Part shown: positions 1 to 52,493 of the stretch, piece by piece
Layout of the letters: each line of letters starts with the position of its first letter
How positions within the stretch are numbered: position 1 is the stretch's first letter
NCBI GenBank assembly: GCA_017676125.1
Contig: GCA_017676125.1_4893.1
Source of the DNA: a phage
Strand: one strand, 5' to 3'
Length of the DNA: 52,493 nucleotides
Notes under the pieces: generated by a model
What the model was told of the DNA's origin: nothing
What the model saw: only the letters and a program-made list of their open reading frames with translations
The model's database searches: none
Made by a program: the position numbers and the translations under genes

Positions 1-279
1 AAAAAAACCCGTGAGGCAACAGAAGAGCTGTTGGCCACGATGCGACGCATCCAGCTGGACCCGTTGGAAGTTATGCAACGGGCTATCATACTTGCTGAAC
101 GTGAAGACGACTACAAAGCGATGATGGATGGTGCACTGGGCGTTATGCCGTACATGTATCCTAAACTGAAAGAATCCGTTGTCAAAGCAGACATCGACCA
201 GAACCTGTCTGGTAATGGTGTCAACCTGAACATTACAATAGGCGACCAGAAAGTGGTAGATACTACTGGGGAAGAGTAA
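1..279 (+). CDS. hypothetical protein, 5'-truncated at window edge; possibly terminase small subunit C-terminal part
   Basis: Frame is open from base 1 with no RBS before the first ATG at 31; lies immediately upstream of the large terminase gene. Confidence 0.3.
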   Translation, partial: KKTREATEELLATMRRIQLDPLEVMQRAIILAEREDDYKAMMDGALGVMPYMYPKLKESVVKADIDQNLSGNGVNLNITIGDQKVVDTTGEE

Positions 280-282
280 TAA

Positions 283-1731
283 ATGAATCTTGACTTTCAC
301 CTGCATGACAGACAAGGTGCCGCTCTGCGGTCTCAGGCAACTGAGATTCTGTACGGTGGTGCTGCTGGTGGTGGTAAGTCTCACCTTATGCGTGTAATGT
401 CAATTATCATGTGCTGCATGATACCTGACTTGCAGATTTACCTTTTCCGCCGAAACTATAACGACCTTACGGCTAACCACATGGTTGGTCCCACAAGTTA
501 TCCTGCCTTGCTGGACGGTATGTGCAAAGCTGGCAAGTGCAAGATTAACTACTCGAGCAACACGATTAAATTCTGGAACGGTGCGAACATCAAACTCTGT
601 CACCTCCAGTACGAAAAAGATATTTATACCTATCAGGGTGCGGAGATTCACGTTCTGCTGATGGATGAGCTTACTCACTTCACAGAAACGATGTACCGCT
701 TCTTGCGTAACCGTGTCCGACTCGGTGCTCTCAAAGTCCCTGAGAACTTTTTCCGGCCACTGCCACTCATCTTTTGTGGGTCAAACCCCGGTGGTGTTGG
801 TCATAACTGGGTTAAACGCACTTTCGTAACTGCTGCTCCTCCGATGAAAATCGTTAAGCAGGAAAAACGCGAAGGCGGTATGGCGCGTCAGTACATTCCG
901 GCTAAGATGACTGATAACCCTACGCTGATGGAAAACGACCCTGACTACGGTGACCGTCTTGAAGGTCTTGGTGACCCGGCTCTTGTTGCTGCGATGAAAG
1001 AGGGTGACTGGGATATTGTTGCTGGTGGTGCGCTTGACGACGTATGGTCAACCAAGTGTATTCTGCCGCGTATGCGTATTCCGAAAGGCTGGACTATCGA
1101 ACGTTCTCTTGACTGGGGTTCTACTCACCCGTTCTCTGTTGGTATCTGGGCTATTGCAAATGGTGCCTCGCTTACAGACGACGAAGGCAATGAGTACTTT
1201 ATTCCGCGTGGTTCAATTATACGTATAGCTGAATGGTATGGGTGCTCTGAAAAAGAAGCTAACAGGGGTATTAAATTATCTGCTGCCGAAGTCGCTCAAG
1301 GCATTATTCGTCTACAGGAAAATCTGCAGGCTGGTGGCTGGATTCAAAGCAACGTTAATCCTGGTCCGGCAGATAGTCAGATTTATGCGTGCAAGGAAAA
1401 AGACGTCGAGACTATCGCGAAGAAAATGGAAGACGAAGGCGTAACCTGGGTCAAGGCCGACAAGTCGCAAGGTTCGAGAATAAATGGCTTAGAGCTATTC
1501 CGTCAGCTTCTGAAAAATGTTAAGATGGACGAAACGGAAAAGCCGGGCATTTATTTCATGGAAAACTGTCCAGCAGCCATAAACACGTTGCCGGTTCTGC
1601 CGCGTGACAAGAACAACACGGAAGATGTCGACACGAACTCTGAAGACCACGTATACGATGATTGTCGTTACATGGTGTTGCGTGGCATCAACCGTTATAC
1701 TACCAAGCTCAAAATAAATATGGGACGGTAA
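283..1731 (+). CDS. terL: terminase large subunit
   Basis: 482 aa; Walker A-like ILYGGAAGGGKSHLM near N-terminus, acidic nuclease-like C-terminal half; followed directly by portal-sized gene. Confidence 0.85.
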   Translation: MNLDFHLHDRQGAALRSQATEILYGGAAGGGKSHLMRVMSIIMCCMIPDLQIYLFRRNYNDLTANHMVGPTSYPALLDGMCKAGKCKINYSSNTIKFWNGANIKLCHLQYEKDIYTYQGAEIHVLLMDELTHFTETMYRFLRNRVRLGALKVPENFFRPLPLIFCGSNPGGVGHNWVKRTFVTAAPPMKIVKQEKREGGMARQYIPAKMTDNPTLMENDPDYGDRLEGLGDPALVAAMKEGDWDIVAGGALDDVWSTKCILPRMRIPKGWTIERSLDWGSTHPFSVGIWAIANGASLTDDEGNEYFIPRGSIIRIAEWYGCSEKEANRGIKLSAAEVAQGIIRLQENLQAGGWIQSNVNPGPADSQIYACKEKDVETIAKKMEDEGVTWVKADKSQGSRINGLELFRQLLKNVKMDETEKPGIYFMENCPAAINTLPVLPRDKNNTEDVDTNSEDHVYDDCRYMVLRGINRYTTKLKINMGR

Positions 1732-1732
1732 A

Positions 1733-3295
1733 ATGTCGATAACCCCAAGCAGCACGCCGAACGTCGGATACCAGCGTCCTGAGCTGACTAAGAACGCTGG
1801 TAAGTACCGAATGATTAAGGACTGCATCGAGGGTCAGGAAGCTGTTAAAGCACGCGGTGATTTCTACTTGCCCCGTCCTGACCCTACGAACTGCACAGAA
1901 GAAAACATGATGCGGTACAATTCGTACTTGCGTCGCGCTGTGTTCTACAACGTACTGCAGCGAACTCTTTCGGGTATGACTGGCCTGGTATTCCAGCAGC
2001 AGCCTGAGATGCTGATGCCTGACGATATGGAAGTGCTGAAAGTAAATATCGACGGTGCAGGCATTGGTGCTATTCAGCAAATGCGTAAGTGCTTCAAGTC
2101 TGTTCTGGCTTTTGGTCGCGCAGGCCTGCTGACTGACTTCCCTAAAGCACGTATCGGTGAGTTTGGCGAGTCCATTGGCTTTACACGTAAAGAGCTGATG
2201 GACGGAGACGTACAGCCGACCGTAACGCTGTATATGCCATGGCAGATTATAAACTGGCGTGAAGAGTATCGCAACGGTAAAGTGATGCTCACTCAGGTTG
2301 TCATTTGCGAACAGATACCGGGGGTTACTGATGGCTTTCAGCAAGACTACACACCCGTGTGGCGTCACCTTTACCTGGATGAAGAAGGCAATTGCAACCA
2401 GTCTTTGTGGGTCAATAAGGGCGACAAGAATGCGCAGAACGTCTCCGGTGGCGCGTTGTATGTCACGCAAGAAAATGTTGTCTTACGCGACTCCAACGGC
2501 TTACCGCTGAAGTTTATTCCGTTCCAGTTTATTGGTTCTGAAACAAACAGCGCTGAGATTGACCCTCCGCCGATGTACGACTTAGCTGTGCTTAATATTG
2601 CACACTACCGTAACTCTGCTGACTACGAAGAGTCATGCTTCGTAACAGGTCAACCCACAGTATGGGCGTCTGGTCTTACTGAGGCATGGGTTGAAGATGT
2701 TCTGAAGGGTGAATTGCGACTCGGTTCGTTTGGTGGTATTCCGCTGCCGGCTAACGCCGCTGTAGGTATTATCCAGACCAACCCTAACACCCAGCCGTTT
2801 GAAGCGATGAAGCAAAAAGAAGCACAGATGATTGCAATCGGTGCTCGTCTGATTCGTGAGAATGGTAAGGTAGAACGACGCGAAGTTGAGATTAAGAATG
2901 AAGCGGCGTCTGAAGCTTCGCTTATCGTAACTGTTGCGCAGAACGTTGAAGCTGCTTATCGTAAGGCAATCGAATGGTGTGGCCTGTTCTACGGACACCC
3001 TAAAGAAGAAATTACGATTAACCTCAGCTACAACTTCATCTATAGCCAGTTGACTTATCAAGAACGTCAGCAGCTGGTTAACGAATGGATTGCCGGTGCT
3101 ATCACGTTTAGTGAAATGCGTAGCAATCTTAAACAAGCTGGCATTGCTAAGCTCACCGATGAAGAAGCCAAGAAGCTAATTGACGAAGAGCTGGCTGAAC
3201 GCGATGCGCGTGAGGTAGCAAAAGAAGCAGAAAAGAACGCTCAAGCAGCTAAGAACAGCGATGGGCAGGAAAATAATCCAGAAAAAACTGAATAA
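1733..3295 (+). CDS. portal protein
   Basis: 520 aa ORF immediately downstream of terL with 1-nt spacing; acidic C-terminus; canonical terminase-portal order. Confidence 0.7.
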   Translation: MSITPSSTPNVGYQRPELTKNAGKYRMIKDCIEGQEAVKARGDFYLPRPDPTNCTEENMMRYNSYLRRAVFYNVLQRTLSGMTGLVFQQQPEMLMPDDMEVLKVNIDGAGIGAIQQMRKCFKSVLAFGRAGLLTDFPKARIGEFGESIGFTRKELMDGDVQPTVTLYMPWQIINWREEYRNGKVMLTQVVICEQIPGVTDGFQQDYTPVWRHLYLDEEGNCNQSLWVNKGDKNAQNVSGGALYVTQENVVLRDSNGLPLKFIPFQFIGSETNSAEIDPPPMYDLAVLNIAHYRNSADYEESCFVTGQPTVWASGLTEAWVEDVLKGELRLGSFGGIPLPANAAVGIIQTNPNTQPFEAMKQKEAQMIAIGARLIRENGKVERREVEIKNEAASEASLIVTVAQNVEAAYRKAIEWCGLFYGHPKEEITINLSYNFIYSQLTYQERQQLVNEWIAGAITFSEMRSNLKQAGIAKLTDEEAKKLIDEELAERDAREVAKEAEKNAQAAKNSDGQENNPEKTE

Positions 3296-3300
3296 AGCTA

Positions 3301-3329
3301 TTTACTTTCGGTTTACCTGGCTATATAAT
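3301..3329 (+). promoter_or_regulatory. sigma70-like promoter TTTACT-N17-TATAAT upstream of scaffold/capsid genes
   Basis: -35 TTTACT at 3301-3306, 17-nt spacer, -10 TATAAT at 3324-3329. Confidence 0.55.
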
Positions 3330-3472
3330 CCTTCATGTCAACCGCGCAACAGCCGGCCACGAGAGTCTGCAGGGCTCAGTGGATTTCGGATGGCTGGCTG
3401 CGCGGTTTGACCCAAACCTGTTCGGAGCCCACTTGAGTGGATTGAGCCCCTCTCATATAGGATTGTAAAATT

Positions 3473-4186
3473 ATGGCACTTAAAACAGTTGTAACTGACC
3501 TTAACGAAGTTGATGAAGGCTTCCGTGGCCTGTATATCAAAGACGACGCGTCCGGTGCGTTTCGTTTGGATGTTGAACCAGACGAAAAAACGCTGAAAGA
3601 ATTAGAAGACCTGCGCAAAGAAAAACAGCGTATGGAGCAGCACACCAAAAAACTTCTCGAAGAGAAGAAAAAAGAAGCTGAACGTGCTCGCCTCGCTGAA
3701 GAAGAACGCGCACGTCGTGAGCGTGATGTTGAATCTCTTGAGCGTTCAATCAAAGAGAAGCATCAGGCTGAACTTGAACAGTATACCAGTCGTCAGGCAC
3801 AGCTGCAAGCACAGCTGGAAGCGCAGATGGTTGATAACATCGCGTTGAACCTGGCTAACCAACTCTCTGACACCCCGGCATTAATTATGCCACACATCAA
3901 GGCCCGACTGCGCGCTCAGGAAATTGATGGTAAGTGGCGTACTATCGTCGTGGATGTTATGGGTAACCCGACTGCTACAACGCCAGATGAGCTAGTGGAG
4001 CATATGCGCGCTGATAAGCAGTTTGCACCTCTTGTGCGTGGAACCAAGGCTGGCGGTGGCGGTGCCAACGGCGGCGGAGCTAATCCTGGTGGGAACGGCG
4101 GTGGCGAACAGCACACTTTCGGGGGCGGGGATGACCGCATAGCACGTGCTCGTGCTAAAATCCAAAACACACAATGGGGCAAATAA
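3473..4186 (+). CDS. scaffolding protein
   Basis: 237 aa, highly charged coiled-coil-like K/E/R-rich region, Gly-rich C-terminal tail; located between portal and major capsid gene. Confidence 0.6.
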   Translation: MALKTVVTDLNEVDEGFRGLYIKDDASGAFRLDVEPDEKTLKELEDLRKEKQRMEQHTKKLLEEKKKEAERARLAEEERARRERDVESLERSIKEKHQAELEQYTSRQAQLQAQLEAQMVDNIALNLANQLSDTPALIMPHIKARLRAQEIDGKWRTIVVDVMGNPTATTPDELVEHMRADKQFAPLVRGTKAGGGGANGGGANPGGNGGGEQHTFGGGDDRIARARAKIQNTQWGK

Positions 4187-4189
4187 GTT

Positions 4190-5167
4190 ATGTCACTGTA
4201 TATTTTTAACGAACAAGTACGTTCTACCGCCACCGAACTGGTCGACCAGGACGTACAGAAGTTCAACGAAGCTTCTGCAGGTACCCTTATCCTGGGTAAC
4301 CAGTACGTAATTGGTGATTACGTTGAGCAGGCAATGTGGCAGCTGGTTGATGGCATCGCTACTCGCCGTAACGCTTACGCTGGCACCAACAAAGTTGATG
4401 CTCAGACTCTGGGCCAGATTCTGGACCGCTCTGTTAAAATCGACGGCCGTGTTGGTCCTCTGAACATTACCGGTACTATGATGCGCCGCATCGGTGCAGG
4501 TGACACTGAGCCAGCAGCTGTTGTTGCTGCACAGGCTTCTGCTGCAATGTTCCAGGATTACCTGAACACCACTGCTGCATGTCTGGTAGCTGCTATCGGC
4601 GCAAACGCTGATGTTGTTCTGGACGTAACTTCAGGCTCCGGTGCTGCTGCAAACATCACCATGCAGAACCTGAACAAAGTCAACGCGAAGATGGGTGACC
4701 GTTCTCAGCAGATTCGTGCGTACATCATGCACTCTACTGCGTTCCACTCCCTCATCGATCAGGCTATCAACAACACGGAACACCTGTTCCAGATTGGTGA
4801 CCTGAACGTGTACAAAGACTTCCTGGGTCGTCGTTATGTCGTTTCCGACATCCCGGCTCTGGTTGATGGCGCCGGTGCTTCCGCTAAGTACCGCACTCTG
4901 GGTCTGACCCCGTCTGCTGCAATCGTTCAGGTCGGCGGCCTGTACGACATGGTTACCTCCGAGCAAACCGGTGGTGAAAACATCCTGCGTCAGATGCAGG
5001 GTGAATACGACTTCAACGTGTCGCTGAAAGGCTACAGCTGGGTCGGTCACAAAGCTGGTCAGTCTCCGACTGATGAAGACCTGGCTGCTCAGGCGTCCTG
5101 GTCTAAAGTTGCGACTTCCAACAAAGACACCGCTGGTGTTATGTTGCTGGCTAAGTCTGCAATCTAA
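4190..5167 (+). CDS. major capsid protein
   Basis: 325 aa ORF after scaffold gene; followed by strong intrinsic terminator; position typical for major capsid protein. Confidence 0.7.
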   Translation: MSLYIFNEQVRSTATELVDQDVQKFNEASAGTLILGNQYVIGDYVEQAMWQLVDGIATRRNAYAGTNKVDAQTLGQILDRSVKIDGRVGPLNITGTMMRRIGAGDTEPAAVVAAQASAAMFQDYLNTTAACLVAAIGANADVVLDVTSGSGAAANITMQNLNKVNAKMGDRSQQIRAYIMHSTAFHSLIDQAINNTEHLFQIGDLNVYKDFLGRRYVVSDIPALVDGAGASAKYRTLGLTPSAAIVQVGGLYDMVTSEQTGGENILRQMQGEYDFNVSLKGYSWVGHKAGQSPTDEDLAAQASWSKVATSNKDTAGVMLLAKSAI

Positions 5168-5187
5168 CCCACAAACGGGACTAACAA

Positions 5188-5216
5188 AAGGCGAGCTGAC
5201 GAGCTCGCCTTTTTTA
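5188..5216 (+). terminator. rho-independent terminator after capsid gene
   Basis: GC stem GGCGAGC/GCTCGCC (5190-5209) followed by TTTTTTATTT. Confidence 0.75.
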
Positions 5217-5245
5217 TTTACACGTATAAAGTTCTGGTATATAAT
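5217..5245 (+). promoter_or_regulatory. sigma70-like promoter TTTACA-N17-TATAAT
   Basis: -35 TTTACA 5217-5222, 17-nt spacer, -10 TATAAT 5240-5245, directly after terminator. Confidence 0.6.
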
Positions 5246-5271
5246 CGGACTAAACTTGCTGGAGGCTTTCT

Positions 5272-5772
5272 ATGGCATACACACTTGTTGTGGAAGACGG
5301 TTCAATTGTTCCGGGTGCTAACTCGTATGTTAGCGCTGCAGAAGTTGATGAGTTTATCACTAACGAAGGTATTCTCATTCAACCAGGAACTGACCCGTAT
5401 TACCAGGCTGCCAAAGCAGCTATTCGACTTGATAACCAGTTTAACTGGCTAGGTCGTAAGGTCAGCAAAACACAGAGCATGGCTTGGCCCCGTACTGGCC
5501 TCGGTGCATGTAATGTTGACATCGCTGAGTCTGTAATTCCGCGAGAAGTTAAGCTGGCACAGCTTTATATGATGGCCAGTGTATTGAGCTACGACGGTGA
5601 AGAAGGTGTGCGTAGCGACCAGGCTTTGCGCCGTAAGAAAGTTGGTAACCTGGAGATTGAATACTTCGACTCCAAATCAGGCGTTACCGGTGCAACTGAC
5701 CTTTGGACGTCAGACGTCAAGGCCATGCTCAAGCACCTTGTGGGTGCATCCCTGAGAACACGGAGAGTATAA
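5272..5772 (+). CDS. head-tail connector/adaptor protein (gp6-like)
   Basis: 166 aa ORF directly after capsid gene; N-terminal YVSAAEVDEF-type segment resembles head-tail connector proteins; gene order. Confidence 0.5.
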   Translation: MAYTLVVEDGSIVPGANSYVSAAEVDEFITNEGILIQPGTDPYYQAAKAAIRLDNQFNWLGRKVSKTQSMAWPRTGLGACNVDIAESVIPREVKLAQLYMMASVLSYDGEEGVRSDQALRRKKVGNLEIEYFDSKSGVTGATDLWTSDVKAMLKHLVGASLRTRRV

Positions 5773-6260
5773 TGATTCGTATACGCCTTGAACGTCGCGA
5801 CAAACAAAAGTTCGAGTTCACCTACCGTGCCTTTAAGTCGTTTGAAGGTCAAGGCGTATCAGTAGGTGTTCATCCAGAGCACAACAGACGTGTAAATCCC
5901 AGGGACCGTATAACAAACGCCGAGCTAGCAATGGTGCATGAGTACGGTCTTAACGGCCTGCCAGAACGAAGCTTTCTTCGTAGTGCTGTTGGTGGCAGGG
6001 GTAAAGGCCGACAGGCAATAAACAAAGCTTTCCGTGATAATGTGCCTGCTGTTCTCAGAGGAAGCATGACTGCGCATGAGCTTAATGACAAAATAGGTCG
6101 TATGCTTGTTGACGCTGTTCACGACAGAATGGACAGTGACGTGCCACCTCCTAACACCGAGCTGACAGAAGAACGCAAACGCGGGCCAGGTACACTTAGA
6201 GAATCTATGCAGTTGTATGATTCGATAGGGTACAAAGTTGGCAGAAACTGGAGGCTATAA
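5772..6260 (+). CDS. head-tail joining / head closure protein (hypothetical)
   Basis: ATG at 5772 overlaps upstream stop (TAATG); 163 aa; position in head-tail joining block. Confidence 0.45.
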   Translation: MIRIRLERRDKQKFEFTYRAFKSFEGQGVSVGVHPEHNRRVNPRDRITNAELAMVHEYGLNGLPERSFLRSAVGGRGKGRQAINKAFRDNVPAVLRGSMTAHELNDKIGRMLVDAVHDRMDSDVPPPNTELTEERKRGPGTLRESMQLYDSIGYKVGRNWRL

Positions 6261-6637
6261 TGCTCAAGATAACTTCGCTAATGAAGGATAAAACCTTTGT
6301 AGCATTAACAGATGTTCTTCTCCGAAATGATTCGCGCTTACCAAACGGCGACTTCGAAGACGAATATACAGCTGCAAAGTATCTGTGTAACATTCAACCT
6401 GGTGCAGCTACTAACCAGCCTAACCTGTTGACTAAAGACGATGGCGAGCATGAGTTCCCACGTATTGCGATATACTGTGGACAAGAACTAAAGCTCGGAG
6501 ACTTCGTTATATACGAAGACCAGCCATACCGTGTATTCCGTATCGACCCATGGAGTCGTCATGGCCACTACTACGTTACAGCAATTCTCCATAAAGGACC
6601 TCAGGGAGCTCGTTCAGAAGCTTTTAACATTACCTGA
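6260..6637 (+). CDS. hypothetical virion morphogenesis protein
   Basis: 125 aa ORF, start overlaps upstream stop; in head-tail joining block. Confidence 0.4.
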   Translation: MLKITSLMKDKTFVALTDVLLRNDSRLPNGDFEDEYTAAKYLCNIQPGAATNQPNLLTKDDGEHEFPRIAIYCGQELKLGDFVIYEDQPYRVFRIDPWSRHGHYYVTAILHKGPQGARSEAFNIT

Positions 6638-7088
6638 CGGTACATGCATTATTGGTGAAGAGTCTGGTACAGTTGATGGTACGCCGTATGTTTATCTGCG
6701 TCCTGGTGATGCTTATGACTTCGGACCTCCTAGAACCAGACAAGGCTCTGACGGCTTTGAGTACGTCAGCAAGCCAATGATGACAGCTGTACGTATTACA
6801 GCTGTCGGTAAGAATGCTGCTGAGCTAATGCGTAAGCTACACATAGCGCTGGGTAGTTCACCAGCTAAGCAGTTTAACCGTTTACGGCATTATGCAATAA
6901 CCAAAATATCGAAGATTGATAATGTCGGTGGTGCTATTGGTGCAGGCTATGCTCAGAAGTCAATGCTGACTGTTGATATTAGCTATGTGCATAAAGTTAA
7001 AATTGAGCAACCGTACATCTACAAGGTTGACATCACTTGTATGGATGACAACGGTAACAAAGCGACTGGTACAGTAGAGGAACCGTAA
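6561..7088 (+). CDS. hypothetical structural protein
   Basis: ORF in track starts at 6531; ATG at 6561 (MATTTLQQ) preferred; overlaps upstream ORF; start uncertain. Confidence 0.4.
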   Translation: MATTTLQQFSIKDLRELVQKLLTLPDGTCIIGEESGTVDGTPYVYLRPGDAYDFGPPRTRQGSDGFEYVSKPMMTAVRITAVGKNAAELMRKLHIALGSSPAKQFNRLRHYAITKISKIDNVGGAIGAGYAQKSMLTVDISYVHKVKIEQPYIYKVDITCMDDNGNKATGTVEEP

Positions 7089-7711
7089 TGGCAACTGAAG
7101 TAGACCCGGAACTGCAAGCGCAGCTGGATAAGCTAACAACTGCTGTCCAGCTCATTCATGACTTCGGTATGTCAGACAACCCAAACATCCCTAACCCGGA
7201 AGGCGGTGTCATACGCACACTCGAAGGCATTAACGCTGCAATCAACGAAGCTATACCAAACTTTGAAAACGCTAACGAAGCTGCTATCCAGGCGCGTGCT
7301 GCTCGTGACGCGGCTATTGCAGCCAAAGAAGCTGCAGAAACGGCAGCTGAACAGGCCACAGTAGCTTCGACGTCAGCAATCTATGAGTACGGCAACGTTG
7401 CAAGTGCAGCTACAGTGACTATACCAGCTGCATCTAAAACAATTGTCAGCCTTACTCTTAACCAGCCAAACACCGTAATTAATATCGGTGGTGTATCTGA
7501 CCCGTCTACTGTTGCGCGTCAGATTACTATTGCTATTAAGCAAGGCACTGGTTCTAACAAAGTGACTGCTTGGGATCCCAGAATAAAATGGGCTAATAAC
7601 AGAAAGCCCGTTCTGTCATTCCTTGTGGGTTACACAGATGTTGTTACGTTGCTTACCTTTGACTCAGGCGCAACTTGGATGGGTTTCTTTAACGGTGGAT
7701 GGATTAAATAA
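7088..7711 (+). CDS. hypothetical structural protein, Ala-rich
   Basis: 207 aa ORF with overlapping start/stop to neighbours; Ala/Glu-rich helical segment. Confidence 0.4.
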   Translation: MATEVDPELQAQLDKLTTAVQLIHDFGMSDNPNIPNPEGGVIRTLEGINAAINEAIPNFENANEAAIQARAARDAAIAAKEAAETAAEQATVASTSAIYEYGNVASAATVTIPAASKTIVSLTLNQPNTVINIGGVSDPSTVARQITIAIKQGTGSNKVTAWDPRIKWANNRKPVLSFLVGYTDVVTLLTFDSGATWMGFFNGGWIK

Positions 7712-10668
7712 TGCACACGATGTTGCTTAAAGACGGATCAGACCATCGAGCTAATGTCGAAAGCCTTATCGAAGGTCACCACCACTTTCTTGAGCGCAAT
7801 ACTGGCAGAACTGACGACGCTACGCGTCAGCACTATATCTTCAACCCAGAAGGAGTAGTGTCGAACAACCGCCATTTTATTGCACACACTATGATGGAGT
7901 ATCAGCCTAACGGTGATGCTCCGTCTGAAAGTCAGTCGCTGCTAATACTCGGCGAAATTCACGCGTACCTTGCTACTAAGGAACAGCGGTACCTTGACAA
8001 AGCAATTGAGTACTTCAATGCTTACGTCAAGTACTATTACGAGGGGGACCCAATCCCTGATACTCCTCGTCGCTGGATCGCTAACTGGCTTTGTAATGGC
8101 AAAGAGCCTGTGCTAGCCAGCTTCCCAATCAACCCTGATTCACCAACACAAGGCGGCTATAAAAATGTGCCAGTTAAATTTGTTAACGGCAAAGCACAAA
8201 TCCCTCATGGTTCTCCTTTCTGGGGCGAGTACCTGGATGTTGCTACTTGGGCCCACAGGGGACACATGGCTTGGCCTGCTATTAATGGTGGTGTCCGTGT
8301 TATTAAAAATAAAGTTGACTGGGACGATATTTACAACAATTATCGCATCACTACCATGCCAGCTGACCCGTGGAATCAGTTAGCCTGGATTGACTGGCCG
8401 AGGTATCTGGGCGAACCAAGCTACACTGTGGACTGGTCAGCTGCTGAACCTCCTGTACATCTCATCGAGTATATTGTTGCATGGACCAACAACAAGATTG
8501 GTGTTCTGCCTGGCAAAAACGATGAGCTATGGGGAGGCGAGATTCTTGAGACTGGACTGCCTGACTCTCGCAGAGGTGAGATTCAACTCCGTGACCACAC
8601 TGTTAACGGTGTGTATCTGCTTAACTATGCCGTTAAGCTTCCTGTTGAACACGGTGGTTATTTGCTTAAGCGAAATGAAGTATGGCACAACAGACCGGTA
8701 AACGTTCCACTGTACGGCGAGCTTCAACGTGGTAATGCTGCTGATGCTGAGTTGTGGTTCTGTGACTGCTGCTATATGCTGTGGCGAATTACTAAAGAGC
8801 AAAAGTATTACAACGCTTGGCAAGCTGTCCTGTTTACGCTGGAGGAGTATATTGATATTGATAAACAAGACCAGTTCTTCCGTCAAGACTCTCACGCGTC
8901 ATCTCCGTTTACTGATGGCATCTCTTATGATTGGTCTTATCCTGAACTGGCACAAGCTATATATTCACGTGATGAAAATGGTTATATAGTTCTACGCCAG
9001 AACCAAAAAGCTCAATCATCTCTGGAGCAACAGGCTGTATGGTTTAAGTGTAAGCCAACAGCTAAGATACGTACAGAGGTTGGTGGCAAAGATGATGCTG
9101 GTCAGAATATCAGTGTCAAGGTGGAAATGTACATGAACCGTGAAAAGGTTGACGTTGAGCAAAACATCTATCGTTTTGTCACACAGCTACCTGCTCTTGG
9201 TGCTTCACCTGCTAACTACGACATTCCGTTAAGCGATTTTGTCGCAGGTACTAAGCCAGATGGTTCTGAGTATATCTTAGCTGATATTCGTTCATCCACT
9301 GATTATGGCAATGCCACTATTGCAGTGTCTTACCGTACTGACATACTTGACAACAGACGTGGCAACACTGTCCGTATGACAATACCGGATAGTTCGTCAG
9401 GTGCCATTATAGGCTTTTGGCTACTGGAATCTTCCCAGGCACCTTTAAACTCGCTGACGTATACTTCTACAGGTCCGTTGTGCATCAAAGTAACTGACGC
9501 GCAAGGCTGGAGTTGGGTACGTGATTTACCTGCCGCACCAGGATGGGTAACTCAGCAGATTCGCACCTGGGAGTTCAGGCTGGCGTCATACCAGGAAAAC
9601 ACAGGTACACCACCAGCTAGTCCACAATTCGGCGAGATTAAGCAGTTCTCGTTTGTACTGCCTGATGGTGTTAATACGTCGACAAGTATTAGCTGGTACT
9701 GTGTGAATGATGTTCCGCCTCGCTATAACTGGCCAATCGGCTATACGATTAAGTATCGTCTTACTTTCTCGGCTGATAACCCGTACACAGCTAGACTTGG
9801 CGACTGTACTGTGCTGGACTATGAGAATGATAACCTTGCTTACACGCCAGGTGTTATTCCGTTCTCCAACATTTATAACCCTGATTCTAAGCAGTTCGAT
9901 GGTTGGCACGGTATACCTTACCCTGGTTATCAGTATCCGTTTGTCTTTACGCATGACGACACCGCAGCAGGTACAATCAGGCTGAACAACATGGTTAACT
10001 TTTTGTACGATTCTCAGCAATGGTACTATAAGAAGTTTGGTCAGCTAGGTCCTGGTGCATCTGCTTTTATCTGGAACCGTTGGGATAACTTTAAATACGG
10101 TGTACCTGATACGTTTACCATGTATCACTGGGGTAATGGTAGTGCATGGTCAGGTTACCAGCCTCGTGCTTACTTCTCCGCAGCACGTGGATGGTATGAG
10201 CTAGTAAACCGTGGTAAGCCAGTTCCGAGTAAGCTTATTGCTTATGTTGATAACTGGTCAAAATGGTTGCTTGACTTCATGGAAAGGTCAGGAGGTGTGT
10301 CACCTTCTAACTTCCCGCAAGAAGGTGTTGCTCTGCCAGTCCCTTCAGACTTCACAGGTCACATGTGCGGACTATGGCTTGCTGGTGCAGCTATGTCTGC
10401 CCTTTGTGGGTCAACGGTGTCAGGACTTGATAAGCTGATGGATATGCTTGTCAATGAGCTGGAAGACCACTATGACATAACTGGTATTCCTGGGCACGTA
10501 ATGGATGGTGGTTGGTCGCCAGCGTTACGCCTTGAAACTGGTACAGGACCTGAAAGCAACGCCATGTACTATGGTTTTTACTCTGGCGAAATATTGCGAG
10601 GGTTGGGCTTATACCTGCTGTACAAAAACAAAGGGGCTAAAGCAGATATTTATGATTTAGGCCCGTAA
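7711..10668 (+). CDS. large virion-associated protein, aromatic-rich; possible polysaccharide-binding/degrading (depolymerase-like) protein
   Basis: 985 aa ORF, translationally coupled to upstream gene; very high Trp/Tyr/Gly/Asn content typical of carbohydrate-active folds; no catalytic motif recognised by eye. Confidence 0.45.
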   Translation: MHTMLLKDGSDHRANVESLIEGHHHFLERNTGRTDDATRQHYIFNPEGVVSNNRHFIAHTMMEYQPNGDAPSESQSLLILGEIHAYLATKEQRYLDKAIEYFNAYVKYYYEGDPIPDTPRRWIANWLCNGKEPVLASFPINPDSPTQGGYKNVPVKFVNGKAQIPHGSPFWGEYLDVATWAHRGHMAWPAINGGVRVIKNKVDWDDIYNNYRITTMPADPWNQLAWIDWPRYLGEPSYTVDWSAAEPPVHLIEYIVAWTNNKIGVLPGKNDELWGGEILETGLPDSRRGEIQLRDHTVNGVYLLNYAVKLPVEHGGYLLKRNEVWHNRPVNVPLYGELQRGNAADAELWFCDCCYMLWRITKEQKYYNAWQAVLFTLEEYIDIDKQDQFFRQDSHASSPFTDGISYDWSYPELAQAIYSRDENGYIVLRQNQKAQSSLEQQAVWFKCKPTAKIRTEVGGKDDAGQNISVKVEMYMNREKVDVEQNIYRFVTQLPALGASPANYDIPLSDFVAGTKPDGSEYILADIRSSTDYGNATIAVSYRTDILDNRRGNTVRMTIPDSSSGAIIGFWLLESSQAPLNSLTYTSTGPLCIKVTDAQGWSWVRDLPAAPGWVTQQIRTWEFRLASYQENTGTPPASPQFGEIKQFSFVLPDGVNTSTSISWYCVNDVPPRYNWPIGYTIKYRLTFSADNPYTARLGDCTVLDYENDNLAYTPGVIPFSNIYNPDSKQFDGWHGIPYPGYQYPFVFTHDDTAAGTIRLNNMVNFLYDSQQWYYKKFGQLGPGASAFIWNRWDNFKYGVPDTFTMYHWGNGSAWSGYQPRAYFSAARGWYELVNRGKPVPSKLIAYVDNWSKWLLDFMERSGGVSPSNFPQEGVALPVPSDFTGHMCGLWLAGAAMSALCGSTVSGLDKLMDMLVNELEDHYDITGIPGHVMDGGWSPALRLETGTGPESNAMYYGFYSGEILRGLGLYLLYKNKGAKADIYDLGP

Positions 10669-10674
10669 CCACTA

Positions 10675-10703
10675 TTTACTTAACCGAGGCGCCAGCCTAT
10701 AAT
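10675..10703 (+). promoter_or_regulatory. sigma70-like promoter TTTACT-N17-TATAAT with palindrome flanking the -10
   Basis: -35 TTTACT 10675-10680, -10 TATAAT 10698-10703; GCGCCAGC (10689-10696) and GCTGGCGC (10706-10713) inverted repeat. Confidence 0.55.
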
Positions 10704-10735
10704 AAGCTGGCGCACCCAATAAGAGGATTCTCCAG

Positions 10736-11374
10736 ATGGCAAATCGTACTACAGCCAACCGTCCTGTTAAAGACGCAGACCTGCGTCAAGAGTCGGTTAC
10801 TCAGTTCCCATTAGCCAAGCCGACCAAGCTTGATGCGAACGGAAAATTCATTCCAACCCCAGTTACCGGTGTAACTGCTACACCTAAGGCTAAGTCAATT
10901 GCTGTTGGTGAGTTTACAACTCTGTCAGCAGCAGTAGCACCGGCAGACGCAGATGACGTCACCGTATTGTGGGAAAGCGATACGCCTGCTAACGCCACTG
11001 TTGATGGTTCAGGTCGTGTTCAGGGTATCAAAGTTGGTTCAGCAACTATTACTGCTAAATCCAAGCTTGACCCTTCCAAAACAGATACTGTAGCAATTAC
11101 GGTAACTGCTCCGCCGGTAGCCGTTACTGGTGTTACGTTAGCGCCTAAGTCGCCAAGCGTTGTAGTAGGCTCCACTGTACAGCTGACTGCAACTGTACTA
11201 CCTGCTGGCGCTACTAACAAAGCTGTTACCTACGAATCAAACGACCAGGCTAAAGCTACCGTTAGTGCAACTGGTCTGGTGACCGGTAAAGCAGCTGGTG
11301 TCGTCACCATCACTGTCAAAACAGCTGATGGCAGCTTCACTGACACCGCGTCAGTAACTGTTACTGCTGAGTAA
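10736..11374 (+). CDS. Ig-like (BIG2) domain protein
   Basis: 212 aa; two Ig-like repeats with the VTGVT...ATV...TVT pattern typical of bacterial Ig-like group 2 domains. Confidence 0.7.
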   Translation: MANRTTANRPVKDADLRQESVTQFPLAKPTKLDANGKFIPTPVTGVTATPKAKSIAVGEFTTLSAAVAPADADDVTVLWESDTPANATVDGSGRVQGIKVGSATITAKSKLDPSKTDTVAITVTAPPVAVTGVTLAPKSPSVVVGSTVQLTATVLPAGATNKAVTYESNDQAKATVSATGLVTGKAAGVVTITVKTADGSFTDTASVTVTAE

Positions 11375-11382
11375 GGAGCTGA

Positions 11383-13515
11383 TTGATGTCGCTTCCACTT
11401 AATGAGGTTGTCGACGTCCAGTTCAGTAAGAGCAACGGGGGTAAAGGTTTTACCCCCAATGTTCCGCTGGAAGGTATAATGCTTTCCAACTACGAGTACT
11501 CAATCGTCGCGGGTGATGACCCTGTTCAGCTAGCTGTGCGTTACATTCCAACCAACGCTACTGAGCGTGGTATGGCGTGGAAATCTAGCGACCCGGACAT
11601 TATCACTGTTGATGAGCTCGGATTTGTGAAGCCACTGGCGGAAGGTGTTGCATACGTGACTGGTACATCTGTTGACGGCGGTTATACAGTACGGGCAAAG
11701 TTTAACATTGCTCGGGCACCTATCCTTGTTGAATCTGTTACAGTGTCTCCCACAAGCGTGACGCTTGAAGAAGGCAAGACTCAACGCCTGACATACACCT
11801 ATTTACCTGCTAATGCAGACAAACCTGATTTCTACTGGATTTCAGACGATGAGTCTGTTGCTATCGTTAACGATAGCGGGCTTGTCACTGCCATTGGAGA
11901 TGGCGAAACAACTGTAAACGTACAGTACGGTGTTGACAGCTCTATATTCGATAGCTGTACTGTAACTGTTATTCCGCCTGTTGTACACGTTACAGGAGTT
12001 GAGTTTCTTACTCAGTCACCTCTTAACGTTAATATCGGAAGCACAGCTGGGACTAGTATTCGTATATCGCCAGAAGATGCCACTGACAAAACAGTGACAT
12101 ACGAAAGCAGCGCGCCTACTGTAGCAACTGTGGATACTGACGGAAATGTTACTGGTATTATAGCTGGTAATGCCACTGTTACTGTTAAGACGAATGACGG
12201 TGATAAGACTGACACTCTTGACATTATCGTCAGGGTGCCTGCTGTAAATGTTACCGGTGTAAGTATTGACGAAGGCGATACAGCTTCCATGGAAGTTGGT
12301 GACACTCTTCAGCTACATGCCACTGTGACGCCTGAAAATGCTACTGACCCGTCTGTTGTATGGAGTGCTCCTGTATCAGAAGTTGCGTCTGTGACTGAAG
12401 CTGGTTTGGTAACCGCTAACGCTGCAGGCTTAATTGATGTTACTGTTATCACTAACGACGGGAACTTTACTGACAGAATCGAGGTTAAAGTTACAGACCC
12501 CAGAATCGCAGTTACTGATGTTACATGGGCTCCTGACTCTCCGACTAAAGTAAGCGCTGGTCATCAGGTGCAGACTAAAATTGTTATAACACCTGACAAC
12601 GCAACTAACAAAAAAGTTAGCTACAATAGTTCAAACCCAGACGCTGTTACTGTTGACACTAACGGAGTTATATACGGCCAATCTCCTGGAACTTCGACTA
12701 TTACAGTTACAACAGACGACGGTGGACTTGTTGCTTCGTTTGTAGCGACTTGCACAGAGGTGGCTGTTATTACACCAGATGGTCTTGGTGGTATTCCAGT
12801 AGGTGGTACTCAGCAGTTCACTTACACTGTTAACCAGTCTGACGCTGAGCTGACTAATATTCGTTATGAGTCTGCTGACCCAGCTATTGCAACTGTTGAT
12901 TCATCAGGCGTTGTAACTGGTGTTGCTAGCGGCGGATGTAACATCTGGATTTATGCAACTAGTAATGGTGCTGATATTAGTGCAGCTACTTGGGCACAAA
13001 TTTCTGAGAAGGTACAGGTATACCCTCAGTATGCCGAATGGCTTGTGGGTAACACCAAACAGCTTGATGTTGAGATTTATCCGTCTGACTCTAAGAGCGT
13101 TACCGTTACTTATGAATCGTCAAATGACGCTATCATTAGTATAGATGCAAATGGCTTGATGACTGCTAAATCTGAAGGTTCAGCAACTATTACTGCTAAC
13201 GTTGTGATGAACGGTGTTGCTGCTTCTGGTACAACATCTCCTTACGTGTCTGAGCTTTCTGTTACTACCGATTCGCTGCCTGCACTTACTGTTGGCAACA
13301 CGCAGCAGCTGGTTGTAACTGTTAGACCTGAATACGCTAAGACAGACCCAGGCTATAACATTCAGTATACAACTACAGACGATACTGTCGCTACTGTAAG
13401 TAATACCGGTGTTATTACGGGCGTTGGTAACGGTGGATGCCGTATTGGTGCCACAGTAACTGTGAGAAATGCTACAGCGTCGGACAGCTCTTATCAGTCC
13501 GTCGATGCAGCATAA
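11383..13515 (+). CDS. Ig-like (BIG2) repeat protein, multi-domain (decoration or fibre-like)
   Basis: 710 aa; about seven tandem ~85-aa Ig-like repeats (V.VTGV....P....VG.T.QL.ATV.P.NAT...V.W.S....ATVD..G.VT...G.A.ITA). Confidence 0.7.
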   Translation: MMSLPLNEVVDVQFSKSNGGKGFTPNVPLEGIMLSNYEYSIVAGDDPVQLAVRYIPTNATERGMAWKSSDPDIITVDELGFVKPLAEGVAYVTGTSVDGGYTVRAKFNIARAPILVESVTVSPTSVTLEEGKTQRLTYTYLPANADKPDFYWISDDESVAIVNDSGLVTAIGDGETTVNVQYGVDSSIFDSCTVTVIPPVVHVTGVEFLTQSPLNVNIGSTAGTSIRISPEDATDKTVTYESSAPTVATVDTDGNVTGIIAGNATVTVKTNDGDKTDTLDIIVRVPAVNVTGVSIDEGDTASMEVGDTLQLHATVTPENATDPSVVWSAPVSEVASVTEAGLVTANAAGLIDVTVITNDGNFTDRIEVKVTDPRIAVTDVTWAPDSPTKVSAGHQVQTKIVITPDNATNKKVSYNSSNPDAVTVDTNGVIYGQSPGTSTITVTTDDGGLVASFVATCTEVAVITPDGLGGIPVGGTQQFTYTVNQSDAELTNIRYESADPAIATVDSSGVVTGVASGGCNIWIYATSNGADISAATWAQISEKVQVYPQYAEWLVGNTKQLDVEIYPSDSKSVTVTYESSNDAIISIDANGLMTAKSEGSATITANVVMNGVAASGTTSPYVSELSVTTDSLPALTVGNTQQLVVTVRPEYAKTDPGYNIQYTTTDDTVATVSNTGVITGVGNGGCRIGATVTVRNATASDSSYQSVDAA

Positions 13516-13540
13516 AAATTAATTAACTTTGCACTGGCCA

Positions 13541-13569
13541 TTTACTTGGTTAAACTTACTGAGTATAAT
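13541..13569 (+). promoter_or_regulatory. sigma70-like promoter TTTACT-N17-TATAAT upstream of tail genes
   Basis: -35 TTTACT 13541-13546, -10 TATAAT 13564-13569; bracketed by GGCCAT/ATGGCC inverted repeat. Confidence 0.55.
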
Positions 13570-13601
13570 GGCCGGAAAGTCCACCCAAGAGGTAAACAAA
13601 A

Positions 13602-14741
13602 ATGCCGTTGAATGTAAACCAGATTGTAAACGTTCAACTGAACAACACTCCAACTGGTATCAGCAAAGGTGACTTCGGTAAGCTGGCTCTTTTAACTCAG
13701 GACCCTGGTACTGCTTTTCCTGACAGCGACAACGGACACTATGTTGAAATCGGCAGCTACTCTGAAGCCGAGTCTTATTGGGGTACTGGTTCAGTTGTAC
13801 TTGGCGCGCTGAAGATTTTCTTTGCACAATCTCCGCGTCCTCGTTCAGTAGTTATCGCCTCATGGAGCAACACCTCTACTCTGGATGCGGCTATTAGAGC
13901 ATTCAACGATGTGTATCCTGACTGGTATGTTCTGCGTCCGCTTCCGCCTACTGGTGAGCTGTCTGACGATGACATCAGTTTGCTGGCGTCAACTGTTGCT
14001 GCTTACGATAAAAAACGTTGCAGCTACACTACCACTAAAGCAACTCATATTGAAAACAGCGACTCCAACCCGATTAAAACTCTGGCTGGTAAAGGCTACA
14101 ACAATATGTGGCTTCAGTACGATAAGAACAACCAACACTATGCAGACATTTCTGCTATGGCGCGTGCTCTGTCTGTTAACTTCTCAGGTAACCGCACTAC
14201 GATTACCATGAAGTTCAAACAAGAGCCTGGTATTACACCGAACAACACTTTAACGCTCACTGAAGCTAACAAGTGTAAGGCGCTGGGTATTAACTGGTAC
14301 ACCTACTACAGCACCTTTGCTATGCTTGCAGAAGGTACTGTCCTTGGTACGTCCAAGCCGCCGCGCTTCTGGGATGAAGTACATGGTCTCGACTGGTTCT
14401 GTAATGCTGTCCAGACTTATGTCTTCAACTCAATCGCTACGTCACCCACGAAGGTGCCGCAGACGAACAAAGGTCACGAGCGCCTTACTGGTGCTGCAGC
14501 TGTTGCTTGTCAGCAGGCTGTCGACAACGGCTTGGTTGCACCTGGTATCTGGTACGGTGATGAGTTTGGTACACTGTCTTATGGTGACCGACTCGAAACA
14601 GGTTTCTACATCTACATCCCTGACGTAGATGACCAGCCTCTGGATGAGCGTGAAGCTCGTCAGGCCGTTGTAATGCAAATCGCGATTAAGCTGGCGGGTG
14701 CAATCCACTCCAGCGACATCCTGATTAACTTCACTCGCTAA
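13602..14741 (+). CDS. putative tail sheath protein
   Basis: 379 aa ORF at head of tail module, followed by tube-sized gene, chaperone with frameshift and tape measure; assignment from gene order only. Confidence 0.5.
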   Translation: MPLNVNQIVNVQLNNTPTGISKGDFGKLALLTQDPGTAFPDSDNGHYVEIGSYSEAESYWGTGSVVLGALKIFFAQSPRPRSVVIASWSNTSTLDAAIRAFNDVYPDWYVLRPLPPTGELSDDDISLLASTVAAYDKKRCSYTTTKATHIENSDSNPIKTLAGKGYNNMWLQYDKNNQHYADISAMARALSVNFSGNRTTITMKFKQEPGITPNNTLTLTEANKCKALGINWYTYYSTFAMLAEGTVLGTSKPPRFWDEVHGLDWFCNAVQTYVFNSIATSPTKVPQTNKGHERLTGAAAVACQQAVDNGLVAPGIWYGDEFGTLSYGDRLETGFYIYIPDVDDQPLDEREARQAVVMQIAIKLAGAIHSSDILINFTR

Positions 14742-14752
14742 GGAGCAGATCA

Positions 14753-15184
14753 ATGATCATCGATTCTTCTGAATGCGTGTTGAGCCTGAATGGTGTTCAG
14801 CTGTCCGACTGGGCAGACGGTGCCGATGTCATTGACGTGCAATGGGTGGACCCAGCTTCCACCTATCTTGCAGGTGCAGATGGCAATGGCATTCAGATTA
14901 TGAACCCGTCCAAAGCCATTAAGCTAACTATCAAGGTTAAGCAAAATGGTCCGGATGCCAAATGGCTTAACGACCAGTACAACCTGCAGCGTAACAACAT
15001 TCGTGGATTTGTCCCGTTTGTGCTGCAAGCCAAAGACCTGCTAAACCAGGATTTGGCATGGGGCAAAAAAGGTTACTTTACCGATGGTTCCCCGTGGACT
15101 CGCGGTAACGGCCATAACCCGACTACCTTCGCTATTGTGTTCCACCAAGGTGGTATGCAGTTAACTGAAGGCTTTGACCAGTAA
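14753..15184 (+). CDS. putative tail tube protein
   Basis: 143 aa ORF between sheath candidate and tail assembly chaperone; gene order. Confidence 0.5.
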   Translation: MIIDSSECVLSLNGVQLSDWADGADVIDVQWVDPASTYLAGADGNGIQIMNPSKAIKLTIKVKQNGPDAKWLNDQYNLQRNNIRGFVPFVLQAKDLLNQDLAWGKKGYFTDGSPWTRGNGHNPTTFAIVFHQGGMQLTEGFDQ

Positions 15185-15202
15185 CAATAGAGGAAAGCAC
15201 AA

Positions 15203-15631
15203 ATGACTGAGCCCAAATCATTTGACATCGACGACGTAACGTACAACATGACACTCGCAAACGCGCTGCAAGCCTGGACGGTCCTGAAAAAAGCAGGTAA
15301 GCTGTTCAAAGGCATTGGTAACGCTGACATTGTGGGTAAAGACGGCAAAGTGGACGGTAAGAAAGCAATGCTGGTCCTGTTGGACGCTGTTCTGGAGAAC
15401 GCAGGTTCTGACGAGATGACAGCTATTGAGGAACTAATCTTCCGCAATACTGTTGTTGTAGTTGATGGCAAACCGCGTAAGCTGTCTGACTGTAAAGACC
15501 AACACTTCAACGCACATCGTAGCCATATCTTCGGTGTGCTCAAGGAGGGATTGGTATATCAGTTCGCGGATTTTTTCAAAGGGAATGGCCTGTCAGGTCT
15601 AGCGGGTCTAGCCACGCCCTTGACGAAATAA
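15203..15631 (+). CDS. tail assembly chaperone (G-like, short form)
   Basis: 142 aa ORF immediately upstream of tape measure gene; contains slippery heptamer T_TTT_TTC at 15571-15577. Confidence 0.6.
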   Translation: MTEPKSFDIDDVTYNMTLANALQAWTVLKKAGKLFKGIGNADIVGKDGKVDGKKAMLVLLDAVLENAGSDEMTAIEELIFRNTVVVVDGKPRKLSDCKDQHFNAHRSHIFGVLKEGLVYQFADFFKGNGLSGLAGLATPLTK

Positions 15632-15813
15632 AACGCAAGCAACAGTCAGGGACGCAAGAAACTGACTGGTTCGTTTGGCTTCCTATTCTCAAGGGTCATG
15701 TGACCCTTGCAGAATTAAAGTCGTCTTACAGCTTGTGTGATTTGTGCGACCTGCATATTGCTATTCTGGACTATGCCGAGTTAGAGGAAATCCATGGCGA
15801 CCATAATCGATAG
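15203..15813 (+). CDS. tail assembly chaperone, -1 frameshift-extended form (GT-like)
   Basis: After -1 slip at 15571-15577 the -1 frame stays open for ~80 codons to a TAG at 15811-15813, overlapping the tape measure start; classic conserved tail chaperone frameshift. Confidence 0.5.
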
Positions 15814-17476
15814 CTTTCTGGTAACGCTTGAGAGTAAAGCCGACAGTTCTGGCTTTGACCTCTTCGACCAGCTGTCCCGCCGTTTTGTGATTACCCTCGG
15901 CGATGTAATCAATCTTGCTGAGCGCGCAGCTGGTGCGCTCGGTAGGATGTTTGCGCCTGCGTTAGAGGCTGACGTACTCGCCGCCAAGATTAAAGGCTTC
16001 GGCTACGACGTTGAGTCGACGTGGAAAACGCTGATGGATATGTCTCTGCAAATGGGTACACCATTCCAGGAGGCACTAGACGGCTTTACTAAACTTAAAT
16101 CGTATGGCGTTGACCCGTTAAACGGTTCACTCCAGATGCTGAAAACTATTACCGCTGCAACTGGCGGTGACCTGTATCGTACGATTATTGCGTATGGCCA
16201 GGCGTCTGCGATGGGTTCATTGCAGGGTCAGGAAAAGAACCAGTTCATTAACGCTGGTGTTGACATCTGGGGCGCATTGTCCCGCTACACTGGTAAGAAG
16301 CTTGGCGAGCTTCAGGATATGATGCGGCAGAAGCAAATCACTGCCGACATACTGACTAGCGCACTCAAACAAGAAGCCGAACGTTTAAAACCAATTGCCC
16401 ACGAAGTGTCACAGACACTCAAAGCGCAGTTAACTAACCTGAGCACAATTTGGTATGCTGCTCGTTCTAAGATTGCCCAGACCAGAGTATGGGATGAGGT
16501 AACTAAAGGCGCGATAAGTATGGTTAAGTCACTCACAGCAGTGCTTAACGATACCACACTTACTGCGGCGTTTAAAAAGTTCGACGAAGTTGTATTCAAT
16601 ACAATTGAAAACGTAAAACGACTTATCTACGTTATCGGGGATAACTTCCCGTTAATGGTTGCGATAACCTCATACGCACTGCTGTCACTTATTCCCGTGC
16701 TGGCGGCACTTATTCCCTGGCTAGCTAAGGTCGGCAACGCCTTTGTGGGTTTAGCTACCAAAATGCTTATGAATCCGCTCACGTGGTTTGCACTGGCTAT
16801 CGGCACAGTTGTTGCTGTACTCACTGACCTCGATGACGCTCTGGCAGGACGTGAGACAGTTGTTAAGTGGTCAAAAGATGTTGTAGCCGCATGGGGAATT
16901 GTCAAGCAGTATATCGTAGTTATTGCAGACTTTATTCTGTCAATATTTGACGGTCGTTTATGGAACAAACTCGGTAACTGGTGGCAAGGTTTCCTTGTTG
17001 AAGTTAAGCAAGGCATAGAGCAGATAAAGCTTTGGTTGTCTGAAGCTCTTTACCAGCTACCTGGCGGTAAGTTCCTGATGGCGTTGTTTGGTAAGCTCGA
17101 TTCTACGCTTGGCTTTGCGGGCAATAAACTAGTGGCTGGTGCTGAAGCTACTGCTAACGCTGTGTCGCCTACCACTGAGCAGGGTGGAAGCTTCTGGAGT
17201 AGGGCACTCAACTGGTCTATGCGTAACTTCAACCCTATCACAGGGGAGATGACAGCTGGCGGTCAGGCTATGCAGTCAGCCATAAATACTGCTAAGCAAA
17301 ACCAACAGCAGAACGCAACTGTTATCCACCAGGATAATAGCGTTAAAGTTGATGCTACTATTACCGGTGTACAGAACCCACAAGAAGTAGGCCGTGAAGT
17401 CAACGACCAAGTCAAACAGGCGCAGAAAGAGAATGCTACTGTAAGGGCTAACAACAAAACGGCGGTAACACAATGA
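15794..17476 (+). CDS. tail tape measure protein
   Basis: 560 aa; helical N-terminal region, central hydrophobic segments (FPLMVAITSYALLSLIPVLAALIPWLAKVG...), position after frameshifted chaperone. Confidence 0.7.
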   Translation: MATIIDSFLVTLESKADSSGFDLFDQLSRRFVITLGDVINLAERAAGALGRMFAPALEADVLAAKIKGFGYDVESTWKTLMDMSLQMGTPFQEALDGFTKLKSYGVDPLNGSLQMLKTITAATGGDLYRTIIAYGQASAMGSLQGQEKNQFINAGVDIWGALSRYTGKKLGELQDMMRQKQITADILTSALKQEAERLKPIAHEVSQTLKAQLTNLSTIWYAARSKIAQTRVWDEVTKGAISMVKSLTAVLNDTTLTAAFKKFDEVVFNTIENVKRLIYVIGDNFPLMVAITSYALLSLIPVLAALIPWLAKVGNAFVGLATKMLMNPLTWFALAIGTVVAVLTDLDDALAGRETVVKWSKDVVAAWGIVKQYIVVIADFILSIFDGRLWNKLGNWWQGFLVEVKQGIEQIKLWLSEALYQLPGGKFLMALFGKLDSTLGFAGNKLVAGAEATANAVSPTTEQGGSFWSRALNWSMRNFNPITGEMTAGGQAMQSAINTAKQNQQQNATVIHQDNSVKVDATITGVQNPQEVGREVNDQVKQAQKENATVRANNKTAVTQ

Positions 17477-18369
17477 GTGACATCTTTGCTGGAATTACTG
17501 ATGCTGCCAACAACTTGTACCAAGACGCCCGTGACAGACTCATGGGCGACGGTACAACCACCTTACGCTTCCGCAACTGCGGAGGTATTAAGATGGATGC
17601 TGTCACAAATGAAGAGCATCAGTCTGACCTTGACATCGCTGACAACGAACTTGAGTCCGGGGCTAAGGCTTCGGACCATGCTGCAGTACAACCAAAAGTT
17701 ATTACTGTAACTGGTGTGGTAGTTGGCTATATTGACGAGTCGATTCAAGAGTCAACAGTTAACGACGTAACCGGCTTACGGTCTATGGATTTCTTGGATG
17801 ATATTCAGCTTCCACAGGTAGTGTCTACTGTCCTCGAAGGAACAAGGGACTTTGCTGTTAACAAGCTAGTCTCATTCATAGACTGGGGCGGTTTAGACGC
17901 CACCATTTCACGCTCTTTAGTTCCATGGCTTCCTGACTTTAGTATAGCTGAACAACTTAAGTCTTCGGACAACATGAGGATTGAACAGGTATACCGTACA
18001 CTGCTGGATTTACAGAAAAACGTTATTTACTGTGACGTTGATACTGGTATCTTCAAGTATACGAATATGCTTTTGAAGTCTGTTCGTGTTGTGCAGGAGA
18101 AAGATGGTTCAGCTACGTTTACCCTCACGTTCCGTGAAGTCATTGAAGTACCGATTGTAGTTACAAACGCTGTAGCCGCTAAGTCGACAGGGCGCCCTGC
18201 TAATAACGGCACTAAGAAAAGCGGACGTGCACAAGGTCAGGGTGATGCCACCAGTAAGAAGGACATAAACACAACTACACCGATTAGCGAGAAACGTGTA
18301 AACGATAACCGCGGTTTTGGTGTAACACTCGGTGACATGTTTGGCTTTAACTTACGGGGTATATTCTGA
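17473..18369 (+). CDS. tail/baseplate protein (Mu gpN-like position, DNA circulation-like)
   Basis: 298 aa ORF coupled to tape measure stop; gene order matches Mu-like tail module. Confidence 0.45.
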   Translation: MSDIFAGITDAANNLYQDARDRLMGDGTTTLRFRNCGGIKMDAVTNEEHQSDLDIADNELESGAKASDHAAVQPKVITVTGVVVGYIDESIQESTVNDVTGLRSMDFLDDIQLPQVVSTVLEGTRDFAVNKLVSFIDWGGLDATISRSLVPWLPDFSIAEQLKSSDNMRIEQVYRTLLDLQKNVIYCDVDTGIFKYTNMLLKSVRVVQEKDGSATFTLTFREVIEVPIVVTNAVAAKSTGRPANNGTKKSGRAQGQGDATSKKDINTTTPISEKRVNDNRGFGVTLGDMFGFNLRGIF

Positions 18370-18761
18370 TGATATTTACCACAACTGCTTTCCTTGACAT
18401 TATAGGTAATGATGGTTCTGGTATTTATGACTTGGAACCTACCTCCGAAGGTAAGCAATCAATATCAATTTCTATCGCTGGATATACGTATAACATTGAG
18501 TTGTACTATAACACGGTAGGTCAGCTCTGGCAAGCTACAGTGACTGACATATCAAGTAATGCTGTACTTTGTTCCAGTTATGCTTTACAATATGGGCGTA
18601 TTGCTTTTGGTAACTGGGACACGCGTATAGCGTTGCTGGTAAGTGACAAATCCTCCAGCCGCATCGGTCCTATGACTACAGATGACATGGGAGGACGTTG
18701 CAGTGTCTACATCGTCGACAAAACAGCCTACCCGTCAGTTTGGCCGCGCGTTAAAGCTTGA
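18369..18761 (+). CDS. hypothetical tail protein
   Basis: 130 aa ORF, start overlaps upstream stop (ATGA). Confidence 0.4.
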   Translation: MIFTTTAFLDIIGNDGSGIYDLEPTSEGKQSISISIAGYTYNIELYYNTVGQLWQATVTDISSNAVLCSSYALQYGRIAFGNWDTRIALLVSDKSSSRIGPMTTDDMGGRCSVYIVDKTAYPSVWPRVKA

Positions 18762-19662
18762 GGTCAGCAACGGTAAAGATGAAGGCATAATCATCTCAAA
18801 TCTTCGTGTTACCTTTGACATTCAAAAGGGTAACACGAAGCATCCAAATAAAGCGACAATCACAGTGTTTAACTTGACTGAATCCAACCGTTATAAGTTG
18901 GCGTCAGGTACCTGGGACTACGTCCGTCTCTCTGTGGGTTACGGTCTTGACAACATAGTTTATCGTTTGATATTCGAAGGCGATATTACTCGTGCTAACG
19001 ACCAACGAAACGGCCTTGACATTCAGACTGTCCTCGAATGTGGCGATGCCCGTAAATCTTACAACGATGGTTTTGTTAATACGACACTAGCTGCTGGTTC
19101 TACGTATGACAGTGTTGTTGACGTTTGCCTGGCTAGCATGCCAAACGTTGAAGAAGGGTATGTCTGTCTTGACAGCAACAAACCAGCTTTCCTGAGAGCA
19201 CGTACTCTGTTCGGACAAACGCACAGTGTACTGGACCAGGTTGCTGCTGCCAACAAGGCTACCTGGTCTATACAAGACAATAAACTCAATATCATTCCTA
19301 ATGACTCTGTTACTGACTACGACGTTGTTGTGCTGTCAGAATCGTCTGGTATGATTGGTGCTCCTCGCGGCACAGACAAAGGTCTTGAGGTTACTTGCAA
19401 CCTGAATCCTAGCCTGGCCATCGGTGGTCTTGTACAAGTAAATTCTATGTTTACACAGTACAACGGACAGTATAAAATCGACACTATAAGATTTCGGGGT
19501 GACAATAAACCGAAAGGACCGTGGCGTGCTGATTTGACGGTTCTCGGTGGACAGTTTGCGAAGAAAGTTCGTCGACTCAAGAAGCCACGCAAACTGTCGA
19601 AGATTGAGTACGACTATGTTACTGAACCCGGTGTTGACAATACAGTAGGCGGAGGTAGCTGA
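18682..19662 (+). CDS. baseplate hub / tail protein (gpD- or Mu gpP-like)
   Basis: 326 aa ORF; alternative GTG start at 18703 preceded by GGGAGGA RBS; position before spike protein. Confidence 0.5.
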   Translation: MTWEDVAVSTSSTKQPTRQFGRALKLEVSNGKDEGIIISNLRVTFDIQKGNTKHPNKATITVFNLTESNRYKLASGTWDYVRLSVGYGLDNIVYRLIFEGDITRANDQRNGLDIQTVLECGDARKSYNDGFVNTTLAAGSTYDSVVDVCLASMPNVEEGYVCLDSNKPAFLRARTLFGQTHSVLDQVAAANKATWSIQDNKLNIIPNDSVTDYDVVVLSESSGMIGAPRGTDKGLEVTCNLNPSLAIGGLVQVNSMFTQYNGQYKIDTIRFRGDNKPKGPWRADLTVLGGQFAKKVRRLKKPRKLSKIEYDYVTEPGVDNTVGGGS

Positions 19663-20309
19663 TGTCAGCTATTGACTATAACACAGCAACACTTGACGAG
19701 GCCATTGAGGCTGCACTGTTTGCTGCAATGATTGGTAAGCGCCACTGTTTACCTGGCCGTATAGTATCGTTTAACAGCAACCTACAGACTGTTGTTGTTG
19801 AACCTATGGTTAGTGCCGAAAACGAAGATGGTTCAATGAGACCGCTACCACCAGCCGCTGACGTTCCTTTATTCCAGCTAGGTGGCGGTGACTTTGTTAT
19901 AACGCTTGAACCAAAGAAAGGCGACCCGTGCTTACTTCTTGTTGCCGACAGGTGTATTGATGTATGGTACGAGCTGGCTGAAAACGCTATACCAGGTGAC
20001 TTCCGACAGAATGACCTGTCAGACTGCTTCTGTCTTGTGGGCTTCAGACCTAAGCCTCTGAAGATAACAAACTGGATGGAAGGCGTAACTATCCGTAAGG
20101 TTGACGGCAGTCACTTTATCAATATTAATAATGCTGGCAAGGTATCGATAAAGGCTATAGCAGTTGACTTGCTTGATACACCAACACTTAATGCACCAAA
20201 CACAGAAGCCAAGTTTAAAGAAGTTGACATCGGCGGCGTTAAGATGTCCAAACACAGACACCAAGAAAACGGTGACGGTGGCGGTATTACTAATGGCCCG
20301 CAAAACTAG
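19662..20309 (+). CDS. baseplate spike protein (gpV/Mu gp45-like)
   Basis: 215 aa; C-terminal HRHQENGDGGGITNGP resembles the conserved C-terminal motif of P2 gpV-type spike proteins; gene order. Confidence 0.65.
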   Translation: MSAIDYNTATLDEAIEAALFAAMIGKRHCLPGRIVSFNSNLQTVVVEPMVSAENEDGSMRPLPPAADVPLFQLGGGDFVITLEPKKGDPCLLLVADRCIDVWYELAENAIPGDFRQNDLSDCFCLVGFRPKPLKITNWMEGVTIRKVDGSHFININNAGKVSIKAIAVDLLDTPTLNAPNTEAKFKEVDIGGVKMSKHRHQENGDGGGITNGPQN

Positions 20310-20319
20310 GTAACCCACA

Positions 20320-20691
20320 ATGCGAACTAGACGACTCGATTCAAACTGGGACTGGAATTTTGGGCGTGGCCGACTTGACTACGCCGATACGTCTGAGTCC
20401 ATTGAACAACGCATCGTGCAGATACTCCGCTGTTATACTATGGACTGGGTACATGACCTGGACTATGGCATTGACTGGTTCGGACTAATGGAGAAGCCTG
20501 TTCGATGGGCTGACCTGGAGGCTGCAATCAAGACAGCAATACTTGCGGAGTATGGAGTTAGTTCTATCGAGAGCTTTACCCTAAGCTTCGACCCTGACTC
20601 ACGTCACGCTGTTTATTCGGTTGAGGTTAATGATATTTACCACAACACAACCTCTATTAACAGAAGTATTAATTTAACCGGAGAAAACTGA
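20320..20691 (+). CDS. baseplate protein (gpW/gp25-like)
   Basis: 123 aa ORF between spike and J-like gene; size and position match gpW/gp25 family. Confidence 0.55.
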   Translation: MRTRRLDSNWDWNFGRGRLDYADTSESIEQRIVQILRCYTMDWVHDLDYGIDWFGLMEKPVRWADLEAAIKTAILAEYGVSSIESFTLSFDPDSRHAVYSVEVNDIYHNTTSINRSINLTGEN

Positions 20692-21863
20692 TGGGCTCTG
20701 TAACTAGCACAGGCTATGTTCCCGTCAAGCTCGACGACTGGATCAGCAGATTCGAAACGCTCTTCCGTCGTGTGTATGGCGCGGATATTGATTTGTCAGC
20801 TAAGTCTGCTGACGGACAAATGGTTGGTATTCTGGCGCAGATGTTTGCAGACCAGGACGAGCAAGTTGCAATTCTGTTTTCTATGCTTGACCCTAACCAG
20901 GCATCTGGTGTATACGTAGACCAGTTCCTTGCCTACGTAGCGCTTCAGCGTAAAGGCGAGATGTCAACGCTGTTGACCAGGGTTAAGATTGAAGGTGACC
21001 GTAACACTATTATACGTACTCCTTACTACGTAACTGACAGCTCGAATAACGTGTACCAGCTTAACTCCACTGTTGCGCTGGATGATAACGGTGTAGTCGA
21101 AACAAGCTTCAGTTCTGTTAAGACTGGACGCTTTGTCGTACTTGCAAACGATGAGCTTAAACCACAGACCATCGTTTCTGGTGTGCGTAAAGTTACCAAC
21201 ATGCAAGTGTCGTCTGGCGGTGCGTCCACTGAGCTCGACTCTGAGGCAATAGACCGTGCGTATAACTCTTACGGCAAACCTGGCACGAACAGCTTAGACG
21301 GTATTGTTGCTGAGATTCGTCAGATGACTGATGTTATCGCGTGTAACGGTTACGAGAACGAAGAAGATACTCGGGACCCGTTAACTGGCTTACCTCCTCA
21401 CAGTATGCAGATTGTTGTGGATGGTGGTTCGCCTGCTGCTATTGCTGACTGTATCTTCCGCCGTAAGACTAATGGCTGTAAGCAGATTGGCACTGTGTCT
21501 TATCAGATTACGGATAAGTCAGGTACACAGCGCACAATGAAATGGAGTCAGCCTACTTATGTTGAGGCTTATGCTTCACTCGTTGTAGCCCGTAAGGAAC
21601 TGTTTACCGACGTTTCCGAGGAGCTTATTAAGAATGCTATTCTGTCCAAGGTATACAATATCGGTGAAGAGGTATCAACCTACGAACTGGGTCAGCTAAT
21701 TCAAGAAGCGAATGGCGTAAGCCCTAACTTCTACATCAAGACTTTCTTTGTGGGTAAATCAGCTAATCCGTCGACAGATACGATTCTGCGTATCACTGCT
21801 CTTGAGCGTGCAATATTCGCTGCAGACCGTATCACTATTGCAGTGGTGAATGCTGATGGCTGA
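20691..21863 (+). CDS. baseplate protein (gpJ/Mu gp47-like)
   Basis: 390 aa ORF, start overlaps upstream stop; position in baseplate cluster. Confidence 0.55.
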   Translation: MGSVTSTGYVPVKLDDWISRFETLFRRVYGADIDLSAKSADGQMVGILAQMFADQDEQVAILFSMLDPNQASGVYVDQFLAYVALQRKGEMSTLLTRVKIEGDRNTIIRTPYYVTDSSNNVYQLNSTVALDDNGVVETSFSSVKTGRFVVLANDELKPQTIVSGVRKVTNMQVSSGGASTELDSEAIDRAYNSYGKPGTNSLDGIVAEIRQMTDVIACNGYENEEDTRDPLTGLPPHSMQIVVDGGSPAAIADCIFRRKTNGCKQIGTVSYQITDKSGTQRTMKWSQPTYVEAYASLVVARKELFTDVSEELIKNAILSKVYNIGEEVSTYELGQLIQEANGVSPNFYIKTFFVGKSANPSTDTILRITALERAIFAADRITIAVVNADG

Positions 21864-22509
21864 ATATCATAAACTACTTATTCAACAGTACGCTGATAAG
21901 CCAAAAGCTGTTGCAACTATTAAGGGCTTCGATGATGCAATTCAGGGTATATGGGACGGAGCCCAACAAGTTGTTGATAGCCTTAATATCGATAAAGCTT
22001 TTGGTAAAGGTCTTGATAATGTTGCAGCCCGCGTCGGCGCATCTCGTGTTCTCAAGAAAGGCGTAGACCGTAAGTTCTTCGGCTTTACTAACAAAGTACC
22101 AGACGTGCTTGGCTTCGGTGGTTCGTCTGGTAATAAAGGTGGCCCGTTCTATCGCTACGGCGCATCAGTATGGGACCCGGTAATTCTTGATGACATTGAC
22201 CTGCGTACTTACATCAAGATGAAAATCTGGAAGAACATGCAAGACGGTACTATGCCGTATCTAATTGACTTCCTGATTGAATTCTTCGGAATGAATAACT
22301 TCGTTATAACTGACAACGAAGATATGACAATGACTCTGGAGATATACAGTACTCTGACACCACTTAAGCAAGTGCTGATTCAGAACTACGATATACTTCC
22401 GCGCCCCACAGGGGTGAAGATTGAACTTAACACGAGCGTTGACGTCACGGATAGTCTGTACCGTTACGCTACTGTAAACTTACCAGCACAGGTGAATGTA
22501 TATGGCTGA
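21850..22509 (+). CDS. baseplate/tail protein (gpI/Mu gp48-like)
   Basis: 219 aa ORF overlapping J-like gene end; position before tail fiber. Confidence 0.5.
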   Translation: MLMAEYHKLLIQQYADKPKAVATIKGFDDAIQGIWDGAQQVVDSLNIDKAFGKGLDNVAARVGASRVLKKGVDRKFFGFTNKVPDVLGFGGSSGNKGGPFYRYGASVWDPVILDDIDLRTYIKMKIWKNMQDGTMPYLIDFLIEFFGMNNFVITDNEDMTMTLEIYSTLTPLKQVLIQNYDILPRPTGVKIELNTSVDVTDSLYRYATVNLPAQVNVYG

Positions 22510-23836
22510 TGTACAAACAAGACCCGATAACGACATCTTCGCCAGCTCCGCGGGTACTGGTGAACTGCTGCCGTTCGGTGACCTTGCTCGTGGCTGGGGT
22601 GCGACCCTTGGCTACTCAGAAGGTATTCCTCCGATGGAGTGGTTTAACTTTATTGGTAACCGTACTGACAAAGGTATCCACTACATCCTTCAGCAGGGTG
22701 TTGATATATGGGTAGAAACTGAGACCTACCCGGTTGGTGCACTGGTTAAAGTTAACGCCGACAATATGCTGTACCGTTGTCTGGTGCAGAACATTAATAT
22801 GCCACCGTCTGCTAACCCTACACAGTGGCGCCCTGTACTTGACCTGACTGCAGCAACTGCGGCAGCACGACAGGTTGGTAAAGCCTCTGGTAACGTAATC
22901 CAGGTCGGTGCATTTGGCTTAGGTGGCAACGCTGAGGTAGTTACTAATGCTAACAGCATTGTAAACGACGGTATCTACCAGCTTCCAGCGTCAGGTACGG
23001 GCGGACCTACTAACGGCGTTGAGACTGAGATTCTGCATATCAACTGGGATGAGAAAAACGCTTCACAGTGGGGACGCACCAAGGGTAAGCGCGTAATAGC
23101 CATGCGCGAGAAGGTTAACAATACTTGGGGCGGATGGTCATACTCTTACGGGCCTGACAATAAGCCTACTGCCTCTGAGCTGGGTATTAATCAGGACTTC
23201 ATCCCTATGGATGGTTCTGACTCAATCCGTGGCAACTTAGGTACTGTCGGCTGGTTGCATATTGCACGTACTACTTCCGACTTGCTACGTGCTGCTAACT
23301 CCGCCGGCGTAGGTACTGTTGAGTATTCTGGTAACATCGCAGGCGGTACTGCTGTTCAGGAGTTGCTGACTTCAGTTTCTGTAGCGGCTAACAGTAATGT
23401 TGTCACTGCTGCTCGCTGGGGATCTGTGCCTATGTCGCACATCCAACACATCCTTGTGGCCGGCGGTGCTACACAGATTAACATGGCGGTATGTCGCCCT
23501 GGTGGTATTGCCGACCGCCGTACAGTAGCTTTACAGGTGGATGGTCTTAATAGCCGAGTAACTACCACAAATAGCTTTATTTTATGTGAGAATGGTGTTA
23601 GAGTATATTCACCTAACAACCCGCAGCCTATCGATACTTCAGCCGGTAACGTTCGGGGTATTCGACTCGGCGCTCGTATTGCTGCTGGTGTATCCGAGTC
23701 AACGTTCTATCCTGGGCATGTAATGACTGGCTGGCGCTTCGGTAATAAGAAAGAGCTGCGCGGTGGTACATACTGGTCAGCGCCGTTACAGTATTATATC
23801 AACGGCACTTGGATTAACGTAAGCAACGTATCGTAA
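22496..23836 (+). CDS. tail fiber protein
   Basis: 446 aa, Gly/Asn/Thr-rich, follows baseplate genes and precedes two chaperone-like genes. Confidence 0.6.
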   Translation: MYMADVQTRPDNDIFASSAGTGELLPFGDLARGWGATLGYSEGIPPMEWFNFIGNRTDKGIHYILQQGVDIWVETETYPVGALVKVNADNMLYRCLVQNINMPPSANPTQWRPVLDLTAATAAARQVGKASGNVIQVGAFGLGGNAEVVTNANSIVNDGIYQLPASGTGGPTNGVETEILHINWDEKNASQWGRTKGKRVIAMREKVNNTWGGWSYSYGPDNKPTASELGINQDFIPMDGSDSIRGNLGTVGWLHIARTTSDLLRAANSAGVGTVEYSGNIAGGTAVQELLTSVSVAANSNVVTAARWGSVPMSHIQHILVAGGATQINMAVCRPGGIADRRTVALQVDGLNSRVTTTNSFILCENGVRVYSPNNPQPIDTSAGNVRGIRLGARIAAGVSESTFYPGHVMTGWRFGNKKELRGGTYWSAPLQYYINGTWINVSNVS

Positions 23837-23845
23837 AGGTTTATT

Positions 23846-24388
23846 ATGACTAAGCATAAGGTGTTCCGTAACTTTACCATGTACCATCCTGAGGTAACAG
23901 AAGAGAACGAGAACATTGTAAATGCTGGTGCAATCTTCCTCAAGGATGAGGAAGGTCGCGACTGGTATAATCTCGCAAAAGAGTTCGCTATCAAATACGA
24001 AGGCGCAACGTTCTTGCAGGTAGATAAGAACGGAGTTGTAATTGCGGCACATACCGACCCAACTATGTTCCATCCTGTGGGTTGCGATATGGTTGTAACG
24101 TACGACCCGCCTTTCAACATCTTCGAGACGGTTGGCGAATGGCTGTTTGACGGTAAAGAGTTTACGCTTAACGCACCAATGATGAAGGAGATTGCTCGTG
24201 AGCGTAAAGAACAAGCTCTGTCCATCGCTTCGACCAAGGTCAGTGTTTTACGTGACACAGTTGATAGTGGCAATGCTACCGATGAAGAAAAAGAGCTATT
24301 TGCTAAATGGCGTGATTACAGGATTGCTGTCAATCGTCTTGACATTAACCTTGGTTCCGCTATGGTTGTTCCACCTATGCCGGAGTAA
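23846..24388 (+). CDS. tail fiber assembly chaperone (paralog 1)
   Basis: 180 aa; clear paralogy with next ORF (shared ...F.NFT.Y.P...IFLKDEEG.DW..LAKE... pattern); position after tail fiber. Confidence 0.5.
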   Translation: MTKHKVFRNFTMYHPEVTEENENIVNAGAIFLKDEEGRDWYNLAKEFAIKYEGATFLQVDKNGVVIAAHTDPTMFHPVGCDMVVTYDPPFNIFETVGEWLFDGKEFTLNAPMMKEIARERKEQALSIASTKVSVLRDTVDSGNATDEEKELFAKWRDYRIAVNRLDINLGSAMVVPPMPE

Positions 24389-24391
24389 ACC

Positions 24392-24895
24392 ATGCAACTG
24401 TCATTTTTCAACTTTACAGAATACAACCCACAAAGGACGGCGGAGACACTTCCGCTGATTAAGCAAGGCGTTGTATTCATCAAGGATAACAATGGTAATG
24501 ACTGGCGCAAGCTGGCTAAAGAGCTGGCTAAGAATAAAGAGCTGGTTCATTACATTGTTGTGGACAAGTACAATGCTGTTGCCGCGTATGCTAACGACCC
24601 TACGCTACTGTTTCCTGTTAATTGCGATTTGCATATTGTTGAGTCTGTCCCTGTTGCTAAGTTTGCGGATTGCTATTACGAATGGTCGTACGTTAATGGC
24701 AAGTTTGTTAAGCACTCTGAACTGCAGAAGGTGATTGCAGAAGAACGCCTGCAGGAAGAACAGGCTTGGGTTGAAGGACAACTCGACACTGAAGAAGATG
24801 AGGAACGTATTATCGCTCTCCATAAATTCCGTGCCGATTTGTTGCTGCTTGTTATGTCAGATGCGCCGCATATCGACTGGCCTGTACGACCGTAA
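24392..24895 (+). CDS. tail fiber assembly chaperone (paralog 2)
   Basis: 167 aa; paralog of 23846-24388. Confidence 0.5.
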   Translation: MQLSFFNFTEYNPQRTAETLPLIKQGVVFIKDNNGNDWRKLAKELAKNKELVHYIVVDKYNAVAAYANDPTLLFPVNCDLHIVESVPVAKFADCYYEWSYVNGKFVKHSELQKVIAEERLQEEQAWVEGQLDTEEDEERIIALHKFRADLLLLVMSDAPHIDWPVRP

Positions 24896-24902
24896 CTAAT
24901 TG

Positions 24903-24942
24903 CTACCAGCAAGCTTGTGCAGTTGCTGGTAGTGTTTCTTTT
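24903..24942 (+). terminator. rho-independent terminator after tail genes
   Basis: Stem CTACCAGCAA/TTGCTGGTAG (24903-24932) with 10-nt loop, followed by TGTTTCTTTT. Confidence 0.6.
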
Positions 24943-24997
24943 ACGCTTGAGTCGTGCTATAATCCACTCTGGGTATACAATAAACCGGAGATATGGG

Positions 24998-25258
24998 ATG
25001 TTTGACTACAACGACAAGTCTTCCCTTATTGGCCAGTTTGTGGCTTGGGTAACAATAACAGTAAGTACTTTATCACTAAGTGATTGGGGTACTCTTATCG
25101 GTATACTCAGTTCCTTGGTGATGCTGATTGTTGTTACGTATAACCAAACACGGCGAACCAAAATTATGTCGGATTATTACAATCGTAAGAAGCCGATAGA
25201 GGATGAAGTCGCATCGAAAGAAGAGGTGTTGCGTGAGTCTGAAATCAGCAGCGACTAA
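24998..25258 (+). CDS. holin (two-TM, pinholin-like)
   Basis: ATG at 24998 preceded by GGAG; 86 aa with two hydrophobic segments and charged C-terminus; immediately upstream of SAR endolysin. Confidence 0.6.
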   Translation: MFDYNDKSSLIGQFVAWVTITVSTLSLSDWGTLIGILSSLVMLIVVTYNQTRRTKIMSDYYNRKKPIEDEVASKEEVLRESEISSD

Positions 25259-25778
25259 AGGAGGTTGTAGCGTGCTCGCTATCATCGGGCTTGTATTGTC
25301 GATGACAAGTACGCATGTACGTACTAATAAAGAAGGTCTTGAAATAATCGGTAATGCAGAAGGTTGTATGCGCAACCCGTATGTATGCCCTACTGGTTAT
25401 TTAACAGTTGGCATTGGTAGCCGCATCTACAGCGATGAGCCCGCTGTACGGCGCGAAGGCCTGACAGACCAGGAGATTGCTGACCGCTGGGTCAAGAATA
25501 TTCAAGAGGCCGAAAAATGTGTTAATGACTGGTTCCACGGTAAAGATATGAACACGAACCAGTTCAGCGCCATGACCTCTATGGTATTTAACCATGGTTG
25601 CACTAGACTCCGTAAGAACAAGGATGGTTCACCTACCAAAATATATACTGCTGCTCGTAAACAAAACTGGACTGAAATGTGTAACAGCATAACTGACTGG
25701 GATATGGGCGGTAAGTACAGGGGCTTGACAATACGTAAGCAAAAGGAAAAAGCGCTATGTCTAAAACCGGTGCAATAA
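25203..25778 (+). CDS. SAR endolysin (P1 Lyz-like lysozyme, GH24)
   Basis: LEIIGNAEGCMRNPYVCPTGYLTVGIG closely matches the catalytic region of phage P1 Lyz-type lysozymes; N-terminal Cys-containing G/A/S-rich weakly hydrophobic signal-anchor-release segment. Confidence 0.85.
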   Translation: MKSHRKKRCCVSLKSAATKGGCSVLAIIGLVLSMTSTHVRTNKEGLEIIGNAEGCMRNPYVCPTGYLTVGIGSRIYSDEPAVRREGLTDQEIADRWVKNIQEAEKCVNDWFHGKDMNTNQFSAMTSMVFNHGCTRLRKNKDGSPTKIYTAARKQNWTEMCNSITDWDMGGKYRGLTIRKQKEKALCLKPVQ

Positions 25779-26086
25779 TTGCAGTTATTCTCGGCCTCGC
25801 CATTGTGTTCCTGTCTTTGTGGGTACGTGAGCTGAAAGGTGATATTACCGACCGCGACGGTATAATCAAACAGCTTAACAAGACTAATGGCGAGTTGTCT
25901 GCTGCTAATCAAACGCTGATTAATTCTGTAAAGGATGAACGTGAGGCTTCAGCCAAACGCGCCAGTAAGATAGCTGAACTTGAACAACAACTGCGTGATA
26001 AGAAGGGTAAATATGACGAAGCAACAAAAGATGATTCGTGCGCTAATACCGTTGCTCCTTCTGCCGTTCTTGAACTCATGCGCTGA
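25757..26086 (+). CDS. i-spanin (Rz-like)
   Basis: 109 aa; N-terminal TM segment (AIIAVILGLAIVFLSLWV) followed by coiled-coil-like periplasmic region; follows endolysin. Confidence 0.65.
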   Translation: MSKTGAIIAVILGLAIVFLSLWVRELKGDITDRDGIIKQLNKTNGELSAANQTLINSVKDEREASAKRASKIAELEQQLRDKKGKYDEATKDDSCANTVAPSAVLELMR

Positions 26087-26288
26087 TAAGCCTGAAGTTG
26101 TTTATGTTGACAGGGTAGTCAAGGTTTATCCGCCTGGTGCATACCTGGTTAAATGCCATAAGCCTGAATTAACAGGTAATACCTGGAAGGCAATAGGTCA
26201 GTTAGCTATTGAACGTGGAACAGCTCTTGATGATTGTGCAGACAAGATGGACAGCATAATTAACTGGAGTAACAAAGGGGCCGAGTGA
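26013..26288 (+). CDS. o-spanin (Rz1-like lipoprotein), overlapping i-spanin in another frame
   Basis: ATG at 26013 (track ORF starts at TTG 25980); lipoprotein-like signal MTKQQKMIRALIPLLLLPFLNSC with Cys after hydrophobic core; overlaps 3' end of Rz-like gene. Confidence 0.6.
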   Translation: MTKQQKMIRALIPLLLLPFLNSCADKPEVVYVDRVVKVYPPGAYLVKCHKPELTGNTWKAIGQLAIERGTALDDCADKMDSIINWSNKGAE

Positions 26289-26305
26289 TGGCCCCTTTAT
26301 TTATT
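26274..26305. terminator. bidirectional intrinsic terminator between convergent late and early units
   Basis: AAAGGGGCC-GAGTGAT-GGCCCCTTTATTTATT: GC stem with A-tract upstream and T-tract downstream. Confidence 0.65.
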
Positions 26306-26528
26306 AGCGTTTTCCTTTCAGCTCGTTATACTGCGCACATGCAGCACACAGCACTGTACCGGGTAAAAGCTGACGTCGTTTTTCTTCAATGTCTTCCCCA
26401 CACTGGTAGCACGTCAGCGGGCTTACTCCGGTGTATCTTACTCGGTTCGATAGTGCTGCGTCCCGGGCAACTTGTTCAGCTTCAGAAGCCATATCAGTAA
26501 TGTCCGATGTGCGCATAGTCTCAATCAT
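26304..26528 (-). CDS. DksA/TraR-family C4 zinc-finger protein
   Basis: 74 aa; C-terminal CxxC-x17-CxxC (CYQCGEDIEEKRRQLLPGTVLCAACAQ) typical of TraR/DksA. Confidence 0.6.
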   Translation of the reverse strand: MIETMRTSDITDMASEAEQVARDAALSNRVRYTGVSPLTCYQCGEDIEEKRRQLLPGTVLCAACAQYNELKGKR

Positions 26529-26803
26529 TATTTTCCCTCTTCTTCACAATACAGGGTTTCTAATTCATCGCATAGCTGTTGCGTCCAGTAATCATCCTCG
26601 CCACGTATCTGGAAGCACAGCACAGGAATATCCTGTCGTAAAATATCGCTCTTGTAAATCTTTTTGGCAACAGCTTCTGGTTCTTCCTGGAATATCCTCA
26701 TAAACCAGTCCAGGCCTGACGTGCAGCCTGAGGCGTCTAGTATCTCCTTCGCCCTTAACTTAAGCGTTTCATCTACCTCATACTCTAAACCTATCTTAGA
26801 CAT
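26528..26803 (-). CDS. hypothetical protein
   Basis: 91 aa ORF translationally coupled between polymerase and TraR-like gene. Confidence 0.5.
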   Translation of the reverse strand: MSKIGLEYEVDETLKLRAKEILDASGCTSGLDWFMRIFQEEPEAVAKKIYKSDILRQDIPVLCFQIRGEDDYWTQQLCDELETLYCEEEGK

Positions 26804-26818
26804 ATTATAGACCTTTAA

Positions 26819-28786
26819 TTAGTGTGCCTCTGCCCAGTTACTTTCTATCTTAGCATCAGTAAGAACAGGTACACGAAGCGGTAGTACAGTTTCCATGACC
26901 CGTACGAAATCATAGAATCCATCTTCTGCTTGTTTACCAGTTGGTAGAGAGAAGTTAAGCTCATCGTGTACCGTCAGGCGAGGTACGCCAATCACGTCAA
27001 AGTAACCGTCTTCATACCCTTTCAGCATTGCAGACTTCATCTGGTCTGCTGACGACCCTTGCAGCACTCGGTTGATTGCTTTGTGGGTGTCTGCCAGTTT
27101 AATGTTTGGACCATACTCCTGACGTGCTTCTTCAAATGGTAAAGGCATCTTACCGAATCCACCACGTTTTGGGACCCACTTGTTGAACCATGTCTTCCGG
27201 CCCATAAAGGTTTCTACATAACCCTGGCTATAACATAAATCTTCATAATGCTTCATGGTAGCACCAATGAATGGTGCACCCTGATGGTACGCCTTCAGAA
27301 CAGGTTCTGCTTCTTCAGGCGTCATTGCTAACTTACGGGCAAGAGCATTAAGCATCATGCCGTACAACAAACCAAAGTTAATGGTCTTAGCCGGTTTACG
27401 CTCTATAACGTGACCTGAGGCTTCCTTGATAATATCGACCATAACATTGTGGTAATCTGCTTCCGGGTTAGCCGCGAAAATTGCTCGTAACTCATCAGCG
27501 CCCGGGCCGACTGCAAAATGCGCCATGAATCGATATTCAATTTGGGCGTAGTCTGCTGACCCCCATCTGTGTCCGACATCCGGTACGAAACAAGCACGAA
27601 GGAGTGGTCCCAGTATTTTGTGTCGAGACGGTATATTCTGCAGATTAGGGTCAGATGAGCTAAACCTACCACTAACGGTTCCACCGTCATCACCGCGCAT
27701 TTGATGGAATTGACCGTGAAGGAAGCCATTTGTATTCATCCCCAATATATAGCCACGAATAAACGTGGACTGGATTTTCTCATAAGACTTAATCTCAGAC
27801 ACCAGTTCCGCAAACGGATGGTGCAAGCCTGCTAAGAAGTCTGCCGTAAACGACGGATTGCCCGCCGCTGTTCTGAAGTACTCCAGACCTAAATGGTCAA
27901 ATGCAAGAGCTAAGTCCGGACCTGAGTTAACGTTAATGTTAAAGCCAATCTGGTCTTTAATCTGCTGGTGCATTTTCCTTATTTCAGCGCTAAGCGTATC
28001 ATCCGCCTCTTTGGCCTTGTCAAGGTCAACACGCACACCCGCAAAACGCATCTTAAGCATTAATGGAATGAGCTTGCACTCCATATAGAATACGTCTGTT
28101 AAGCACCAGCGACTTAACAAAGGCCACTGGGCTTTGATAATGTGTATTGGTAAGTCGGCGTCAGATTCAGCATAGTAACCCACAAGACGAGGAGGCGTTT
28201 TGTAGATGTACTTTCTGGCTTCACCTGTTGGTTTACAGCCATAAGCATCTGAAATCCATTGGTACATCTCGGCTGAGTCTTTACCTTCGCCTACATACTT
28301 TCGTCCAAGTCCTTCAAGTGCAACACGCGCGCCTGGGTCGAGTAATGCTTCCGCGAATTGTACATCCATGCACAATCCTTTAACTTCCACGCCTTCTGCT
28401 GCAAGCCAGCCCAAGTCATATGTGATGTTAGCACCGACTTTAACTTGGTTAGGTCGCGAGAGTTCGAGCCGAAGCCAACCAAGTACTTCCTCAGCTGGAA
28501 GGTTATCCTCTTCGCCGAGCTCGTGTCTGATTGGGTAGTAAGCTTTGAAGCCGTTGTCCGTAGCGATACTAACTCCAACGATATGACCCTCCCTCCTGGC
28601 CCAACCACTACCATTTGTATCCATCCCTGGGTCGTATGTTTCACAGTCAAGACCGATAATCTTTGCAGAAGACAAATCCGGGTAATGCGCGCGCGGCCGC
28701 CATCCAGTATCCCTGACGTATGGTATAGGACGGTTGATAGGTTTAACATTCTTTGCACCTTCGAAGCTATCGAATAAAAAGCTCAT
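26819..28786 (-). CDS. DNA polymerase, family A (Pol I/T7-like) with 3'-5' exonuclease domain
   Basis: 655 aa; exo motif LDCETY; motif A DYAQIEYRF; motif B RKPAKTINFGLLYGM; motif C VHDE. Confidence 0.9.
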   Translation of the reverse strand: MSFLFDSFEGAKNVKPINRPIPYVRDTGWRPRAHYPDLSSAKIIGLDCETYDPGMDTNGSGWARREGHIVGVSIATDNGFKAYYPIRHELGEEDNLPAEEVLGWLRLELSRPNQVKVGANITYDLGWLAAEGVEVKGLCMDVQFAEALLDPGARVALEGLGRKYVGEGKDSAEMYQWISDAYGCKPTGEARKYIYKTPPRLVGYYAESDADLPIHIIKAQWPLLSRWCLTDVFYMECKLIPLMLKMRFAGVRVDLDKAKEADDTLSAEIRKMHQQIKDQIGFNINVNSGPDLALAFDHLGLEYFRTAAGNPSFTADFLAGLHHPFAELVSEIKSYEKIQSTFIRGYILGMNTNGFLHGQFHQMRGDDGGTVSGRFSSSDPNLQNIPSRHKILGPLLRACFVPDVGHRWGSADYAQIEYRFMAHFAVGPGADELRAIFAANPEADYHNVMVDIIKEASGHVIERKPAKTINFGLLYGMMLNALARKLAMTPEEAEPVLKAYHQGAPFIGATMKHYEDLCYSQGYVETFMGRKTWFNKWVPKRGGFGKMPLPFEEARQEYGPNIKLADTHKAINRVLQGSSADQMKSAMLKGYEDGYFDVIGVPRLTVHDELNFSLPTGKQAEDGFYDFVRVMETVLPLRVPVLTDAKIESNWAEAH

Positions 28787-29781
28787 CAGTCCCCTCTCAC
28801 ATACGCAATTACAACTGTACGAGTTGAGTTTTCCATTTTGAGCGCCTGACTACCAAGCCCTATTCTTTCCATGCCTTTAGCCAGTTTACTCATCTGACTA
28901 ATAACACAGTTGAATGGTTTACTAAACTTAGTCGACTGGAACTTAATGTCGACGGACATCTTTGGAATAATCTTATCTGGTAAGTCTGCCTTTGCAGTTG
29001 ACTCGCCTGTTATCTCCAGGATGGCTTGACCTTCGTCATACCCAGTAAGCTGGTCCATGACTTCCAGGAACTCAGGAGTGATGGCCTGCATATCCATTTC
29101 CATATTGAAGAACTTCGATACGTCTGGCCATTTGGCCGCAAGTACCGGGGCATCCATCTGTACACCATCTGCAAAGCCGAAGAACATCTGGCCGCGGGCG
29201 TATCCTACACTTGTGGGTTCCATCTTCAACTTAACCAGAGCCTCAAGCATTGGTTTGGCTATGGCACATTCAAATTCAAAATCTACGTTCAGCTTCTCGC
29301 GTATCATATACTTACCGTTAGTGGCGTAAGCATAACCATCGCGTAAAAGTAAGGATGTTGCCCATACCTGCGGTGCTTCGTTAGGTACCCATTTGGCTAA
29401 GGCAGTTAATACCGGGAGTAATTCGCCATGCGCTGAATACCAGTTGTTAACTGTAGCAAGTGGCGGTATTGGTTCATTAAGCGCTTGCATTCTTGTTTTA
29501 AGTACACCTGCTGTGACTGTGAGGTTTCCAGCGGCTGTAATGTTAAAAGTAATCTGTTCAGTTCTTGCCGCATTAACGGCCTTACGAAATGATTCAGCAT
29601 CCACTTGCAGGTCTGGAAATCCTTTACATGGCGCTCGTAGTAATACGTTCTTGTAGTATGAATGGATTGTTCCGTCTGCAATCCATATTTTGCCCATAAG
29701 ACCACTATCAGTATACTTGATGGGACGAGCTTGTTGAACGGCAGTCTGTATTTGTTTGGTGTCATAGTTAAACTTGCTCAT
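28786..29781 (-). CDS. hypothetical protein; possible DNA polymerase processivity factor (beta-clamp-like)
   Basis: 331 aa ORF coupled to polymerase start; weak by-eye resemblance to DnaN segments (ADGT..., ...NGKYMIRE); not verified. Confidence 0.4.
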   Translation of the reverse strand: MSKFNYDTKQIQTAVQQARPIKYTDSGLMGKIWIADGTIHSYYKNVLLRAPCKGFPDLQVDAESFRKAVNAARTEQITFNITAAGNLTVTAGVLKTRMQALNEPIPPLATVNNWYSAHGELLPVLTALAKWVPNEAPQVWATSLLLRDGYAYATNGKYMIREKLNVDFEFECAIAKPMLEALVKLKMEPTSVGYARGQMFFGFADGVQMDAPVLAAKWPDVSKFFNMEMDMQAITPEFLEVMDQLTGYDEGQAILEITGESTAKADLPDKIIPKMSVDIKFQSTKFSKPFNCVISQMSKLAKGMERIGLGSQALKMENSTRTVVIAYVRGD

Positions 29782-29811
29782 AGTATAACGGGGCCGAAGC
29801 CCCGCTCCATC

Positions 29812-30696
29812 TTATACGGCCATTTGGAGTTTGATGTTTGGCATTGGTTTGTACTTCTCAACCATTGGCGCAACATCGGCAGGAGTGAAGTCAAACACTG
29901 ACACGTCGTAAATCGCGTTAATGTCAGGACGACCTTCAAAGTTAGTGTCCAGTGTAGTGTCAGAATTGCTCACGATACGTTGCAGGAAAATCTTTGCCGC
30001 ATCAATATGATTCTGATAGATATGATAATCACCCAGCGTAACAGTCATGTCACCAACACCAGTACCCAGTTCAGCAGCAATGGTAATCTGCAACATCTGA
30101 TGCAACAGAATATCGTGAGGCAGACCAAGGATAACATCCGCGCTACGCATGTGGAACATCAGCTCTAATTCATTACGGTTGTTAATGAACAGCTGAAAAC
30201 CATGGTAACAAGGCGGAAGGGCCATGGCGTCCATCTCTTGTGGGTTCCATGCCGTAATGTACGCCCTGCGGTCGGTAGGCTTAACCTTCAGCGTTTCAAT
30301 AACGTCTTTAAGCTGGTTAGTAAGAACACCATTCTTATAGAATGGCTTAATCCATTGCACGCCGTACACAGGACCTAAATCACGGTTGTCTGGCGTACCC
30401 CAACGTTTGTTTGCGTCCTGCAGGTTACCTTCCCACCAGTTACAGCCAAAGCCTTTGAGCGTGTCGACGTTTGAAATGCCGTTGATAAAGCAGTAAAGCT
30501 CAGCAGCAACAGCTTTGATGTTAACAGGTTTAAATACCGGCACCATCAGTTTGTTGTCGTTAAAAGCCAGCTTAAACGCTGTACCAAAACAACGGCGTGT
30601 ACCAACACCTGTACGGTCTACAACATCCTCGCCTTTACGCAGGATAAAAGAAATGATGTCGCTGTAAAGAGAATCGACAGTGCTGTATGTTTTCAT
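29812..30696 (-). CDS. thyA: thymidylate synthase (ThyA family)
   Basis: 294 aa; ThyA motifs DRTGVGT, DLGPVYGVQW, catalytic Cys in LPPCYH, MRSAD, GDYHIYQNH (Asn retained, uracil-type specificity). Confidence 0.8.
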   Translation of the reverse strand: MKTYSTVDSLYSDIISFILRKGEDVVDRTGVGTRRCFGTAFKLAFNDNKLMVPVFKPVNIKAVAAELYCFINGISNVDTLKGFGCNWWEGNLQDANKRWGTPDNRDLGPVYGVQWIKPFYKNGVLTNQLKDVIETLKVKPTDRRAYITAWNPQEMDAMALPPCYHGFQLFINNRNELELMFHMRSADVILGLPHDILLHQMLQITIAAELGTGVGDMTVTLGDYHIYQNHIDAAKIFLQRIVSNSDTTLDTNFEGRPDINAIYDVSVFDFTPADVAPMVEKYKPMPNIKLQMAV

Positions 30697-31289
30697 TAAA
30701 ACAGTTCCTTTTGTGCCGGGTTAACGTGTGCGTCGATGATAGCCTGGATGTCAGGTGCTTTCCATCCTTCAGGCTTAACAATATCCTGACCAGACTTATG
30801 CTTACTGTTGCTTGCATCAGGCTTAGCACGTTCTTTCGCCATGTTAGCAGTCTGTACCGCATCCCATGCAGCATCAAGCGGCCAGTTGTTGTTTGCACAC
30901 CAGGTAATCAGGTGGATAATTAACTGGGCCAGACGGTCGCAATGGGTGTCTTCAGTATCTTTAACGTATACGATAAGACCATCAGCATCGAAGCGGTCCA
31001 TAAATCCGCATGGCGTAGTTAACAGAATCGGATATTCAAATTCGTTGGTGAACCATGCAGTCTGGTCGTACAGGTATAACGTACCTGCAGCAATATAAAT
31101 TAAATCTACAATACCGTCTAAGAATCCAGCTTTGTCGCCGTCCTTCTTAGCTTGTTTAATTTCTTCCATCTCCTCAATAAGACGGTCGTAGCGAAGCTTG
31201 AACTCAGGTTTACCGCCTTGGCTAACAGGCTTGAGGTCAAACTTCTCATGAAAAGCGGTAACGCCTGCAGCAATTTTACTGAATCGCAT
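30696..31289 (-). CDS. MazG-like nucleoside triphosphate pyrophosphohydrolase (putative)
   Basis: 197 aa; EEMEE...D acidic helix pattern resembling all-alpha NTP pyrophosphatase (MazG/HisE) fold; adjacent to thyA. Confidence 0.45.
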   Translation of the reverse strand: MRFSKIAAGVTAFHEKFDLKPVSQGGKPEFKLRYDRLIEEMEEIKQAKKDGDKAGFLDGIVDLIYIAAGTLYLYDQTAWFTNEFEYPILLTTPCGFMDRFDADGLIVYVKDTEDTHCDRLAQLIIHLITWCANNNWPLDAAWDAVQTANMAKERAKPDASNSKHKSGQDIVKPEGWKAPDIQAIIDAHVNPAQKELF

Positions 31290-31674
31290 TTCGTAACTCC
31301 TTACAAACAGTTTCGATAAACTTACGTTTAATTTCTGTAGACCAGATAATATGACGAGCCTGTTCTAAAGTGTCCCAACGTTCTTTACCCACAGGAAAGG
31401 GAACAATGAAAAGGCCGGTACGGGATATGCGCTTGATAAACGGGAATTTACAGCGCATGGTTGTTTCAAACTTGATAAAGTTTGTTTGCACTTCGCGTGT
31501 AAACTTGACCTTATCAAATTCACGTTCAAGAGTTTGAGCAATGTTGCATACTTCCTGGAAAGAAGATGCAGGCAAGTAATCTTCGCGGCCGACGGTGTTC
31601 ACGTAGTCGATTTGGCCCTCTAGCCGAAGTATCCAAATCCTGTAATAAGCTTCAGCAACACGTTGTAGGTTCAT
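31276..31674 (-). CDS. hypothetical protein
   Basis: 132 aa ORF downstream of a consensus promoter (minus strand), GAGGAGAG RBS. Confidence 0.5.
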   Translation of the reverse strand: MNLQRVAEAYYRIWILRLEGQIDYVNTVGREDYLPASSFQEVCNIAQTLEREFDKVKFTREVQTNFIKFETTMRCKFPFIKRISRTGLFIVPFPVGKERWDTLEQARHIIWSTEIKRKFIETVCKELRNAIQ

Positions 31675-31700
31675 TGTATCTCTCCTCTAAAAGATAACTT

Positions 31701-31729
31701 ATTATACCACATCACTCTCTAGTGGTAAA
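31701..31729 (-). promoter_or_regulatory. sigma70-like promoter (minus strand) TTTACC-N17-TATAAT
   Basis: On minus strand: -35 TTTACC (plus 31724-31729), 17-nt spacer, -10 TATAAT (plus 31701-31706); spacer contains CCAC...GTGG inverted repeat. Confidence 0.6.
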
Positions 31730-31749
31730 GCACTTTTTACGCTTCTGGT

Positions 31750-31780
31750 AAAAATAAAAAGGACCAGCGTTAACTGGTCC
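31750..31780 (-). terminator. rho-independent terminator (minus-strand transcripts; weaker on plus)
   Basis: Stem GGACCAG/CTGGTCC with 6-nt loop (31761-31780); on minus strand followed by TTTTTATTTTT. Confidence 0.7.
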
Positions 31781-32042
31781 TTTTGGCAGGGTGGCGTAAG
31801 GAGATACAAGGCATCGTAACTATGCAACCAGGCAGCGCATATGAGATTGGCCAAAAGACTTACCATTTTAATCCCCGCGACGAGACGAAAGGAGGTGTTA
31901 TCGAGTAGCCAATCACATATGCGTTACTTGCTGTGTGCTCTCACCGCGGAAAGTATAGAGCGTTGCACTTATTACACCGATGGAGTGGCAAAAGCACACA
32001 GCGAGTACAACCTTAGTTGTGGTGTCTTAGCACCTGAGTTAT

Positions 32043-32051
32043 TGTGGATAA
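32043..32051 (-). promoter_or_regulatory. DnaA box (perfect TTATCCACA on minus strand)
   Basis: Plus-strand TGTGGATAA at 32043-32051 is the reverse complement of the E. coli DnaA R-box consensus; sits in the loop of a 13-bp inverted repeat. Confidence 0.4.
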
Positions 32052-32350
32052 CCTGCACCCGACGGGTGTCAAAAAGATACGCCAAAACACCACAACTAAA
32101 ATTGTGACCGCCGTCTACACCAGGCGCCTGGGGTCAAGGTAGCGAGCCAATACCCTTTTCAGCGTCGGAGGAATCGAACCTCACACATCACGGCTTTTAC
32201 CAAATCTCGGTCAGCGAGCAGAATTGAACTGCATTCACTGGACACCCTCACTGTTTCAACACACCAGGCTTAATTGATTGTTGATAAGAAGAGAGATGTA
32301 AGGGTGTCCATTGAATGCACCTCCGTAGAGGTGCGTTCAGATCAGCGCTA

Positions 32351-32818
32351 TTATTCAGCAACTTCTTCGTTGTCGCCTTCGATCGCGCCAGCCAGTTTAG
32401 CAGCTTCAGCTTTAGCAGCTTCTGCTTTCTGGCGAGCTTTTTCAGCTTTCTCTTCAGCTTTGCGAATCTGCTCAGCAGCTTTCGCTTCGGCTTTTTCAGC
32501 TTTGATGCGAGCACGCTCTTCAGCTTTACGCTGTTTTTCAGCGGCTTTAGCAGCATCGCGTTCTGCTTTAGCGGTATCAACACGCTTAGCCAGAACTTTA
32601 CCAGTGGCTTTACGCCAGTAGGTCAGCTGGGAAGAAACAGTACCACGGGACATTTCGGTAGTGGCAACAACTTCGTCCATAACGTCAGAGCTGGACTTGC
32701 CTTCTTCATGGGCTTTATCAGCCAGGTCCCATACATAACGTGCACCAGTACCAGCTGCCGGATACAGTACGCCGTTAACTTCTTCTTTACCAGTTACAAA
32801 AGTCAGTTTCTCGCTCAT
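32351..32818 (-). CDS. histone H1-like / Lys-Ala-Glu-rich DNA-binding protein (putative)
   Basis: ATG at 32818 with GAGG RBS (track ORF extends to 32878); C-terminal ~75 aa is low-complexity AKAE/KAAEK repeats like histone H1 tails. Confidence 0.5.
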   Translation of the reverse strand: MSEKLTFVTGKEEVNGVLYPAAGTGARYVWDLADKAHEEGKSSSDVMDEVVATTEMSRGTVSSQLTYWRKATGKVLAKRVDTAKAERDAAKAAEKQRKAEERARIKAEKAEAKAAEQIRKAEEKAEKARQKAEAAKAEAAKLAGAIEGDNEEVAE

Positions 32819-32924
32819 AATTTTTTCCTCGTCTACAGGGCTTAATGTTTGTTCGTTACGTGAGTTAATATACGTCATTTAAAAGAGTGTGTAAACACCT
32901 TTTTTAAACTTTTTTCATTAGTGT

Positions 32925-33152
32925 CTAGAAAGGCACATCATAGTCAAAAAGTTTACATCCGGAAGACAGGACTGCCGGCGGTGGTGTTTTGCCTCCGGAT
33001 AATAGACAACCTCCTGCCTGAAAACTACGGCAGTTCGCACAGCTCATATCCTGCAGGTATATAATAAGCTGCCGGCGAACATGCCGCGGTAAAGCTTTAG
33101 CCTGGGTTGCTACCCGTTCAAATAGTTCTCTGTCATCGAGCGCCATAGCCAT
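32925..33152 (-). CDS. hypothetical small Cys-rich protein
   Basis: 75 aa ORF overlapping helicase stop by 20 nt; Cys pairs (CANC, GGC). Confidence 0.35.
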   Translation of the reverse strand: MAMALDDRELFERVATQAKALPRHVRRQLIIYLQDMSCANCRSFQAGGCLLSGGKTPPPAVLSSGCKLFDYDVPF

Positions 33153-34803
33153 TTCCCCAGTCGTAGTTCATGATTTGTGGGTAGGGTCGTTTAATCCATA
33201 CCTTGATGCGCTTAGGAATAGCCAGCTCACCCTTACGGCGAATAAACTCATCGCATGTTTCAGGCGGTTCTGTTCCTGCAGCATTACGCCACCAGGCATC
33301 TGCCATTTGCTTAGCATTGCCATGGGCCTCTATATTTACCCATGTTGTATACACTTCCAGGTTTGAGTAGTACACAACCTTTATACTGTCAGGCCGTCCC
33401 TGCTTCTGGAATAAAGAATAGTTTACCAGCGTAACATCTTTATCCACAACACGAAGCTGACCGTTAGTCATTACCTCTTCTTCTGATGAAGTGAAGGCAA
33501 TGGCAGGTCCGTTAACTGTAAACTCAAATTCATGTCCGCACATCGGATATACACCATTCTCGTCTGGCGTACTTCCTTTAGCCGGATGCTTACATGTACG
33601 GGCTGCATAGCCACTTACCTGGTGACAGATAGGGCACTCTTTACCGCCAGGTGTTTTCTCTGACCGTTTCTTTTTCTTCTTACCAAGACGAGGCGGAACA
33701 GCCGGGTCGTCAATAGGTCCAAGGTCAATGGTGTTAGATGTAAAGTCCATAACAAGACAGTCATGCTTGCCAGGCGCTGTACGTAATCCTCGACCAAGTA
33801 TCTGCACCCACAAGGCAACAGACGTGGACGGGCGCAAGATGCCGAGCATATCAATCTCAGGATAGTCAAATCCTGTCGTCAATACGTTTACGTTTACACA
33901 GACCCGTGCTCGTCCGCTTGTAAACTCTTCCAGTGCGGCTTCACGTTCTTTCTTTGTAAGACCGCCATGCACAACTACAGTCTGCCACCCTCGCAGATTA
34001 AATTCGTCTGCTATGTTGTGGGCGTGCTCAACACTTGTGGCAAATACAAGAACGTGGTTCCTGTCTTTACCGTAGTGCATCATCTCACGAATAGCCGCGA
34101 CTGTTATACTATGTTGGTTGGCTACCTTCTCAAGCTCTGACGGGATGTAGTCACCCATCCTTTCGCCAACATTACTGGTGTCAATCTTGGTTAACACTTT
34201 CTTGTTGACCAGGCGCGACAGGAAGCCTTCATTTACCAGTCGGGTGAATGCGTCAGGTGTTGTAAGGTCATAGCAGATGTCGGTAAATATACCACAGTCC
34301 AGCAAGTGACCACCTGCCAAGCGATACGGAGTTGCTGTGAGTCCTGTTACCTTTACCTTAGGATTAAGCTCTTTGAAGTGAGCAATAACCTTACGGTATG
34401 TTGTTTCAGACTTCTCAGGAACAAGATGGGCTTCGTCAATGAATATAAGATTGAACTTGCCTGCTTCTTCCAGGTTCTTAATGATTGACTGTACCGATGC
34501 TACAACGATACGACCTGAAAAGTCTTTGTGTCCTGCTCCTGAAGAGTAGATAGATACTGGGGCTTGTGGCCAGTGGCGTACAATCGCTTTGGCGTCTTGT
34601 TCTACCAGCTCCTTGACGTGTGTCAGTATAAGAATGCGCTGACGGGGATAGCTGGTAAGAATATCCTTCATCAGCATACCAAGCACAGGTGATTTACCTG
34701 AACCTGTCGGCATGACAATAAGTGGATTACCACTATAAGAATTGAAGTACGACCACCAGGCTGTGACCGCTTCTTGTTGATACCAGCGAGCTTCAAAAGC
34801 CAT
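33133..34803 (-). CDS. superfamily II DNA helicase (DEAH-box)
   Basis: 556 aa; Walker A PTGSGKS, motif II FIDEAH, TATP, motif VI QILGRGLR; C-terminal Cys cluster (CPICH...C...C) zinc ribbon. Confidence 0.85.
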   Translation of the reverse strand: MAFEARWYQQEAVTAWWSYFNSYSGNPLIVMPTGSGKSPVLGMLMKDILTSYPRQRILILTHVKELVEQDAKAIVRHWPQAPVSIYSSGAGHKDFSGRIVVASVQSIIKNLEEAGKFNLIFIDEAHLVPEKSETTYRKVIAHFKELNPKVKVTGLTATPYRLAGGHLLDCGIFTDICYDLTTPDAFTRLVNEGFLSRLVNKKVLTKIDTSNVGERMGDYIPSELEKVANQHSITVAAIREMMHYGKDRNHVLVFATSVEHAHNIADEFNLRGWQTVVVHGGLTKKEREAALEEFTSGRARVCVNVNVLTTGFDYPEIDMLGILRPSTSVALWVQILGRGLRTAPGKHDCLVMDFTSNTIDLGPIDDPAVPPRLGKKKKKRSEKTPGGKECPICHQVSGYAARTCKHPAKGSTPDENGVYPMCGHEFEFTVNGPAIAFTSSEEEVMTNGQLRVVDKDVTLVNYSLFQKQGRPDSIKVVYYSNLEVYTTWVNIEAHGNAKQMADAWWRNAAGTEPPETCDEFIRRKGELAIPKRIKVWIKRPYPQIMNYDWGNGYGAR

Positions 34804-34861
34804 TTATCATCTCCTCATTAACTTTATATATTATACCACTTCCTTGTGGTAAAGTATACTT

Positions 34862-35740
34862 TTATTTTAAGGAAAGTTTAACGGGCTTCTCATCCTGCGG
34901 GAAGACATCAGCAGGGCGATAATCATCACAAGCTGCTAATTGCTCTTCGATTGTTTCGAGTTCTTTCTGGTGCTTGTTGCAATACCACACTTTGCCCTGA
35001 AGCGGTTTACTGTAATGGCAGGTTCTGCAGTTCCTGTCTGGCATTGCCCCTTTGTGGCACAGGTGATGGTATTCGCACATCCCTGGTTTGCACTCCCACC
35101 AAATAGGCGATTCAGAAATCTTCGGCATATCCAAACCAGATTCCGCATATACAACAGCCTCCGCTTTACTCAGTTGTATGTCGCTTTCCAGTAAGTCAAT
35201 ATCGACCACTTCAAAATACATCTCGTCAGTGTTCTTATTGATTGCAATGTACACAGCTTGATTCAGCTTAAGCTTCCGCATGTATACCTGCATCTGGGCA
35301 TAGTGTACCGGCTTACTTGCTTTAACAGACTTGAGCTTGACTAACTCTTTAAACGACTTATCGCCATGCGTCTTGAACTCAGCAAGTGCCCATACGCCTT
35401 TGTATTTAATTACACAGTCACAAGACCCAGAGAAGATGTCATTGAATTCGTGTATGCGCCACTGCTTACCAGTCTTGGGATTGACGTCCAGCACTTCGTC
35501 ACATACGGTGCGAAGCCACTTTACAATTCTGCTTTCTTCAAGGTTACCACGTTCAAACAGACGAAGTTGCTTAGCCGAAAACTTCTCCTTGAACGACCAG
35601 TGCAGAACGTGCCAAAGATAGCGATAGCAGTTGTGTCCTATCTGCGATGCTCCAAGATGCCCGCGTCGTTCTTCTCTTTCGTGGGCTTCGACTATCTTGA
35701 TGTCAATACGTTTCTGCAGGTCGTCAAACGGACTTGGCAT
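34862..35740 (-). CDS. PD-(D/E)XK exonuclease, Cas4/RecB-like with Fe-S cluster cysteines
   Basis: ATG at 35740 with GAGGAG RBS; N-terminal Cys (GHNCYRYLW), D...EFK and QxxxY (HYAQMQVY) nuclease motifs, C-terminal C-x4-C-x5-C. Confidence 0.6.
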   Translation of the reverse strand: MPSPFDDLQKRIDIKIVEAHEREERRGHLGASQIGHNCYRYLWHVLHWSFKEKFSAKQLRLFERGNLEESRIVKWLRTVCDEVLDVNPKTGKQWRIHEFNDIFSGSCDCVIKYKGVWALAEFKTHGDKSFKELVKLKSVKASKPVHYAQMQVYMRKLKLNQAVYIAINKNTDEMYFEVVDIDLLESDIQLSKAEAVVYAESGLDMPKISESPIWWECKPGMCEYHHLCHKGAMPDRNCRTCHYSKPLQGKVWYCNKHQKELETIEEQLAACDDYRPADVFPQDEKPVKLSLK

Positions 35741-36209
35741 TGTTAAACTCCTCAACGCTGAATTCATCGTACACAATATTATGCGCCCACAAATGGGCAA
35801 CGGCATTTGCCATGCTATCCTTCCATTTGGATTGAGAAGCTGTATGAGCCAATGCAACTACACGTACCAGGTTAAGGTTGGCTATCAGCATGTCTGCACA
35901 ATGTTCGCACGGCGGGTAGGTTATGTAGATGGTAACCGGGCCTAATGAAGGAGTGTCTAACTCACTCCTTATATTAGCTAAGGTATTTATCTCGCTATGA
36001 ATAGTGAGAGCGTTCTTGAGGCTATTAGGCACTATTCTTATAGAGTCTAACTGCGTAGGCAGACCATTATATCCAGTGGAAATAATACGCTTGTTCTGGT
36101 CCACAAGAACGCTACCGACTTGGCGTTTCGGGTCCTTCGACCAGCTAGCAACTTCACAAGCTATGCGCATAAACCGCCTGTCCCACTTGTCCATCTTTTT
36201 CTTTTGCAT
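35724..36209 (-). CDS. dCMP deaminase (cytidine/deoxycytidylate deaminase family)
   Basis: 161 aa; zinc-binding H(S)E and PCxxC motifs (HSEINTL...PCEHCADMLI). Confidence 0.8.
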   Translation of the reverse strand: MQKKKMDKWDRRFMRIACEVASWSKDPKRQVGSVLVDQNKRIISTGYNGLPTQLDSIRIVPNSLKNALTIHSEINTLANIRSELDTPSLGPVTIYITYPPCEHCADMLIANLNLVRVVALAHTASQSKWKDSMANAVAHLWAHNIVYDEFSVEEFNNAKSV

Positions 36210-36270
36210 GGTAGTCTCCGTATACGAAAATAGGGGCCGAAGCCCCTATTGAATATCTACTCGGCAGGGA

Positions 36271-36816
36271 TTATTCTTCCCAAGGAGCTGCTGCACCGTC
36301 GTCAGCACCAGGTGCCGTTGCAGTAGCACTCGCCTTCGTTGAAGTACCCGCACCTGCACCTACTTTCTTCGTCGTCGATGCAGTTGCTTGAGAATGACCA
36401 CCTACTGCAGTAGTTGCTTCAGTTGACGCCTTGTATTCGCGAATATCGTTCTGCGGATCGTATTCACCGGTCTTGTCGATACGAACACCAACTTTACCAG
36501 CTACAATACGGTTTTCCAGTAAGTCGGTAGAAGTCAGTTCAACAATACCCAGCGCACGACACAACGCAGACAGTTTGCGATGACCGATTTCAACAGCTTG
36601 TGCATTAGGGTTGGAGTAGGTAATCATGTCAAATACAACACGGTTAGCGAACTCACCTTCCTGCACTTTCAGACGCAGGGACAGGTAAGAACCAGTGCCT
36701 GCTTTAGTCGGCTTCAGCTCAACCTCTTCAATCATGAAGTTGTACCAGCCTTTCGGGATTGGGTCAAAAGACTGTTGCGGTTCGACGGTAGAGCTGTTGA
36801 AGTTTAATTCAGCCAT
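36271..36816 (-). CDS. putative ssDNA-binding protein (DUF669-like)
   Basis: 181 aa; N-terminal OB-like domain, disordered Ala/Gly/Thr-rich acidic C-terminal tail; adjacent to Sak4-like ATPase. Confidence 0.45.
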   Translation of the reverse strand: MAELNFNSSTVEPQQSFDPIPKGWYNFMIEEVELKPTKAGTGSYLSLRLKVQEGEFANRVVFDMITYSNPNAQAVEIGHRKLSALCRALGIVELTSTDLLENRIVAGKVGVRIDKTGEYDPQNDIREYKASTEATTAVGGHSQATASTTKKVGAGAGTSTKASATATAPGADDGAAAPWEE

Positions 36817-36923
36817 TGTTTGGTATCCTGTTTAAGTTTAGTTTAATTTCGTTTAACGCTTTACCGGCAGCGTTCGGCCGTGATGCTTATTATACGCCAC
36901 TTTTTATCATGGCGTAAACACTT

Positions 36924-37808
36924 TTATTCGCTGGTTCCTTTCTCAGCTTGAGCGGCTTTCTTCGCCATCCAGGCTTGGTGCTTCTCTTTCGATTCGTCCG
37001 AACCGATTTTAGTGAGCTGCACGTTCGGGTCGTCGTTCTGCATCTGTTCTGCAGCTCGGCCTGTCAGAAGCAGGTAGCTGTCTGACTCCGGATGATAGTA
37101 CCACAGCTGGTAAGGATGATAGCCTTGCAGCTTGTCATAAATCCAGCCCAGGTCTGCAGGTTCACGTGCATCCAGTTCACGGCCTGGTGCGTTACGGCAC
37201 TTAGCTTCCCATTGGTAGTCGGGCTGGGTCTGGATGTAGCGCTCGCTGTTACCATTGGCATCAGGTGCAGTCATACGTAAAGCAAGCACCGCATCCATAA
37301 GATACGGCAGTTGTTTAGGTAACTGCTGACCAGGCATAAGAGGTGAGTACAACATTGCACCAGTAACTTCGTCCTTGTTCTTCTCAAGCTTGCAAAGGTA
37401 TGCAACGCTGAAAGGCAAGTCACGGAACTGACGCATGATATACATCATCTTGTCGTTGGTGTTACCATACGCCTGTCGTTTGTCGTTGACCTGCGACTTC
37501 TCATAGTCCAGGCAAACTTCAGCCACATCTGACAGCGAGTCGAAAATCAGATGCTCATACTTCTGCGCATCCTTACTTTCGGTAAGCCATTTGTACAGCG
37601 CCAAAATGTCGTTGAACGTATTGATTGGCGTAGAGTCGATGTCAGCATCTGCGATCGACATCAAACCGCCTTCAGCGTTAATGACAAGAACCTTATCGTG
37701 AGGCAAGGTCTTAGCCAGGCTGGTTTTACCAACACCTGATGCGCCGTAAATAGCGACCTTAGGTCGCTTATTTTCTACGGCTTGTTTAGTAGATACAATC
37801 TGAACCAT
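36924..37808 (-). CDS. RecA-like ATPase, Sak4/AAA_24 family recombination protein (putative)
   Basis: 294 aa; Walker A YGASGVGKTSLAK near N-terminus; Walker B-like LIFD; typical partner of DUF669 proteins. Confidence 0.6.
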   Translation of the reverse strand: MVQIVSTKQAVENKRPKVAIYGASGVGKTSLAKTLPHDKVLVINAEGGLMSIADADIDSTPINTFNDILALYKWLTESKDAQKYEHLIFDSLSDVAEVCLDYEKSQVNDKRQAYGNTNDKMMYIMRQFRDLPFSVAYLCKLEKNKDEVTGAMLYSPLMPGQQLPKQLPYLMDAVLALRMTAPDANGNSERYIQTQPDYQWEAKCRNAPGRELDAREPADLGWIYDKLQGYHPYQLWYYHPESDSYLLLTGRAAEQMQNDDPNVQLTKIGSDESKEKHQAWMAKKAAQAEKGTSE

Positions 37809-38038
37809 TAATGATAGTCCTCGTAAAGTGATTCTTCATCGCAGTACATACGATAAAGAGCTTCTTCGGCTTCTTCCAGGGTGTCAAACTCCTCGCCACA
37901 GACGGAGTATTTTGTGGGTTCATCGAATGACTCGACGATGTGCCAGTCATGATGAATACCGTATGTCCACAAGTCGCAGTCATCTTTTGCAACAAGCTTA
38001 CGTGTGGAACGAAATTGTGCTAGAGTATTGATGCTCAT
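37808..38038 (-). CDS. hypothetical protein
   Basis: ATG at 38038 with AGGAGAGAG RBS (track ORF starts at GTG 38077); 76 aa acidic. Confidence 0.45.
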   Translation of the reverse strand: MSINTLAQFRSTRKLVAKDDCDLWTYGIHHDWHIVESFDEPTKYSVCGEEFDTLEEAEEALYRMYCDEESLYEDYH

Positions 38039-38098
38039 ATTCTCTCTCCTCATGTGTATAGAGGTATTATACACCACTTACATGGGGTAAGTACACTA

Positions 38099-38581
38099 CT
38101 ATTTTACACTAACAGCTTGACACGATAGCCGTGACAAACCGAGGTTGGCTATGACACCATCGAGCAATACTCCTGCATGCTCTTCGTTGTATGCTTCTAC
38201 CCACAAAGGGATGGTGACACCCTTCAGGTGGTCGCTGTACACGTTGAACCTATATACCTGTTTGTGTGCTTTGTCAACACGTACAACAGTAAGGTTACCA
38301 TCCTCGTAAGGAGGAAGCTCAACGCCTTTCTTGCTCCAGAAGTTACGGAACTCAGCACTATTAACAATGCCGTGTACAACACGCTCAGTAAGTTCTGTTT
38401 TGAGGTCAGCACGTGCCTTTGTACTGATAAAGAAACGACAAGAGAAGAAAGCATTGACGTTTATCACATCAACCGCATACACAACGTTATGCTCTTCAGT
38501 AGTTGGTGCTTTATAAACAATGTATTTAGTTTTGAACAGGTCCATAGTACTCTCCAGGGAGGAAGACTGGCGGGCTTGCAC
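38099..38581 (-). CDS. hypothetical protein
   Basis: 160 aa ORF in minus-strand operon. Confidence 0.5.
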   Translation of the reverse strand: MQARQSSSLESTMDLFKTKYIVYKAPTTEEHNVVYAVDVINVNAFFSCRFFISTKARADLKTELTERVVHGIVNSAEFRNFWSKKGVELPPYEDGNLTVVRVDKAHKQVYRFNVYSDHLKGVTIPLWVEAYNEEHAGVLLDGVIANLGLSRLSCQAVSVK

Positions 38582-38593
38582 CCGCCTAAGTTA

Positions 38594-39499
38594 TTACAGC
38601 AGTTCTGCTTTCAATGCAGCGATGCCATCGAGCAGTGCTTTGATGTCCGGGTTAGATGCCGCCAGGTCAGCAACAACTGTCTGACGACGACGTTCCAGTT
38701 CTTTCTCAACTTCCAGGTCGAGGCGTGCTGACGCTTCACGCAGTAAGTCTTCAACCTGCTGACGACGCTGATACTTGTTAAAGTCAGGCACGTCAACCAG
38801 CCATTTGAGAGTTGCAGTGTTGTAACCAGAAGTATTGGCGGCGCTTACAGACACAACATCAACGAGCTTGGTACCGTTCAGCTCCGGATAGTTAACATTG
38901 CGAACGTCAACAACCGCTTTGTCACCTACACTTACTTTGCCGATGTACTTGTAAGTGTACACACGACCATTCGGTTCAAACTTAACACCAACAAACTTCA
39001 GTTTGTCGTCTGCAATAACCTCTTCCTCAACTTTGAAGTTGATTGCAGTGTTCTTGACAGGTGCGGCCGCTTTGAGCTTAGCGACCATGTACTGTTCGGA
39101 ATGAGACGGACGGCACAGACGGAAGACGTCTTCATTGTAGGTCAGCCAGTTACCGGTCTCATCCACGCATGCAATCTGATTAGTGCCATCCAGTGAACGA
39201 ACACCCGGGCGATTCTTCTCAACACGATACAGCTTACCTTCTTTCAGGTTAGTGTAAGAACGACGGGCGACACCCCAATTATGTTTTTCAGATTCGTACT
39301 TAGCGAAACGGTCAACGCTGAAGTTCTGCTTCAGACCACGGTCGTCGATTACCCATAAGTTATCGTAAGCCCCGCCGAAAGAACCCAGGTTGGCATACAC
39401 TTTGCCCTGCGTCAACAGGGAAGTGTTTCCCTCGTCAACACAGATAACAAAACCCAGAGCTTCGTGTGCTTTACCGCTGCGGTCAAATACTGTAGTCAT
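38594..39499 (-). CDS. hypothetical protein
   Basis: 301 aa ORF, coiled-coil C-terminus; no motif recognised. Confidence 0.5.
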   Translation of the reverse strand: MTTVFDRSGKAHEALGFVICVDEGNTSLLTQGKVYANLGSFGGAYDNLWVIDDRGLKQNFSVDRFAKYESEKHNWGVARRSYTNLKEGKLYRVEKNRPGVRSLDGTNQIACVDETGNWLTYNEDVFRLCRPSHSEQYMVAKLKAAAPVKNTAINFKVEEEVIADDKLKFVGVKFEPNGRVYTYKYIGKVSVGDKAVVDVRNVNYPELNGTKLVDVVSVSAANTSGYNTATLKWLVDVPDFNKYQRRQQVEDLLREASARLDLEVEKELERRRQTVVADLAASNPDIKALLDGIAALKAELL

Positions 39500-39613
39500 T
39501 TCTTGTTTCCTTGTATACCAGTTTGATTGTATGCCAGAGTTATTCCCTGCGCATGTGCTTTATTGCTTAACCGTTAAAGACATTATATCATTAGTGAGTG
39601 GTGACGTACACAT

Positions 39614-39904
39614 TTATTTTAAGGCAGAAGTGCAAATAGCATCACACAAACAATAATGAGCACGGTCGTAGTCTTCAAACAAGAACACTTCGCCATTGGC
39701 GACAACTTCATTACTGTTGACCTGCAGGCTAATACCTGAATGCAGAAGCACATCCATAGCCTGGTCCTTGTTCTTGTACGGGTCCCAAATAAGCTGGAAG
39801 CCTGACCCACAAAGGAGACATCCCTTGAGCTCCGGGAGAGTTGACTCCTTCACAGTCACATTACAAATCTTGGCCAGTTTAGCACGAGAATCTAGAGTAC
39901 TCAT
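39614..39904 (-). CDS. hypothetical protein
   Basis: 96 aa ORF, start overlaps upstream stop. Confidence 0.45.
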   Translation of the reverse strand: MSTLDSRAKLAKICNVTVKESTLPELKGCLLCGSGFQLIWDPYKNKDQAMDVLLHSGISLQVNSNEVVANGEVFLFEDYDRAHYCLCDAICTSALK

Positions 39905-40191
39905 TTACGTTTACCTTTACGTTTGTGTAGCGGAGTATATGTTTTCTTTGGCACGCCAAACATGGCCGCATATGTACCGACTTCTTTCTTTGTTGGCTTA
40001 TCCACAATTTCGTCAATCACGATTAAGTCATGGTTGATATTGCGAAAGACTTCAGCCGCTCTTTTCTCAACAGTAGTAAAGTCAATAACAAGCTCTTTGC
40101 CTATCAGGCTTTCTTTGAACTTGTCAAACAGCCATTTGTCTCGCGGACCAGGATTGCCCATAAACATAACACGCATCTGCTTACTGTCCAT
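39901..40191 (-). CDS. hypothetical protein
   Basis: 96 aa ORF, Lys/Arg-rich C-terminus. Confidence 0.45.
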   Translation of the reverse strand: MDSKQMRVMFMGNPGPRDKWLFDKFKESLIGKELVIDFTTVEKRAAEVFRNINHDLIVIDEIVDKPTKKEVGTYAAMFGVPKKTYTPLHKRKGKRK

Positions 40192-40259
40192 GGATGATAT
40201 ACCCCGTTATTTGTGTTGCCAGGTACAAACCGTATACCACACACCCAACGAGTATGGCA

Positions 40260-40613
40260 TCAAGAATCAGATGAGCTATCTTCACGTTTGACCTCCGGAA
40301 GGAATGAGTTATCAACCTTAATCAGTACGTTACGGCTGTTAACCACTTCCAGGCTGGTGCCATCCTTTTTGTGGGTTACACGAATAAATGCAACACCCTC
40401 AGCCTGTGCCTGCTCAATAGCTTTATTCAGCACAACATTATCCTGTACCATATGACGTACGCGAGGAAGGATATTGCAAAGAGGTTCCATCTCATCCATT
40501 CCTGCAGTACGCATGACTGACTTGAGAATGCCAAGATGATGCTTATAACGGTCTTCAAGATTGTACTTCTTGCCGTTATCACGAAAACGTTCTGATGCCA
40601 TGTAAGTCTCCAA
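40260..40613 (-). CDS. hypothetical protein
   Basis: 117 aa ORF in minus-strand operon. Confidence 0.45.
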   Translation of the reverse strand: METYMASERFRDNGKKYNLEDRYKHHLGILKSVMRTAGMDEMEPLCNILPRVRHMVQDNVVLNKAIEQAQAEGVAFIRVTHKKDGTSLEVVNSRNVLIKVDNSFLPEVKREDSSSDS

Positions 40614-40645
40614 AAGTTAGGGGGCTTGTGCTAAGCCCCGTTTAA

Positions 40646-41095
40646 TTACTCGGCTTCTTCCGTAGCTGCCGGGGTGAATGTTACAGTCGGAATACCAGGC
40701 GAGGTCTTCACAACAGGGTCGACGATAGCCAGTTGTTCTGGTGTCAGGTTACGGTATGCAGTAACTGACATTTCATACTTGGTTTTAAACAGCTTGGCAA
40801 CAACAGTCTTCGGTAACTTCTTCATTACGTCAGGCACAAGCTTCTGGTCAAGTGAGCGGTTAACCTTCTGCTCAACCTTGAGTTTACCAGGTACGCCATG
40901 CATGCTGAACTCAACCGTTTGTGTACCTTCTTTACCACGATTGATAATCATGTCACGTTCGAGACGTGCTTTAATGGTCCGGCGCAACGTCTCCTGGTCA
41001 GCTTTCGCTTGTGCCATCCAACGGTTCAGATTCGCCAGCTTGTCGTACAGCTGTTCCGTGTCCATCGATTCCAGTTCTTGTGGGTTCAATGCCAT
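40646..41095 (-). CDS. hypothetical protein
   Basis: ATG at 41095 with GAGGA RBS 8 nt upstream (track ORF starts at 41134); 149 aa. Confidence 0.45.
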   Translation of the reverse strand: MALNPQELESMDTEQLYDKLANLNRWMAQAKADQETLRRTIKARLERDMIINRGKEGTQTVEFSMHGVPGKLKVEQKVNRSLDQKLVPDVMKKLPKTVVAKLFKTKYEMSVTAYRNLTPEQLAIVDPVVKTSPGIPTVTFTPAATEEAE

Positions 41096-41348
41096 CAGTT
41101 GTTTCCTCAGGTTGCATGTGCATAGTTGCACCAATTAGTAGACAATAGTTATTGAACATTGTACGTAGTGCTTGGCCCGCAACAATATCCGTTATGTCTA
41201 TTATACCACTTTTAGTGGTGACGCGTAAAGCTTTTTCTTTCTTTGTTTTCTCCACAAATGCAATGCTGATGATTTCTTCCGCATGAATTACGTGGATGGT
41301 ACCTGCAAACTCACCAGTCTTAGCTGGTGCCTGGTACACTAACGACAT
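40998..41348 (-). CDS. hypothetical protein (uncertain; overlaps downstream gene and an internal promoter)
   Basis: ATG at 41348; overlaps 40646-41095 by ~98 nt; a consensus minus-strand promoter lies inside it. Confidence 0.3.
   Translation of the reverse strand: MSLVYQAPAKTGEFAGTIHVIHAEEIISIAFVEKTKKEKALRVTTKSGIIDITDIVAGQALRTMFNNYCLLIGATMHMQPEETTDGIEPTRTGIDGHGTAVRQAGESEPLDGTSES
41200..41229 (-). promoter_or_regulatory. sigma70-like promoter (minus strand) TTTACG-N18-TATAAT
   Basis: Minus-strand -35 TTTACG (plus 41224-41229), -10 TATAAT (plus 41200-41205); spacer contains ACCACT-AAA-AGTGGT palindrome. Confidence 0.5.
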
Positions 41349-41376
41349 AGACGGTTGGTTACTCACTTAATTGCTC

Positions 41377-41814
41377 CTATTTATATAAGTCCATCCAGTT
41401 ACGATACTCGTCATAAAACCGGTCAAACTCGTTTTTGGTGAGTGCAATAGCAACACCATTTACCAGATGCATGGTTCGTGTTTTGATGTTGACATACATG
41501 ACGTTGCTGTACGGGAACAAGCTACCGTCATTGTCAGTGAAGTAAGTCGGTGTAACATGAAGCACATCGCGCAATGCAACCAGCGCTTCAACAGCTTCTG
41601 CATGGCCTTCGCGGCGGAACGTCATGCAAGGCGGTGCACCGTCTTCGTCCTGAGTACCGCGCAAAGTAAGGTACACAGTTTCAGCAACATCATTGTGTAC
41701 TACTACGCTGATGTCAACGATGTCACTGGTACGGAAAGTAACAAAGTGCTGTACAATTACCTGTTCGTCGGTATTAGGACTGACGCCCTGAAAGGTCTTG
41801 AGTGTGTGAAACAT
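41377..41814 (-). CDS. hypothetical protein
   Basis: ATG at 41814 with AAGGAGA RBS (track ORF extends to 41898); 145 aa. Confidence 0.5.
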   Translation of the reverse strand: MFHTLKTFQGVSPNTDEQVIVQHFVTFRTSDIVDISVVVHNDVAETVYLTLRGTQDEDGAPPCMTFRREGHAEAVEALVALRDVLHVTPTYFTDNDGSLFPYSNVMYVNIKTRTMHLVNGVAIALTKNEFDRFYDEYRNWMDLYK

Positions 41815-41907
41815 TGGTTGTATCTCCTTAACAGAATGTAAGTCTATTATGTATATAAAGGAGGGGAAAGTAAATAGATATAAATGTATAAAATACATAA
41901 AAGTCTA

Positions 41908-41937
41908 TTTACTCTGGTTTAATAACGTGTATATAAT
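41908..41937 (+). promoter_or_regulatory. sigma70-like promoter TTTACT-N18-TATAAT for primase operon
   Basis: -35 TTTACT 41908-41913, -10 TATAAT 41932-41937, upstream of plus-strand gene at 41968. Confidence 0.5.
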
Positions 41938-41967
41938 GAGAGCCTCACAAACAAGAGGAGAGACTCA

Positions 41968-42300
41968 ATGATAAAGCCAAAACTGTTGCGGCATATTCGC
42001 AACGGTATTAAGCTACTCGCCGAAGGCAATGAATATGCCTGCAAGCAACGCGGTATTACAAAAGTCGGCCTGTTCAATAAAGAGTTACCGACTCGCTACT
42101 TTACCAAATCACCATTAACACTCGTACCTGCAGCGGAGTATTATAAAGACCCCGAAGCAGCTCGGGCTAAAATCAAGGAAGGTCTTGACCGACTTGTAGA
42201 GGAAGGCTATTTGACAGTACGTCAACACACTGAATCATCTTATTACTACAAGCCAACTTCTAAGGTAACCAGCAATGACAATGACGAGTCAGCCGAGTGA
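41968..42300 (+). CDS. hypothetical protein (possible DNA-binding/regulatory)
   Basis: 110 aa ORF with GAGGAGAG RBS, first gene of plus-strand island, overlaps primase gene start. Confidence 0.5.
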   Translation: MIKPKLLRHIRNGIKLLAEGNEYACKQRGITKVGLFNKELPTRYFTKSPLTLVPAAEYYKDPEAARAKIKEGLDRLVEEGYLTVRQHTESSYYYKPTSKVTSNDNDESAE

Positions 42301-44809
42301 TATTCTCGGTCTGAAATACTTTAAGCCAGAAGGGATTCCCCAAGTCTTCAAAGATATGAAGCGCTGGGCTATTTTTGAGCTGACGTACGAAGACGAGACC
42401 CTCGAAGTTCAATCCAAACCTAAGAAACCTGCAAGAGCGCCATCAGGCCGTTCCTTCAGCACAACAGTGCCTGAAGAGTGGATGACTTTCGACGACGCCC
42501 TGACACGTTGTATTCGCAATCGTGAAATGAAGATTAAAGCTGTACAGGGTAATATCACCTTTGTGCCGGCTTTGATTGTTCCTCGCCAGTGGTACTTTGT
42601 TGACCTGGACAACCATGATGATAATCCAGACATTGAAGCAACCCACAAAGCGATAATTGAGGGGACCCGTGGTGCGTATGCTGAGACATCAATCTCTGGC
42701 AAAGGGCAACACATTGCAATCCCTTTACCATGGACTGCAGCAACATCCAAAGAGAAAGACGAACAGCTGGACATCAAAATCCAGAAGGCTGAGATGTTCC
42801 TGGTAATGACAGGCAATGTATTGAGCGAGTTCAATGCTAATCCTGTTTCAGCCCGCGAATGGCATGCAGCAATTGAGAAGTTCTTTCTTGAAGCAAGCGC
42901 ACCTGATATTGATGTTGAGTTTGAGCAAGACGAAGACCGTGGCGAAGAGTATGACAAAGAGCTGTACGAACAGTTAGCCGACAATACTCGCTGGGCTTTA
43001 GAGCACTATCTGAATGAGCATGCACCAGACGGTGTTGGTGTGAGTAATGACGGTTCAGAACGGTTAAGCCGCATACTCAAAGATCTGCTTCGTGTAACCC
43101 GCAACTACGAAGTTACACAACGCATCTTCATGGCCAGCAAAGCTGCAGCATACGAAGGTCGCAGACCAAGCCGACATAACTTGTCTGTTGATAAGTACCA
43201 TCAATGGTTCAGTCGTGTTGGTAAGACTGTGCTGAAAGAAATGCAACGTGACGGCTTATTCGTTAAGACCAAGTTTGCTCTTGACATCAACAAAGAGTTA
43301 GCCAAGAATTCAGGTGTCTCCCTGGCTGAGAATGTTGAGTTCAAGGTCAACGACGATATTCTGCCTTCTGATGTATTCGTCAGAACGGCCCCGTCCGGGT
43401 TTAAACGGCTTATTGCTGAGATACAGGATAACATATCTCCTGCTAACAGGGTTAACGACTATGCCATCGGCACAGCTCTTAACATCCTGAGCAACTGCGC
43501 TGGTCGCAAGTATGTTTGTCCAGTAGGCGGTCATGCTAACTTCCTGGTAACCAACATCATTCTTGTGGGTGGTTCATCAATCGGTAAATCGCTGTATACC
43601 GAGTTGTTCCCACAAATCCAGGCAAGTGTGCCAGACACATCGCCTATCAGCCTTAACCGTATCCCAAGGGAACAGACTTTTGCAACCAGGACGTTTGCTG
43701 AACTGATGTCCAACCCGTCATACCATTCAGTCCAGTTGTTCTACCCTGAATTTGGTCTGGCTTTAGGTTCTGGCTTACGCATGAATCCTAACAACCCGGA
43801 CAACTTTCAGAAAGCTCTGATGGACGCTTCAACCAAGCGTAAGGTTGGTGGTATTCTGACAGGTATCAAACGTGCTAATGCTGACAATGATGTCAAGACA
43901 GTAAGCGAACCGTGCTACTCTATCCTGGGTGACTCAACTCAAGAGCTTATCCTTGACAACACCCGGAAGCAAGACTTCTCAAGTGGCTTTTTGCCCCGCT
44001 TCCTGTTCATCCCGAACTATGAACGAGCGGAGTTTGCCAAACCTGAGAAGGTAGGACGTCGCCAGCAGATTCGCCGTACTCAATTCTCCAAAGAGCTGAT
44101 TGAGAAGCTGGAGGCAATCGCTTATGTGAATGCTATCCCGCCTAACGGTAAACTAAGGCACGACCCGATTCCTATTTACGACGAATCGGACGACGACGAC
44201 TTCCTGTACGAGTACCAGTGCAATATTAATGACATGCGCCAGTATTACAGGGATAACGAAGTAGCATCTGCCTTTGTGGGCCGAATGGGCGAGTATGTAT
44301 TCAACATAGCAGCACTGATTGGATTACTCGACAACTGGGATGCTCCTGTAATGACCAGGGACAACATCGAATGGGCTTACAAATACGTTCTTCGTTGTAT
44401 AACCGCCTGGGTCAATAACACAAGCAGGATAGTCGCACCACCAACTACCAACGCCGAAGTAGTGGACGGCTTCCTCAAAGTCTACAGGGACATTTTGGCC
44501 CTTTACACCAAAAGAGGATGGTCTGGCATTGTCAAGCATTATCCCGAAGGTGTTGTAAGAAGTATCCGGGAGGAGCACCTCCAGATGAATGGTTTAAGCA
44601 TATATGCTATTCGTCAGTCTTTGAGCTGGTTTAAATCAAATTATGGTTTTAATATCACAGCTAATAACAAAGTCATTGACGGTATGCTCCAGGATATGAT
44701 TGACCAGGACTATTTAGCAGTACAAGTATATAAGCCCACAAGAGGCCGATCTGCTAACATTTACTGCCTGACAGAGCGAGGATATGACACTGCTAAGAAG
44801 TTAAAATAA
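42275..44809 (+). CDS. primase-polymerase (AEP/PrimPol) fused to P-loop (SF3/D5-like) helicase
   Basis: 844 aa; N-terminal FVDLDNHDD (DxD) and SISGKGQH (sGxGxH) PrimPol motifs; central Walker A VGGSSIGKS; DDDD Walker B-like run. Confidence 0.65.
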   Translation: MTMTSQPSDILGLKYFKPEGIPQVFKDMKRWAIFELTYEDETLEVQSKPKKPARAPSGRSFSTTVPEEWMTFDDALTRCIRNREMKIKAVQGNITFVPALIVPRQWYFVDLDNHDDNPDIEATHKAIIEGTRGAYAETSISGKGQHIAIPLPWTAATSKEKDEQLDIKIQKAEMFLVMTGNVLSEFNANPVSAREWHAAIEKFFLEASAPDIDVEFEQDEDRGEEYDKELYEQLADNTRWALEHYLNEHAPDGVGVSNDGSERLSRILKDLLRVTRNYEVTQRIFMASKAAAYEGRRPSRHNLSVDKYHQWFSRVGKTVLKEMQRDGLFVKTKFALDINKELAKNSGVSLAENVEFKVNDDILPSDVFVRTAPSGFKRLIAEIQDNISPANRVNDYAIGTALNILSNCAGRKYVCPVGGHANFLVTNIILVGGSSIGKSLYTELFPQIQASVPDTSPISLNRIPREQTFATRTFAELMSNPSYHSVQLFYPEFGLALGSGLRMNPNNPDNFQKALMDASTKRKVGGILTGIKRANADNDVKTVSEPCYSILGDSTQELILDNTRKQDFSSGFLPRFLFIPNYERAEFAKPEKVGRRQQIRRTQFSKELIEKLEAIAYVNAIPPNGKLRHDPIPIYDESDDDDFLYEYQCNINDMRQYYRDNEVASAFVGRMGEYVFNIAALIGLLDNWDAPVMTRDNIEWAYKYVLRCITAWVNNTSRIVAPPTTNAEVVDGFLKVYRDILALYTKRGWSGIVKHYPEGVVRSIREEHLQMNGLSIYAIRQSLSWFKSNYGFNITANNKVIDGMLQDMIDQDYLAVQVYKPTRGRSANIYCLTERGYDTAKKLK

Positions 44810-44821
44810 GTAGGTAAATCA

Positions 44822-44864
44822 AGGGCTTGGGTAATTGTAAAAATCCTAAGCCCTTATTTTTTAA
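44822..44864 (+). terminator. rho-independent terminator after primase-helicase gene
   Basis: Stem AGGGCTTGGG/CCTAAGCCCT with 13-nt loop followed by TATTTTTTAA. Confidence 0.65.
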
Positions 44865-45033
44865 GCTTATTTTACAAACTGATTAATATTTAAACTATAA
44901 TTAAATATATGGACCCTAAGAGTATGATTTTATTACTCTTTTACAAATCATAATATATGGGCTCCCTATAAAAAGATTAAGGGGGTAATAAGGGGATCCA
45001 AGTACCGGATAAAAGGGGGTATATATTTATTTT

Positions 45034-45053
45034 ATTATTATTATTATTATTAT
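45034..45053. repeat. (ATT)n microsatellite in AT-rich intergenic region
   Basis: ATTATTATTATTATTATTAT run, about six to seven units. Confidence 0.8.
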
Positions 45054-45210
45054 ATATTATTAATTATATTAGAAGTAATAAAAACAGCTACTTAGAGGCG
45101 TCTATATGTATGATCCGGTTTATCTCTTTATTAATATCAGAACCGGATGAAAAAAATTTACGCTGGCGAAAAAAATAAAAAAGCCGGATTGATAAATAAA
45201 TCTGTAGACG

Positions 45211-45239
45211 TTTACACTATAAAAAAGATGTGTTACAAT
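45211..45239 (+). promoter_or_regulatory. sigma70-like promoter TTTACA-N17-TACAAT
   Basis: -35 TTTACA 45211-45216, -10 TACAAT 45234-45239, upstream of resolvase-like gene. Confidence 0.5.
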
Positions 45240-45293
45240 ATTTATCAATGTTGCTGGTTACCAAATCTTTGGATTATATACGAGGCTGAATAA

Positions 45294-45725
45294 ATGGTAA
45301 ATATTAGAGCGAAGGGGCAGAACTTTGAGCGTAAAATGGCTAAGAAGTTCAATAGCTCGTTCGGATTAACTGTTGAGCGCAATCTTCAACAGTCTATTAA
45401 TGGCGGGGATGACTTGCTTGGTGTACCGTTTTTCAGCGTTGAACTGAAGAAGCACAATACCAAGTCTATCGGAACATGGTGGAGACAGTGTGCGGCATCG
45501 GCAAAGGCTCAGAACAAGATGCCGGTACTGATATACGAACTACCAAGAAAACAGCCTACCGTGGTGATGAATAAAGCTGATGTGATTGACTGTTTTCCAA
45601 GTGGCACGACTTTTAACGAGGCATCGAATCGCCTCTTTGTGGGTCTAGTAGAATTAACATGGGAACAATTTTGCCGGGTCTACAACTATTACGTTGCGCC
45701 CGGCACTCAATATCACGTCAATTAA
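45294..45725 (+). CDS. Holliday junction resolvase-like PD-(D/E)XK endonuclease (Hjc-like, putative)
   Basis: 143 aa; N-terminal KGQNFERK...GGDDLLGV...FSVELKK pattern (G.xFER, D, ExK) resembles archaeal-type Hjc resolvases. Confidence 0.45.
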   Translation: MVNIRAKGQNFERKMAKKFNSSFGLTVERNLQQSINGGDDLLGVPFFSVELKKHNTKSIGTWWRQCAASAKAQNKMPVLIYELPRKQPTVVMNKADVIDCFPSGTTFNEASNRLFVGLVELTWEQFCRVYNYYVAPGTQYHVN

Positions 45726-45907
45726 TCTTGTTTCAGCTCGTCACAAATGACACGCTGATTTTTGGCAGGGATAATACCAAGATTTAGCAGGGTGTATGGA
45801 CTATCAGCGACGCATTGTTCAACGGTAGTCCATTCAGGTTTGGATTCAACAATTTCGTAACTACAATCATGAGTAGCCACACATGTTGCCAGGATTAAGC
45901 CAATCAC
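45722..45907 (-). CDS. hypothetical small protein, hydrophobic N-terminus
   Basis: 61 aa ORF, GTG start overlapping upstream stop (GTGA); convergent with resolvase gene. Confidence 0.4.
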   Translation of the reverse strand: MIGLILATCVATHDCSYEIVESKPEWTTVEQCVADSPYTLLNLGIIPAKNQRVICDELKQD

Positions 45908-46083
45908 AAGTAATCACCTTCAACCAGGAACTCAAACAGCTGGTTGTAAACGTTGCAACCTTTAGCGAAAGAGCTTTCAGCAGGTTTACCGTCGCGGACA
46001 ATCATCATGTACTCACCGCCATGGATGTCCACCCAGTATTGCATGCCACCTTTGACCGGGTTACGTTGTAAGAATTTAAACAT
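45904..46083 (-). CDS. hypothetical small protein (59 aa, below ORF-track cutoff)
   Basis: ATG at 46083 overlaps stop of upstream gene (TAATG); translated by eye. Confidence 0.35.
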   Translation of the reverse strand: MFKFLQRNPVKGGMQYWVDIHGGEYMMIVRDGKPAESSFAKGCNVYNQLFEFLVEGDYL

Positions 46084-46328
46084 TATTTGCTCCTTATTCC
46101 AAGTTTATTCAATAACCAAATTGTCATGTCAACCCATGTTAACGGTACAGTTTTCGGGGGTTGATAATTCCAGCAGCTTGCAGTTCTTTGTATTTCTGCT
46201 TGGCGCCGCTCCGCTTCGCGTAATACCGCATCGTCAGAAGTGCCGGCAGAAAAAAGATCGGTAACACCAGATAAATCGCGTTGATTAACACGTCGAGCAA
46301 TGTCATATAAGTCATCCTTAGAAAACAT
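46083..46328 (-). CDS. hypothetical protein
   Basis: 81 aa ORF in coupled minus-strand chain. Confidence 0.45.
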   Translation of the reverse strand: MFSKDDLYDIARRVNQRDLSGVTDLFSAGTSDDAVLREAERRQAEIQRTASCWNYQPPKTVPLTWVDMTIWLLNKLGIRSK

Positions 46329-46534
46329 AAGCCAATACCATAAGAATTATCATAAAGACCACAACCAGCTTCCTCATTGCCCGACCTTCAGCATATGCAG
46401 GATTCACAACAGAATACTCAACAACATGTTTACAGCGGACCATAAGGCCTCCACTTGTGGGTTAATTCAATCATGAGGACTTTCATCAAATCCTCATTGT
46501 TGAATCAATCACCAGCGTCAGGACTTGACTAATA

Positions 46535-46738
46535 TCACTCTATCATTACCTGAACTACTATTATACACTCTTTATTGAAGCGAGTAAACACTTTTCCACC
46601 ATTAGTGCGTTTAGCCCCAGATTTTAGAGCTGACTGGCACCAGATATGCCACTCCTCAACTGTCAAGAATTTTTGCTCAGCTTTGGGTGGCAATCCATGG
46701 GCAAGGTCTACCGTCGTAAATTTGACTAGTGGCATCAC
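46535..46738 (-). CDS. hypothetical protein
   Basis: 67 aa ORF; start overlaps upstream stop. Confidence 0.45.
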   Translation of the reverse strand: MMPLVKFTTVDLAHGLPPKAEQKFLTVEEWHIWCQSALKSGAKRTNGGKVFTRFNKECIIVVQVMIE

Positions 46739-47124
46739 TTGACCTCAAATTTTGACTCGTCGTATTCCGGATCAGTCACGTCCCGGGTCGCACAATTTTT
46801 GATTGCTTCCCAGTAACGTTGGGCATCATCGCCATCGGCATAAACCGTCCAGTAGCCGTAACCACCTTCAAATCTGTCCCAGGCTTGTTCCCAGACTTTG
46901 CCATCTTCCAGCTTGTACCAAGTTGGACGACTGTCAAACTCACGAATTGGATGGTACCCCAACAAGGGATTCATCAGGTCAATAATGTCTTCCCGACTAA
47001 TCTCCTGGTTCTCCCACAACACCGTCATGAATTGCTCAAACTTGAAGGCGTTTGGCAGAACTTTGAGTACTTTACCGTCACAATATACGGTATAGGTACC
47101 ATCTTCGCATTTTGCACTGTACAT
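46735..47124 (-). CDS. hypothetical acidic Trp/Tyr-rich protein
   Basis: 129 aa ORF preceded by conserved leader GAAATTATTCACAATCAACAGGAGAGAGAAAC. Confidence 0.5.
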   Translation of the reverse strand: MYSAKCEDGTYTVYCDGKVLKVLPNAFKFEQFMTVLWENQEISREDIIDLMNPLLGYHPIREFDSRPTWYKLEDGKVWEQAWDRFEGGYGYWTVYADGDDAQRYWEAIKNCATRDVTDPEYDESKFEVK

Positions 47125-47197
47125 GTTTCTCTCTCCTGTTGATTGTGAATAATTTCAAAAATGAACTATCACAACTTTGGACAGTTCATTGTTGAAA

Positions 47198-47371
47198 CTA
47201 TGCTAACTTTGTTGCGATCTGAATTGTCAGCCGGAAATCTTCCATCAAGTTATCAAACTCTTTGGAACCACCAACAGCATCAGATATTTGATCTTTCACA
47301 ATTTGGGCATTTGATTCCAGTAATTCAATCAGGTGCGCCAATTCGTCTTCAGTCAATTTCAGATCTTTCAT
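47198..47371 (-). CDS. hypothetical small acidic protein
   Basis: ATG at 47371 overlaps upstream stop (ATGA); 57 aa, acidic helical. Confidence 0.45.
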   Translation of the reverse strand: MKDLKLTEDELAHLIELLESNAQIVKDQISDAVGGSKEFDNLMEDFRLTIQIATKLA

Positions 47372-47625
47372 AATGCATCCACCCAAGCCATAACTTTTGC
47401 CAGTCTTACAACGTCTTCATGGTCCCGCTCGCCATCAGAAAATTCGCTGGCGATGATACCCATAATTGACGCCAGATTCATGTTGATGATGTATGCGTGT
47501 TGGCGCACTTCATCAATTCCTGAATCTATCACCAGTTCCGCAAATTCTTGTGAACCTTCATCCCACTCAGCCCAATACTGCTCAGCATAAAAGTCCAGTT
47601 CTTTTTTCATCTCAATGTCAGTCAT
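47368..47625 (-). CDS. hypothetical small acidic protein
   Basis: 85 aa, strongly net-negative (many D/E). Confidence 0.5.
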   Translation of the reverse strand: MTDIEMKKELDFYAEQYWAEWDEGSQEFAELVIDSGIDEVRQHAYIINMNLASIMGIIASEFSDGERDHEDVVRLAKVMAWVDAL

Positions 47626-47630
47626 TTTGA

Positions 47631-47789
47631 TTACTCCTCAGAACCTGAAAATTTGTCGTCAATGGCTTCAACAATATAATCAAGAGTTGAAGTGTGAGAA
47701 CTATCAGAAAAAGTGCCCATCTTCTCTAACTCAATCATCATATCACGCAAGGCCATCGCCTGGTCTTTGGTCAGTTTGATTTTAAGCAT
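47631..47789 (-). CDS. hypothetical small acidic protein
   Basis: ATG at 47789 preceded by conserved leader (second copy); 52 aa. Confidence 0.45.
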   Translation of the reverse strand: MLKIKLTKDQAMALRDMMIELEKMGTFSDSSHTSTLDYIVEAIDDKFSGSEE

Positions 47790-47853
47790 GTTTCTCTCCT
47801 GTTGATTGCGAATAACTTTCATTGATGGCACTACTTGAGCGCCATCTCAAAAA

Positions 47854-48423
47854 TTACTCTTTAGTTTCTTGTGCTTCAGTTTCAGGTTTTACTTCAGTAT
47901 CAGGTTTTTTGCCAGTTACTGATTTGCCTTCGGTCACTTTACCAGATTTTACATCATTACGGTAGTATGACATATATGACTGGATAACACGTTTTGCCTT
48001 AATATCATCCGCTTCCATTCCGCAAGCTTTCATCGCATCAGCGAGCGCCAATTTGGAATCTTCCTTATCCATCAGGTTGTAATCTTTGAACACCAGATAG
48101 CAGGTATCTTTAGTTGACGGACCAGATGACGATTTGCGAGAGCCACCAGCGGATGCTCGTGTTGTCGCAACTTTGACTTCTTCAACTTCCAGTTGGTTCA
48201 GCTCGTCAAACAAAGCCTTCACCAGCACTTCTTTGGAGTCTTTGACGCTTACAGTACTTTCATCATTAAGCGACTTAATCATCTTAATGATCTGGTTGTT
48301 GGCAAAGTACTGAAGACTATCCATCTGCACTACAATAGTGCCAAGACTTTCAGTAGTCAGACCAGATTTCACAGACTCGACAGAAAAAGCGGAAGTCAGG
48401 TAAACGTAGTTGATAGTTGTCAT
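47854..48423 (-). CDS. hypothetical protein
   Basis: ATG at 48423 with GAGGA RBS (track ORF extends to 48492); 189 aa, Lys/Glu-rich C-terminus. Confidence 0.5.
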   Translation of the reverse strand: MTTINYVYLTSAFSVESVKSGLTTESLGTIVVQMDSLQYFANNQIIKMIKSLNDESTVSVKDSKEVLVKALFDELNQLEVEEVKVATTRASAGGSRKSSSGPSTKDTCYLVFKDYNLMDKEDSKLALADAMKACGMEADDIKAKRVIQSYMSYYRNDVKSGKVTEGKSVTGKKPDTEVKPETEAQETKE

Positions 48424-48518
48424 TTGATGTATCCTCGTTGATAGAATTTTTGATATGTGCCAATCCTTGGCAAGTAAGTCCAAACATGACAACTTTTGTC
48501 AAGTTGTCATGATTGAAA

Positions 48519-48821
48519 TCACTTCGCGCTTGCGTTTTCAACGGCTTGTACAACTTTCAACAAATGCCTGAAGTCATCATGATAAATTTCATTAAAGCCA
48601 TCTGCCGCAAAGTTTTCGCCAATTAAGATCAGTCTTTCGCGGACCAAGTCAATCAATAGTTTATTGTCAGTTATTTCCGCACCTGTAACAAGTTCAACAA
48701 ATAATTGCTGTACGTTATCATAACGGATGTTGCTTTCAATACACACTTGGCGCATGTCTTCAACTATTGACATGATTGTGACTTGCATTTCTACGTCAGA
48801 AGTGATGCTATTCAGTTTCAT
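48519..48821 (-). CDS. hypothetical acidic protein, first gene of leftward early operon
   Basis: 100 aa ORF adjacent to divergent control region. Confidence 0.5.
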   Translation of the reverse strand: MKLNSITSDVEMQVTIMSIVEDMRQVCIESNIRYDNVQQLFVELVTGAEITDNKLLIDLVRERLILIGENFAADGFNEIYHDDFRHLLKVVQAVENASAK

Positions 48822-49194
48822 AATAGTTACCTTTGTACTAGTTTCCAGGTGTGACTACTGTTACCAATAGTCACTAGTTGAAACTACTACTTGTGTTACT
48901 ATCAACAAGAAACATGTTACCAAATTGTTAAAGAGCAAAAGGTACCATTGACATCTACCAGATGTACCTGTTGACTGGTTAAGTACTACCTACCTAATCT
49001 AAACCATACCAATATCCTTTAGACCAGTTAGACTGGTCAATCAGTCATCACATTCAATAAATATATAATAGACCAATCGCTATTGATTGTACATAAAAGA
49101 ATTGCAAGTTTATGCAAGTTTTTAGAAATGATAATCACTTGCGATTGAGAGTGGTTCTCATATGCAATTGATATAGTTTCACATGTAATTATTC

Positions 49195-49440
49195 AATCCA
49201 AAATGGTCGGCAGGGGTTATAATAACATAGGGGTGCCACTTAAAGGAGCCGGCGAAATTATTTCTAAAAATATAATTTCAATCTGAATTATAGACGCTTT
49301 GTACTATACCGGCCGAAGTAGTTCACACGGTAATTGTACCAATCATAATAGTTACCAGAGTAATCATTTCAATTGAAATAGGTGCGGCGGGGGGGTAATT
49401 TCGCAGGGGTGCTACCTGCCAGGAGCCAGCAAAATTTTTT
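49195..49440. repeat. two ~75-bp imperfect direct repeats in divergent control region
   Basis: 49195-49270 and 49365-49440 share TCAAT..AAA.GG.GGC.GGGG.TAAT...AGGGGTGC.AC.T...AGGAGCC.GC.AAATT.TTT skeleton. Confidence 0.6.
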
Positions 49441-49669
49441 ATTTTTTCTCTATTTTCTCCTTATCAGGACCAATCATCATCAGATTGATACAACAGGAGC
49501 TAACCTTTTGCTTAACACAATAATAAGTGAAGCCCCTCTAAAATTTTTTTATATTTTTCGGAAATTGTGTAGACACTCACTAAAAAGTGGTGTACTTTCT
49601 CTCCTCCACGCGCTATCATTAATGTGAATCATCAAACGGCCTCACGGTCTCCTACTTGTGGGTAACATT

Positions 49670-50155
49670 ATGAAAATTGTTCAATTAGAGCCATATCCGC
49701 CTCAATTGGCTATCGTTTGCAGCGAAAAAGAGCACGAAGAGCTCCAAAAACTGATGGATTTGCCTGATTTTGGCAACTGGAATGACCGAGAAACGCGTAA
49801 TGCATCTACCTTTACATTCTCTCGCGTTAACTACCCATACCTGTTAATCGTCGTCGAGCTGTACCACCCGGACGACCTGAAGTACAACACCATTTCCCAC
49901 GAAGGCATTCACGTAATGTCGTCGCTGATGAACTATGTTGGCCTTAAATACGACCCAGAAAACGATGAATGGTACGCATATCAGCATGATTTCATCGTAA
50001 ATGCCATTTGTAAGGCCCATGACGAGTACCTGGAGCGCCAAAAAGCGCCAAAAACTAAGCCAAAAATTGAAACAGGTAACCATCCTGCTATACTGCCACA
50101 AGACGTTATGAACTCGCTTTTGACTGACACTACTGGGGACTTTTTAGGTGATTAA
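49670..50155 (+). CDS. hypothetical protein with HExxH motif (possible small metallopeptidase-like)
   Basis: ATG at 49670 (track ORF starts at GTG 49658); contains HEGIH; first gene of rightward operon. Confidence 0.4.
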   Translation: MKIVQLEPYPPQLAIVCSEKEHEELQKLMDLPDFGNWNDRETRNASTFTFSRVNYPYLLIVVELYHPDDLKYNTISHEGIHVMSSLMNYVGLKYDPENDEWYAYQHDFIVNAICKAHDEYLERQKAPKTKPKIETGNHPAILPQDVMNSLLTDTTGDFLGD

Positions 50156-50822
50156 TATTATCTTTGCAATGGGCCAAAATGGGGAATTCGGGTTATCTCC
50201 GGAGTTTATGAAGCATCAGGTTGACTCGTGCAAGACCATGGAAGAGGTTCGTGCACTTCCTAAATCGGGTCTACCCTGGAAATGTCAGTCAGACATGCTC
50301 TTTTTCAGGACTATGACTAATTCAATTGCGACAGAACCAGGCTATAATGCATATCAGCAACTACGTGGACAATTCCCAAATGACCAGTTGCGAAACATGA
50401 TAGCAGATGTAACGGTAAAAATGGTCGGGCATAGTGTATTGTTAGCCGGTCGTAATACGTATATGACTATGAGTCTGCCTATGTCAGCCCACAGAATACT
50501 GCTGCCGGTATCTCGCCAGATTATGGCTTCAGAAGGCTACAATAATCTGGGTGAGATGGCAGCAGACCTTGAATCCAGGGGTACTGACGTCTGGATTGTA
50601 GGTGGAGCCGAGTTGATACTTTCGGCCCTTGAAGAACACGCAAAAGACTTACTCCGTATCGACAACATGTTTATCAGTACAATCAAGCAGTCAGGTCCAA
50701 GTGATATTTTAATGGATCGTAGCAAATTAATGATGTACATTGATAGCGACTTCACTTATAATGATGAATATGTTGATAACAAACAAGTGCTGATACAACG
50801 GTACAGGAGTTTACACAAATGA
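50148..50822 (+). CDS. folA: dihydrofolate reductase-like protein
   Basis: 224 aa; N-terminal MINIIFAMGQNGEFG, LPWK..D..FFRTMT, GRNTY, VWIVGGAEL segments align by eye with DHFR conserved blocks, with insertions. Confidence 0.6.
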   Translation: MINIIFAMGQNGEFGLSPEFMKHQVDSCKTMEEVRALPKSGLPWKCQSDMLFFRTMTNSIATEPGYNAYQQLRGQFPNDQLRNMIADVTVKMVGHSVLLAGRNTYMTMSLPMSAHRILLPVSRQIMASEGYNNLGEMAADLESRGTDVWIVGGAELILSALEEHAKDLLRIDNMFISTIKQSGPSDILMDRSKLMMYIDSDFTYNDEYVDNKQVLIQRYRSLHK

Positions 50823-51325
50823 ACATCATAATCGAGGGGCCCGACAATGCTGGTAAATCTACACTTATTGAGTTCCTTAAATCTCGTACTGGCCGCAGCG
50901 TTATTCATAATACTGTTGATAAGGACCCCGAATCGGTCATGGCTAAACAGGCCAAAGAAAACGCGTTGGAAGGCAATTGCATTTATGACCGTAGCGCTGT
51001 TATATCTGAGTATATCTATTGCCTGGTTCTTCAACGTACGCCTGTCATCAATATTAATGTATCACATGTAGCAGATATGTGTGACAACGCCATCGTTATC
51101 TTTTGTATGCCGCCTGTTGAAAAGGTACTGGCAACTACTAAAGACGAAATGCCTGGTGTTGTGGAAAATCTTGAGGCGTTATATAATCAGTATGACAACC
51201 TCATTGACGAGCTGGTTATGATGAGTAAGCAGTTCTTCATTTACGACTGGACTGTTGAAGAAGACGGTCCTGAAGCAGCTCTCGAATATATCAATGAACG
51301 TATTAATAAGGAGTGGAATAAATGA
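50819..51325 (+). CDS. P-loop deoxynucleoside monophosphate kinase (thymidylate kinase-like)
   Basis: 168 aa; N-terminal IIIEGPDNAGKSTL P-loop typical of dTMP/dNMP kinases; clustered with DHFR-like gene. Confidence 0.6.
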   Translation: MNIIIEGPDNAGKSTLIEFLKSRTGRSVIHNTVDKDPESVMAKQAKENALEGNCIYDRSAVISEYIYCLVLQRTPVININVSHVADMCDNAIVIFCMPPVEKVLATTKDEMPGVVENLEALYNQYDNLIDELVMMSKQFFIYDWTVEEDGPEAALEYINERINKEWNK

Positions 51326-52014
51326 GCCCAGTATACAATACCTCAATCACGCTGTCAGCAACCGTAGGGGACGTCAACAAGACTGTTACTGTGGGTTCAA
51401 CTAACCCGAACCTGTCAGGCGAAGACCTGCTGCGCCTGGCCAAACGTGCTCTTGAAGATAACGAAGTGACTGGTACTGAAGGCGTCAGCATCGAAATTAA
51501 CGTCGAAGGATGTCCGCACAGCATCAGTATTGCGACCTCTGACAATGAAACTGAAAAGTTCAACGATGAGATGGAATATCGTACTGGTAAGATGTTCAGC
51601 AGTGCGCTAAACTGGTACTTGTGCAAGGCCTCTGGTTATACTGGTGCTCCTATGTCAGACCGCATGTTAGCTGATATGTCAGCACGTGAAATAGCTAAAG
51701 GCTGGGCGCATGTACAGATGCTGCAGGAGCATATCTGCAAGCTGGAAAGCTGCAATAAAGACGCGTCTGAGCTTATTACTGCCTATAAGCGACAGATTAA
51801 CGACCTGCAGCAACTGATGGGCAAACGTGCTGAAGAGTACGAGGCTGAGATTCGTAGCCTTAACGGTACAGCTGTTGCTAATAACCGTGCTTTCAGCGAA
51901 GAGCGTAAAGCGCTTATTGCCCAGCGTGACGCTGAAAAACGTCGTGCAGACGACCTGGCAGACCGTCTTAACTTTATCCGTAAGCATATGGATGCTATGG
52001 AAGGGGTAATCTGA
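51322..52014 (+). CDS. hypothetical protein
   Basis: 230 aa ORF, coupled start; C-terminal coiled-coil-like region. Confidence 0.5.
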   Translation: MSPVYNTSITLSATVGDVNKTVTVGSTNPNLSGEDLLRLAKRALEDNEVTGTEGVSIEINVEGCPHSISIATSDNETEKFNDEMEYRTGKMFSSALNWYLCKASGYTGAPMSDRMLADMSAREIAKGWAHVQMLQEHICKLESCNKDASELITAYKRQINDLQQLMGKRAEEYEAEIRSLNGTAVANNRAFSEERKALIAQRDAEKRRADDLADRLNFIRKHMDAMEGVI

Positions 52015-52304
52015 TGGACCTGTTCGATATGGTCGAACATCCTGAAGTAAACGGCTTGGCGGAAGCTAAGCCTTTTAGCTGGGATGAATTCGTAGCAGGC
52101 AAACCTGCTGTAACCCACAACGGGCAGATTGCATATTACGGAGGCCATAGCGAACATCCTATGTGCACTCACCTGTACAACGCTATCACAACCATATCCG
52201 ACGAAAACGTTATTAAGTACGGAAAAGAGGTAATGCCTTTTCTTGTAGATGAACGCGGTTACTTCGAAGGTAAATGGTTCCCGTTTCTGGTAGAAATGGC
52301 CTAA
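52014..52304 (+). CDS. hypothetical protein
   Basis: 96 aa ORF with overlapping start/stop (ATGA). Confidence 0.5.
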   Translation: MDLFDMVEHPEVNGLAEAKPFSWDEFVAGKPAVTHNGQIAYYGGHSEHPMCTHLYNAITTISDENVIKYGKEVMPFLVDERGYFEGKWFPFLVEMA

Positions 52305-52420
52305 AAACCGGATAAATATAAAGGCGTCTAAGCTAGTTCTTCATCTATATAAGCTACTTATTCGCCTTTCTACTGTAGACTTTCTCATCATCTCTCTAGA
52401 CACTCCATTTTTATATTCTG

Positions 52421-52449
52421 TTTACTTACTTCGCGTAACTCGTTATAAT
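52421..52449 (+). promoter_or_regulatory. sigma70-like promoter TTTACT-N17-TATAAT near window end
   Basis: -35 TTTACT 52421-52426, -10 TATAAT 52444-52449; followed by GAGGA RBS and ATG at 52483 (ORF truncated by window). Confidence 0.5.
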
Positions 52450-52493
52450 CCCGACTATCCGGATTAACGAGGACGATACCCATGGCAAAACCT

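Follow-up and report, generated by a model that had tools for sequence, protein, structure and literature searches.

Between the head-tail joining genes and the tail sheath gene of a phage DNA of 52,493 nt (the window, by which we mean this whole stretch) lie four genes that an earlier note had described from the sequence as an unusual insert, and the question they raise is what they build on the virion. The four open reading frames are indeed present on the + strand, with lengths of 207, 985, 212 and 710 aa, and they do sit where they had been placed, with the tail terminator gene (PF23961) ending upstream at 7088 and the sheath gene downstream (Table 1). Each of them matches a PHROG family over its full length (E 1e-58 to 0) and has homologues in the hundreds, which argues that they are real genes rather than chance reading frames. 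The window belongs to a Rosemountvirus, a Salmonella/E. coli phage that is ~98% identical to the Salmonella phages PA13076, 8-19 and BP63, and because such near-identical genomes exist, the four genes have already been deposited, annotated as tail or Ig-like proteins. As a set they represent a known, functionally uncharacterised family that is common to many unrelated phages.

Composition counts agreed with the earlier description of the 207-aa protein as Ala-rich (15.9% Ala) and of the 985-aa protein as rich in aromatic residues, Asn and Gly (W 3.7%, Y 6.4%, N 5.9%, G 8.3%). The idea of a recent insertion had to be given up, since the same four-gene order is found in Loughboroughvirus S144 and in far more divergent relatives of 53-61 kb; this gene order is normal for the phage lineage and not unusual. 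Nor is the tail of the Mu/P2 kind, as its sheath, tube, hub and spike group with those of E217/phiTE/phi92 and only the tail fibre is Mu gpS-like. We read the segment as two adjacent virion-appendage units, Unit 1 at 7088-10668 and Unit 2 at 10736-13515, and assign this reading a probability of roughly 55%.

Table 1. Coordinates of the features discussed, in nucleotides of the window
Feature	Position	Strand	Description
207-aa putative adaptor (small partner protein)	7088..7711	+	N-terminal helices and long Ala-rich helix (residues 7-97), then C-terminal beta-sandwich
C-terminal beta-sandwich of the 207-aa protein	7379-7708	+	residues 98-207
985-aa virion protein, predicted (alpha/alpha)6-barrel glycoside-hydrolase fold	7711..10668	+	phi92 gp141 / rV5 gp42 / S144 ORF17 family, PHROG 2871
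Candidate general acid, Glu73 codon	7927..7929	+	motif SESQS here, TTEGQS in the family; N-terminal end of helix 72-89
Beta-rich insertion A in the barrel	8086..8715	+	residues 126-335; from secondary structure
Candidate general base / catalytic carboxylates, Asp345-Ala-Glu347 codons	8743..8751	+	motif NAADAE, start of helix 344-361
Beta-sandwich insertion B, CBM-like domains	8911..9915	+	residues 401-735; Foldseek CBM11 probability 1.0
Promoter-like site TTTACT-17-TATAAT	10675-10703 (element 10675..10713)	+	consensus match only (scan)
212-aa protein	10736..11374	+	conserved 39-residue N-terminal peptide (10736-10852), then Big_2 at residues 40-125 and 126-211
709-aa Ig-array protein	11386..13515	+	23-residue N-terminal arm (11386-11454), then eight Big_2 (residues 24-706, nt 11455-13503); TTG start at 11383 gives 710 aa
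Tail sheath gene	13602..14741	+	Pfam DUF3383 / E217_gp31_N, E 6.6e-72; N-terminal arm MPLNVNQIVNVQLNN...

The portable 207-aa/985-aa gene pair

The stop codon of the 207-aa gene overlaps the ATG of the 985-aa gene by 1 nt (7711), and the two form a translationally coupled pair. A small gene followed by a large one, with a 1-nt or near-abutting junction, recurs in myo-, sipho-, podo- and jumbo phages: as gp140-141 in phi92, in the Kolesnikviruses SB18 and M7, in the jumbo phage Asesino, in the rV5-like phage FFH2, directly 3' of a gpJ-like gene in a siphovirus and directly 3' of the adaptor gene in an SU10-like podovirus. In phi92, SB18, M7, Asesino, FFH2, L007 and L020 the small partner is upstream, its stop codon overlapping or abutting the start of the large gene, and alignment of the small partners showed a conserved C-terminal domain. 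That a coupled pair is portable across all tail morphotypes was absent from the earlier note. The large protein also occurs in fusions, namely with a Tail_P2_I baseplate domain (P0064, E 4e-52; in Serratia PCH45 it is likewise joined to the baseplate wedge protein gpI), with an Ig array of ~700 aa (P0042, P0055 and P0081) and with an N4-gp65-type TIM barrel (P0120), while a further homologue (P0104) ends in the Ig domain of the GP4 gp77 fibre-tail adaptor. The 207-aa protein itself combines a coiled coil with a beta-sandwich, the latter resembling tailspike-docking adaptor domains. As an adaptor, it would be fixed to this virion by its lineage-specific N-terminal coiled coil and would dock the 985-aa protein through its conserved C-terminal beta-sandwich.

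In a profile search, PHROG 2871 matched the 985-aa protein over residues 3-980 (E 0, 1423 bits), and 521 phage records align to 80% or more of this query. The protein is 97-99% identical among Rosemountviruses (window, SPLA2 and SPLA11), identity is 95% or higher for 41 of its 60 closest phage records, and homologues in phages of Salmonella, Erwinia, Pseudomonas, Acinetobacter and Gluconobacter share 42-50% identity. Its modelled fold is an (alpha/alpha)6 barrel with inserted beta-sandwiches of the carbohydrate-binding type, a fold that leaves the substrate open to several families, as GH105, GH76 and GH88 score level with GH48 and GH8 in the fold comparison. Residues 200-249 of insertion A are the most variable patch, holding 11 of the 31 substitutions between SPLA2 and SPLA11. 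Within insertion B, residues 520-701 match PHROG 23426, and residues 509-704 behave as a mobile module that is also found at the C-terminus of the Kolesnikvirus M7 tail fibre gp040 (tblastn, 30% identity, E 1e-23).

Sequence comparisons placed this protein apart from the CAZy families. No CAZy family membership was found by sequence, Pfam gave no match to the whole protein and, at E up to 10, none to the barrel core alone, and neither the 207-aa nor the 985-aa protein matched PDB sequences; the best PDB hit of the 985-aa profile was GH76 at an E of only 0.078. Against a GH48 profile (PF02011, 27 sequences) hhalign returned a probability of 1.2% (E 0.045; 1-2% across the GH48 comparisons), the protein lacks the signature and the sequence membership of GH8 (PF01270; BcsZ type), and an exhaustive HMMER search collected only 255 clusters, with no bridge to bacterial glycoside hydrolases and no GH48. 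Clear homology to a non-enzymatic structural family was likewise not found. Three acidic residues, E73, D345 and E347, are invariant in 42 homologues and also across 15 sequences with identities as low as 30%, as are many aromatic and Arg residues in the latter set, and we infer candidate roles for E73 as the acid and for D345/E347 as the base. The motif pair NA(A/P)DAE...D(Q/K)(F/Y)FRQ occurs with equal spacing in the GH48 protein S6 gp094 (weak hhalign E 0.02), D345 aligning with the NAPDAE...DKYFRQ region of that protein in an alignment that is non-significant. We lean slightly towards catalysis by the 985-aa protein.

Ig-like proteins, the sheath-like arm and presence in virions

Between the two units lies a promoter-like site whose -10 hexamer is enclosed as the loop of a GC-rich hairpin with an 8-bp stem (10689-10696 / 10706-10713). 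Similar sites are found ahead of the Ad1 gene (5217-5245) and of the sheath gene (13541-13569), and the S144 record annotates promoters at equivalent places; judged by its consensus, the site appears to mark the start of a separate Ig-gene unit. Unit 2 would be transcribed from it, and its two Big_2 proteins would be anchored by their short N-terminal peptides. The Big_2 assignment (PF02368, Pfam cut-off 22.8) was borne out for two stretches of the 212-aa protein (E 7e-34, 116 bits) and for the array (E 1.7e-92, 304 bits), where the earlier count of about seven repeats becomes eight contiguous ones. The array reading frame at 11383-13515 is sound, but its start is probably the ATG at 11386, which lies 7 nt after AAGGAG and yields 709 aa; PHROG 28902 covers 709 of these 709 residues and has a family length of exactly 709. 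Among relatives the repeat number varies (7, 8 or about 11), and the only non-Ig part of the array protein is its 23-residue N-terminal peptide. The array that is fused to the 985-aa homologue in siphoviruses is homologous to that of the window, with a common C-terminal ...ATASD(S/T)S... end, and since some siphoviruses carry the same array at the C-terminus of the putative enzyme, Units 1 and 2 may cooperate functionally. The 212-aa protein could be an abundant two-domain decoration protein and the 709-aa protein an eight-domain string of roughly 30 nm, with the Ig domains supplying weak multivalent adhesion to glycans.

The N-terminal arm of the array resembles that of the sheath (Table 1) and is 100% identical to the arm in S144, compared with 48% for the whole proteins. 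In a fixed register, the arm scored 25, 25, 22 and 39 against the sheath N-terminus in four lineages, where the null distribution was -18.6 +/- 9.6 and 1 of 2628 pairs reached 25. A DNA duplication was considered and rejected, with 32 of 72 nt identical; what is conserved is the protein sequence. In M7, the Big_2 protein has no resemblance to the sheath N-terminus of that phage, so that the mimicry seems specific to the present lineage. In E217, N- and C-terminal arms knit the sheath together, and the C-terminal strand of the terminator completes the sheet in the top ring. By imitating a sheath arm, the 23-residue peptide may plug into this mesh by beta-strand addition, most plausibly at the neck-proximal sheath ring, where one arm site is free. 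Docking of the array in this manner is suggested by peptide similarity and is put forward tentatively.

Several of these proteins have relatives that were detected in virions by mass spectrometry, namely gp16, gp17 and gp18 of S144 and gp42 and gp43 of rV5. The homologue of the 212-aa protein, S144 gp18, was the best-covered virion protein of that phage (17 peptides, 80% coverage). The homologue of the Ig array, ORF19, is absent from the S144 table, an absence that carries little weight, as detectable tryptic peptides make up only 25% of the window array protein. In a 2026 cryo-EM study of phi92, gp141 was not placed and gp140 fits no density, and fibre I contains an unassigned "arm-like scaffold". 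Phi92 gp141 has been called a glycosidase since 2012, a label that was absent from the earlier note, and it is listed among depolymerases in a review.

Target glycan and competing explanations

Identity of 97-99% among Rosemountviruses with different host dependencies, and of 42-50% between phages of distant hosts, argues for a conserved target. We propose that the globular 985-aa protein binds, and probably cleaves, a chemically invariant glycan of the host surface rather than a serotype-specific one. Cellulose is the best candidate, since two cassette-bearing phages have been reported to depend on it in the host. TraDIS identified bcs genes as susceptibility genes for the Rosemountvirus SPLA2 (PMC10949491), whose protein is 98.6% identical to that of the window, and the Kolesnikvirus M7 is cellulose-dependent (PMC13101476), in part according to an unpublished observation of its authors; M7 carries the cassette, whereas the LPS-specific Y2 does not. 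This correlation comprises two phages only, and we place cellulose as the target somewhat below even odds. The appendage might then help the phage attach to, or tunnel through, the (phosphoethanolamine-)cellulose layer of the biofilm matrix before the Mu-type tail fibre and the baseplate engage LPS.

E. coli K-12 makes no cellulose (bcsQ defect). Phages of the rV5-like and phi92-like groups that carry the cassette plate on this host, and the enzyme would therefore be at most conditionally needed in them. Cassette carriers among the Vequintavirinae and phi92-like phages require wecB and also infect K-12, a cellulose-negative host (PMC8594841), and TraDIS of SPLA11, whose protein is 97% identical to that of the window, pointed to LPS and not to bcs (PMC10949491). 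Both observations would suit an enzyme acting on another conserved glycan (enterobacterial common antigen, the N4-type NGR glycan, poly-GlcNAc or the LPS core), with the cellulose link a coincidence. We regard this as unlikely, given that two independent cassette lineages are bcs-dependent and that enterobacterial common antigen is confined to Enterobacterales, whereas the homologues extend to Vibrio, Pseudomonas, Acinetobacter and Gluconobacter contexts. Moreover, the BASEL candidate for that antigen is a different protein: N4 gp64/gp65 (the BASEL "sugar deacetylase" lateral tail fibre, with an NCTSP TIM barrel) gave a BLASTP E of 0.78 with the 985-aa protein, an hhalign match only in the C-terminal extension of P0120, and tblastn matches to phi92 gp142, not gp141, and to nothing in the window. 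A similarly low weight is given to a non-catalytic lectin-type receptor-binding or scaffold protein, in which the glycosidase fold is kept as a pocket or as a structural hub for docking fibres. The missing CAZy match, the domains often appended at the C-terminus of the large protein, the proximity of gp141 to gp142 and gp143 in phi92 and the scaffold in its fibre I are all compatible with such a hub, but the invariant acidic residues at helix N-termini, with their aromatic and Arg companions, represent more constraint than a scaffold needs, and the GH48-like motif pair points to an enzyme. It is very improbable, finally, that the protein determines host range as a tailspike of the classical kind, a depolymerase specific for the capsule or O antigen of particular serotypes. 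The glycosidase fold, the homologues in virions and the depolymerase listing of gp141 agree with such a role, but the fold is not a beta-helix, the protein is nearly invariant among Rosemountviruses with different receptors and well conserved across host genera, and the BASEL authors note that fibre genes as conserved as these are likely to be directed at conserved glycans (PMC8594841). Of the depolymerase suggested earlier, a glycosidase fold is upheld, but a classical tailspike is not (no beta-helix, no serotype-tracking alleles).

Other alternatives concern placement. The Ig proteins could be a Hoc-like capsid decoration that is unrelated to the putative enzyme, their adjacency being mere gene order; PHROG 215 ("structural protein with Ig domain") is in the head category, PDB matches include the Hoc-like ORF90, the coverage of S144 gp18 suggests a high copy number, and a separate promoter-like site precedes the Ig genes. 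We find this possible but doubtful in view of the siphovirus fusions with a homologous array and of an arm that resembles the sheath and not a capsid-binding domain. All four proteins might instead form a neck appendage, a collar/whisker complex comparable to T4 wac or to that of Bas63, as the gene position between terminator and sheath, the resemblance of phi92 gp140 and the 207-aa protein to the Pa223 head/capsid spike, the GP4 gp77 Ig domain of P0104 (the fold of the Bas63 collar) and the fit of the array arm to the top sheath ring would allow. This seems less probable still, because elsewhere the cassette belongs to a baseplate or fibre module or follows gpJ, and in P0064 and Serratia PCH45 it is fused to the baseplate wedge gpI, and because Bas63 builds its whisker and collar from other proteins. 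Returning to the two-unit reading, its most far-reaching form would make the gp141-like proteins a new family, isolated in sequence, of GH48/GH8-like beta-glucanases that virions carry and that a universal plug-in adaptor brings to the tails of myo-, sipho-, podo- and jumbo phages, accompanied in Rosemountvirus by an Ig string anchored through a sheath-like arm, a combination that we consider speculative. If true, a widespread role of bacterial cellulose as a primary receptor or barrier for phages would so far have been overlooked, in Enterobacterales and in other bacteria, and the fixing of an eight-Ig string by a peptide that mimics a sheath arm would be a novel mode of contractile-tail decoration.

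Comparison with known systems

Full-length homologues of the window pair are phi92 gp140-gp141, rV5 gp43-gp42, PVP-SE1 gp51-gp50 and S144 ORF16-ORF17, the 985-aa protein being 42-47% identical to the phi92-like and rV5-related proteins and 82% to that of S144. In these relatives the small partner gene immediately precedes the large one, and stop and start codons overlap in the same way. However, the window pair is located between the terminator and sheath genes, whereas the phi92/rV5-type pair is inside the baseplate/fibre module, and the N-terminal half of the window partner is a lineage-specific coiled coil that differs from the phi92/rV5-type partners. Counterparts of the proposed adaptor are the N-terminal XD (T4 gp10-like) domains of CBA120 TSP4 and the N-terminal particle-binding domains of tailspikes. 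The clan GH-M cellulases, namely GH48 cellobiohydrolases (CelS, Cel48F, B. pumilus GH48) and GH8 endoglucanases (CelA, BcsZ type), have no significant sequence or profile similarity to the 985-aa protein, which, unlike them, has two large beta insertions (126-335 and 401-735) and is virion-borne and adaptor-paired. Erwinia phage S6, an N4-like podovirus, needs host cellulose as a receptor and encodes cellulase-fold proteins in a tail-appendage locus, which is the same strategy in concept; its gp094 (GH48) and gp095 (GH5, a verified cellulase) are bona fide Pfam members, and neither the 985-aa nor the 207-aa protein has a counterpart by homology in S6.

Ig-like decoration of virions is also known from T4 Hoc, Bas63 Hex-Dec and the C-terminal Ig domain of lambda gpV. 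In contrast to these, the window Ig proteins are without a capsid-binding domain, and their non-Ig parts are only the N-terminal peptides of 23 and 39 residues. The Bas63/Sf14 collar-whisker, with its Ig-like collar bearing a rope extension and its small whisker dimers, is set apart from the window proteins by description. For a non-sheath strand donor in the neck-proximal ring there is a precedent within this sheath family in E217 gp29 (tail terminator/gateway), whose C-terminal strand completes the sheath beta-sheet and to which the Ig array is likened by peptide similarity alone.

Gene order and lineage of the segment

All four open reading frames described in the earlier note were present on the + strand (see the table), and its compositional claims held, with 15.9% Ala in the 207-aa protein and 3.7% W, 6.4% Y, 5.9% N and 8.3% G in the 985-aa protein. 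The gene for the Ig array most probably starts at ATG 11386, which is preceded at seven bases by AAGGAG and would give a product of 709 aa, precisely as long as PHROG 28902. Upstream of the four genes lie those for a Gp13-like major capsid protein, an Ad1 adaptor, a Neck1-type protein, a head protein and a tail terminator (PF23961). Downstream are a sheath gene of the DUF3383/E217-gp31 type and a tube gene of the KPP10/phiTE type.

At the DNA level the segment is 96-98% identical to that of ~40 deposited Rosemountvirus genomes (among them PA13076, 8-19, BP63, UPF_BP2 and SPLA phages), in whose records the four genes are annotated, in turn, as tail fibre protein, tail protein, Ig-domain structural protein and "major tail protein". 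Both the genes and the gp141 family to which the 985-aa protein belongs are known and already annotated. The same four-gene order was found in phage S144 of the sister genus Loughboroughvirus, and also in L018 and L019, two far more divergent metagenomic relatives with a partner protein only ~50% identical. Because the order is kept in all three, we regard the segment as a stable feature of the lineage and not as a recent insertion, so the unusual location proposed earlier was not borne out. The proposed Mu/P2-like tail had to be abandoned as well, since the tail is of the E217/phiTE/phi92 type and only its fibre is Mu gpS-like.

Several observations concern the surrounding genome and its records. 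At 52,493 bases, the window is as long as a complete Rosemountvirus genome (PA13076, 52,474 bp); its GC skew switches strand near 26 kb and 46 kb, and the block at 44-50 kb is AT-richer (GC 0.39-0.44). Two neck genes in the mechanical list have TTG/GTG starts and overlap the preceding genes by 70-107 nt, and the shorter versions annotated in SPLA2 probably mark the real starts. Tandem tail-fibre assembly (chaperone) genes lie 3' of the Mu gpS-like fibre gene; they are only 43-44% identical to those of S144, a divergence greater than that of any other structural gene in a comparison of the two genera, and this agrees with the view in the S144 paper that fibre and chaperones set host range. The host labels of several public records look wrong: "Listeria phage 220426122051" is 96.6% identical to the window's Salmonella/E. 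coli phage, and the "Campylobacter phage A150/A116" records contain rV5/phi92-like sequences.

Coordinates of genes, sites and protein regions (window positions unless a comparison locus is named)
Feature	Position	Strand	Remark
Neck ORF, mechanical list	5703-6260		SPLA2-type equivalent 5772-6260
Neck ORF, mechanical list	6531-7088		SPLA2-type equivalent 6561-7088
207-aa ORF	7088-7711	+	ORF list
985-aa ORF	7711-10668	+	ORF list
Residues 200-249 of 985-aa protein	8308-8457		in insert A
Insert B of 985-aa protein	8911-9915		contains residues 509-704
212-aa ORF	10736-11374	+	ORF list
710-aa ORF	11383-13515	+	ORF list; 709 aa from ATG 11386
Terminator-like hairpin	5186-5213		3' of capsid gene
Promoter-like site	5217-5245		before Ad1 gene
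Promoter-like site	10675-10703		before 212-aa gene
Inverted repeat	10689-10713		GCGCCAGC / GCTGGCGC
Promoter-like site	13541-13569		before sheath gene
Chaperone genes	23846-24388, 24392-24895		3' of fibre gene
Ig array, 709 aa, 8 domains	11386-13515		window, SPLA2
Ig array, 622-624 aa, 7 domains	L006 1888-3756; L003 7208-9082		SPLA11, S144, L018
Ig array, 953 aa, ~11 domains	L019 14534-17395		L019
phi92 gp142	L001 11871-14030		phi92 locus
M7 gp040 C-terminal domain	L014 31143-31745		M7 locus

Fold and portability of the 985-aa protein and its partner

The 985-aa protein gave no sequence match in Pfam, NCBIfam or PDB, and its match to PHROG 2871 spans its full length. Full-length homologues occur in 521 phage records; for the gp141 family as a whole the count is at least 533 deposited genomes, among them those of rV5-like, phi92-like, Kolesnikvirus, Rosemountvirus and jumbo phages. 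Identity to the 985-aa protein is 42.6% for phi92 gp141, 45% for Kolesnikvirus, 43-47% for the jumbo phages Asesino, SPAsTU and 121Q, 29% for rV5-like phages and 28-30% for Vibrio phages; PVP-SE1-like phages also carry homologues. An exhaustive HMMER search of 1.84 billion cluster representatives returned 255 clusters at E <= 1e-3, with no bridge to bacterial enzyme families.

An AlphaFold2 model built from 42 homologues was confident (pLDDT 87.4, pTM 0.84), with helical hairpins at residues 13-109, 344-386 and 743-974 and beta-rich insertions at 126-335 (insert A) and 401-735 (insert B), and its Foldseek matches included GH48 and the beta-glucan-binding module CBM11 (probability 1.0). The model places Glu73, Asp345 and Glu347 at helix N-termini in the barrel. 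All three, like a number of aromatic and Arg residues, are unchanged across 42 close homologues and a further 15 that reach down to 30% identity, and we propose these three as candidate catalytic residues on the basis of conservation and model. A confident fold with invariant candidate catalytic residues is new for the gp141 family, and was obtained computationally. A glycosidase label was given to phi92 gp141 as early as 2012, and for S144 ORF17 a hydrolase signal in HHpred was mentioned by the authors who described that phage.

The motif NAADAE...DQFFRQ has the same spacing as NAPDAE...DKYFRQ of S6 gp094, a genuine GH48, in a non-significant alignment (hhalign E 0.02); a commentary on S6 places the catalytic base of gp094 within this region. 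Since neither hhalign comparison with GH48 was significant (E 0.02 and 0.045, probability 1-2%), the protein was filed as GH-fold, clan-GH-M-like, outside GH48/GH8. Membership by sequence of GH48, GH8 or any Pfam or NCBIfam family was rejected: the barrel core drew no Pfam hit even at E up to 10, NCBIfam returned nothing, and a PDB profile search returned only a GH76 helix-hairpin match (E 0.078). Of note, residues 509-704 within insert B also form the C-terminal domain of gp040, a 502-aa tail fibre of the Erwinia phage M7 (PHROG 23426, 30% identity, E 1e-23), a carbohydrate-binding-type module shuffled between enzyme and fibre tip.

The gene for the 207-aa protein overlaps the start of the 985-aa gene by one base. 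The same pair recurs in the baseplate module of phi92 (gp140/gp141, adjoining tailspike genes), at the end of the fibre module in Kolesnikvirus SB18 and M7, isolated amid hypothetical genes in the jumbo phage Asesino, in rV5-like FFH2, directly 3' of a lambda-gpJ-like tip gene in a siphovirus contig and directly 3' of the adaptor gene in an SU10-like podovirus contig. In all of these the small gene is directly upstream and overlaps or abuts the large one. The small proteins share a conserved C-terminal part of ~110 residues (QGxGxNKVTW...KW...P.LS...D.G..W.G) and have unrelated N-terminal parts; the N-terminus of the rV5 partner, gp43, was reported to resemble the particle-binding domain of the P22 tailspike. 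Natural fusions carry a complete P2 gpI baseplate-wedge domain ahead of the enzyme (P0064, Serratia PCH45), a fibre-type N-terminus ahead and a GP4 gp77 Ig domain behind (P0104), an N4-gp65-type TIM barrel behind (P0120) or an Ig array of ~700 aa behind (P0042, P0055, P0081). These fusions therefore point to the topology virion - attachment module - enzyme - optional distal module, and from this anatomy we infer that the 207-aa protein may act as a detachable attachment module. Recognition of the putative adaptor-enzyme pair as one cassette common to all tail morphotypes, with informative fusions, is likewise a new computational result. With regard to phi92, its gp142 combines a "non-contractile tail sheath" N-domain of the N4 gp64/gp65 type with a TIM barrel, and the fusion of such a module to the C-terminus of a gp141-like enzyme in the metagenomic protein P0120 suggests a physical link between gp141 and gp142 in phi92-like phages.

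Published proteomics place homologues of the pair and of the 212-aa protein in virions. In the part of the S144 ESI-MS/MS data that is available, gp16 had 3 peptides, gp17 (111 kDa) 25, and the 22-kDa gp18 17 at 80% coverage, the top value among the proteins listed; rV5 gp42 and gp43 were also detected. gp141 goes unmentioned in a 2026 cryo-EM study of phi92, which names gp140 only as a candidate that fitted no density and leaves fibre II without assignment. Gene position had prompted comparison with the Bas63/T4-type collar-whisker complex, which was rejected as the Bas63 proteins have a different architecture and the cassette is elsewhere located in baseplate or fibre modules. phiTE was discarded as a structural model for the small protein, because it is without the cassette; its phiTE_241 product is a 793-aa fibre, and the precomputed PF26209 matches were weak and not reproduced.

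The Ig-like proteins and a sheath-like arm

Pfam confirmed both predicted Big_2 proteins, with two domains in the 212-aa protein and eight, not about seven, in the array. A repeat profile built here placed the eight domains back to back at residues 24-706, so that the 709-aa protein consists of a 23-residue peptide and eight Ig domains and nothing besides; the 212-aa protein has a conserved 39-residue peptide ahead of its two. Among the structural proteins it is the array that varies most between the genera (48% identity to S144), and close relatives differ in their number of Ig repeats (7, 8 or ~11; see the table). Homologous arrays in siphoviral fusions are carried on the enzyme itself and share the C-terminal ...ATASD(S/T)S... 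end. The accessible part of the S144 MS table does not list ORF19, the array, and this means little because only 25% of the window's array falls within tryptic peptides of 7-30 residues.

Residues 1-24 of the array have an exact counterpart in S144 (100% identity), and the motif can still be recognised in L018 and L019. At residues 6-14, N-(E/Q)-(V/I)-V-(D/N)-V-Q-(F/L)-(S/N), this arm resembles the N-terminus of the sheath in the same register. Fixed-register BLOSUM62 scores in four lineages were 25, 25, 22 and 39, compared with -18.6 +/- 9.6 when the window's ORF N-termini were paired in every combination, of which 1/2628 reached 25. Gapped local alignment of the N-termini alone was marginal (z 2.8), and the fixed-register test over four lineages was required. 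As only 32/72 DNA positions and 7/24 third positions match, the likeness is kept at the protein level, and a recent DNA duplication was rejected as its source. The M7 Big_2 protein gp008 has no resemblance to its own sheath (score -17), which rules out arm mimicry as a general rule. In the top sheath ring of E217 the C-terminal strand of the terminator completes the sheet. The sheath-like arm of the Ig string could occupy an arm site left vacant in this ring, a tentative placement that we consider less likely than not. The putative sheath-arm-like anchor is itself new and computational, and suggests a simple transferable tag for protein display on contractile tails.

The 67-nt gap 3' of the enzyme gene contains a promoter-like TTTACT-17-TATAAT, a consensus match only. 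Its -10 hexamer lies inside the 9-nt loop of an 8-bp GC-rich inverted repeat, a hairpin that might form the end of an RNA or direct its processing, or might serve as a regulatory element located between the enzyme gene and the Ig genes. Look-alike TTTAC(A/T)-17-TATAAT sites, again consensus matches only, lie ahead of the Ad1 and sheath genes, that of Ad1 after a strong terminator-like hairpin, and the S144 record has promoters annotated at equivalent places. In total, the scanned region contained no more promoter-like sites than its shuffled versions, so these three stand out only by how alike they are and where they lie.

Candidate target glycan

The enzyme is 97-99% identical across the window, SPLA2 and SPLA11, and 42-50% identical in phages or prophage regions of Salmonella, Erwinia, Pseudomonas, Acinetobacter and Gluconobacter. 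This conservation argues for a chemically invariant target and not for O-antigen or capsule, the same argument as was made in the BASEL study for conserved fibre genes of Vequintavirinae (PMC8594841). In a TraDIS screen of S. Typhimurium, yhjU, L, N, Q, R and S (bcs, the host cellulose genes) were susceptibility genes for Rosemountvirus SPLA2 (PMC10949491), whose enzyme is 98.6% identical to that of the window. The Erwinia Kolesnikvirus M7, reported to be cellulose-dependent (PMC13101476), carries the cassette as gp041/gp042 (46-58% identity), and the cassette was not found in the LPS-specific Erwinia myovirus Y2. These two unbiased genetic findings, on SPLA2 and M7, combined with a fold that is GH48/GH8/CBM11-like, leave bacterial cellulose as the best single candidate, and the coincidence of cassette and cellulose dependence in two lineages is a new, computational observation.

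We put the probability that cellulose is the target at roughly 0.35-0.4; the case is correlative, and counter-examples exist. E. coli K-12 makes no cellulose, yet is a host of cassette-bearing rV5-like and phi92-like phages, and this counts against cellulose. The same screen indicated LPS for SPLA11, whose enzyme is 97% identical (PMC10949491). That the enzyme acts on another conserved glycan is unlikely in our estimate, and we regard it as equally improbable that the 985-aa protein binds without catalysis. The earlier interpretation is supported in part, as a glycan-active virion protein with Ig-like adhesins, and not as a classical depolymerase. No single determinant for cellulose in SPLA2 versus LPS in SPLA11 was prominent: the enzymes are 96.9% and the fibres 97.7% identical, and the Ig arrays differ by one domain. 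Among the enzyme substitutions, 11/31 fall in residues 200-249 and 0 in the N-terminal barrel segment, making this patch a possible specificity-modulating surface.

A cellulose-directed enzyme would explain the bcs dependence of the unrelated phages SPLA2 (Salmonella) and M7 (Erwinia), would add a new glycoside hydrolase family and would provide an adaptor-plus-enzyme cassette that could be reused when phages are engineered to penetrate biofilms. If the protein is not an enzyme, the segment is ordinary, a set of conserved accessory genes for the tail, already annotated, in a phage genus that has been well sampled. The gp141 family spans therapy-relevant phages (rV5-like, phi92-like, Kolesnikvirus, Rosemountvirus and jumbo), and the role and virion position of this widespread putative tail enzyme have become directly testable.

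With respect to known systems, identity with the BASEL "sugar deacetylase" fibre, a proposed ECA binder, was rejected, as N4 gp64/gp65 matches phi92 gp142 and not gp141, and had no match anywhere in the window. In the cellulose-dependent N4-like phage S6 the cassette was not found, and the phage has bona fide GH48 and GH5 proteins instead.

What the first reader, a model, noticed from the sequence alone, without database searches (positions are those of the whole stretch)
31675..32350. Structured ~670-bp non-coding region with a perfect DnaA box, nested inverted repeats and a tRNA T-arm-like motif
No convincing ORF covers this stretch between two minus-strand genes. It holds a perfect DnaA box (TGTGGATAA, 32043-32051) in the loop of a 13-bp perfect inverted repeat (32013-32025 / 32087-32099) that also contains the palindrome CACCCG-AC-GGGTG, a 19-bp near-perfect long-range inverted repeat (32230-32248 / 32301-32319), and on the minus strand GGTTCGATTCC (plus 32170-32180), the canonical tRNA T-loop. 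I could not fold a complete cloverleaf. A minus-strand intrinsic terminator sits at 31750-31780, so the region is probably transcribed as a long structured RNA or 3' UTR. Candidates: replication origin, tRNA-like/regulatory ncRNA, or remnant tRNA-derived site.
Basis: seen in the sequence. Interest (0 to 1): 0.65.

Follow-up and report, generated by a model that had tools for sequence, protein, structure and literature searches.

The report
Anticodon-less tRNA-like phage RNA locus
This gene-free 676 bases of a Salmonella/E. coli phage most likely encodes, on the minus strand, a chain of conserved RNA hairpins around a tRNA-like RNA with no anticodon, a member of a widespread and apparently undescribed family found in phage tRNA gene clusters; the evidence does not favour a replication origin.

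Summary
The window is a Rosemountvirus (BP63-like myophage). Positions 31675-32350 are non-coding and lie between two minus-strand genes.

Covariation and a strong excess of G.U over A.C pairs show that the inverted repeats are RNA hairpins of the minus-strand transcript. In order they are hairpin A, hairpin B (20-22 bp), a tRNA-like module, hairpin D (25 bp, with the DnaA box at its tip), hairpins E and F, and a terminator.

In distant relatives the same slot holds tRNA-Pro(UGG) and tRNA-Gln(UUG). Here it holds a module with two T-arm hairpins, a D-loop-like AUUUGGUAAA and a covarying closing helix. The module has no anticodon arm.

A covariance model built here scores the window at 78.9 bits (E about 1e-17). 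It finds the same module in more than 25 unrelated phage contigs, often placed directly beside tRNA genes. True tRNAs score at most 16.5 bits. Rfam, ARAGORN and the literature searches returned nothing.

The DnaA box is one of three perfect boxes in the window. It is absent from relatives that share the replication genes. Its conservation is not separable from that of the surrounding hairpin apex.

Function is inferred, not shown: I propose a processed, stable mimic of the tRNA elbow. Expression and function are untested.

The parts
32312..32339 (-). Hairpin A, directly after the stop codon of the upstream 175-aa gene. Stem GCACCUC/GAGGUGC with a UACG tetraloop. No U run follows it.
   Evidence: Inverted repeat I6. 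The tetraloop is UACG or UUCG in relatives, and the stem sequence differs in distant relatives (GCCCCUC/GAGGGGC).
32230..32319 (-). Hairpin B. A 20-22 bp stem with a conserved base (CAUUC...GAAUG). Its apical loop carries GCCUGGUGUGUUG and a one-mismatch DnaA-like TTATCAACA.
   Evidence: On alignment A2, 13 of 20 pairs show changes on both sides and 89% of cells are paired; 0 of 500 shuffles reached this. G.U to A.C cells are 49:8. A homologous hairpin is present in all five locus types.
32105..32237 (-). tRNA-like module without an anticodon arm, read 5' to 3' on the minus strand.
- AAUG lead-in.
- T1 hairpin, 32218-32232.
- Linker UCGC.
- P1 5' strand UGACCG, 32208-32213.
- AG, then the D-loop-like AUUUGGUAAAA, about 32195-32207.
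- T2 T-arm GAGG-UUCGAUU-CCUC, 32168-32182.
- Inserted helices P3 and H, about 32111-32167, with the loop GCUCGCUACC.
- P1 3' strand CGGUCA, 32105-32110.
   Evidence: Model R1 matches 32162-32237 on the minus strand at 78.9 bits, E about 1e-17. It is the only match in the window. The T2 stem covaries: 4 of 5 pairs change on both sides. The T1 stem covaries across the family. P1 covaries: A-U changes to G-C and C-G changes to U-A. A GGC-type partner is found in 9 of 9 G-variants against 3 of 16 A-variants, Fisher p = 1e-4.
32007..32105 (-). Hairpin D. A 25-bp stem (32081-32105 with 32007-32031) carries a conserved three-way apex made of CUUUUUGACA, mini-hairpin D1 (CACCC-GUC-GGGUG, 32056-32068) and mini-hairpin D2 (GGUUAU-CCACA-AUAACU).
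   Evidence: On alignment A3, 97% of cells are paired and 7 stem pairs change on both sides. G.U to A.C cells are 46:3. The hairpin lies at a different position in the KE25/fHy-Eco03 clade.
32043..32051 (-). Perfect DnaA-box nonamer TTATCCACA. Its first four bases are stem and its last five are loop of mini-hairpin D2.
   Evidence: It is invariant wherever hairpin D exists. It is absent from locus types I, II and III.
31925..32007 (-). Hairpin E. Stem ACUCGCUGUGUGCU / AGCACACAGCAAGU, 15 nt arms, 93% complementary.
   Evidence: Inverted repeat I4 and I12. It is also present in Loughboroughvirus.
31829..31930 (-). Hairpin F. Arms of 23 nt, 83% complementary. Present in Rosemountvirus and deleted in Loughboroughvirus.
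   Evidence: Inverted repeat I3. The alignment gap is seen.
31747..31784 (-). Intrinsic terminator: AAAAGGACCAG-UUAACG-CUGGUCCUUUU followed by UAUUUUU.
   Evidence: It is conserved in all locus types, with compensatory stem changes such as CCAG/CUGG to CCUG/CAGG.
31701..31729 (-). Sigma-70-type promoter with an extended -10 (TTTACC, 17 nt, TGGTATAAT) for the downstream 132-aa gene. It marks the 3' limit of the RNA locus.
   Evidence: It is conserved in all relatives and annotated as a promoter in BP63.

Best explanation
The region is an RNA locus, not a DNA site.

Shown:
- The minus strand encodes a series of evolutionarily maintained RNA helices: A, B, the tRNA-like module, D, E, F and a terminator.
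- The module at 32105-32237 belongs to a family of anticodon-less tRNA-like RNAs. These have two T-loop hairpins, a D-loop-like GG loop and a closing helix P1.
- The family occurs in many unrelated phages, often directly beside tRNA genes.
- In phages syntenic with this one, the same slot holds tRNA-Pro(UGG) and tRNA-Gln(UUG).

Inferred:
- The region is transcribed from the promoter of the upstream 175-aa gene (about 32895) through to the terminator at 31757, so it is a roughly 570-nt 3' extension of that mRNA.
- The 20-25 bp hairpins flanking the module act as processing and stability elements. They may be RNase III-type sites and 3' exonuclease barriers for the upstream mRNA.
- The tRNA-like module is released as a stable small RNA by the host enzymes that mature tRNA precursors.
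- The module keeps the tRNA elbow (T-loop docked on a GG loop) but has no anticodon arm and no conserved CCA end, so it cannot decode.
- The most likely role is to act in trans as a tRNA mimic that occupies a protein recognising the tRNA elbow or core. Candidates are a host tRNA-directed nuclease or sensor, a tRNA-modifying or processing enzyme, or a Ro/Rsr-type protein.
- The DnaA-box sequence is read here as part of a conserved RNA apex, not as a DnaA site.
For: Identity of the phage and non-coding status:
- The window is a Rosemountvirus.
- The region is unannotated, or only filled with small ORFs, in 60 records.
- No ORF is conserved.

Evidence that the structures are RNA on the minus strand:
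- Fold z-score is -8.5.
- Hairpin B has 13 of 20 covarying pairs.
- Hairpin D has a 25-bp stem, 97% paired, with 7 pairs changed on both sides.
- G.U to A.C cells are 49:8 in B and 46:3 in D, so the opposite strand would pair only 78-83%.
- Hairpin A has UNCG tetraloops.
- The terminator is conserved and covaries.

Evidence that this is a tRNA slot:
- tRNA-Pro and tRNA-Gln occupy the syntenic intergenic region in SOI901 and in six metagenomic relatives.

Evidence for the module and its family:
- A 49-nt block is 88% identical between clades whose adjacent 132-aa proteins are 44% identical.
- T2, T1 and P1 all covary.
- R1 scores the window at 78.9 bits, other family members at 32-88 bits and true tRNAs at 16.5 bits or less.
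- Family members directly abut a tRNA gene in several contigs and lie near tRNA genes in others.

Evidence that it is not a known family:
- ARAGORN finds nothing.
- Rfam gives no match even at E up to 10 on 171 nt.
- Nothing relevant turned up in the literature searches.
Against: - There are no expression data. The transcript, its ends, its processing and its stability are all inferred.
- The proposed trans-acting decoy role has no direct support. No partner protein was identified.
- A purely cis-acting role in mRNA 3' stability or processing fits most of the same facts for this window.
- The family was collected with sequence patterns taken from the conserved 20-mer, so its true breadth and variability are not sampled without bias.
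- Several alignments were anchored by hand or fitted to the model. The shuffle controls are not probabilities for related sequences.
- The invariant CUCG-CUGRC-CGAG could form an alternative short hairpin that competes with P1.
- The roughly 90% conserved apex of hairpin D, which includes the perfect DnaA box, is unexplained, and a DNA-level role there is not excluded.
- Hairpin F is dispensable in Loughboroughvirus, so not every element need be functional.
Confidence: 0.62

Rival explanations
1. Cis-acting 3' UTR only. The hairpins and the tRNA-like fold serve only to end, process and stabilise the mRNA of the upstream gene, and to insulate it from the next promoter. No trans-acting RNA product is made.
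For: - Hairpin A follows the stop codon directly and hairpin B follows A, in all five locus types, including those with real tRNAs and those with none.
- The locus ends in a conserved terminator next to a conserved promoter.
- The minimal loci L020 and L028 keep only A, B, one more long hairpin and the terminator.
Against: - The module also occurs as a compact 100-130 nt unit inside tRNA arrays, or alone before a U run, in unrelated phages that have no equivalent upstream gene.
- Its sequence conservation far exceeds that of the flanking proteins.
- A stability element would not need two T-loops plus a GG loop.
Confidence: 0.2
2. Decaying remnants of a tRNA-Pro/tRNA-Gln pair with no present function.
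For: - Relatives carry intact tRNA-Pro and tRNA-Gln at this locus.
- T1 plus the bases after it resembles the T-arm and 3' end of tRNA-Pro.
- The D-loop, variable region and T2 align with tRNA-Gln once its anticodon arm is removed (sequences).
- ARAGORN and the Rfam tRNA model reject the region.
Against: - Stems T1, T2 and P1 keep pairing through compensatory changes.
- The core 30-mer is nearly invariant between clades whose neighbouring proteins are about 40% identical.
- The same architecture recurs in more than 25 unrelated phage contigs.
- A pseudogene would not show these patterns.
Confidence: 0.06
3. DnaA-assisted replication origin, or another DNA-level DnaA site, centred on the box at 32043-32051. 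The inverted repeats would act as cruciform or single-strand initiation structures.
For: - There is a perfect TTATCCACA box, plus TTATCAACA at 32279-32287 in the same orientation.
- The box is invariant in every genome that has hairpin D.
- The locus lies inside the replication/recombination gene block.
- Boxes with at most one mismatch are mildly enriched genome-wide, 24 against 13.4 expected.
Against: - Only two boxes occur in 676 bp, and two further perfect boxes lie elsewhere in the window.
- There is no AT-rich segment and no skew change here.
- Hairpin D and its box are missing from locus types I, II and III, which share the helicase, polymerase and neighbouring genes.
- The stems carry 46-49 G.U cells against 3-8 A.C cells, as expected for RNA on one strand and not for DNA cruciforms.
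- The whole 50-nt apex is conserved, not the nonamer in particular.
- A cluster of AT-rich inverted repeats next to the primase gene at 44.8-45.1 kb looks more origin-like.
Confidence: 0.06
4. A phage Y RNA (YrlA-like) that binds the host Ro60 orthologue Rsr.
For: - YrlA RNAs contain a permuted tRNA-like domain in the order T-arm, short acceptor-like hairpin, D-arm, and are modified by TruB and DusA (PMC4201824).
- The module has the same order: T1, then CUCG-CUGAC-CGAG, then AUUUGGUAAA. Its D-loop matches the YrlA consensus AauuuGGUA shown.
- Salmonella hosts encode Rsr (stated in PMC4201824).
Against: - The Rfam YrlA model gives no match even at E up to 10.
- No TROVE/Ro60 protein was found among the 17 window proteins scanned, and none lies near the locus.
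- No GNCGAA motif is present, and there is no long stem pairing the 5' and 3' ends.
- The two variable bases of the putative acceptor-like loop covary with a distal strand (P1).
Confidence: 0.05

Closest known systems
YrlA-type bacterial Y RNAs (Rfam RF02553; Chen et al. 2014, PMC4201824)
   Same: - Both are non-decoding RNAs built around a tRNA elbow.
- Both have a canonical T-arm followed by a short hairpin and then a D-loop with the sequence AUUUGGUA.
- Both lack an anticodon loop.
- Both are also found in phages.
   Different: - The YrlA model gives no match.
- There is no Ro60 gene nearby and no GNCGAA Ro-binding motif.
- This family has a second T-arm, no D-stem hairpin, and a closing helix (P1) formed with the 3' end.
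- It lies in tRNA arrays rather than next to rsr.
tRNA-like domain of tmRNA
   Same: - An acceptor-like helix is followed directly by a D-loop analogue without a D-stem.
- There is a canonical T-arm.
- The anticodon arm is missing.
   Different: - ARAGORN finds no tmRNA.
- There is no tag reading frame and there are no pseudoknots.
- There is no G3.U70 pair and no conserved CCA end.
- The extra sequence is inserted between the T-arm and the 3' strand, not at the anticodon position.
Phage T4 species 1 and 2 stable RNAs (rnaC, rnaD) in the T4 tRNA cluster
   Same: - Both are small non-tRNA RNAs encoded inside a phage tRNA gene cluster, presumably matured with the tRNAs.
- Function is unknown in both cases.
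- rnaC has a T-arm near its 3' end.
   Different: - There is no sequence similarity.
- Model R1 gives only a 12.7-bit partial match in the T4 region, and that match lies on a T4 tRNA gene (tRNA-Leu, L071 4371-4457), not on rnaC or rnaD.
Phage-encoded tRNA genes (for example tRNA-Pro and tRNA-Gln of Erwinia phage SOI901)
   Same: - The genomic slot and strand are the same.
- The flanking hairpins A and B, the terminator and the promoter are the same.
- The T-arm and D-loop sequences are similar.
   Different: - There is no anticodon arm, no D-stem and no 7-bp acceptor stem with CCA.
- tRNA finders reject it.
RNase III processing hairpins of phage early transcripts (T7 R sites; own knowledge)
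   Same: Stems of 20-25 bp with internal mismatches lie between functional units of one transcript (hairpins B, D, E and F).
   Different: Cleavage has not been tested. The apical loops here are conserved in sequence, which RNase III sites do not need.
DnaA-box origins (oriC, P1 oriR, plasmid origins; own knowledge)
   Same: One perfect TTATCCACA box lies within a replication gene block.
   Different: There is no box cluster and no AT-rich unwinding element. The box is not conserved among relatives, and the repeats behave as RNA.

Membership tests
Canonical tRNA gene | Cloverleaf with anticodon arm, detected by tRNA finders | tested here: not met
   ARAGORN finds 0 genes in the window and in close relatives. 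The Rfam tRNA model gives no match at E up to 10 on 1001 nt or on 171 nt.
Canonical tRNA gene | T-arm: 5-bp stem with a 7-nt loop UUCRANY | tested here: met
   There are two such hairpins on the minus strand. T1 is GCAG-UUCAAUU-CUGC at 32218-32232. T2 is GAGG-UUCGAUU-CCUC at 32168-32182. Both stems covary.
Canonical tRNA gene | 7-bp acceptor stem followed by a discriminator base and CCA | tested here: not met
   The closing helix P1 has 6 bp (UGACCG/CGGUCA) and is followed by CAAUU in the window. Only Loughboroughvirus has CGGUCA-A-CCA.
Two-T-loop tRNA-like RNA family (model R1, defined here) | T1 hairpin, UCGC, UGRCCG, AG, AUUnGGUAA, short spacer, T2 T-arm, in that order | tested here: met
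   The window at 32162-32237 (minus strand) scores 78.9 bits, E about 1e-17. Thirty-three other loci score 32-88 bits. tRNAs score 16.5 bits or less, and the chance 20-mer hits L045 and L046 score about 15 bits. The window was one of the 14 sequences used to build the model, so the relevant evidence is the independent matches.
Two-T-loop tRNA-like RNA family (model R1, defined here) | Closing helix P1 between UGRCCG and a distal (C)GGYCA | tested here: met
   In the window it is 32208-32213 with 32105-32110. The R/Y position covaries: a GGC-type partner occurs in 9 of 9 G-variants against 3 of 16 A-variants, p = 1e-4. L064 has UGAUCG with GAUCA.
Two-T-loop tRNA-like RNA family (model R1, defined here) | Placement in a tRNA gene cluster or tRNA slot | tested here: met
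   The syntenic slot holds tRNA-Pro and tRNA-Gln in 7 related loci. Other members directly abut tRNA genes (L043, L049, L056, L059, L062, L063, L065, L070) or have one within about 50 nt (L030, L061); L047 and L064 have tRNAs only several hundred nt to more than 1 kb away.
YrlA / bacterial Y RNA (RF02553) | Match to the family covariance model | tested here: not met
   There is no match at E up to 10. The model does match the junction of real tRNAs in L013 at 23.9 bits, which shows it was being searched.
YrlA / bacterial Y RNA (RF02553) | Encoded within about 4 kb of a Ro60 (TROVE) gene on the same strand | tested here: not met
   Neighbouring proteins have no TROVE domain. None of 10 further large proteins has one. 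Not every small ORF of the window was scanned.
YrlA / bacterial Y RNA (RF02553) | Order T-arm, acceptor-like hairpin, D-arm, with tRNA-like D-loop | tested here: inconclusive
   The order T1, CUCG-CUGAC-CGAG, AUUUGGUAAA fits, and the D-loop matches the consensus. However there is no D-stem hairpin, and the loop bases of the putative acceptor-like hairpin pair with the distal strand.
YrlA / bacterial Y RNA (RF02553) | GNCGAA(N)G Ro-binding motif near the 5' end | tested here: not met
   The motif is not present in the 141-nt module sequence printed, read by eye.
DnaA-dependent replication origin | Cluster of several DnaA boxes | tested here: not met
   There is one perfect box and one box with a single mismatch in 676 bp. 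Perfect boxes also lie at 33440 and 39998.
DnaA-dependent replication origin | Adjacent AT-rich unwinding element, or a compositional inflection | tested here: not met
   GC is 0.45-0.48 across 30-34 kb, and the skew simply follows gene orientation. This is a weak test for a phage.
DnaA-dependent replication origin | Conservation among phages that share the replication proteins | tested here: not met
   TTATCCACA and hairpin D are absent from locus types I, II and III, which share the syntenic replication genes.
DnaA-dependent replication origin | DnaA binding and origin activity | not testable with these tools
   Needs footprinting or ChIP, and origin mapping.
tmRNA | tRNA-like domain plus tag reading frame | tested here: not met
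   ARAGORN, which also searches for tmRNA, finds none in the window.
Intrinsic (rho-independent) terminator | GC-containing hairpin followed by a U run | tested here: met
   31784->31757 has 12 pairs and is followed by UAUUUUU. It is conserved with compensatory changes.
RNase III-type processing hairpin | About 20 bp or more of double-stranded RNA | tested here: met
   Hairpin B has 20-22 bp and hairpin D has 25 bp. Whether they are cleaved was not testable.

The most novel reading that the evidence does not exclude
The module represents a new class of phage-encoded, anticodon-less mimics of the tRNA elbow. These RNAs have two T-loops docked on GG loops. They are matured with tRNAs and act in trans. 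They either neutralise host immunity or stress systems that sense or cut tRNAs, or they capture a tRNA-binding enzyme. In Rosemountvirus the module has replaced a tRNA-Pro/tRNA-Gln pair. Hairpin D with its DnaA-box-like apex would be a second conserved RNA ligand of unknown partner.
Probability: 0.3. Interest if true: 0.85.

Novelty: new variant of a known kind. Interest (0 to 1): 0.64.

Why it matters
- Phage tRNA genes are now known to counter host defences that attack tRNAs. A conserved RNA that keeps the tRNA elbow but cannot decode would be a different kind of player in that conflict, or a new ligand for tRNA-binding proteins.
- The family is invisible to tRNA finders and to Rfam. It is therefore left blank, or covered with spurious small ORFs, in every deposited genome examined.
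- The covariance model and coordinates given here make it directly testable in easily grown Salmonella and E. coli phages such as BP63, S144 and fHy-Eco03.
- The result also corrects a tempting misreading. A perfect DnaA box inside nested inverted repeats need not mark an origin.
- Strand-asymmetric G.U pairing is a simple way to tell RNA hairpins from DNA sites.

Tried and rejected
- **Known RNA families.** Rfam at gathering and at permissive thresholds, on the window and on seven relatives, gave only weak miRNA-like hairpin matches and the real tRNAs of relatives.
- **Small proteins.** ORFs of 20 aa or more on both strands are not conserved in length or frame. The short peptide similarities only mirror nucleotide conservation.
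- **Host-derived repeat or MITE for hairpin D.** There is no similarity in 5,426 E. coli genomes or in plasmids, apart from phage genomes filed as plasmids.
- **Promoter inside hairpin D (TTGACA).** The spacing to the only -10-like hexamer is 16 nt in the window and 19 nt in relatives, and the promoter scan found nothing there.
- **Homology to T4 rnaC and rnaD.** None was seen, and R1 gives no match on them.
- **Permuted tRNA, two-piece tmRNA, or acceptor-T minihelix readings of T1 plus UCGCUGACC.** No complementary 5' acceptor strand is conserved upstream of T1 in the family. The CAGUGA upstream of T1 in the window is part of hairpin B and is absent elsewhere.
- **GC skew as an origin test.** It is uninformative, because skew tracks gene orientation.
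- **Hits in the bacterial genome collection.** One is a Rosemountvirus contig in a MAG. The other two are chance: about two are expected in 596 Gb, and they score about 15 bits with R1.
- **Global MAFFT alignment across all locus types.** It misaligns because modules are rearranged, so I worked module by module.
- **Best-complement search for P1.** It picks sites by construction, so I replaced it with a cross-variant contingency test.
Full report
**What the window is.** The 851 bases around the finding are 95-99.5% identical to 45 deposited Rosemountvirus genomes (Salmonella phage BP63 and relatives, about 52 kb, infecting Salmonella and E. coli). They are about 80% identical to Loughboroughvirus (ZCSE2, S144). 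The region 31675-32350 lies between two minus-strand genes of unknown function. One encodes 175 aa (32351-32878) and the other 132 aa (31276-31674). Both sit inside a block containing a Sak4-like annealase, an SSB, a Cas4-like exonuclease, a helicase, an NTP pyrophosphohydrolase, thymidylate synthase and a family A DNA polymerase. Deposited records leave the region blank or fill it with unrelated small ORFs. Published descriptions state that these phages have no tRNA genes and do not mention the region.

**Check of the observation.**
- The repeat finder shows a chain of inverted repeats: 31829-31851/31908-31930, 31925-31939/31993-32007, 31998-32031/32081-32114, 32230-32251/32298-32319 and 32312-32323/32328-32339, plus the terminator stem at 31757-31784.
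- The 601-nt minus-strand RNA folds at -236 kcal/mol, z = -8.5.
- Three of the 15 longest inverted repeats in the 52-kb window lie in these 600 bases.
- The T-loop 11-mer is not significant on its own.
- The DnaA box is one of three perfect boxes in the window.

**Relatives.** I collected the syntenic intergenic region from other isolates and from metagenomic contigs. The search used the adjacent 132-aa protein, so it did not depend on the RNA sequence. Five locus types emerged.
- Type I (7 loci, including Erwinia phage SOI901) carries tRNA-Pro(UGG) and tRNA-Gln(UUG) on the gene strand.
- Type II (2 loci) has neither tRNAs nor T-loops.
- Types III, IV and V have no tRNA. They have two T-arm-like hairpins 45-50 nt apart. 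Type V is the window plus Loughboroughvirus.

All five types share four elements. Hairpin A follows the stop codon. Long hairpin B follows A. There is a terminator, and then the promoter of the next gene. The 132-aa proteins of the window and of types I-IV are only 34-44% identical. Even so, a 49-nt block around the first T-loop is 88% identical between the window and type IV.

**RNA, and on which strand.** Hairpin B was aligned by anchoring both arms on its conserved base.
- 13 of 20 pairs have changes on both sides.
- 89% of cells are paired, against 34-49% when the partner is slid by one to three columns.
- No shuffle out of 500 reached the observed values.

Hairpin D turned out to be a 25-bp stem.
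- 97% of cells are paired.
- Seven pairs are changed on both sides.

G.U cells outnumber A.C cells 49:8 in hairpin B and 46:3 in hairpin D. On the plus strand only 78% and 83% of cells would pair. Hairpin A closes with UACG or UUCG, and these are stable tetraloops only in the minus-strand sense. The terminator stem also changes in a compensatory way between clades. No small ORF is conserved (87). I conclude that the inverted repeats are helices of a minus-strand RNA. That the RNA starts at the promoter of the 175-aa gene (32895->32867) is an inference.

**The tRNA-like module.** Read on the minus strand, the window has the following sequence:
- AAUG, then T1 (GCAG-UUCAAUU-CUGC), then UCGC;
- UGACCG, then AG, then AUUUGGUAAAA;
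- 15 nt of spacer, then T2 (GAGG-UUCGAUU-CCUC);
- about 57 nt that can form two nested helices (P3 and H);
- CGGUCA.

Evidence for each helix:
- The T2 stem differs in every clade while keeping its pairing: GAGG/CCUC, CUGGG/CCCAG, GCCUG/CAGGC and ACCGG/CCGGU. Four of five pairs change on both sides.
- UGACCG pairs with CGGUCA to form helix P1. Where the 5' strand is UGGCCG, the 3' strand is GGCCA or GGCUU. In one contig UGAUCG goes with GAUCA.
- In a test not biased by choosing the best complement, a GGC-type partner is present in 9 of 9 G-variants and in 3 of 16 A-variants (Fisher p = 1e-4).
- P3 also shows compensatory changes between Rosemountvirus and Loughboroughvirus: CGCUG/CA(G)GCG against CGCCA/UGGCG (sequences).

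The loop AUUUGGUA has the pattern of a tRNA D-loop (A14, G18, G19, A21), but no D-stem flanks it. If the anticodon arm is removed from the tRNA-Gln of SOI901, the remainder aligns well with the type III sequence. The remainder reads CAGUUGGUAGA-GGUUGUC-AGUGG-UUCGAAU-CCACU. The type III sequence reads GAUUGUGGUAAA-GGUUGUU-ACCGG-UUCGAUU-CCGGU. This is the basis for calling the module tRNA-derived. The direction of evolution is not settled.

**A wider family.**
- The conserved 20-mer, and two relaxed patterns, were searched in IMG/VR. They returned dozens of contigs of 5 to 240 kb unrelated to Rosemountvirus.
- BLAST also found the module in Pseudomonas phage Touem01 and Xylophilus phage Lumi, unannotated in both.
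- In these contigs the module is compact, about 100-130 nt.
- The T1 stem varies with pairing kept: GCAG/CUGC, CGGG/CCCG, GCGG/CCGC, GGCG/CGCC and GCCG/CGGC.
- P1 is often followed by a U run.
- The module often starts a few nucleotides after a tRNA, or ends just before one. Examples are tRNA-Phe, -Ala, -Gln, -Thr and -Ser(UGA) upstream, and tRNA-Ser(GCU) downstream.
- A covariance model built from 14 sequences (R1) scores 34 loci at 32-88 bits, with the window at 78.9 bits and E about 1e-17.
- The best true tRNAs score 16.5 bits, the two chance 20-mer hits from bacterial MAGs about 15 bits, and the only match in the T4 tRNA region is a 12.7-bit partial hit on a tRNA gene.
- On the model-fitted alignment 97% of cells pair, and six of nine pairs have changes on both sides. 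This alignment leans towards the model.

**Comparison with known kinds.** ARAGORN and the Rfam models for tRNA, tmRNA and YrlA reject the module.
- The nearest described architecture is the tRNA-like domain of bacterial Y RNAs (YrlA). It runs T-arm, short acceptor-like hairpin, D-arm, and has the D-loop consensus AauuuGGUA (PMC4201824).
- The module has the same order if CUCG-CUGAC-CGAG is read as the short hairpin.
- Against a YrlA reading, its two variable loop bases covary with the distal strand.
- There is also no Ro60 gene, no GNCGAA motif and no terminal Ro-binding stem.
- The tRNA-like domain of tmRNA shares the pattern of acceptor helix, D-loop without stem, and T-arm, but nothing else.
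- T4 rnaC and rnaD share only their placement in a tRNA cluster.

I therefore treat the module as a new family of a known kind, tRNA mimics. I do not place it in any described family.

**The DnaA box and the origin idea.**
- The box forms half of the stem and the whole loop of mini-hairpin D2, at the apex of hairpin D.
- The whole apex of about 50 nt is roughly 90% conserved between types IV and V. The box does not stand out within it.
- Hairpin D lies after the module in type V, but between hairpin B and T1 in type IV.
- It is absent from types I-III.
- There is no box cluster, no AT-rich stretch and no skew change.
- A more origin-like region was seen in passing. It is a cluster of AT-rich nested inverted repeats at 44.8-45.1 kb, in the lowest-GC part of the window, directly after the primase gene.
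- DnaA binding at 32043 cannot be excluded without experiment, but nothing requires it.

**Mechanism proposed.**
- Shown: conserved minus-strand RNA helices; a tRNA-derived, anticodon-less module of a widespread phage family; occupation of a tRNA slot.
- Inferred: co-transcription with the upstream gene.
- Inferred: processing at the flanking long hairpins and by tRNA-maturing enzymes.
- Inferred: accumulation as a stable small RNA.
- Inferred: action as a mimic of the tRNA elbow on a tRNA-binding protein.

The main rival is a purely cis-acting role in mRNA 3' end formation and stability. That role probably does apply to hairpins A and B.

**Limits.**
- There are no expression data.
- The family was gathered from pattern-seeded searches.
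- Some alignments were anchored by hand or fitted to the model.
- The shuffle counts are not probabilities for related sequences.
- The fold of the region between T2 and P1, the roles of hairpins D, E and F, and the conserved loop motif GCCUGGUG(Y)GUUGG remain unexplained.

Noticed in passing
window 44800-45100: A cluster of AT-rich nested inverted repeats lies in the lowest-GC part of the window (GC about 0.40-0.42). It sits directly downstream of the 844-aa DNA primase gene (42275-44809) and upstream of a RusA-like resolvase gene. It looks more like an origin or regulatory region than the finding does.
   Followed up: partly
window 33440-33448 (+) and 39998-40006 (+): There are two further perfect DnaA boxes. 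Boxes with at most one mismatch are mildly enriched genome-wide: 24 observed against 13.4 +/- 3.6 expected.
   Followed up: no
window 32264-32273 and 32117-32125 (minus strand GCCUGGUGU); relatives L003-L029: The motif GCCUGGUG(Y)GUUGG(UGUAGC) sits in the apical loop of a long hairpin in all five locus types. A second copy lies just before the P1 3' strand in the window. It may be a second GG loop that docks a T-loop.
   Followed up: no
L030, L056, L059, L061, L062, L063, L070: The module is repeatedly next to tRNA-Ser. tRNA-Ser(GCU) lies just downstream in four contigs, and tRNA-Ser(UGA) lies just upstream in three. The G-variant UGGCCGAGA equals positions 8-16 of class II tRNA-Ser (own knowledge of the E. 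coli sequence); the window itself has the A-variant UGACCGAGA.
   Followed up: no
public records NZ_CP067310.1, NZ_JBVNBN010000003.1, PP583539.1, JAEWER010000021.1 (L044): Rosemountvirus genomes are deposited under misleading labels. Two are filed as E. coli 'plasmids', one as a 'Listeria phage' that is 99% identical to Salmonella phages, and one sits inside a 'Bacillota MAG'.
   Followed up: no
L024 100-285: One tRNA-bearing relative has an extra insertion of about 180 nt between hairpin B and tRNA-Pro. This shows that the locus readily gains and loses modules.
   Followed up: no
L072 446-1389 (Pseudomonas phage Touem01): A gene-free stretch of about 940 nt holds the module, a further T-arm-like hairpin (GCGGGUUCGAAUCCCGU) and a terminator. 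None of it is annotated.
   Followed up: no
L064 5312-5674: A 98-kb phage contig that carries the module also encodes a tmRNA and several tRNAs.
   Followed up: no
window 32351-32878 (minus strand): The upstream 175-aa protein has a long Lys/Ala/Glu-rich C-terminal half that looks like a coiled coil, and it has no Pfam match. Deposited records start it 20 codons later (468 nt) than the longest ORF.
   Followed up: no

Follow-up and report, generated by a model that had tools for sequence, protein, structure and literature searches.

What does the long plus-strand gene at positions 42275..44809 of this phage genome encode, and is the transcription unit around it a replication-initiation cassette acquired as a module? 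The window, i.e., the whole stretch of 52,493 nucleotides that was analyzed, corresponds approximately to a complete genome of a Rosemountvirus (BP63-like) phage of Salmonella/E. coli and shares 98% DNA identity with Salmonella phage brunost. The gene itself is already known: Rosemountvirus genomes with 98% DNA identity to the window list it as "DNA primase" or "DNA primase/helicase", its product is 100% identical to the primase of phage brunost, and the 844-aa protein matches phrog_3022 ('DNA primase') over its full length (3.9e-186). Database labels for the same gene also include "hypothetical protein" and "putative structural protein", and some deposited records carry the wrong label "anaerobic NTP reductase small subunit".

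The ORF list places the gene on the plus strand, with an ATG start and with the stop codon included in the coordinates given above. No PHROG matched any of the four antisense ORFs within it (190, 83, 76, and 73 aa), which were treated as spurious. While a word-indexed homologue search yielded only 7 close relatives, an exhaustive representative search provided a family of 588 representatives, which are mostly 750–850 aa long and collinear with the query. D110, D112, S139, K438, G571, R575, and R670 are invariant in the aligned family sequences, and E137, S141, G142, G144, H146, T179, G180, and E492 are conserved to at least 90%. Sequence comparison and structural modeling predict four parts for the protein: an NrS-1-type AEP domain with a helix-bundle domain (HBD), a flexible linker, a DUF3987-type, MCM-like AAA+ module, and a basic C-terminal winged helix. 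We favor the reading that the gene product is the single-chain replicative primase-helicase of the phage, to which we assign a probability of about 0.8. The first-pass annotation had likewise proposed an AEP-type primase and a P-loop helicase in one polypeptide with a long C-terminal domain. Our analysis supports this combination, with a helicase of the hexameric type and a C-terminal DNA-binding domain, and the motifs quoted for it are present at aa 108–116 (FVDLDNHDD), aa 139–146 (SISGKGQH), and aa 431–439 (VGGSSIGKS).

The AEP (NrS-1-type PrimPol) catalytic domain spans aa ~15–225 (42317..42949, plus strand), as judged by profile comparison and conserved residues. Using the query alone, we obtained no AEP model match at E ≤ 1 in Pfam or NCBIfam and no match in a phmmer search against the PDB. 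A profile of the clade alone ranked NrS-1 first among PDB entries, with an E-value of only 0.11. However, hhalign aligned the clade profile with the family profile at a probability of 100% (E 1.1e-61) over query residues 17–835, and a family profile from which the query's clade had been left out led to SaPI5 PriRep5 (7OLA; 7.7e-63) and to NrS-1 N300 (7.7e-53). Since neither the query alone nor the clade-only profile gave a significant AEP match, the AEP assignment is transitive. The HMM search that the first-pass annotation had suggested as a check was thus negative in its direct part, with no Prim-Pol, D5_N, or Primase_C found in Pfam and DUF3987 below threshold, whereas the indirect route by profile comparison, from clade to family to solved AEP structures, was positive. 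At the level of residues, D110 and D112 of motif I are invariant in all 53 aligned sequences and are adjoined by the clade-invariant N113 and H114; 155 of 156 sequences carry the complete D-D-H set. S139, S141, G142, G144, and H146 in the SxS loop and motif II align with S108, S110, G111, G113, and H115 of NrS-1, where the two serines corresponding to S139 and S141 are catalytically critical (PMC8718748). As in NrS-1, the domain combines DxD, an SxS loop replacing the zinc finger, and GxGxH.

Motif III, on the strand LDIKIQ (aa 165–170), is non-canonical. K168 occupies the aligned position of the canonical acid (E139 in NrS-1), which is Glu in 43/48 family sequences and is accompanied by a neighboring Tyr (45/48) and Arg (46/48). 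NrS-1 retains all three residues, whereas the clade of the query has K168 for Glu, Q170 for Tyr, and M174 for Arg. These replacements would suit a catalytically degenerate AEP domain with a structural or DNA-binding role, in a protein that acts as initiator/helicase only while priming is provided from elsewhere; clade member P0009, which has no acid at either position 166 or 168, points in the same direction. We consider this scenario unlikely. Motif I and the whole E-x-S-x-S-G-x-G-x-H block show no variation within the clade, even though identity among its members drops to 38–44%, and no second primase or ring helicase was found among the other scanned ORFs of the genome. D166, which lies two residues upstream of K168 on the same face of the strand and is kept in 9/10 clade members, may stand in for the missing acid. 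The canonical acid is also absent, with D-D-H kept, in six other lineages of the family, which suggests that the motif III position is tolerant. Judging from the replaced residues, primase activity would still not be guaranteed.

The HBD (PriCT-like) covers aa ~226–340 (42950..43294, plus strand). PF22763, the Pfam model of this domain, was found in 36/53 family members, whereas the query alone remained below threshold. The hhalign alignment covers aa 226–340 of the query, profile matches to PDB entries extend to about profile position 276–312, and S261 and F285 are near-invariant.

The helicase core and lid occupy aa ~366–720 (43370..44434, plus strand) according to Pfam, conservation, and the predicted structure. 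With 23.4 bits (E 4e-5), the query falls short of the gathering threshold of 27 for DUF3987 (PF13148), which is passed by its relatives P0006 (78% identity) and P0007 (42%) and by 36/53 family members; NCBIfam gave no match for the primase-helicase. Walker A (GGSSIGKS, aa 432–439) contains the invariant K438, and E492 represents Walker B. From their positions in the model, R575 and R670 are candidates for the Arg finger and the sensor-2 residue, respectively. The LPRF motif at R575 resembles the SRF motif of MCM. DUF3987 has been described as an MCM-related SF6 helicase family that is often fused to AEP domains and carries a C-terminal wHTH (PMC4889955). In line with this, the best structural match of the modeled helicase half is an MCM-like AAA+ fold, and none of the top structural matches is an SF3 helicase.

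This result bears on the earlier proposal of a P4 alpha-like or D5-like initiator, in which the AEP domain would share a chain with a helicase of superfamily 3 (D5-type) and the C-terminus would bind the origin. The order AEP, P-loop ATPase, C-terminal winged helix is indeed the same, and the closest solved homologues of the N-terminal part, NrS-1 polymerase and SaPI5 PriRep5, have SF3 helicases. P4 alpha and poxvirus D5 both combine an AEP primase with a hexameric AAA+ helicase in one chain, and P4 alpha additionally has its origin-binding winged helix there. However, their helicases belong to SF3 (D5_N/D5_C), whereas our protein has neither a D5_N or D5_C match in Pfam nor an SF3 structural match. 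The P4/D5-like reading is already largely refuted and extremely improbable; the model argues for an MCM-like DUF3987 helicase instead. At the same time, the protein falls outside MCM proper: its sequence identity to archaeal and eukaryotic MCM is 10–15%, and an AEP primase takes the place of the N-terminal OB-fold/Zn domain. It shares its ATPase family with DUF3987 phage helicases and with AgaPH, a PriCT-DUF3987 protein that is a demonstrated helicase (PMC11724360). The activity of AgaPH depends on Walker A/B, but the enzyme and its PrimPol are two separate polypeptides. AgaPH, the only characterized DUF3987 helicase, was reported to move 5′-3′, opposite to MCM (PMC11724360), so that the polarity of the present protein cannot be deduced from its relatives.

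For the AEP domain and the HBD, NrS-1 (gp28; PDB 6A9W, 7RR3, 6K9A) belongs to the same family (family profile ~8e-53), and it shares the layout of PrimPol, HBD, and ring ATPase. Its helicase, however, is SF3-like with 'Head' and 'Tail' domains, whereas an MCM-like DUF3987 module with a winged-helix end is found here. In phage NrS-1, the enzyme has been described as the replicative polymerase (PMC8718748), and a self-sufficient replicase, i.e., a PrimPol that starts chains de novo and also carries out bulk genome synthesis, could be envisaged for our phage as well: the N-terminal domain falls into the NrS-1 PrimPol family, the SxS loop is kept, and F175 aligns with NrS-1 Y146, a residue implicated in dNTP selection. 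However, the present phage has its own Pol A and predicted processivity factor (26819–29781, minus strand), the former being a complete polymerase of family A that includes a 3′-5′ exonuclease domain. Moreover, AEPs have no proofreading and are generally primases in vivo (PMC5862659), which also counts against a replicase of this kind. We give it hardly any weight.

Among solved structures, SaPI5 PriRep5 (PDB 7OLA/7OM0) matches the N-terminal primase part best (E 8e-63). It unites a primase and a self-loading hexameric helicase in a single chain, and its C-terminal winged helix binds the origin. PriRep5 and SaPI Rep provide the closest functional analogy to our primase-helicase. PriRep5 has an SF3 ATPase, which the family profile does not match; the only SF6/MCM-like Rep of the SaPIs is that of SaPIbov1, a Rep2 homologue. 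The C-terminal winged helix of our protein (aa ~758–844; 44546..44806, plus strand) is basic, with a computed pI of 9.1 for aa 765–844, and is the most divergent domain between relatives.

Upstream of the primase-helicase gene lies the first cistron of the unit, gp110 (41968..42300, plus strand), which encodes a basic protein of 110 aa, composed of a winged helix and a disordered acidic tail. The first-pass annotation had noticed this ORF, and joint transcription of the two genes is supported. They overlap by 26 nt at the primase start, which suggests translational coupling. gp110 is highly conserved and confined to this clade in homologue searches. It has no Pfam or NCBIfam match, and its modeled fold resembles the WH domains of Cdc6/ORC and kleisin. 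Small genes also precede the primase in Loki, PaMx42, and Pfeifenkraut. They were rejected as homologues, since their products show a weak Cro-like HTH and no detectable homology to gp110, leaving a positional analogy only.

The bicistronic unit has a conserved promoter close to consensus and is closed by an intrinsic terminator. The rightward sigma70-type promoter at 41908..41937 (plus strand; TTTACT, 18-nt spacer, TATAAT; 10/12 matches) had previously been called a consensus promoter. The site and its perfect −10 element are confirmed, but with 4/6 matches in the −35 element and a spacing of 18 nt it is not a full consensus. The promoter scan returned 14 sites versus 9.1 ± 2.9 in shuffled sequences, so a single site alone is weak evidence; the −10 TATAAT and the −35 context TAT(T/G)TAC are, however, common to the window, S144, fHy-Eco03, and SOI901, down to 44% primase identity. 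Back-to-back with this promoter, a leftward one at 41846..41874 (minus strand; TTTACT, 17-nt spacer, CATAAT; 9/12 matches) probably serves the minus-strand replication block, and its sequence is kept in the three relatives with aligned coverage, S144, fHy-Eco03, and SOI901. Between the two −35 elements lies a perfect palindrome, ATGTAT-AAA-ATACAT (41884..41898), a candidate regulator site whose core GTAT..A.AC is kept in four phages. The terminator (44821..44864, plus strand) consists of an 11-bp stem with a 13-nt loop (hairpin 44821–44855; ΔG −18.1 kcal/mol, z −3.15) followed by the U-run UUAUUUUUU, and is kept in S144 and fHy-Eco03. An Rfam search of the region gave no match, and the window contains no tRNA gene.

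Based on these elements, we propose that host sigma70 RNA polymerase would transcribe gp110 and the primase-helicase gene rightward from 41908–41937 and stop at the hairpin. Through its AAA+ domain, the protein would form a ring-shaped hexamer that unwinds DNA with the help of K438, E492, and R575 as a trans-acting Arg finger. The tethered AEP and HBD modules would make primers, which Pol A and the processivity factor of the phage would extend. DNA targeting or loading might fall to the C-terminal winged helix, which evolves fast, perhaps with gp110 as a partner.

The unit had also been described as running opposite to all flanking replication genes. This holds on the left, where the minus-strand genes serve replication or nucleotide metabolism (Pol A, processivity factor, thymidylate synthase, SF2 helicase, Cas4-like exonuclease, dCMP deaminase, DUF669, and AAA_24). 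The minus-strand genes on the right, in contrast, are small ORFs of unknown function and include no replication genes. The plus-strand island contains a third gene, encoding a PDDEXK/RusA-like nuclease (45294..45725, plus strand; PF24608 7e-18, phrog_244 3e-23). It has its own promoter at 45211..45239 (plus strand; TTTACA, 17-nt spacer, TG-extended TACAAT), which was found in the promoter scan and whose elements TTTAC and TACAAT are invariant in four phages.

The AT-rich spacer between the terminator and this third gene (44865..45293, 25–30% GC) had been regarded as a candidate origin, and it invites the reading that a recently acquired initiation cassette ends at a replication origin bound by the C-terminal winged helix. 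The spacer carries (TTA)15 at 45027–45071 and short direct repeats (AAGGGGGTA at 44979 and 45013). In SaPI, the rep gene is followed directly by ori, where the iterons on either side of an AT-rich region are bound by the C-terminal domain of Rep; here, the sequence downstream of the gene contains an AT-rich tract and short repeats. In addition, the primase-helicase (44% identity) and above all its winged-helix end (34%) evolve faster than the neighboring genes (62–76%). The composition of the gene, however, is typical of the genome and showed no outlier in the compositional comparison that the first-pass annotation had recommended: its GC content is 0.467 (genome gene mean 0.459 ± 0.030), its GC3 0.496 (0.461 ± 0.059), and with a codon-usage distance of 0.065 it shares the third-lowest rank among the 16 large genes. 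Synteny and orientation are kept in all clade members examined (SOI901, S144, and fHy-Eco03). Erwinia phage SOI901 keeps the whole order of 110-aa gene, primase, long AT-rich spacer, and PDDEXK gene at only 44% primase identity, and recent acquisition as a module is therefore unsupported. By sequence comparison, the ancestor of the Rosemountvirus/Loughboroughvirus/SOI901 clade already had the cassette, and the primase-helicase gene is a core gene.

The spacer repeats can be accounted for in another way. The direct terminal repeat of fHy-Eco03 has been mapped by PhageTerm (PMC8145870), and the spacer aligns with its left end. In our phage, the left boundary of the direct terminal repeat is predicted to fall inside the spacer, with the cut between 45164 and 45165, after GCT and before GGCGAAAAAAA. 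The same cut-site motif occurs again at the right repeat boundary, and 5 of the 12 genomic copies of AGGGG[GT] lie just upstream of cut sites. Because of this alignment, the recurring motif, and the placement of AGGGG[GT], the spacer repeats, which co-occur with cut-site motifs at both repeat boundaries, are better explained as terminus or packaging elements. The terminal repeat would be ~4.3 kb long, with the PDDEXK gene as its predicted first gene. Its predicted termini are 45165 and 49427, giving 4,263 bp, or 49250 on the right if the alternative copy of the motif serves there. In the linear virion genome, the unit would close the unique region on the right, immediately next to the repeat. 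GC skew follows transcription direction and gene orientation and gives no origin signal. Calling the spacer an origin is an interpretation rather than an observation, and we regard the recently acquired cassette ending at an origin as doubtful.

The location of the unit can also be combined with gp110 into an improbable scenario for Rosemountvirus/Loughboroughvirus, a two-component, eukaryote-like initiation system in which an MCM-like primase-helicase with a rewired AEP site, its motif III Glu, Tyr, and Arg replaced and the acid moved to D166, would be targeted or loaded by gp110 at an origin abutting the genome terminus. If this were true, replication initiation would be physically coupled to the regeneration of the terminal repeat. 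The chief value of our analysis of the primase-helicase lies in the correct annotation, i.e., the domain map of NrS-1-type AEP, HBD, MCM-like DUF3987 helicase, and winged helix. The non-canonical motif III, the conserved winged-helix partner gene, and the position of the unit against the terminal-repeat boundary are minor leads beyond the descriptions in the papers that were found; they are relevant to the engineering and use of these widely isolated Salmonella/E. coli biocontrol phages, and none is a major surprise.

Virion proteomics data are available for two of the relatives. In fHy-Eco03, the primase was among the 48 phage proteins detected, and in S144 it was seen with 2 peptides (4% coverage). 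We rejected packaging of the primase in the virion, as endolysin, spanins, and thymidylate synthase were detected as well and carry-over from the lysate is the probable source.

The 844-aa open reading frame at 42275-44809 (+) is present as described and opens with ATG, 9 nt downstream of a plausible Shine-Dalgarno element (AAGG). Its product carries FVDLDNHDD at aa 108-116, SISGKGQH at 139-146 and VGGSSIGKS at 431-439. The upstream 110-aa frame encoding the winged-helix protein gp110 was also found, at 41968-42300 (+), and shares 26 nt with the beginning of the primase gene. The first-pass annotation was partly right: profile matches, conserved residues and operon anatomy support its one-chain AEP primase and P-loop helicase, co-transcribed with a small gene. 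Neither the gene nor its architecture class is new; the former carries annotations in many genomes, and the latter has been described in the literature. The window is about one genome long. At the nucleotide level, the region shares 95-98% identity with many of the 59 phage records matched, which represent Rosemountvirus and related Salmonella/Escherichia myophages (brunost, BP63, JEP7, and others). These records label the gene "primase", "DNA primase" or "DNA primase/helicase", and some call it "hypothetical protein" or misname it. Among five relatives (MZ127825, S1; NC_048179, ZCSE2; MT663719, S144; MW602648, fHy-Eco03; PP583539), the primase appears as 'anaerobic NTP reductase small subunit' or 'putative structural protein' and gp110 as 'glutaredoxin'. 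One 97.6%-identical record carries a Listeria phage name, likely a host or label error.

The HMM-based domain check suggested earlier gave a divided result: direct Pfam and NCBIfam searches were weak, whereas the route to AEP structures through a family profile was strong. The only Pfam match was DUF3987 at aa 538-693, below threshold (23.4 bits vs. 27), and neither NCBIfam nor phmmer against the PDB returned a match for the query alone. In PHROGs, the full-length protein falls into phrog_3022 "DNA primase" (3.9e-186) and its N-terminal part matches two further primase families. Exhaustive HMMER searching yielded 588 representatives, mostly of 750-850 aa and collinear with the query. A 53-member profile matched the SaPI5 primase-helicase PriRep5 (7OLA, 1.3e-62) and the N300 domain of the NrS-1 primase-polymerase (6A9W, 7RR3, 6K9A; ~4e-53), with all PDB matches limited to the first ~310 profile positions. 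To avoid circularity, we split the data into the query's narrow clade (7 sequences) and the rest of the family. The two sets aligned by hhalign over query residues 17-835 (probability 100%, E 1.1e-61), and the family profile without the clade still reached 7OLA at 7.7e-63 and NrS-1 at 7.7e-53; the clade-only profile ranked NrS-1 first, at an E-value of only 0.11. The family-invariant residues D110 and D112 (motif I) and S139 are kept in the query, as are E137, S141, G142, G144, and H146 (motif II, SxS loop). In NrS-1 the SxS loop stands in place of a zinc finger and S108 is catalytically critical (PMC8718748). The NrS-1-type helix-bundle domain (PF22763) was found in 36 of the 53 family members.

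Motif III is non-canonical, one of three minor points that stand out. All aligners place K168 at the position of the family Glu (NrS-1 E139; 43/48 sequences), and Q170 and M174 occupy the positions of the flanking near-invariant Tyr (45/48) and Arg (46/48). D166, two residues upstream on the same beta-strand face, is conserved in nine of ten clade members, and one member, P0009, has neither acid. Judged from this alignment pattern, the third acid has probably been relocated to D166 in the clade. Of 156 sequences, 136 have the canonical acid; six lineages other than this clade lack it yet keep D-D-H.

In the C-terminal half, K438 (Walker A), E492 (Walker B position), R575, and R670 are invariant or nearly so in the family. 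R575 lies in an LPRF motif resembling the SRF arginine finger of MCM proteins and is a putative arginine finger, while R670, in the lid helix, is putatively sensor-2-like. This pattern agrees with published profile analyses of DUF3987, an MCM-related SF6 family with a C-terminal wHTH that is often fused to AEP primases (PMC4889955, PMC5862659); helicase activity has been demonstrated for a PriCT-DUF3987 protein (PMC11724360). The ATPase is most probably of DUF3987 type, and its earlier description as P4 alpha-like or D5-like is acceptable as a functional analogy but wrong as family membership. Since the helicases of NrS-1 and PriRep5 are SF3 enzymes, the query has only its primase half in common with them. 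The larger ORFs scanned in the window (Pol A, processivity factor, thymidylate synthase, MazG-like, SF2 helicase, Cas4-like exonuclease, dCMP deaminase, DUF669, AAA_24, and several of unknown function) yielded no further primase or ring helicase.

The unit is preceded by a rightward promoter at 41908-41937 (+; TTTACT, 18-nt spacer, TATAAT; 10/12 positions match). This is one of 14 promoter-like sites, with 9.1+/-2.9 expected by chance, and its -10 and -35 context is kept in four phages, of which the most divergent shares 44% primase identity. Back to back with it, a leftward promoter occupies 41846-41874 (-); the three relatives with an aligned segment spanning this site have conserved the equivalent sequence. 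A conserved perfect palindrome, ATGTAT-AAA-ATACAT (41884-41898), sits between the two -35 elements. The three conserved phage promoters (the 41846-41937 pair and 45211-45239) have a common TTTAC -35 core, in two cases within CTATTTAC. A hairpin with a U-run at 44821-44864 (dG -18.1 kcal/mol, z -3.15), conserved in Loughboroughvirus S144 and in fHy-Eco03, terminates the unit. The Rfam search of the region gave no match, the window contains no tRNA gene, and antisense ORFs inside the primase gene had no family matches.

The gp110/primase overlap is retained (23-26 nt) in S144, fHy-Eco03, and Erwinia phage SOI901. Compared with SOI901, gp110 is 76% identical, whereas the primase-helicase is 44% identical overall and 34% in its C-terminal region, which argues that gp110 is strongly constrained and that the DNA-binding end of the primase evolves fast. 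In most Rosemountvirus records sampled gp110 is 100% identical; its aa 101-110 form an acidic disordered tail. In the distant family members Loki, PaMx42, and Pfeifenkraut, a small gene likewise adjoins the primase start at a divergent junction. Two of these three genes are annotated as DNA-binding or HTH, and none has detectable homology to gp110. The conserved winged-helix partner itself is the second minor point. Mass spectrometry of purified virions has detected the primase-helicase in S144 (ORF69) and, together with gp110, in fHy-Eco03 (gp79, gp80). True packaging is conceivable, but many obviously non-structural proteins appear in the same data, so that both detections probably reflect carry-over.

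The proposal that the cassette was acquired as a module was not borne out. GC content (0.467 vs. a gene mean of 0.459+/-0.030) and GC3 (0.496 vs. 0.461+/-0.059) are typical, and the codon-usage distance of 0.065 is tied third-lowest among 16 ORFs of at least 300 aa, equal to that of the 985-aa ORF at 7711-10668 and close to Pol A (0.057). The full arrangement is conserved in Rosemountvirus, S144, fHy-Eco03, and SOI901: the 110-aa gene, primase, ~0.5-kb AT-rich spacer, and PDDEXK gene all lie on the plus strand, flanked by minus-strand blocks. The cassette is ancestral to the clade, and neither composition nor synteny gave a sign of recent foreign origin. Neighboring replication proteins are 62-72% identical to those of SOI901; that the primase has diverged faster could be due to accelerated evolution or to exchange between related phages. 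Among the large genes, codon usage is by far the most deviant in a 325-aa ORF at 4190-5167 (0.207 vs. 0.05-0.15 for the rest). This ORF lies in the kilobase with the highest GC content of the genome (0.541) and may be a highly expressed structural gene.

The spacer at 44865-45293 (25-30% GC) contains (TTA)15 and the short repeats AAGGGGGTA and AATATATGG, each twice. For fHy-Eco03 (78.6% primase identity), a direct terminal repeat of 3,699 bp has been mapped by PhageTerm (PMC8145870). The annotated left end of this repeat, which lies ~360 bp beyond the stop codon of the primase, corresponds in the alignment to window position 45164/45165 and the other boundary to 49427. Both repeat ends fall at the identical place in a common motif, CC↓GGC[G/A]..AAA, followed by an A/T tract. 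Three copies of GC[CT]↓[GA]GC[GA]AAA with an A/T tract, a candidate cut site for terminase, occur in the window (45162-45183, 49248-49270, 49425-49447). Two of the copies match the fHy-Eco03 boundaries in the alignment and have the cut at the equal motif position. AGGGG[GT] occurs 12 times in the genome, on the plus strand only, and five copies (44980, 45014, 49212, 49229, and 49405, +) precede the three cut-site-like motifs by 20-185 bp, possibly serving as recognition repeats for terminase or packaging. Given this alignment and clustering, the best explanation of the spacer is that it holds the genome terminus and, with it, terminus or packaging elements. The first-pass annotation had placed a candidate replication origin at this end of the unit, a layout with precedent in the rep/ori region of SaPIs; an origin might also lie in the spacer, but GC skew was uninformative and nothing specific points to one there. 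With the terminus placed in the spacer, the terminal repeat is predicted to span 45165-49427 (4,263 bp), which fits ~57-kb records that include the repeat. In the linear genome, the plus-strand "island" falls into two parts: the primase operon closes the unique region on the right, and the terminal repeat has the PDDEXK gene as its first gene. The adjacency of the primase unit to the repeat boundary is the third minor point.

The predicted repeat region at 45700-49600 has a GC content of 0.39-0.44 (genome ~0.46-0.47) and holds small minus-strand ORFs of unknown function; it may be a block for early functions or host takeover. A divergent gap at ~48.9-49.3 kb is the second very AT-rich one in the genome. 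The DNA of fHy-Eco03 withstands most restriction enzymes, and its authors suspected an unknown modification (PMC8145870). A base-modification pathway could include three proteins encoded in the window at 29812-31289 and 35724-36209: a thymidylate-synthase homologue, a PRA-PH/MazG-like protein, and a dCMP deaminase.

Follow-up and report, generated by a model that had tools for sequence, protein, structure and literature searches.

The small minus-strand genes at 45722-48821 of the window, by which we mean the whole 52,493-nt stretch of DNA analysed here, probably form a leftward early operon inside a direct terminal repeat (DTR) of about 4.3 kb, which would condition the host as the T5/BF23 and SPO1 modules do. 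The window holds the entire genome of a Rosemountvirus, which is 96-98% identical to yarpen (a Salmonella phage) and swi3 (an E. coli phage). The DTR placement of the island and an overprinted frame within it are new here, and terminal-repeat takeover cassettes are already known as a type. Cocktails for the biocontrol of Salmonella and E. coli make use of Rosemountviruses, whose first-expressed genes are all annotated as "hypothetical". The terminal-repeat placement makes the island a concrete and cheap experimental target, with eleven small genes, one of them toxic in a relative.

Placement of the island in a predicted terminal repeat

We placed the repeat of the window by homology to relatives (94-97% identity to Sz):

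45165..49427, no strand: predicted DTR of 4,263 bp, boundaries from the relatives Sz and fHy-Eco03

In Sz (PP236111), the left positions 1-4263 are 100% identical to the right end. The annotated DTR of fHy-Eco03 measures 3,699 bp, and was called by PhageTerm with 11 genes inside (PMC8145870). Both repeats begin at window position ~45165-45166 and end at one alignment column, corresponding to window position 49427, so placed that the island and its promoter region are fully enclosed. The packaged genome would carry the repeat at each of its ends, and the window has it collapsed to a single copy. A sequence-only reading of this DNA had correctly put the island between the resolvase and the control region, but had overlooked the terminal-repeat position of the entire island.

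Genes of the island

We found eleven minus-strand ORFs of 41-189 aa in the island, with a twelfth overprinted at one locus, flanked by a RusA-like gene on the plus strand (45294-45725) and by an 836-nt non-coding region (48822-49657):

45294..45725, plus strand: RusA-like Holliday-junction resolvase (phrog_244, E = 3e-23; so annotated in yarpen and KE24)
45722..45907, minus strand: g1, 61 aa, pI 4.48, hydrophobic N-terminus, four Cys (phrog_32337)
45904..46083, minus strand: g2, 59 aa, extremely conserved, near-neutral charge (phrog_34345)
46083..46328, minus strand: g3a, 81 aa, homologous to Gp05 of fHy-Eco03, which is toxic (67% identity across 81 aa at a matching position in the repeat)
46139..46306, minus strand: g3b, predicted 55-aa membrane peptide overprinted in g3a in the +1 frame (phrog_28081)
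46318..46443, minus strand: g4, peptide of 41 aa, membrane-anchored at its C-terminus (phrog_10979 "membrane protein"; Kyte-Doolittle 3.2)
46535..46735, minus strand: g5, 66 aa, basic (pI 9.1), core gene (phrog_35966)
46735..47124, minus strand: g6, 129 aa, acidic (net -11, pI 4.47), Trp/Tyr-rich, variable (phrog_37772)
47198..47371, minus strand: g7, 57 aa, acidic (pI 4.42), of a small paralogous family (phrog_29626; alignment)
47368..47625, minus strand: g8, 85 aa, the most acidic (net -14, pI 4.10), predicted helical (composition, model)
47631..47789, minus strand: g9, 52 aa, acidic (pI 4.59), Rosemountvirus only (phrog_35350)
47854..48423, minus strand: g10, 189 aa, two-domain core protein (family also in some T4-like phages)
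48519..48821, minus strand: g11, 100 aa, acidic (pI 4.54), strict orphan nearest the promoter, its slot varying between relatives (no PHROG)

The resolvase gene converges on the island, with a 4-nt overlap of the 3' ends. All island ORFs are under purifying selection against relatives (omega typically 0.02-0.3; 0.04-0.10 for g1 against SE13, fHy and S144), and the eleven are genuine, constrained genes, which bears out the earlier description of an operon of small minus-strand proteins at this place. The tight packing and translational coupling claimed for it hold inside five blocks of genes (overlaps of 1-11 nt) but not between the blocks, which lie 64-95 nt apart.

Control region and intergenic hairpins

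The non-coding region upstream of the island contains candidate promoters that face it:

48822..49427, minus strand: repeat-internal part of the control region, with candidate sigma-70 promoters, GTAACNATTAC repeats and two conserved GC-rich elements
49093-49065, minus strand: candidate sigma-70 promoter toward the island (TGTACA-17-TATTAT)
49372-49345, minus strand: candidate sigma-70 promoter toward the island (TTGAAA-16-TATTAT)

The control region has 77% mean identity in a five-genome alignment, with long invariant blocks, a conservation equal to that of coding DNA. Promoter-like motifs are in modest excess (23 vs 15.3 +/- 3.8 in shuffles), and the conserved GC-rich elements fold no better than shuffles. 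We call the operon early because of its position and these promoter-like motifs.

Each gap between blocks holds a strong hairpin, listed here on the strand of the genes:

46468..46502, minus strand: hairpin type A, of the CAACAATGA...TCATGATTG family (pattern in island gaps)
47156..47194, minus strand: hairpin type B (intergenic)
47824..47846, minus strand: fourth hairpin, of differing sequence, GATGGCGCT...AGTGCCATC (intergenic)
48481..48515, minus strand: hairpin type C (intergenic)

Within the 52.5-kb window the pattern of the hairpin family is confined to the island gaps, and the family is kept in S144, ZCSE2, Sz, KE24 and SE13. In addition, g9 and g6 have in common a 26-nt upstream sequence that includes the RBS (47793-47818 and 47130-47155).

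An overprinted locus homologous to a toxic gene

The sequence-only reading missed a second conserved ORF, embedded in another frame of 46083-46328 at 46139-46306. The g3a and g3b frames are both open in five divergent genomes (~75% DNA identity), and the chance of an open g3a frame given a fixed g3b is P = 0.012. The unique 3' part of g3a, the 54 nt past the g3b stop, has an omega of 0.05-0.37 in the g3a frame, and the g3b frame has an omega of 0.36-0.88, with substitutions concentrated at g3b third codon positions. A Shine-Dalgarno sequence (AAGGA / GAGGAG) is conserved 7-8 nt upstream of g3b, whose maximum Kyte-Doolittle score is 2.5 and whose S144 counterpart carries a TMHMM note (ORF72 record). 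With both frames open and conserved, a signature of selection in each and a conserved start signal for g3b, g3a and g3b are predicted to be a dual-coding pair.

In a published screen of nine fHy-Eco03 repeat genes, Gp05 was the sole clearly toxic product for E. coli (NGS ratio 0.003, plating 0.16, growth arrest upon induction) (PMC8145870). The other eight were not clearly toxic, including the homologues of g1 (g03), g2 (g04) and g4 (g06) and the partial counterpart of g6 (g09, which matches the C-terminal half of g6 only), all scored as not toxic, and the homologue of g7 (fHy g10), which was borderline at 0.46, and this in plating alone (PMC8145870). It follows that classical host shut-off does not extend to the set in general; g8 has no counterpart in the screen. 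Gp05 was described there as one 81-aa protein with a weak RecG-like model (PMC8145870), whereas we find a second conserved ORF embedded in it, for a predicted membrane peptide of 55 aa, and the toxic agent of the locus is therefore ambiguous. The published toxic gene is thus a pitfall, as the proposed RecG link may be misassigned.

Similarity searches, charge and a possible counter-defence function

The island ORFs belong throughout to small PHROGs without assigned function, except g11. A Pfam scan of ten ORFs (g1, g2, g3a, g3b, g5-g8, g10 and g11) at E <= 1 gave no match, nor did NCBIfam for the island proteins. PADLOC returned no match for the island genes, and phmmer and hmmsearch against all PDB sequences retrieved no anti-restriction protein and no similar solved protein. 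Similarity to Ocr, ArdA, Arn, Ugi or anti-CRISPRs was not found by sequence and profile searches, and neither was confident homology to ordinary proteins, which the sequence-only reading had named as evidence against its proposal, so that the searches speak neither for nor against a counter-defence role. For two genes, g8 and g11, a search of 5.8 billion proteins gave relatives within the clade only: those of g8 are restricted to clade members (43% identity for the S144 homologue), and g11 forms a single 90% cluster.

The island had been described as about ten strongly acidic, helical proteins. A pI below 5 is found in six of the eleven (g1, g6, g7, g8, g9 and g11) against 13 of 65 in the rest of the genome (Fisher p = 0.024), a gene set that is approximate, having been chosen by a greedy longest-ORF rule. 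The description does not fit the remainder: g2 and g10 are near neutral, and g3b, g4 and g5 are basic (pI 9.1-10.2), g3b and g4 being hydrophobic and called as single-pass membrane peptides, a call accompanied by TMHMM notes in the S144 record. DNA mimics carry about -0.15 to -0.25 net charge per residue, spread along the surface, and g8 alone in the island comes near this density (-14 over 85 aa, or -0.16 per residue), with g6, g7, g9 and g11 at -0.08 to -0.11. As for helicity, a single-sequence AlphaFold model gives g8 three helices at low confidence (pLDDT 63, pTM 0.36), below what a comparison of folds requires. Acidity and helicity are equally typical of proteins that bind RNA polymerase or sigma factors, such as T7 Gp2 and T4 AsiA.

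These properties bear on whether the island is chiefly a counter-defence locus, in which g8, g11, g6, g7 and g9 would be DNA mimics or would directly inhibit restriction-modification, BREX, CBASS or the like, and would be made first so that the incoming DNA is protected. We regard this as unlikely, though it has several points in its favour. The location in a region that would be expressed first and the variable promoter-proximal slot of g11 (present in 20 phage records vs 62 that carry the island) recall the position of T7 gene 0.3; the charge of g8 falls within the range of Ugi; the genes are strict orphans of patchy distribution; most of the fHy-Eco03 homologues are non-toxic, as is usual for anti-defence proteins; and the T5/BF23 literature assigns pre-early genes of unknown function to "host takeover and anti-immunity" (PMC10644984). 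Against it, no sequence similarity links the island to a known anti-defence protein or solved structure, a charge density near that of DNA mimics occurs in one protein, for which the model is of low confidence, and three products are basic or membrane peptides. Moreover, of 10 restriction enzymes tried on the DNA of a relative, 9 were resisted (PMC8145870); this suggests that base modification is the chief means of evading restriction and implies that restriction is already covered.

A further joint proposal is still doubtful, if slightly less so: that at least one orphan founds a new family of defence inhibitors without detectable relatives, with the highly acidic g8 and the promoter-proximal g11, variable in its presence, as the best candidates, and, separately, that the 55-aa membrane peptide and not the 81-aa protein kills or conditions the cell at the Gp05 locus. 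If any of the strict orphans were a defence inhibitor, it would represent a new family; if none inhibits defence, the island would be a further example of the familiar terminal-repeat takeover cassette.

Gene content across relatives

Content and order of the island genes are mosaic between relatives, with cassettes replaced or reshuffled and separated by the conserved hairpin family. A five-gene core (g3a/b, g4, g5, g10 and mostly g1) extends across Rosemountvirus, Loughboroughvirus, fHy-Eco03, Erwinia phage SOI901 and a metagenomic contig. Both g4 and g5 are found in all relatives compared (36-100% identity and omega 0.02-0.48 for g5), and g10 adjoins g4 in fHy-Eco03, SOI901 and an IMG/VR contig and is promoter-proximal in the window and S144. 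The accessory genes vary more: g6 occurs in 51 records, every one inside the clade, the g7 family has additional members in KE24 and, in the slot nearest the promoter, in Sz, and different small ORFs take the place of g11 in Sz, S144, fHy and SOI901.

Border repeats have been described as mediating recombination in the hyperplastic regions of T4, and the hairpin and RBS repeats at the cassette borders could do so here; together with the different gene order between close relatives (the position of g10), the paralogous copies of g7 and the heterogeneous products (membrane, basic, acidic), they would suit an island without a single function, a hyperplastic dumping ground of unrelated and individually dispensable orphans (superinfection-exclusion membrane peptides, a regulator, remnants of shuffled cassettes) in a repeat that tolerates insertions, but this is improbable given a core retained from the clade to SOI901 and the metagenomic contig, strong purifying selection (the g2 protein is 100% identical to that of fHy-Eco03 across 13 synonymous differences) and one product with a clear cellular effect.

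Proposed role and comparison with known systems

An early or host-takeover module, as the sequence-only reading had suggested, is thus favoured by context, namely the DTR position, the conserved sigma-70-like promoter region, the toxic homologue and the mosaic content; we infer the early timing, the entry of the repeat first and the host-protein targets. Since the repeat would stand at both packaged ends, whichever end enters first would carry an intact copy of the operon with its own host-type promoters. Host RNA polymerase would then transcribe the operon ahead of most other phage DNA, with the gene dosage doubled, and the cell would be conditioned by a varied collection of small proteins specific to the clade. 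These would include the products of the g3a/g3b locus, whose homologue arrests E. coli growth, the tiny membrane peptides g3b and g4, the conserved two-domain g10, and the small, acidic and probably helical g6-g9 and g11, which would most likely act by binding host proteins. g10 possibly binds nucleic acids and may belong to a class that combines a HeH (Rho-N/SAP-like) with a homeodomain-like helix-turn-helix domain. The operon would be built of cassettes set apart by conserved hairpins and reshuffled or replaced between relatives, and some accessory genes may inhibit host defences.

In BF23 and T5, the pre-early genes, mostly of unknown function, lie in the duplicated terminal repeat in two inversely oriented units, and a long stretch of non-coding DNA borders the repeat on its inner side (PMC10644984). 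The island resembles these phages in its mostly small genes without assigned function in a duplicated direct terminal repeat, in its two oppositely oriented transcription units, in the long conserved non-coding region at the inner border, in genes that host RNA polymerase presumably transcribes ahead of the remaining genome, and in at least one product harmful to the host, here by way of the homologue in fHy-Eco03. It differs in the length of the repeat (9.7 kb in T5 vs 4.3 kb), in the orientation of the units, which diverge in T5 and converge here, and in virion type (siphovirus vs myovirus); homologues of A1, A2 and dmp were not found among the island genes in PHROG and Pfam searches, and two-step DNA injection and nicks, as in T5, are not known for this group.

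The host-takeover module of the Bacillus phage SPO1, with 24 small genes in a 13-kb terminal redundancy, is similar in that a myovirus has small orphan genes densely arrayed in its terminal redundancy, in its host-type early promoters, which are strong in SPO1 and predicted here, and in the toxicity to the host of some products expressed on their own. The two belong to unrelated hosts and phage lineages and share no sequence similarity, and the island is far smaller (11 genes). No island protein is homologous to T5 or SPO1 takeover proteins.

The class I early operon of T7 comprises genes 0.3-1.3, headed by Ocr and punctuated by RNase III sites. It is likewise polycistronic and transcribed by the host polymerase starting at the end of the genome, with an acidic protein in the promoter-proximal position and stable hairpins in the intergenic gaps, their cleavage being a T7 feature; g11 and g8, however, have no similarity to Ocr. 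In the hyperplastic regions of T4-type phages, small orphan genes are flanked by repeated regulatory stem-loops. The island shares with them cassette-like orphans bounded by repeated hairpin sequences and reshuffled between relatives, but has no evident early promoter beside each hairpin and belongs to another element family. The g10 family is itself present in such a region of T4-like phages (e-segB/tRNA), often as a tandem pair.

Genome identity and gene content

We searched phage records with megablast using window 45000-49700 as a query, yielding 62 matches, nearly all of them Rosemountvirus myoviruses of ~52.5 kb. The top matches were Salmonella phage yarpen, with 96.5% identity at 100% coverage, and E. 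coli phage vB_EcoM_swi3, with 97.9% identity at 98% coverage, and from these matches we took the window to be an entire Rosemountvirus genome with a single copy of any terminal redundancy. Only six related loci were found in IMG/VR; the most distant IMG/VR locus (L015) came from an unrelated phage of high GC content and was set aside. Depositors' annotations of the region give a RusA-like resolvase and then ~12 "hypothetical" or "membrane" proteins. The sequence-only reading had described about ten small minus-strand ORFs; we counted eleven, filling 45722-48821, one of them with a second frame inside it:

45722-45907, minus strand, g1
45904-46083, minus strand, g2
46083-46328, minus strand, g3a
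46139-46306, minus strand, g3b, +1 frame inside g3a
46318-46443, minus strand, g4
46535-46735, minus strand, g5
46735-47124, minus strand, g6
47198-47371, minus strand, g7
47368-47625, minus strand, g8
47631-47789, minus strand, g9
47854-48423, minus strand, g10
48519-48821, minus strand, g11

Codon-level comparison with yarpen, KE24, Sz, SE13, fHy-Eco03, S144, SOI901 and one IMG/VR contig gave omega values mostly of 0.02-0.3 across g1-g11, and the g2 protein is 100% identical to its fHy-Eco03 homologue despite 13 synonymous changes. Judged by these substitution patterns, all eleven ORFs are real genes. The proteins had also been called strongly acidic, a label that is only partly correct: pI is below 5 for six of the eleven, against 13 of 65 in the rest of the genome (Fisher p = 0.024, the latter being an approximate gene set from a greedy longest-ORF rule). 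Only g8 is extreme (net -14 over 85 residues, pI 4.10), and g3b, g4 and g5 are basic. Both g3b and g4 are hydrophobic single-pass peptides according to hydropathy and the TMHMM notes in the S144 record. We considered g1 as a lipoprotein for its LATC motif but do not propose this, since only eight residues precede the Cys, too short for a signal peptide. The RusA-like resolvase gene (plus strand) and g1 are convergent, their stop codons overlapping by 4 nt (45722-45725) with no terminator between them, so that convergent transcripts would overlap.

Position of the island in the terminal repeat

The genome of the Rosemountvirus fHy-Eco03 (57,011 bp; Kasurinen et al. 2021, PMC8145870) carries 3,699-bp direct terminal repeats with 11 genes, as called by PhageTerm (PMC8145870). 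Its record (MW602648) places in the repeat one small ORF on the forward strand, the resolvase and nine small genes on the reverse strand; the repeat ends ~600 nt upstream of the last of these. In vB_SalM_Sz (57,020 bp; 94-97% identical to the window), the first 4,263 bp are exactly duplicated at the right end. We mapped both repeats onto the window and found their left boundaries at about 45165-45166 and their right boundaries in an identical alignment column, window 49427. As these boundaries coincide, the repeat encloses the resolvase gene, the entire island and, of the control region (the non-coding stretch upstream of g11), the part with the island-facing promoter-like sites. Public records and one paper already give the gene set and its location in the repeat; new here are the exact boundary mapping onto the window genome, the dual-coding locus g3a/g3b, the hairpin-bounded cassette structure and the wider kinship of g10. 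The control-region elements are:

49093-49065, facing the island, promoter-like site TGTACA-17-TATTAT, inside the repeat
49372-49345, facing the island, promoter-like site TTGAAA-16-TATTAT, inside the repeat
49205-49262, first GC-rich element
49375-49430, second GC-rich element, ending exactly at the repeat boundary 49427

The repeat does not include the promoter region of the rightward Ku-like gene. With the repeat at both genome ends, an intact promoter and operon would lie within the first 4.3 kb entering the cell whichever end leads, and we infer early expression of the island. A matching layout is described for T5/BF23, in which pre-early genes lie inside a duplicated terminal repeat, with two oppositely oriented units and a long non-coding stretch at its inner border; their functions are mostly unknown and thought to involve takeover and anti-immunity (PMC10644984). 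The island has no protein in common with the T5/BF23 module. We take its layout to match the SPO1 host-takeover module as well, a terminal-repeat early module with which it likewise shares no protein. On balance, we favor reading the island as an early, host-takeover cassette that works in the manner of these modules.

The control region is conserved like coding sequence, with 77% mean column identity and long invariant blocks among five genomes that are ~75% identical overall. The two GC-rich elements are related (AGGGGTGCYAC...AGGAGCCRGC followed by an A/T run) and kept in all five. We discarded them as structured RNAs (z-scores of -0.5 to +0.7 against shuffled sequence); as they fold no better than shuffles, they probably act as sites at the DNA level, perhaps in forming the termini. 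A motif, GAAAAAATAAAAAA, lies just within the left boundary (45169-45185), with an inverted copy just beyond the right one (49431-49450). We also observed repeated GTAACNATTAC-like units at 49300-49372 and a 28-nt repeat (48818-48845 and 49343-49370) spanning the ribosome-binding site and ATG of g11, the upstream copy (49343-49370) beginning only a 7-codon ORF; these units and the 28-nt repeat could be operator or iteron-like sites. In KE24 (L002, 1813-2319), and also in SPLA9/12, an extra "anti-repressor Ant" gene sits directly upstream of the resolvase inside the repeat, a further sign that the repeat tolerates insertions.

Similarity searches and the counter-defence reading

To annotate the proteins, we scanned ten ORFs (g1, g2, g3a, g3b, g5-g8, g10 and g11) against Pfam (E <= 1) and the same set, with g9 replacing g3b, against NCBIfam and PADLOC, yielding no match in any of them. 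A PHROGs search with all ORFs placed ten in tiny PHROGs without assigned function and gave no match for g11. Sequence and profile searches against PDB chains returned chance-level matches only for g2, g3a, g5, g6, g8, g10 and g11, as did family profiles of g7 and g10 against all PDB chains. Among 5.8 billion proteins, g8 and g11 had no relatives beyond the clade; g6 and g11 were restricted to it among 50,697 phage records, just 20 of which carry g11. The single-sequence model of g8 (three helices, pLDDT 63) was too poor for structure search or fold comparison. Across the entire window, Rfam and tRNA scans gave no hit.

The island had been put forward as a candidate anti-defence module on the strength of its acidic composition. 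Homology of its proteins to known anti-defence families was not found, and a charge density of the DNA-mimic type is borderline, in one protein only. A primarily counter-defence locus is unlikely, and a functionless grab-bag of genes less likely still.

A different anti-restriction strategy is implied by the resistance of fHy-Eco03 DNA to 9 out of 10 restriction enzymes (PMC8145870), which points to base modification. Past the repeat, the first rightward gene (49658-50155, plus strand) carries in S144 the annotation Ku/Gam-like DNA-end-binding protein (phrog_1365); after it come a DHFR-like and a thymidylate kinase gene (within 50148-52014, plus strand). Together with the enzyme resistance of fHy-Eco03, this gene group suggests a modified-base pathway.

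The toxic homologue and the probable dual-coding locus

In an E. coli toxicity screen of nine fHy-Eco03 genes from the repeat, g05 alone had a clear toxic effect (NGS ratio 0.003, plating 0.16, growth arrest upon arabinose induction). Its 81-aa product, Gp05, is 67% identical to g3a. No toxicity was seen for the homologues of g1, g2, g4 and g5, for that of the g6 C-terminal half or for the small promoter-proximal ORF, and the g7 homologue was borderline in one assay only; fHy-Eco03 has no counterpart of g8, g9 or g11.

The overprinted frame g3b (55 aa, phrog_28081) is the ORF annotated at this locus by most depositors. Both frames are open, with starts and stops kept, in the window, fHy-Eco03, S144, AEV23 and SOI901, and a conserved Shine-Dalgarno lies 7-8 nt upstream of g3b. 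Within the overlap, substitutions cluster at first codon positions of g3a, equivalent to third positions of g3b, with omega values of 0.36-0.88 for g3b, a sign of its own purifying selection, versus 0.4-2.2 for g3a; in the 54 nt unique to g3a past the g3b stop, omega is 0.05-0.37 in the g3a frame, a strong constraint. When synonymous codons of g3b were resampled, the g3a frame stayed open in 1.2% of trials (18% in the converse). From these sequence signatures, both frames are probably translated. Since the cloned "g05" fragment carries both ORFs, either product could be responsible for the published toxicity, and the overlap undercuts the weak RecG-based model of the Gp05 paper. The looser proposal, that the eleven orphans include at least one defence inhibitor or that the membrane peptide is what makes the locus toxic, is possible but somewhat doubtful.

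Cassettes and hairpins

Across all relatives examined, g3a/b, g4, g5 and g10 are core genes and g1 is usually present; g2, g6, g7, g8, g9 and g11 vary. In the window and S144, g10 occupies the promoter-proximal position, and in fHy-Eco03, SOI901 and an IMG/VR contig it adjoins g4. Additional paralogous copies of g7 are found in KE24 and Sz. We dismissed paralogy of g7 and g9, which have a common N-terminal KLTxD motif (hhalign probability 0.9%). The translational coupling proposed for the array holds inside five blocks, which are parted by 64-95-nt gaps, each with a stable hairpin:

46468-46502, intergenic hairpin
47156-47194, intergenic hairpin
48481-48515, intergenic hairpin
47824-47846, intergenic hairpin

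Three of the four gaps, those with the hairpins at 46468-46502, 47156-47194 and 48481-48515, carry one family of long hairpins, CAACAATGA-stem-loop-stem-TCATGATTG, a pattern confined to island gaps within the 52.5-kb genome and kept at equivalent junctions in Loughboroughviruses. Its members have a common basal stem and three upper-stem types of unrelated sequence with preserved pairing. By analogy with the T7 early operon, we would guess at RNase III-type processing sites; alternatively, they may be recombination hot-spots for cassette exchange. G.U wobbles were discarded as a sign of action in the island-sense RNA, because the basal stem also has a C x A mismatch that would form a wobble if the opposite strand were read. 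A 26-nt direct repeat (92% identical) including the ribosome-binding site precedes g6 (47130-47155) and g9 (47793-47818) and is a candidate cassette-junction sequence.

Wider kinship of g10

The sole island gene with wider kin is g10. An exhaustive HMMER search yielded 5 representative clusters, and tblastn detected homologues in some T4-like phages (VR7/SP18, Acinetobacter 133/ZZ1 and Morganella MP1), many of them arranged as tandem pairs within the e-segB/tRNA region. The T4-like phages with this family infect Escherichia, Shigella, Acinetobacter and Morganella, and it thereby forms a link between early regions in two myovirus groups that are unrelated. An AlphaFold model (pLDDT 75, 23-sequence alignment) has a beta-plus-helix N-terminal domain (1-85) joined by a disordered linker to a three-helix C-terminal domain (103-160), after which comes a charged tail that is likewise disordered; searched with Foldseek, it had no match in the PDB and retrieved only its own uncharacterised family from BFVD. 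Along the invariant RVVQSYxSxYR motif, the profile of the family shows a weak match (E = 0.11) to the recognition helix of a homeodomain. These hints, each weak alone, converge on a small nucleic-acid-binding protein. The fHy-Eco03 homologue, gp07, was detected as a protein by LC-MS/MS; because 48 of 81 fHy-Eco03 proteins were labelled "virion-associated", we read this as proof of expression and not of a structural role. In Escherichia phage EAWsc9 (L016), tandem paralogues of the family occupy 3501-4476 in the e-segB/tRNA hyperplastic region.
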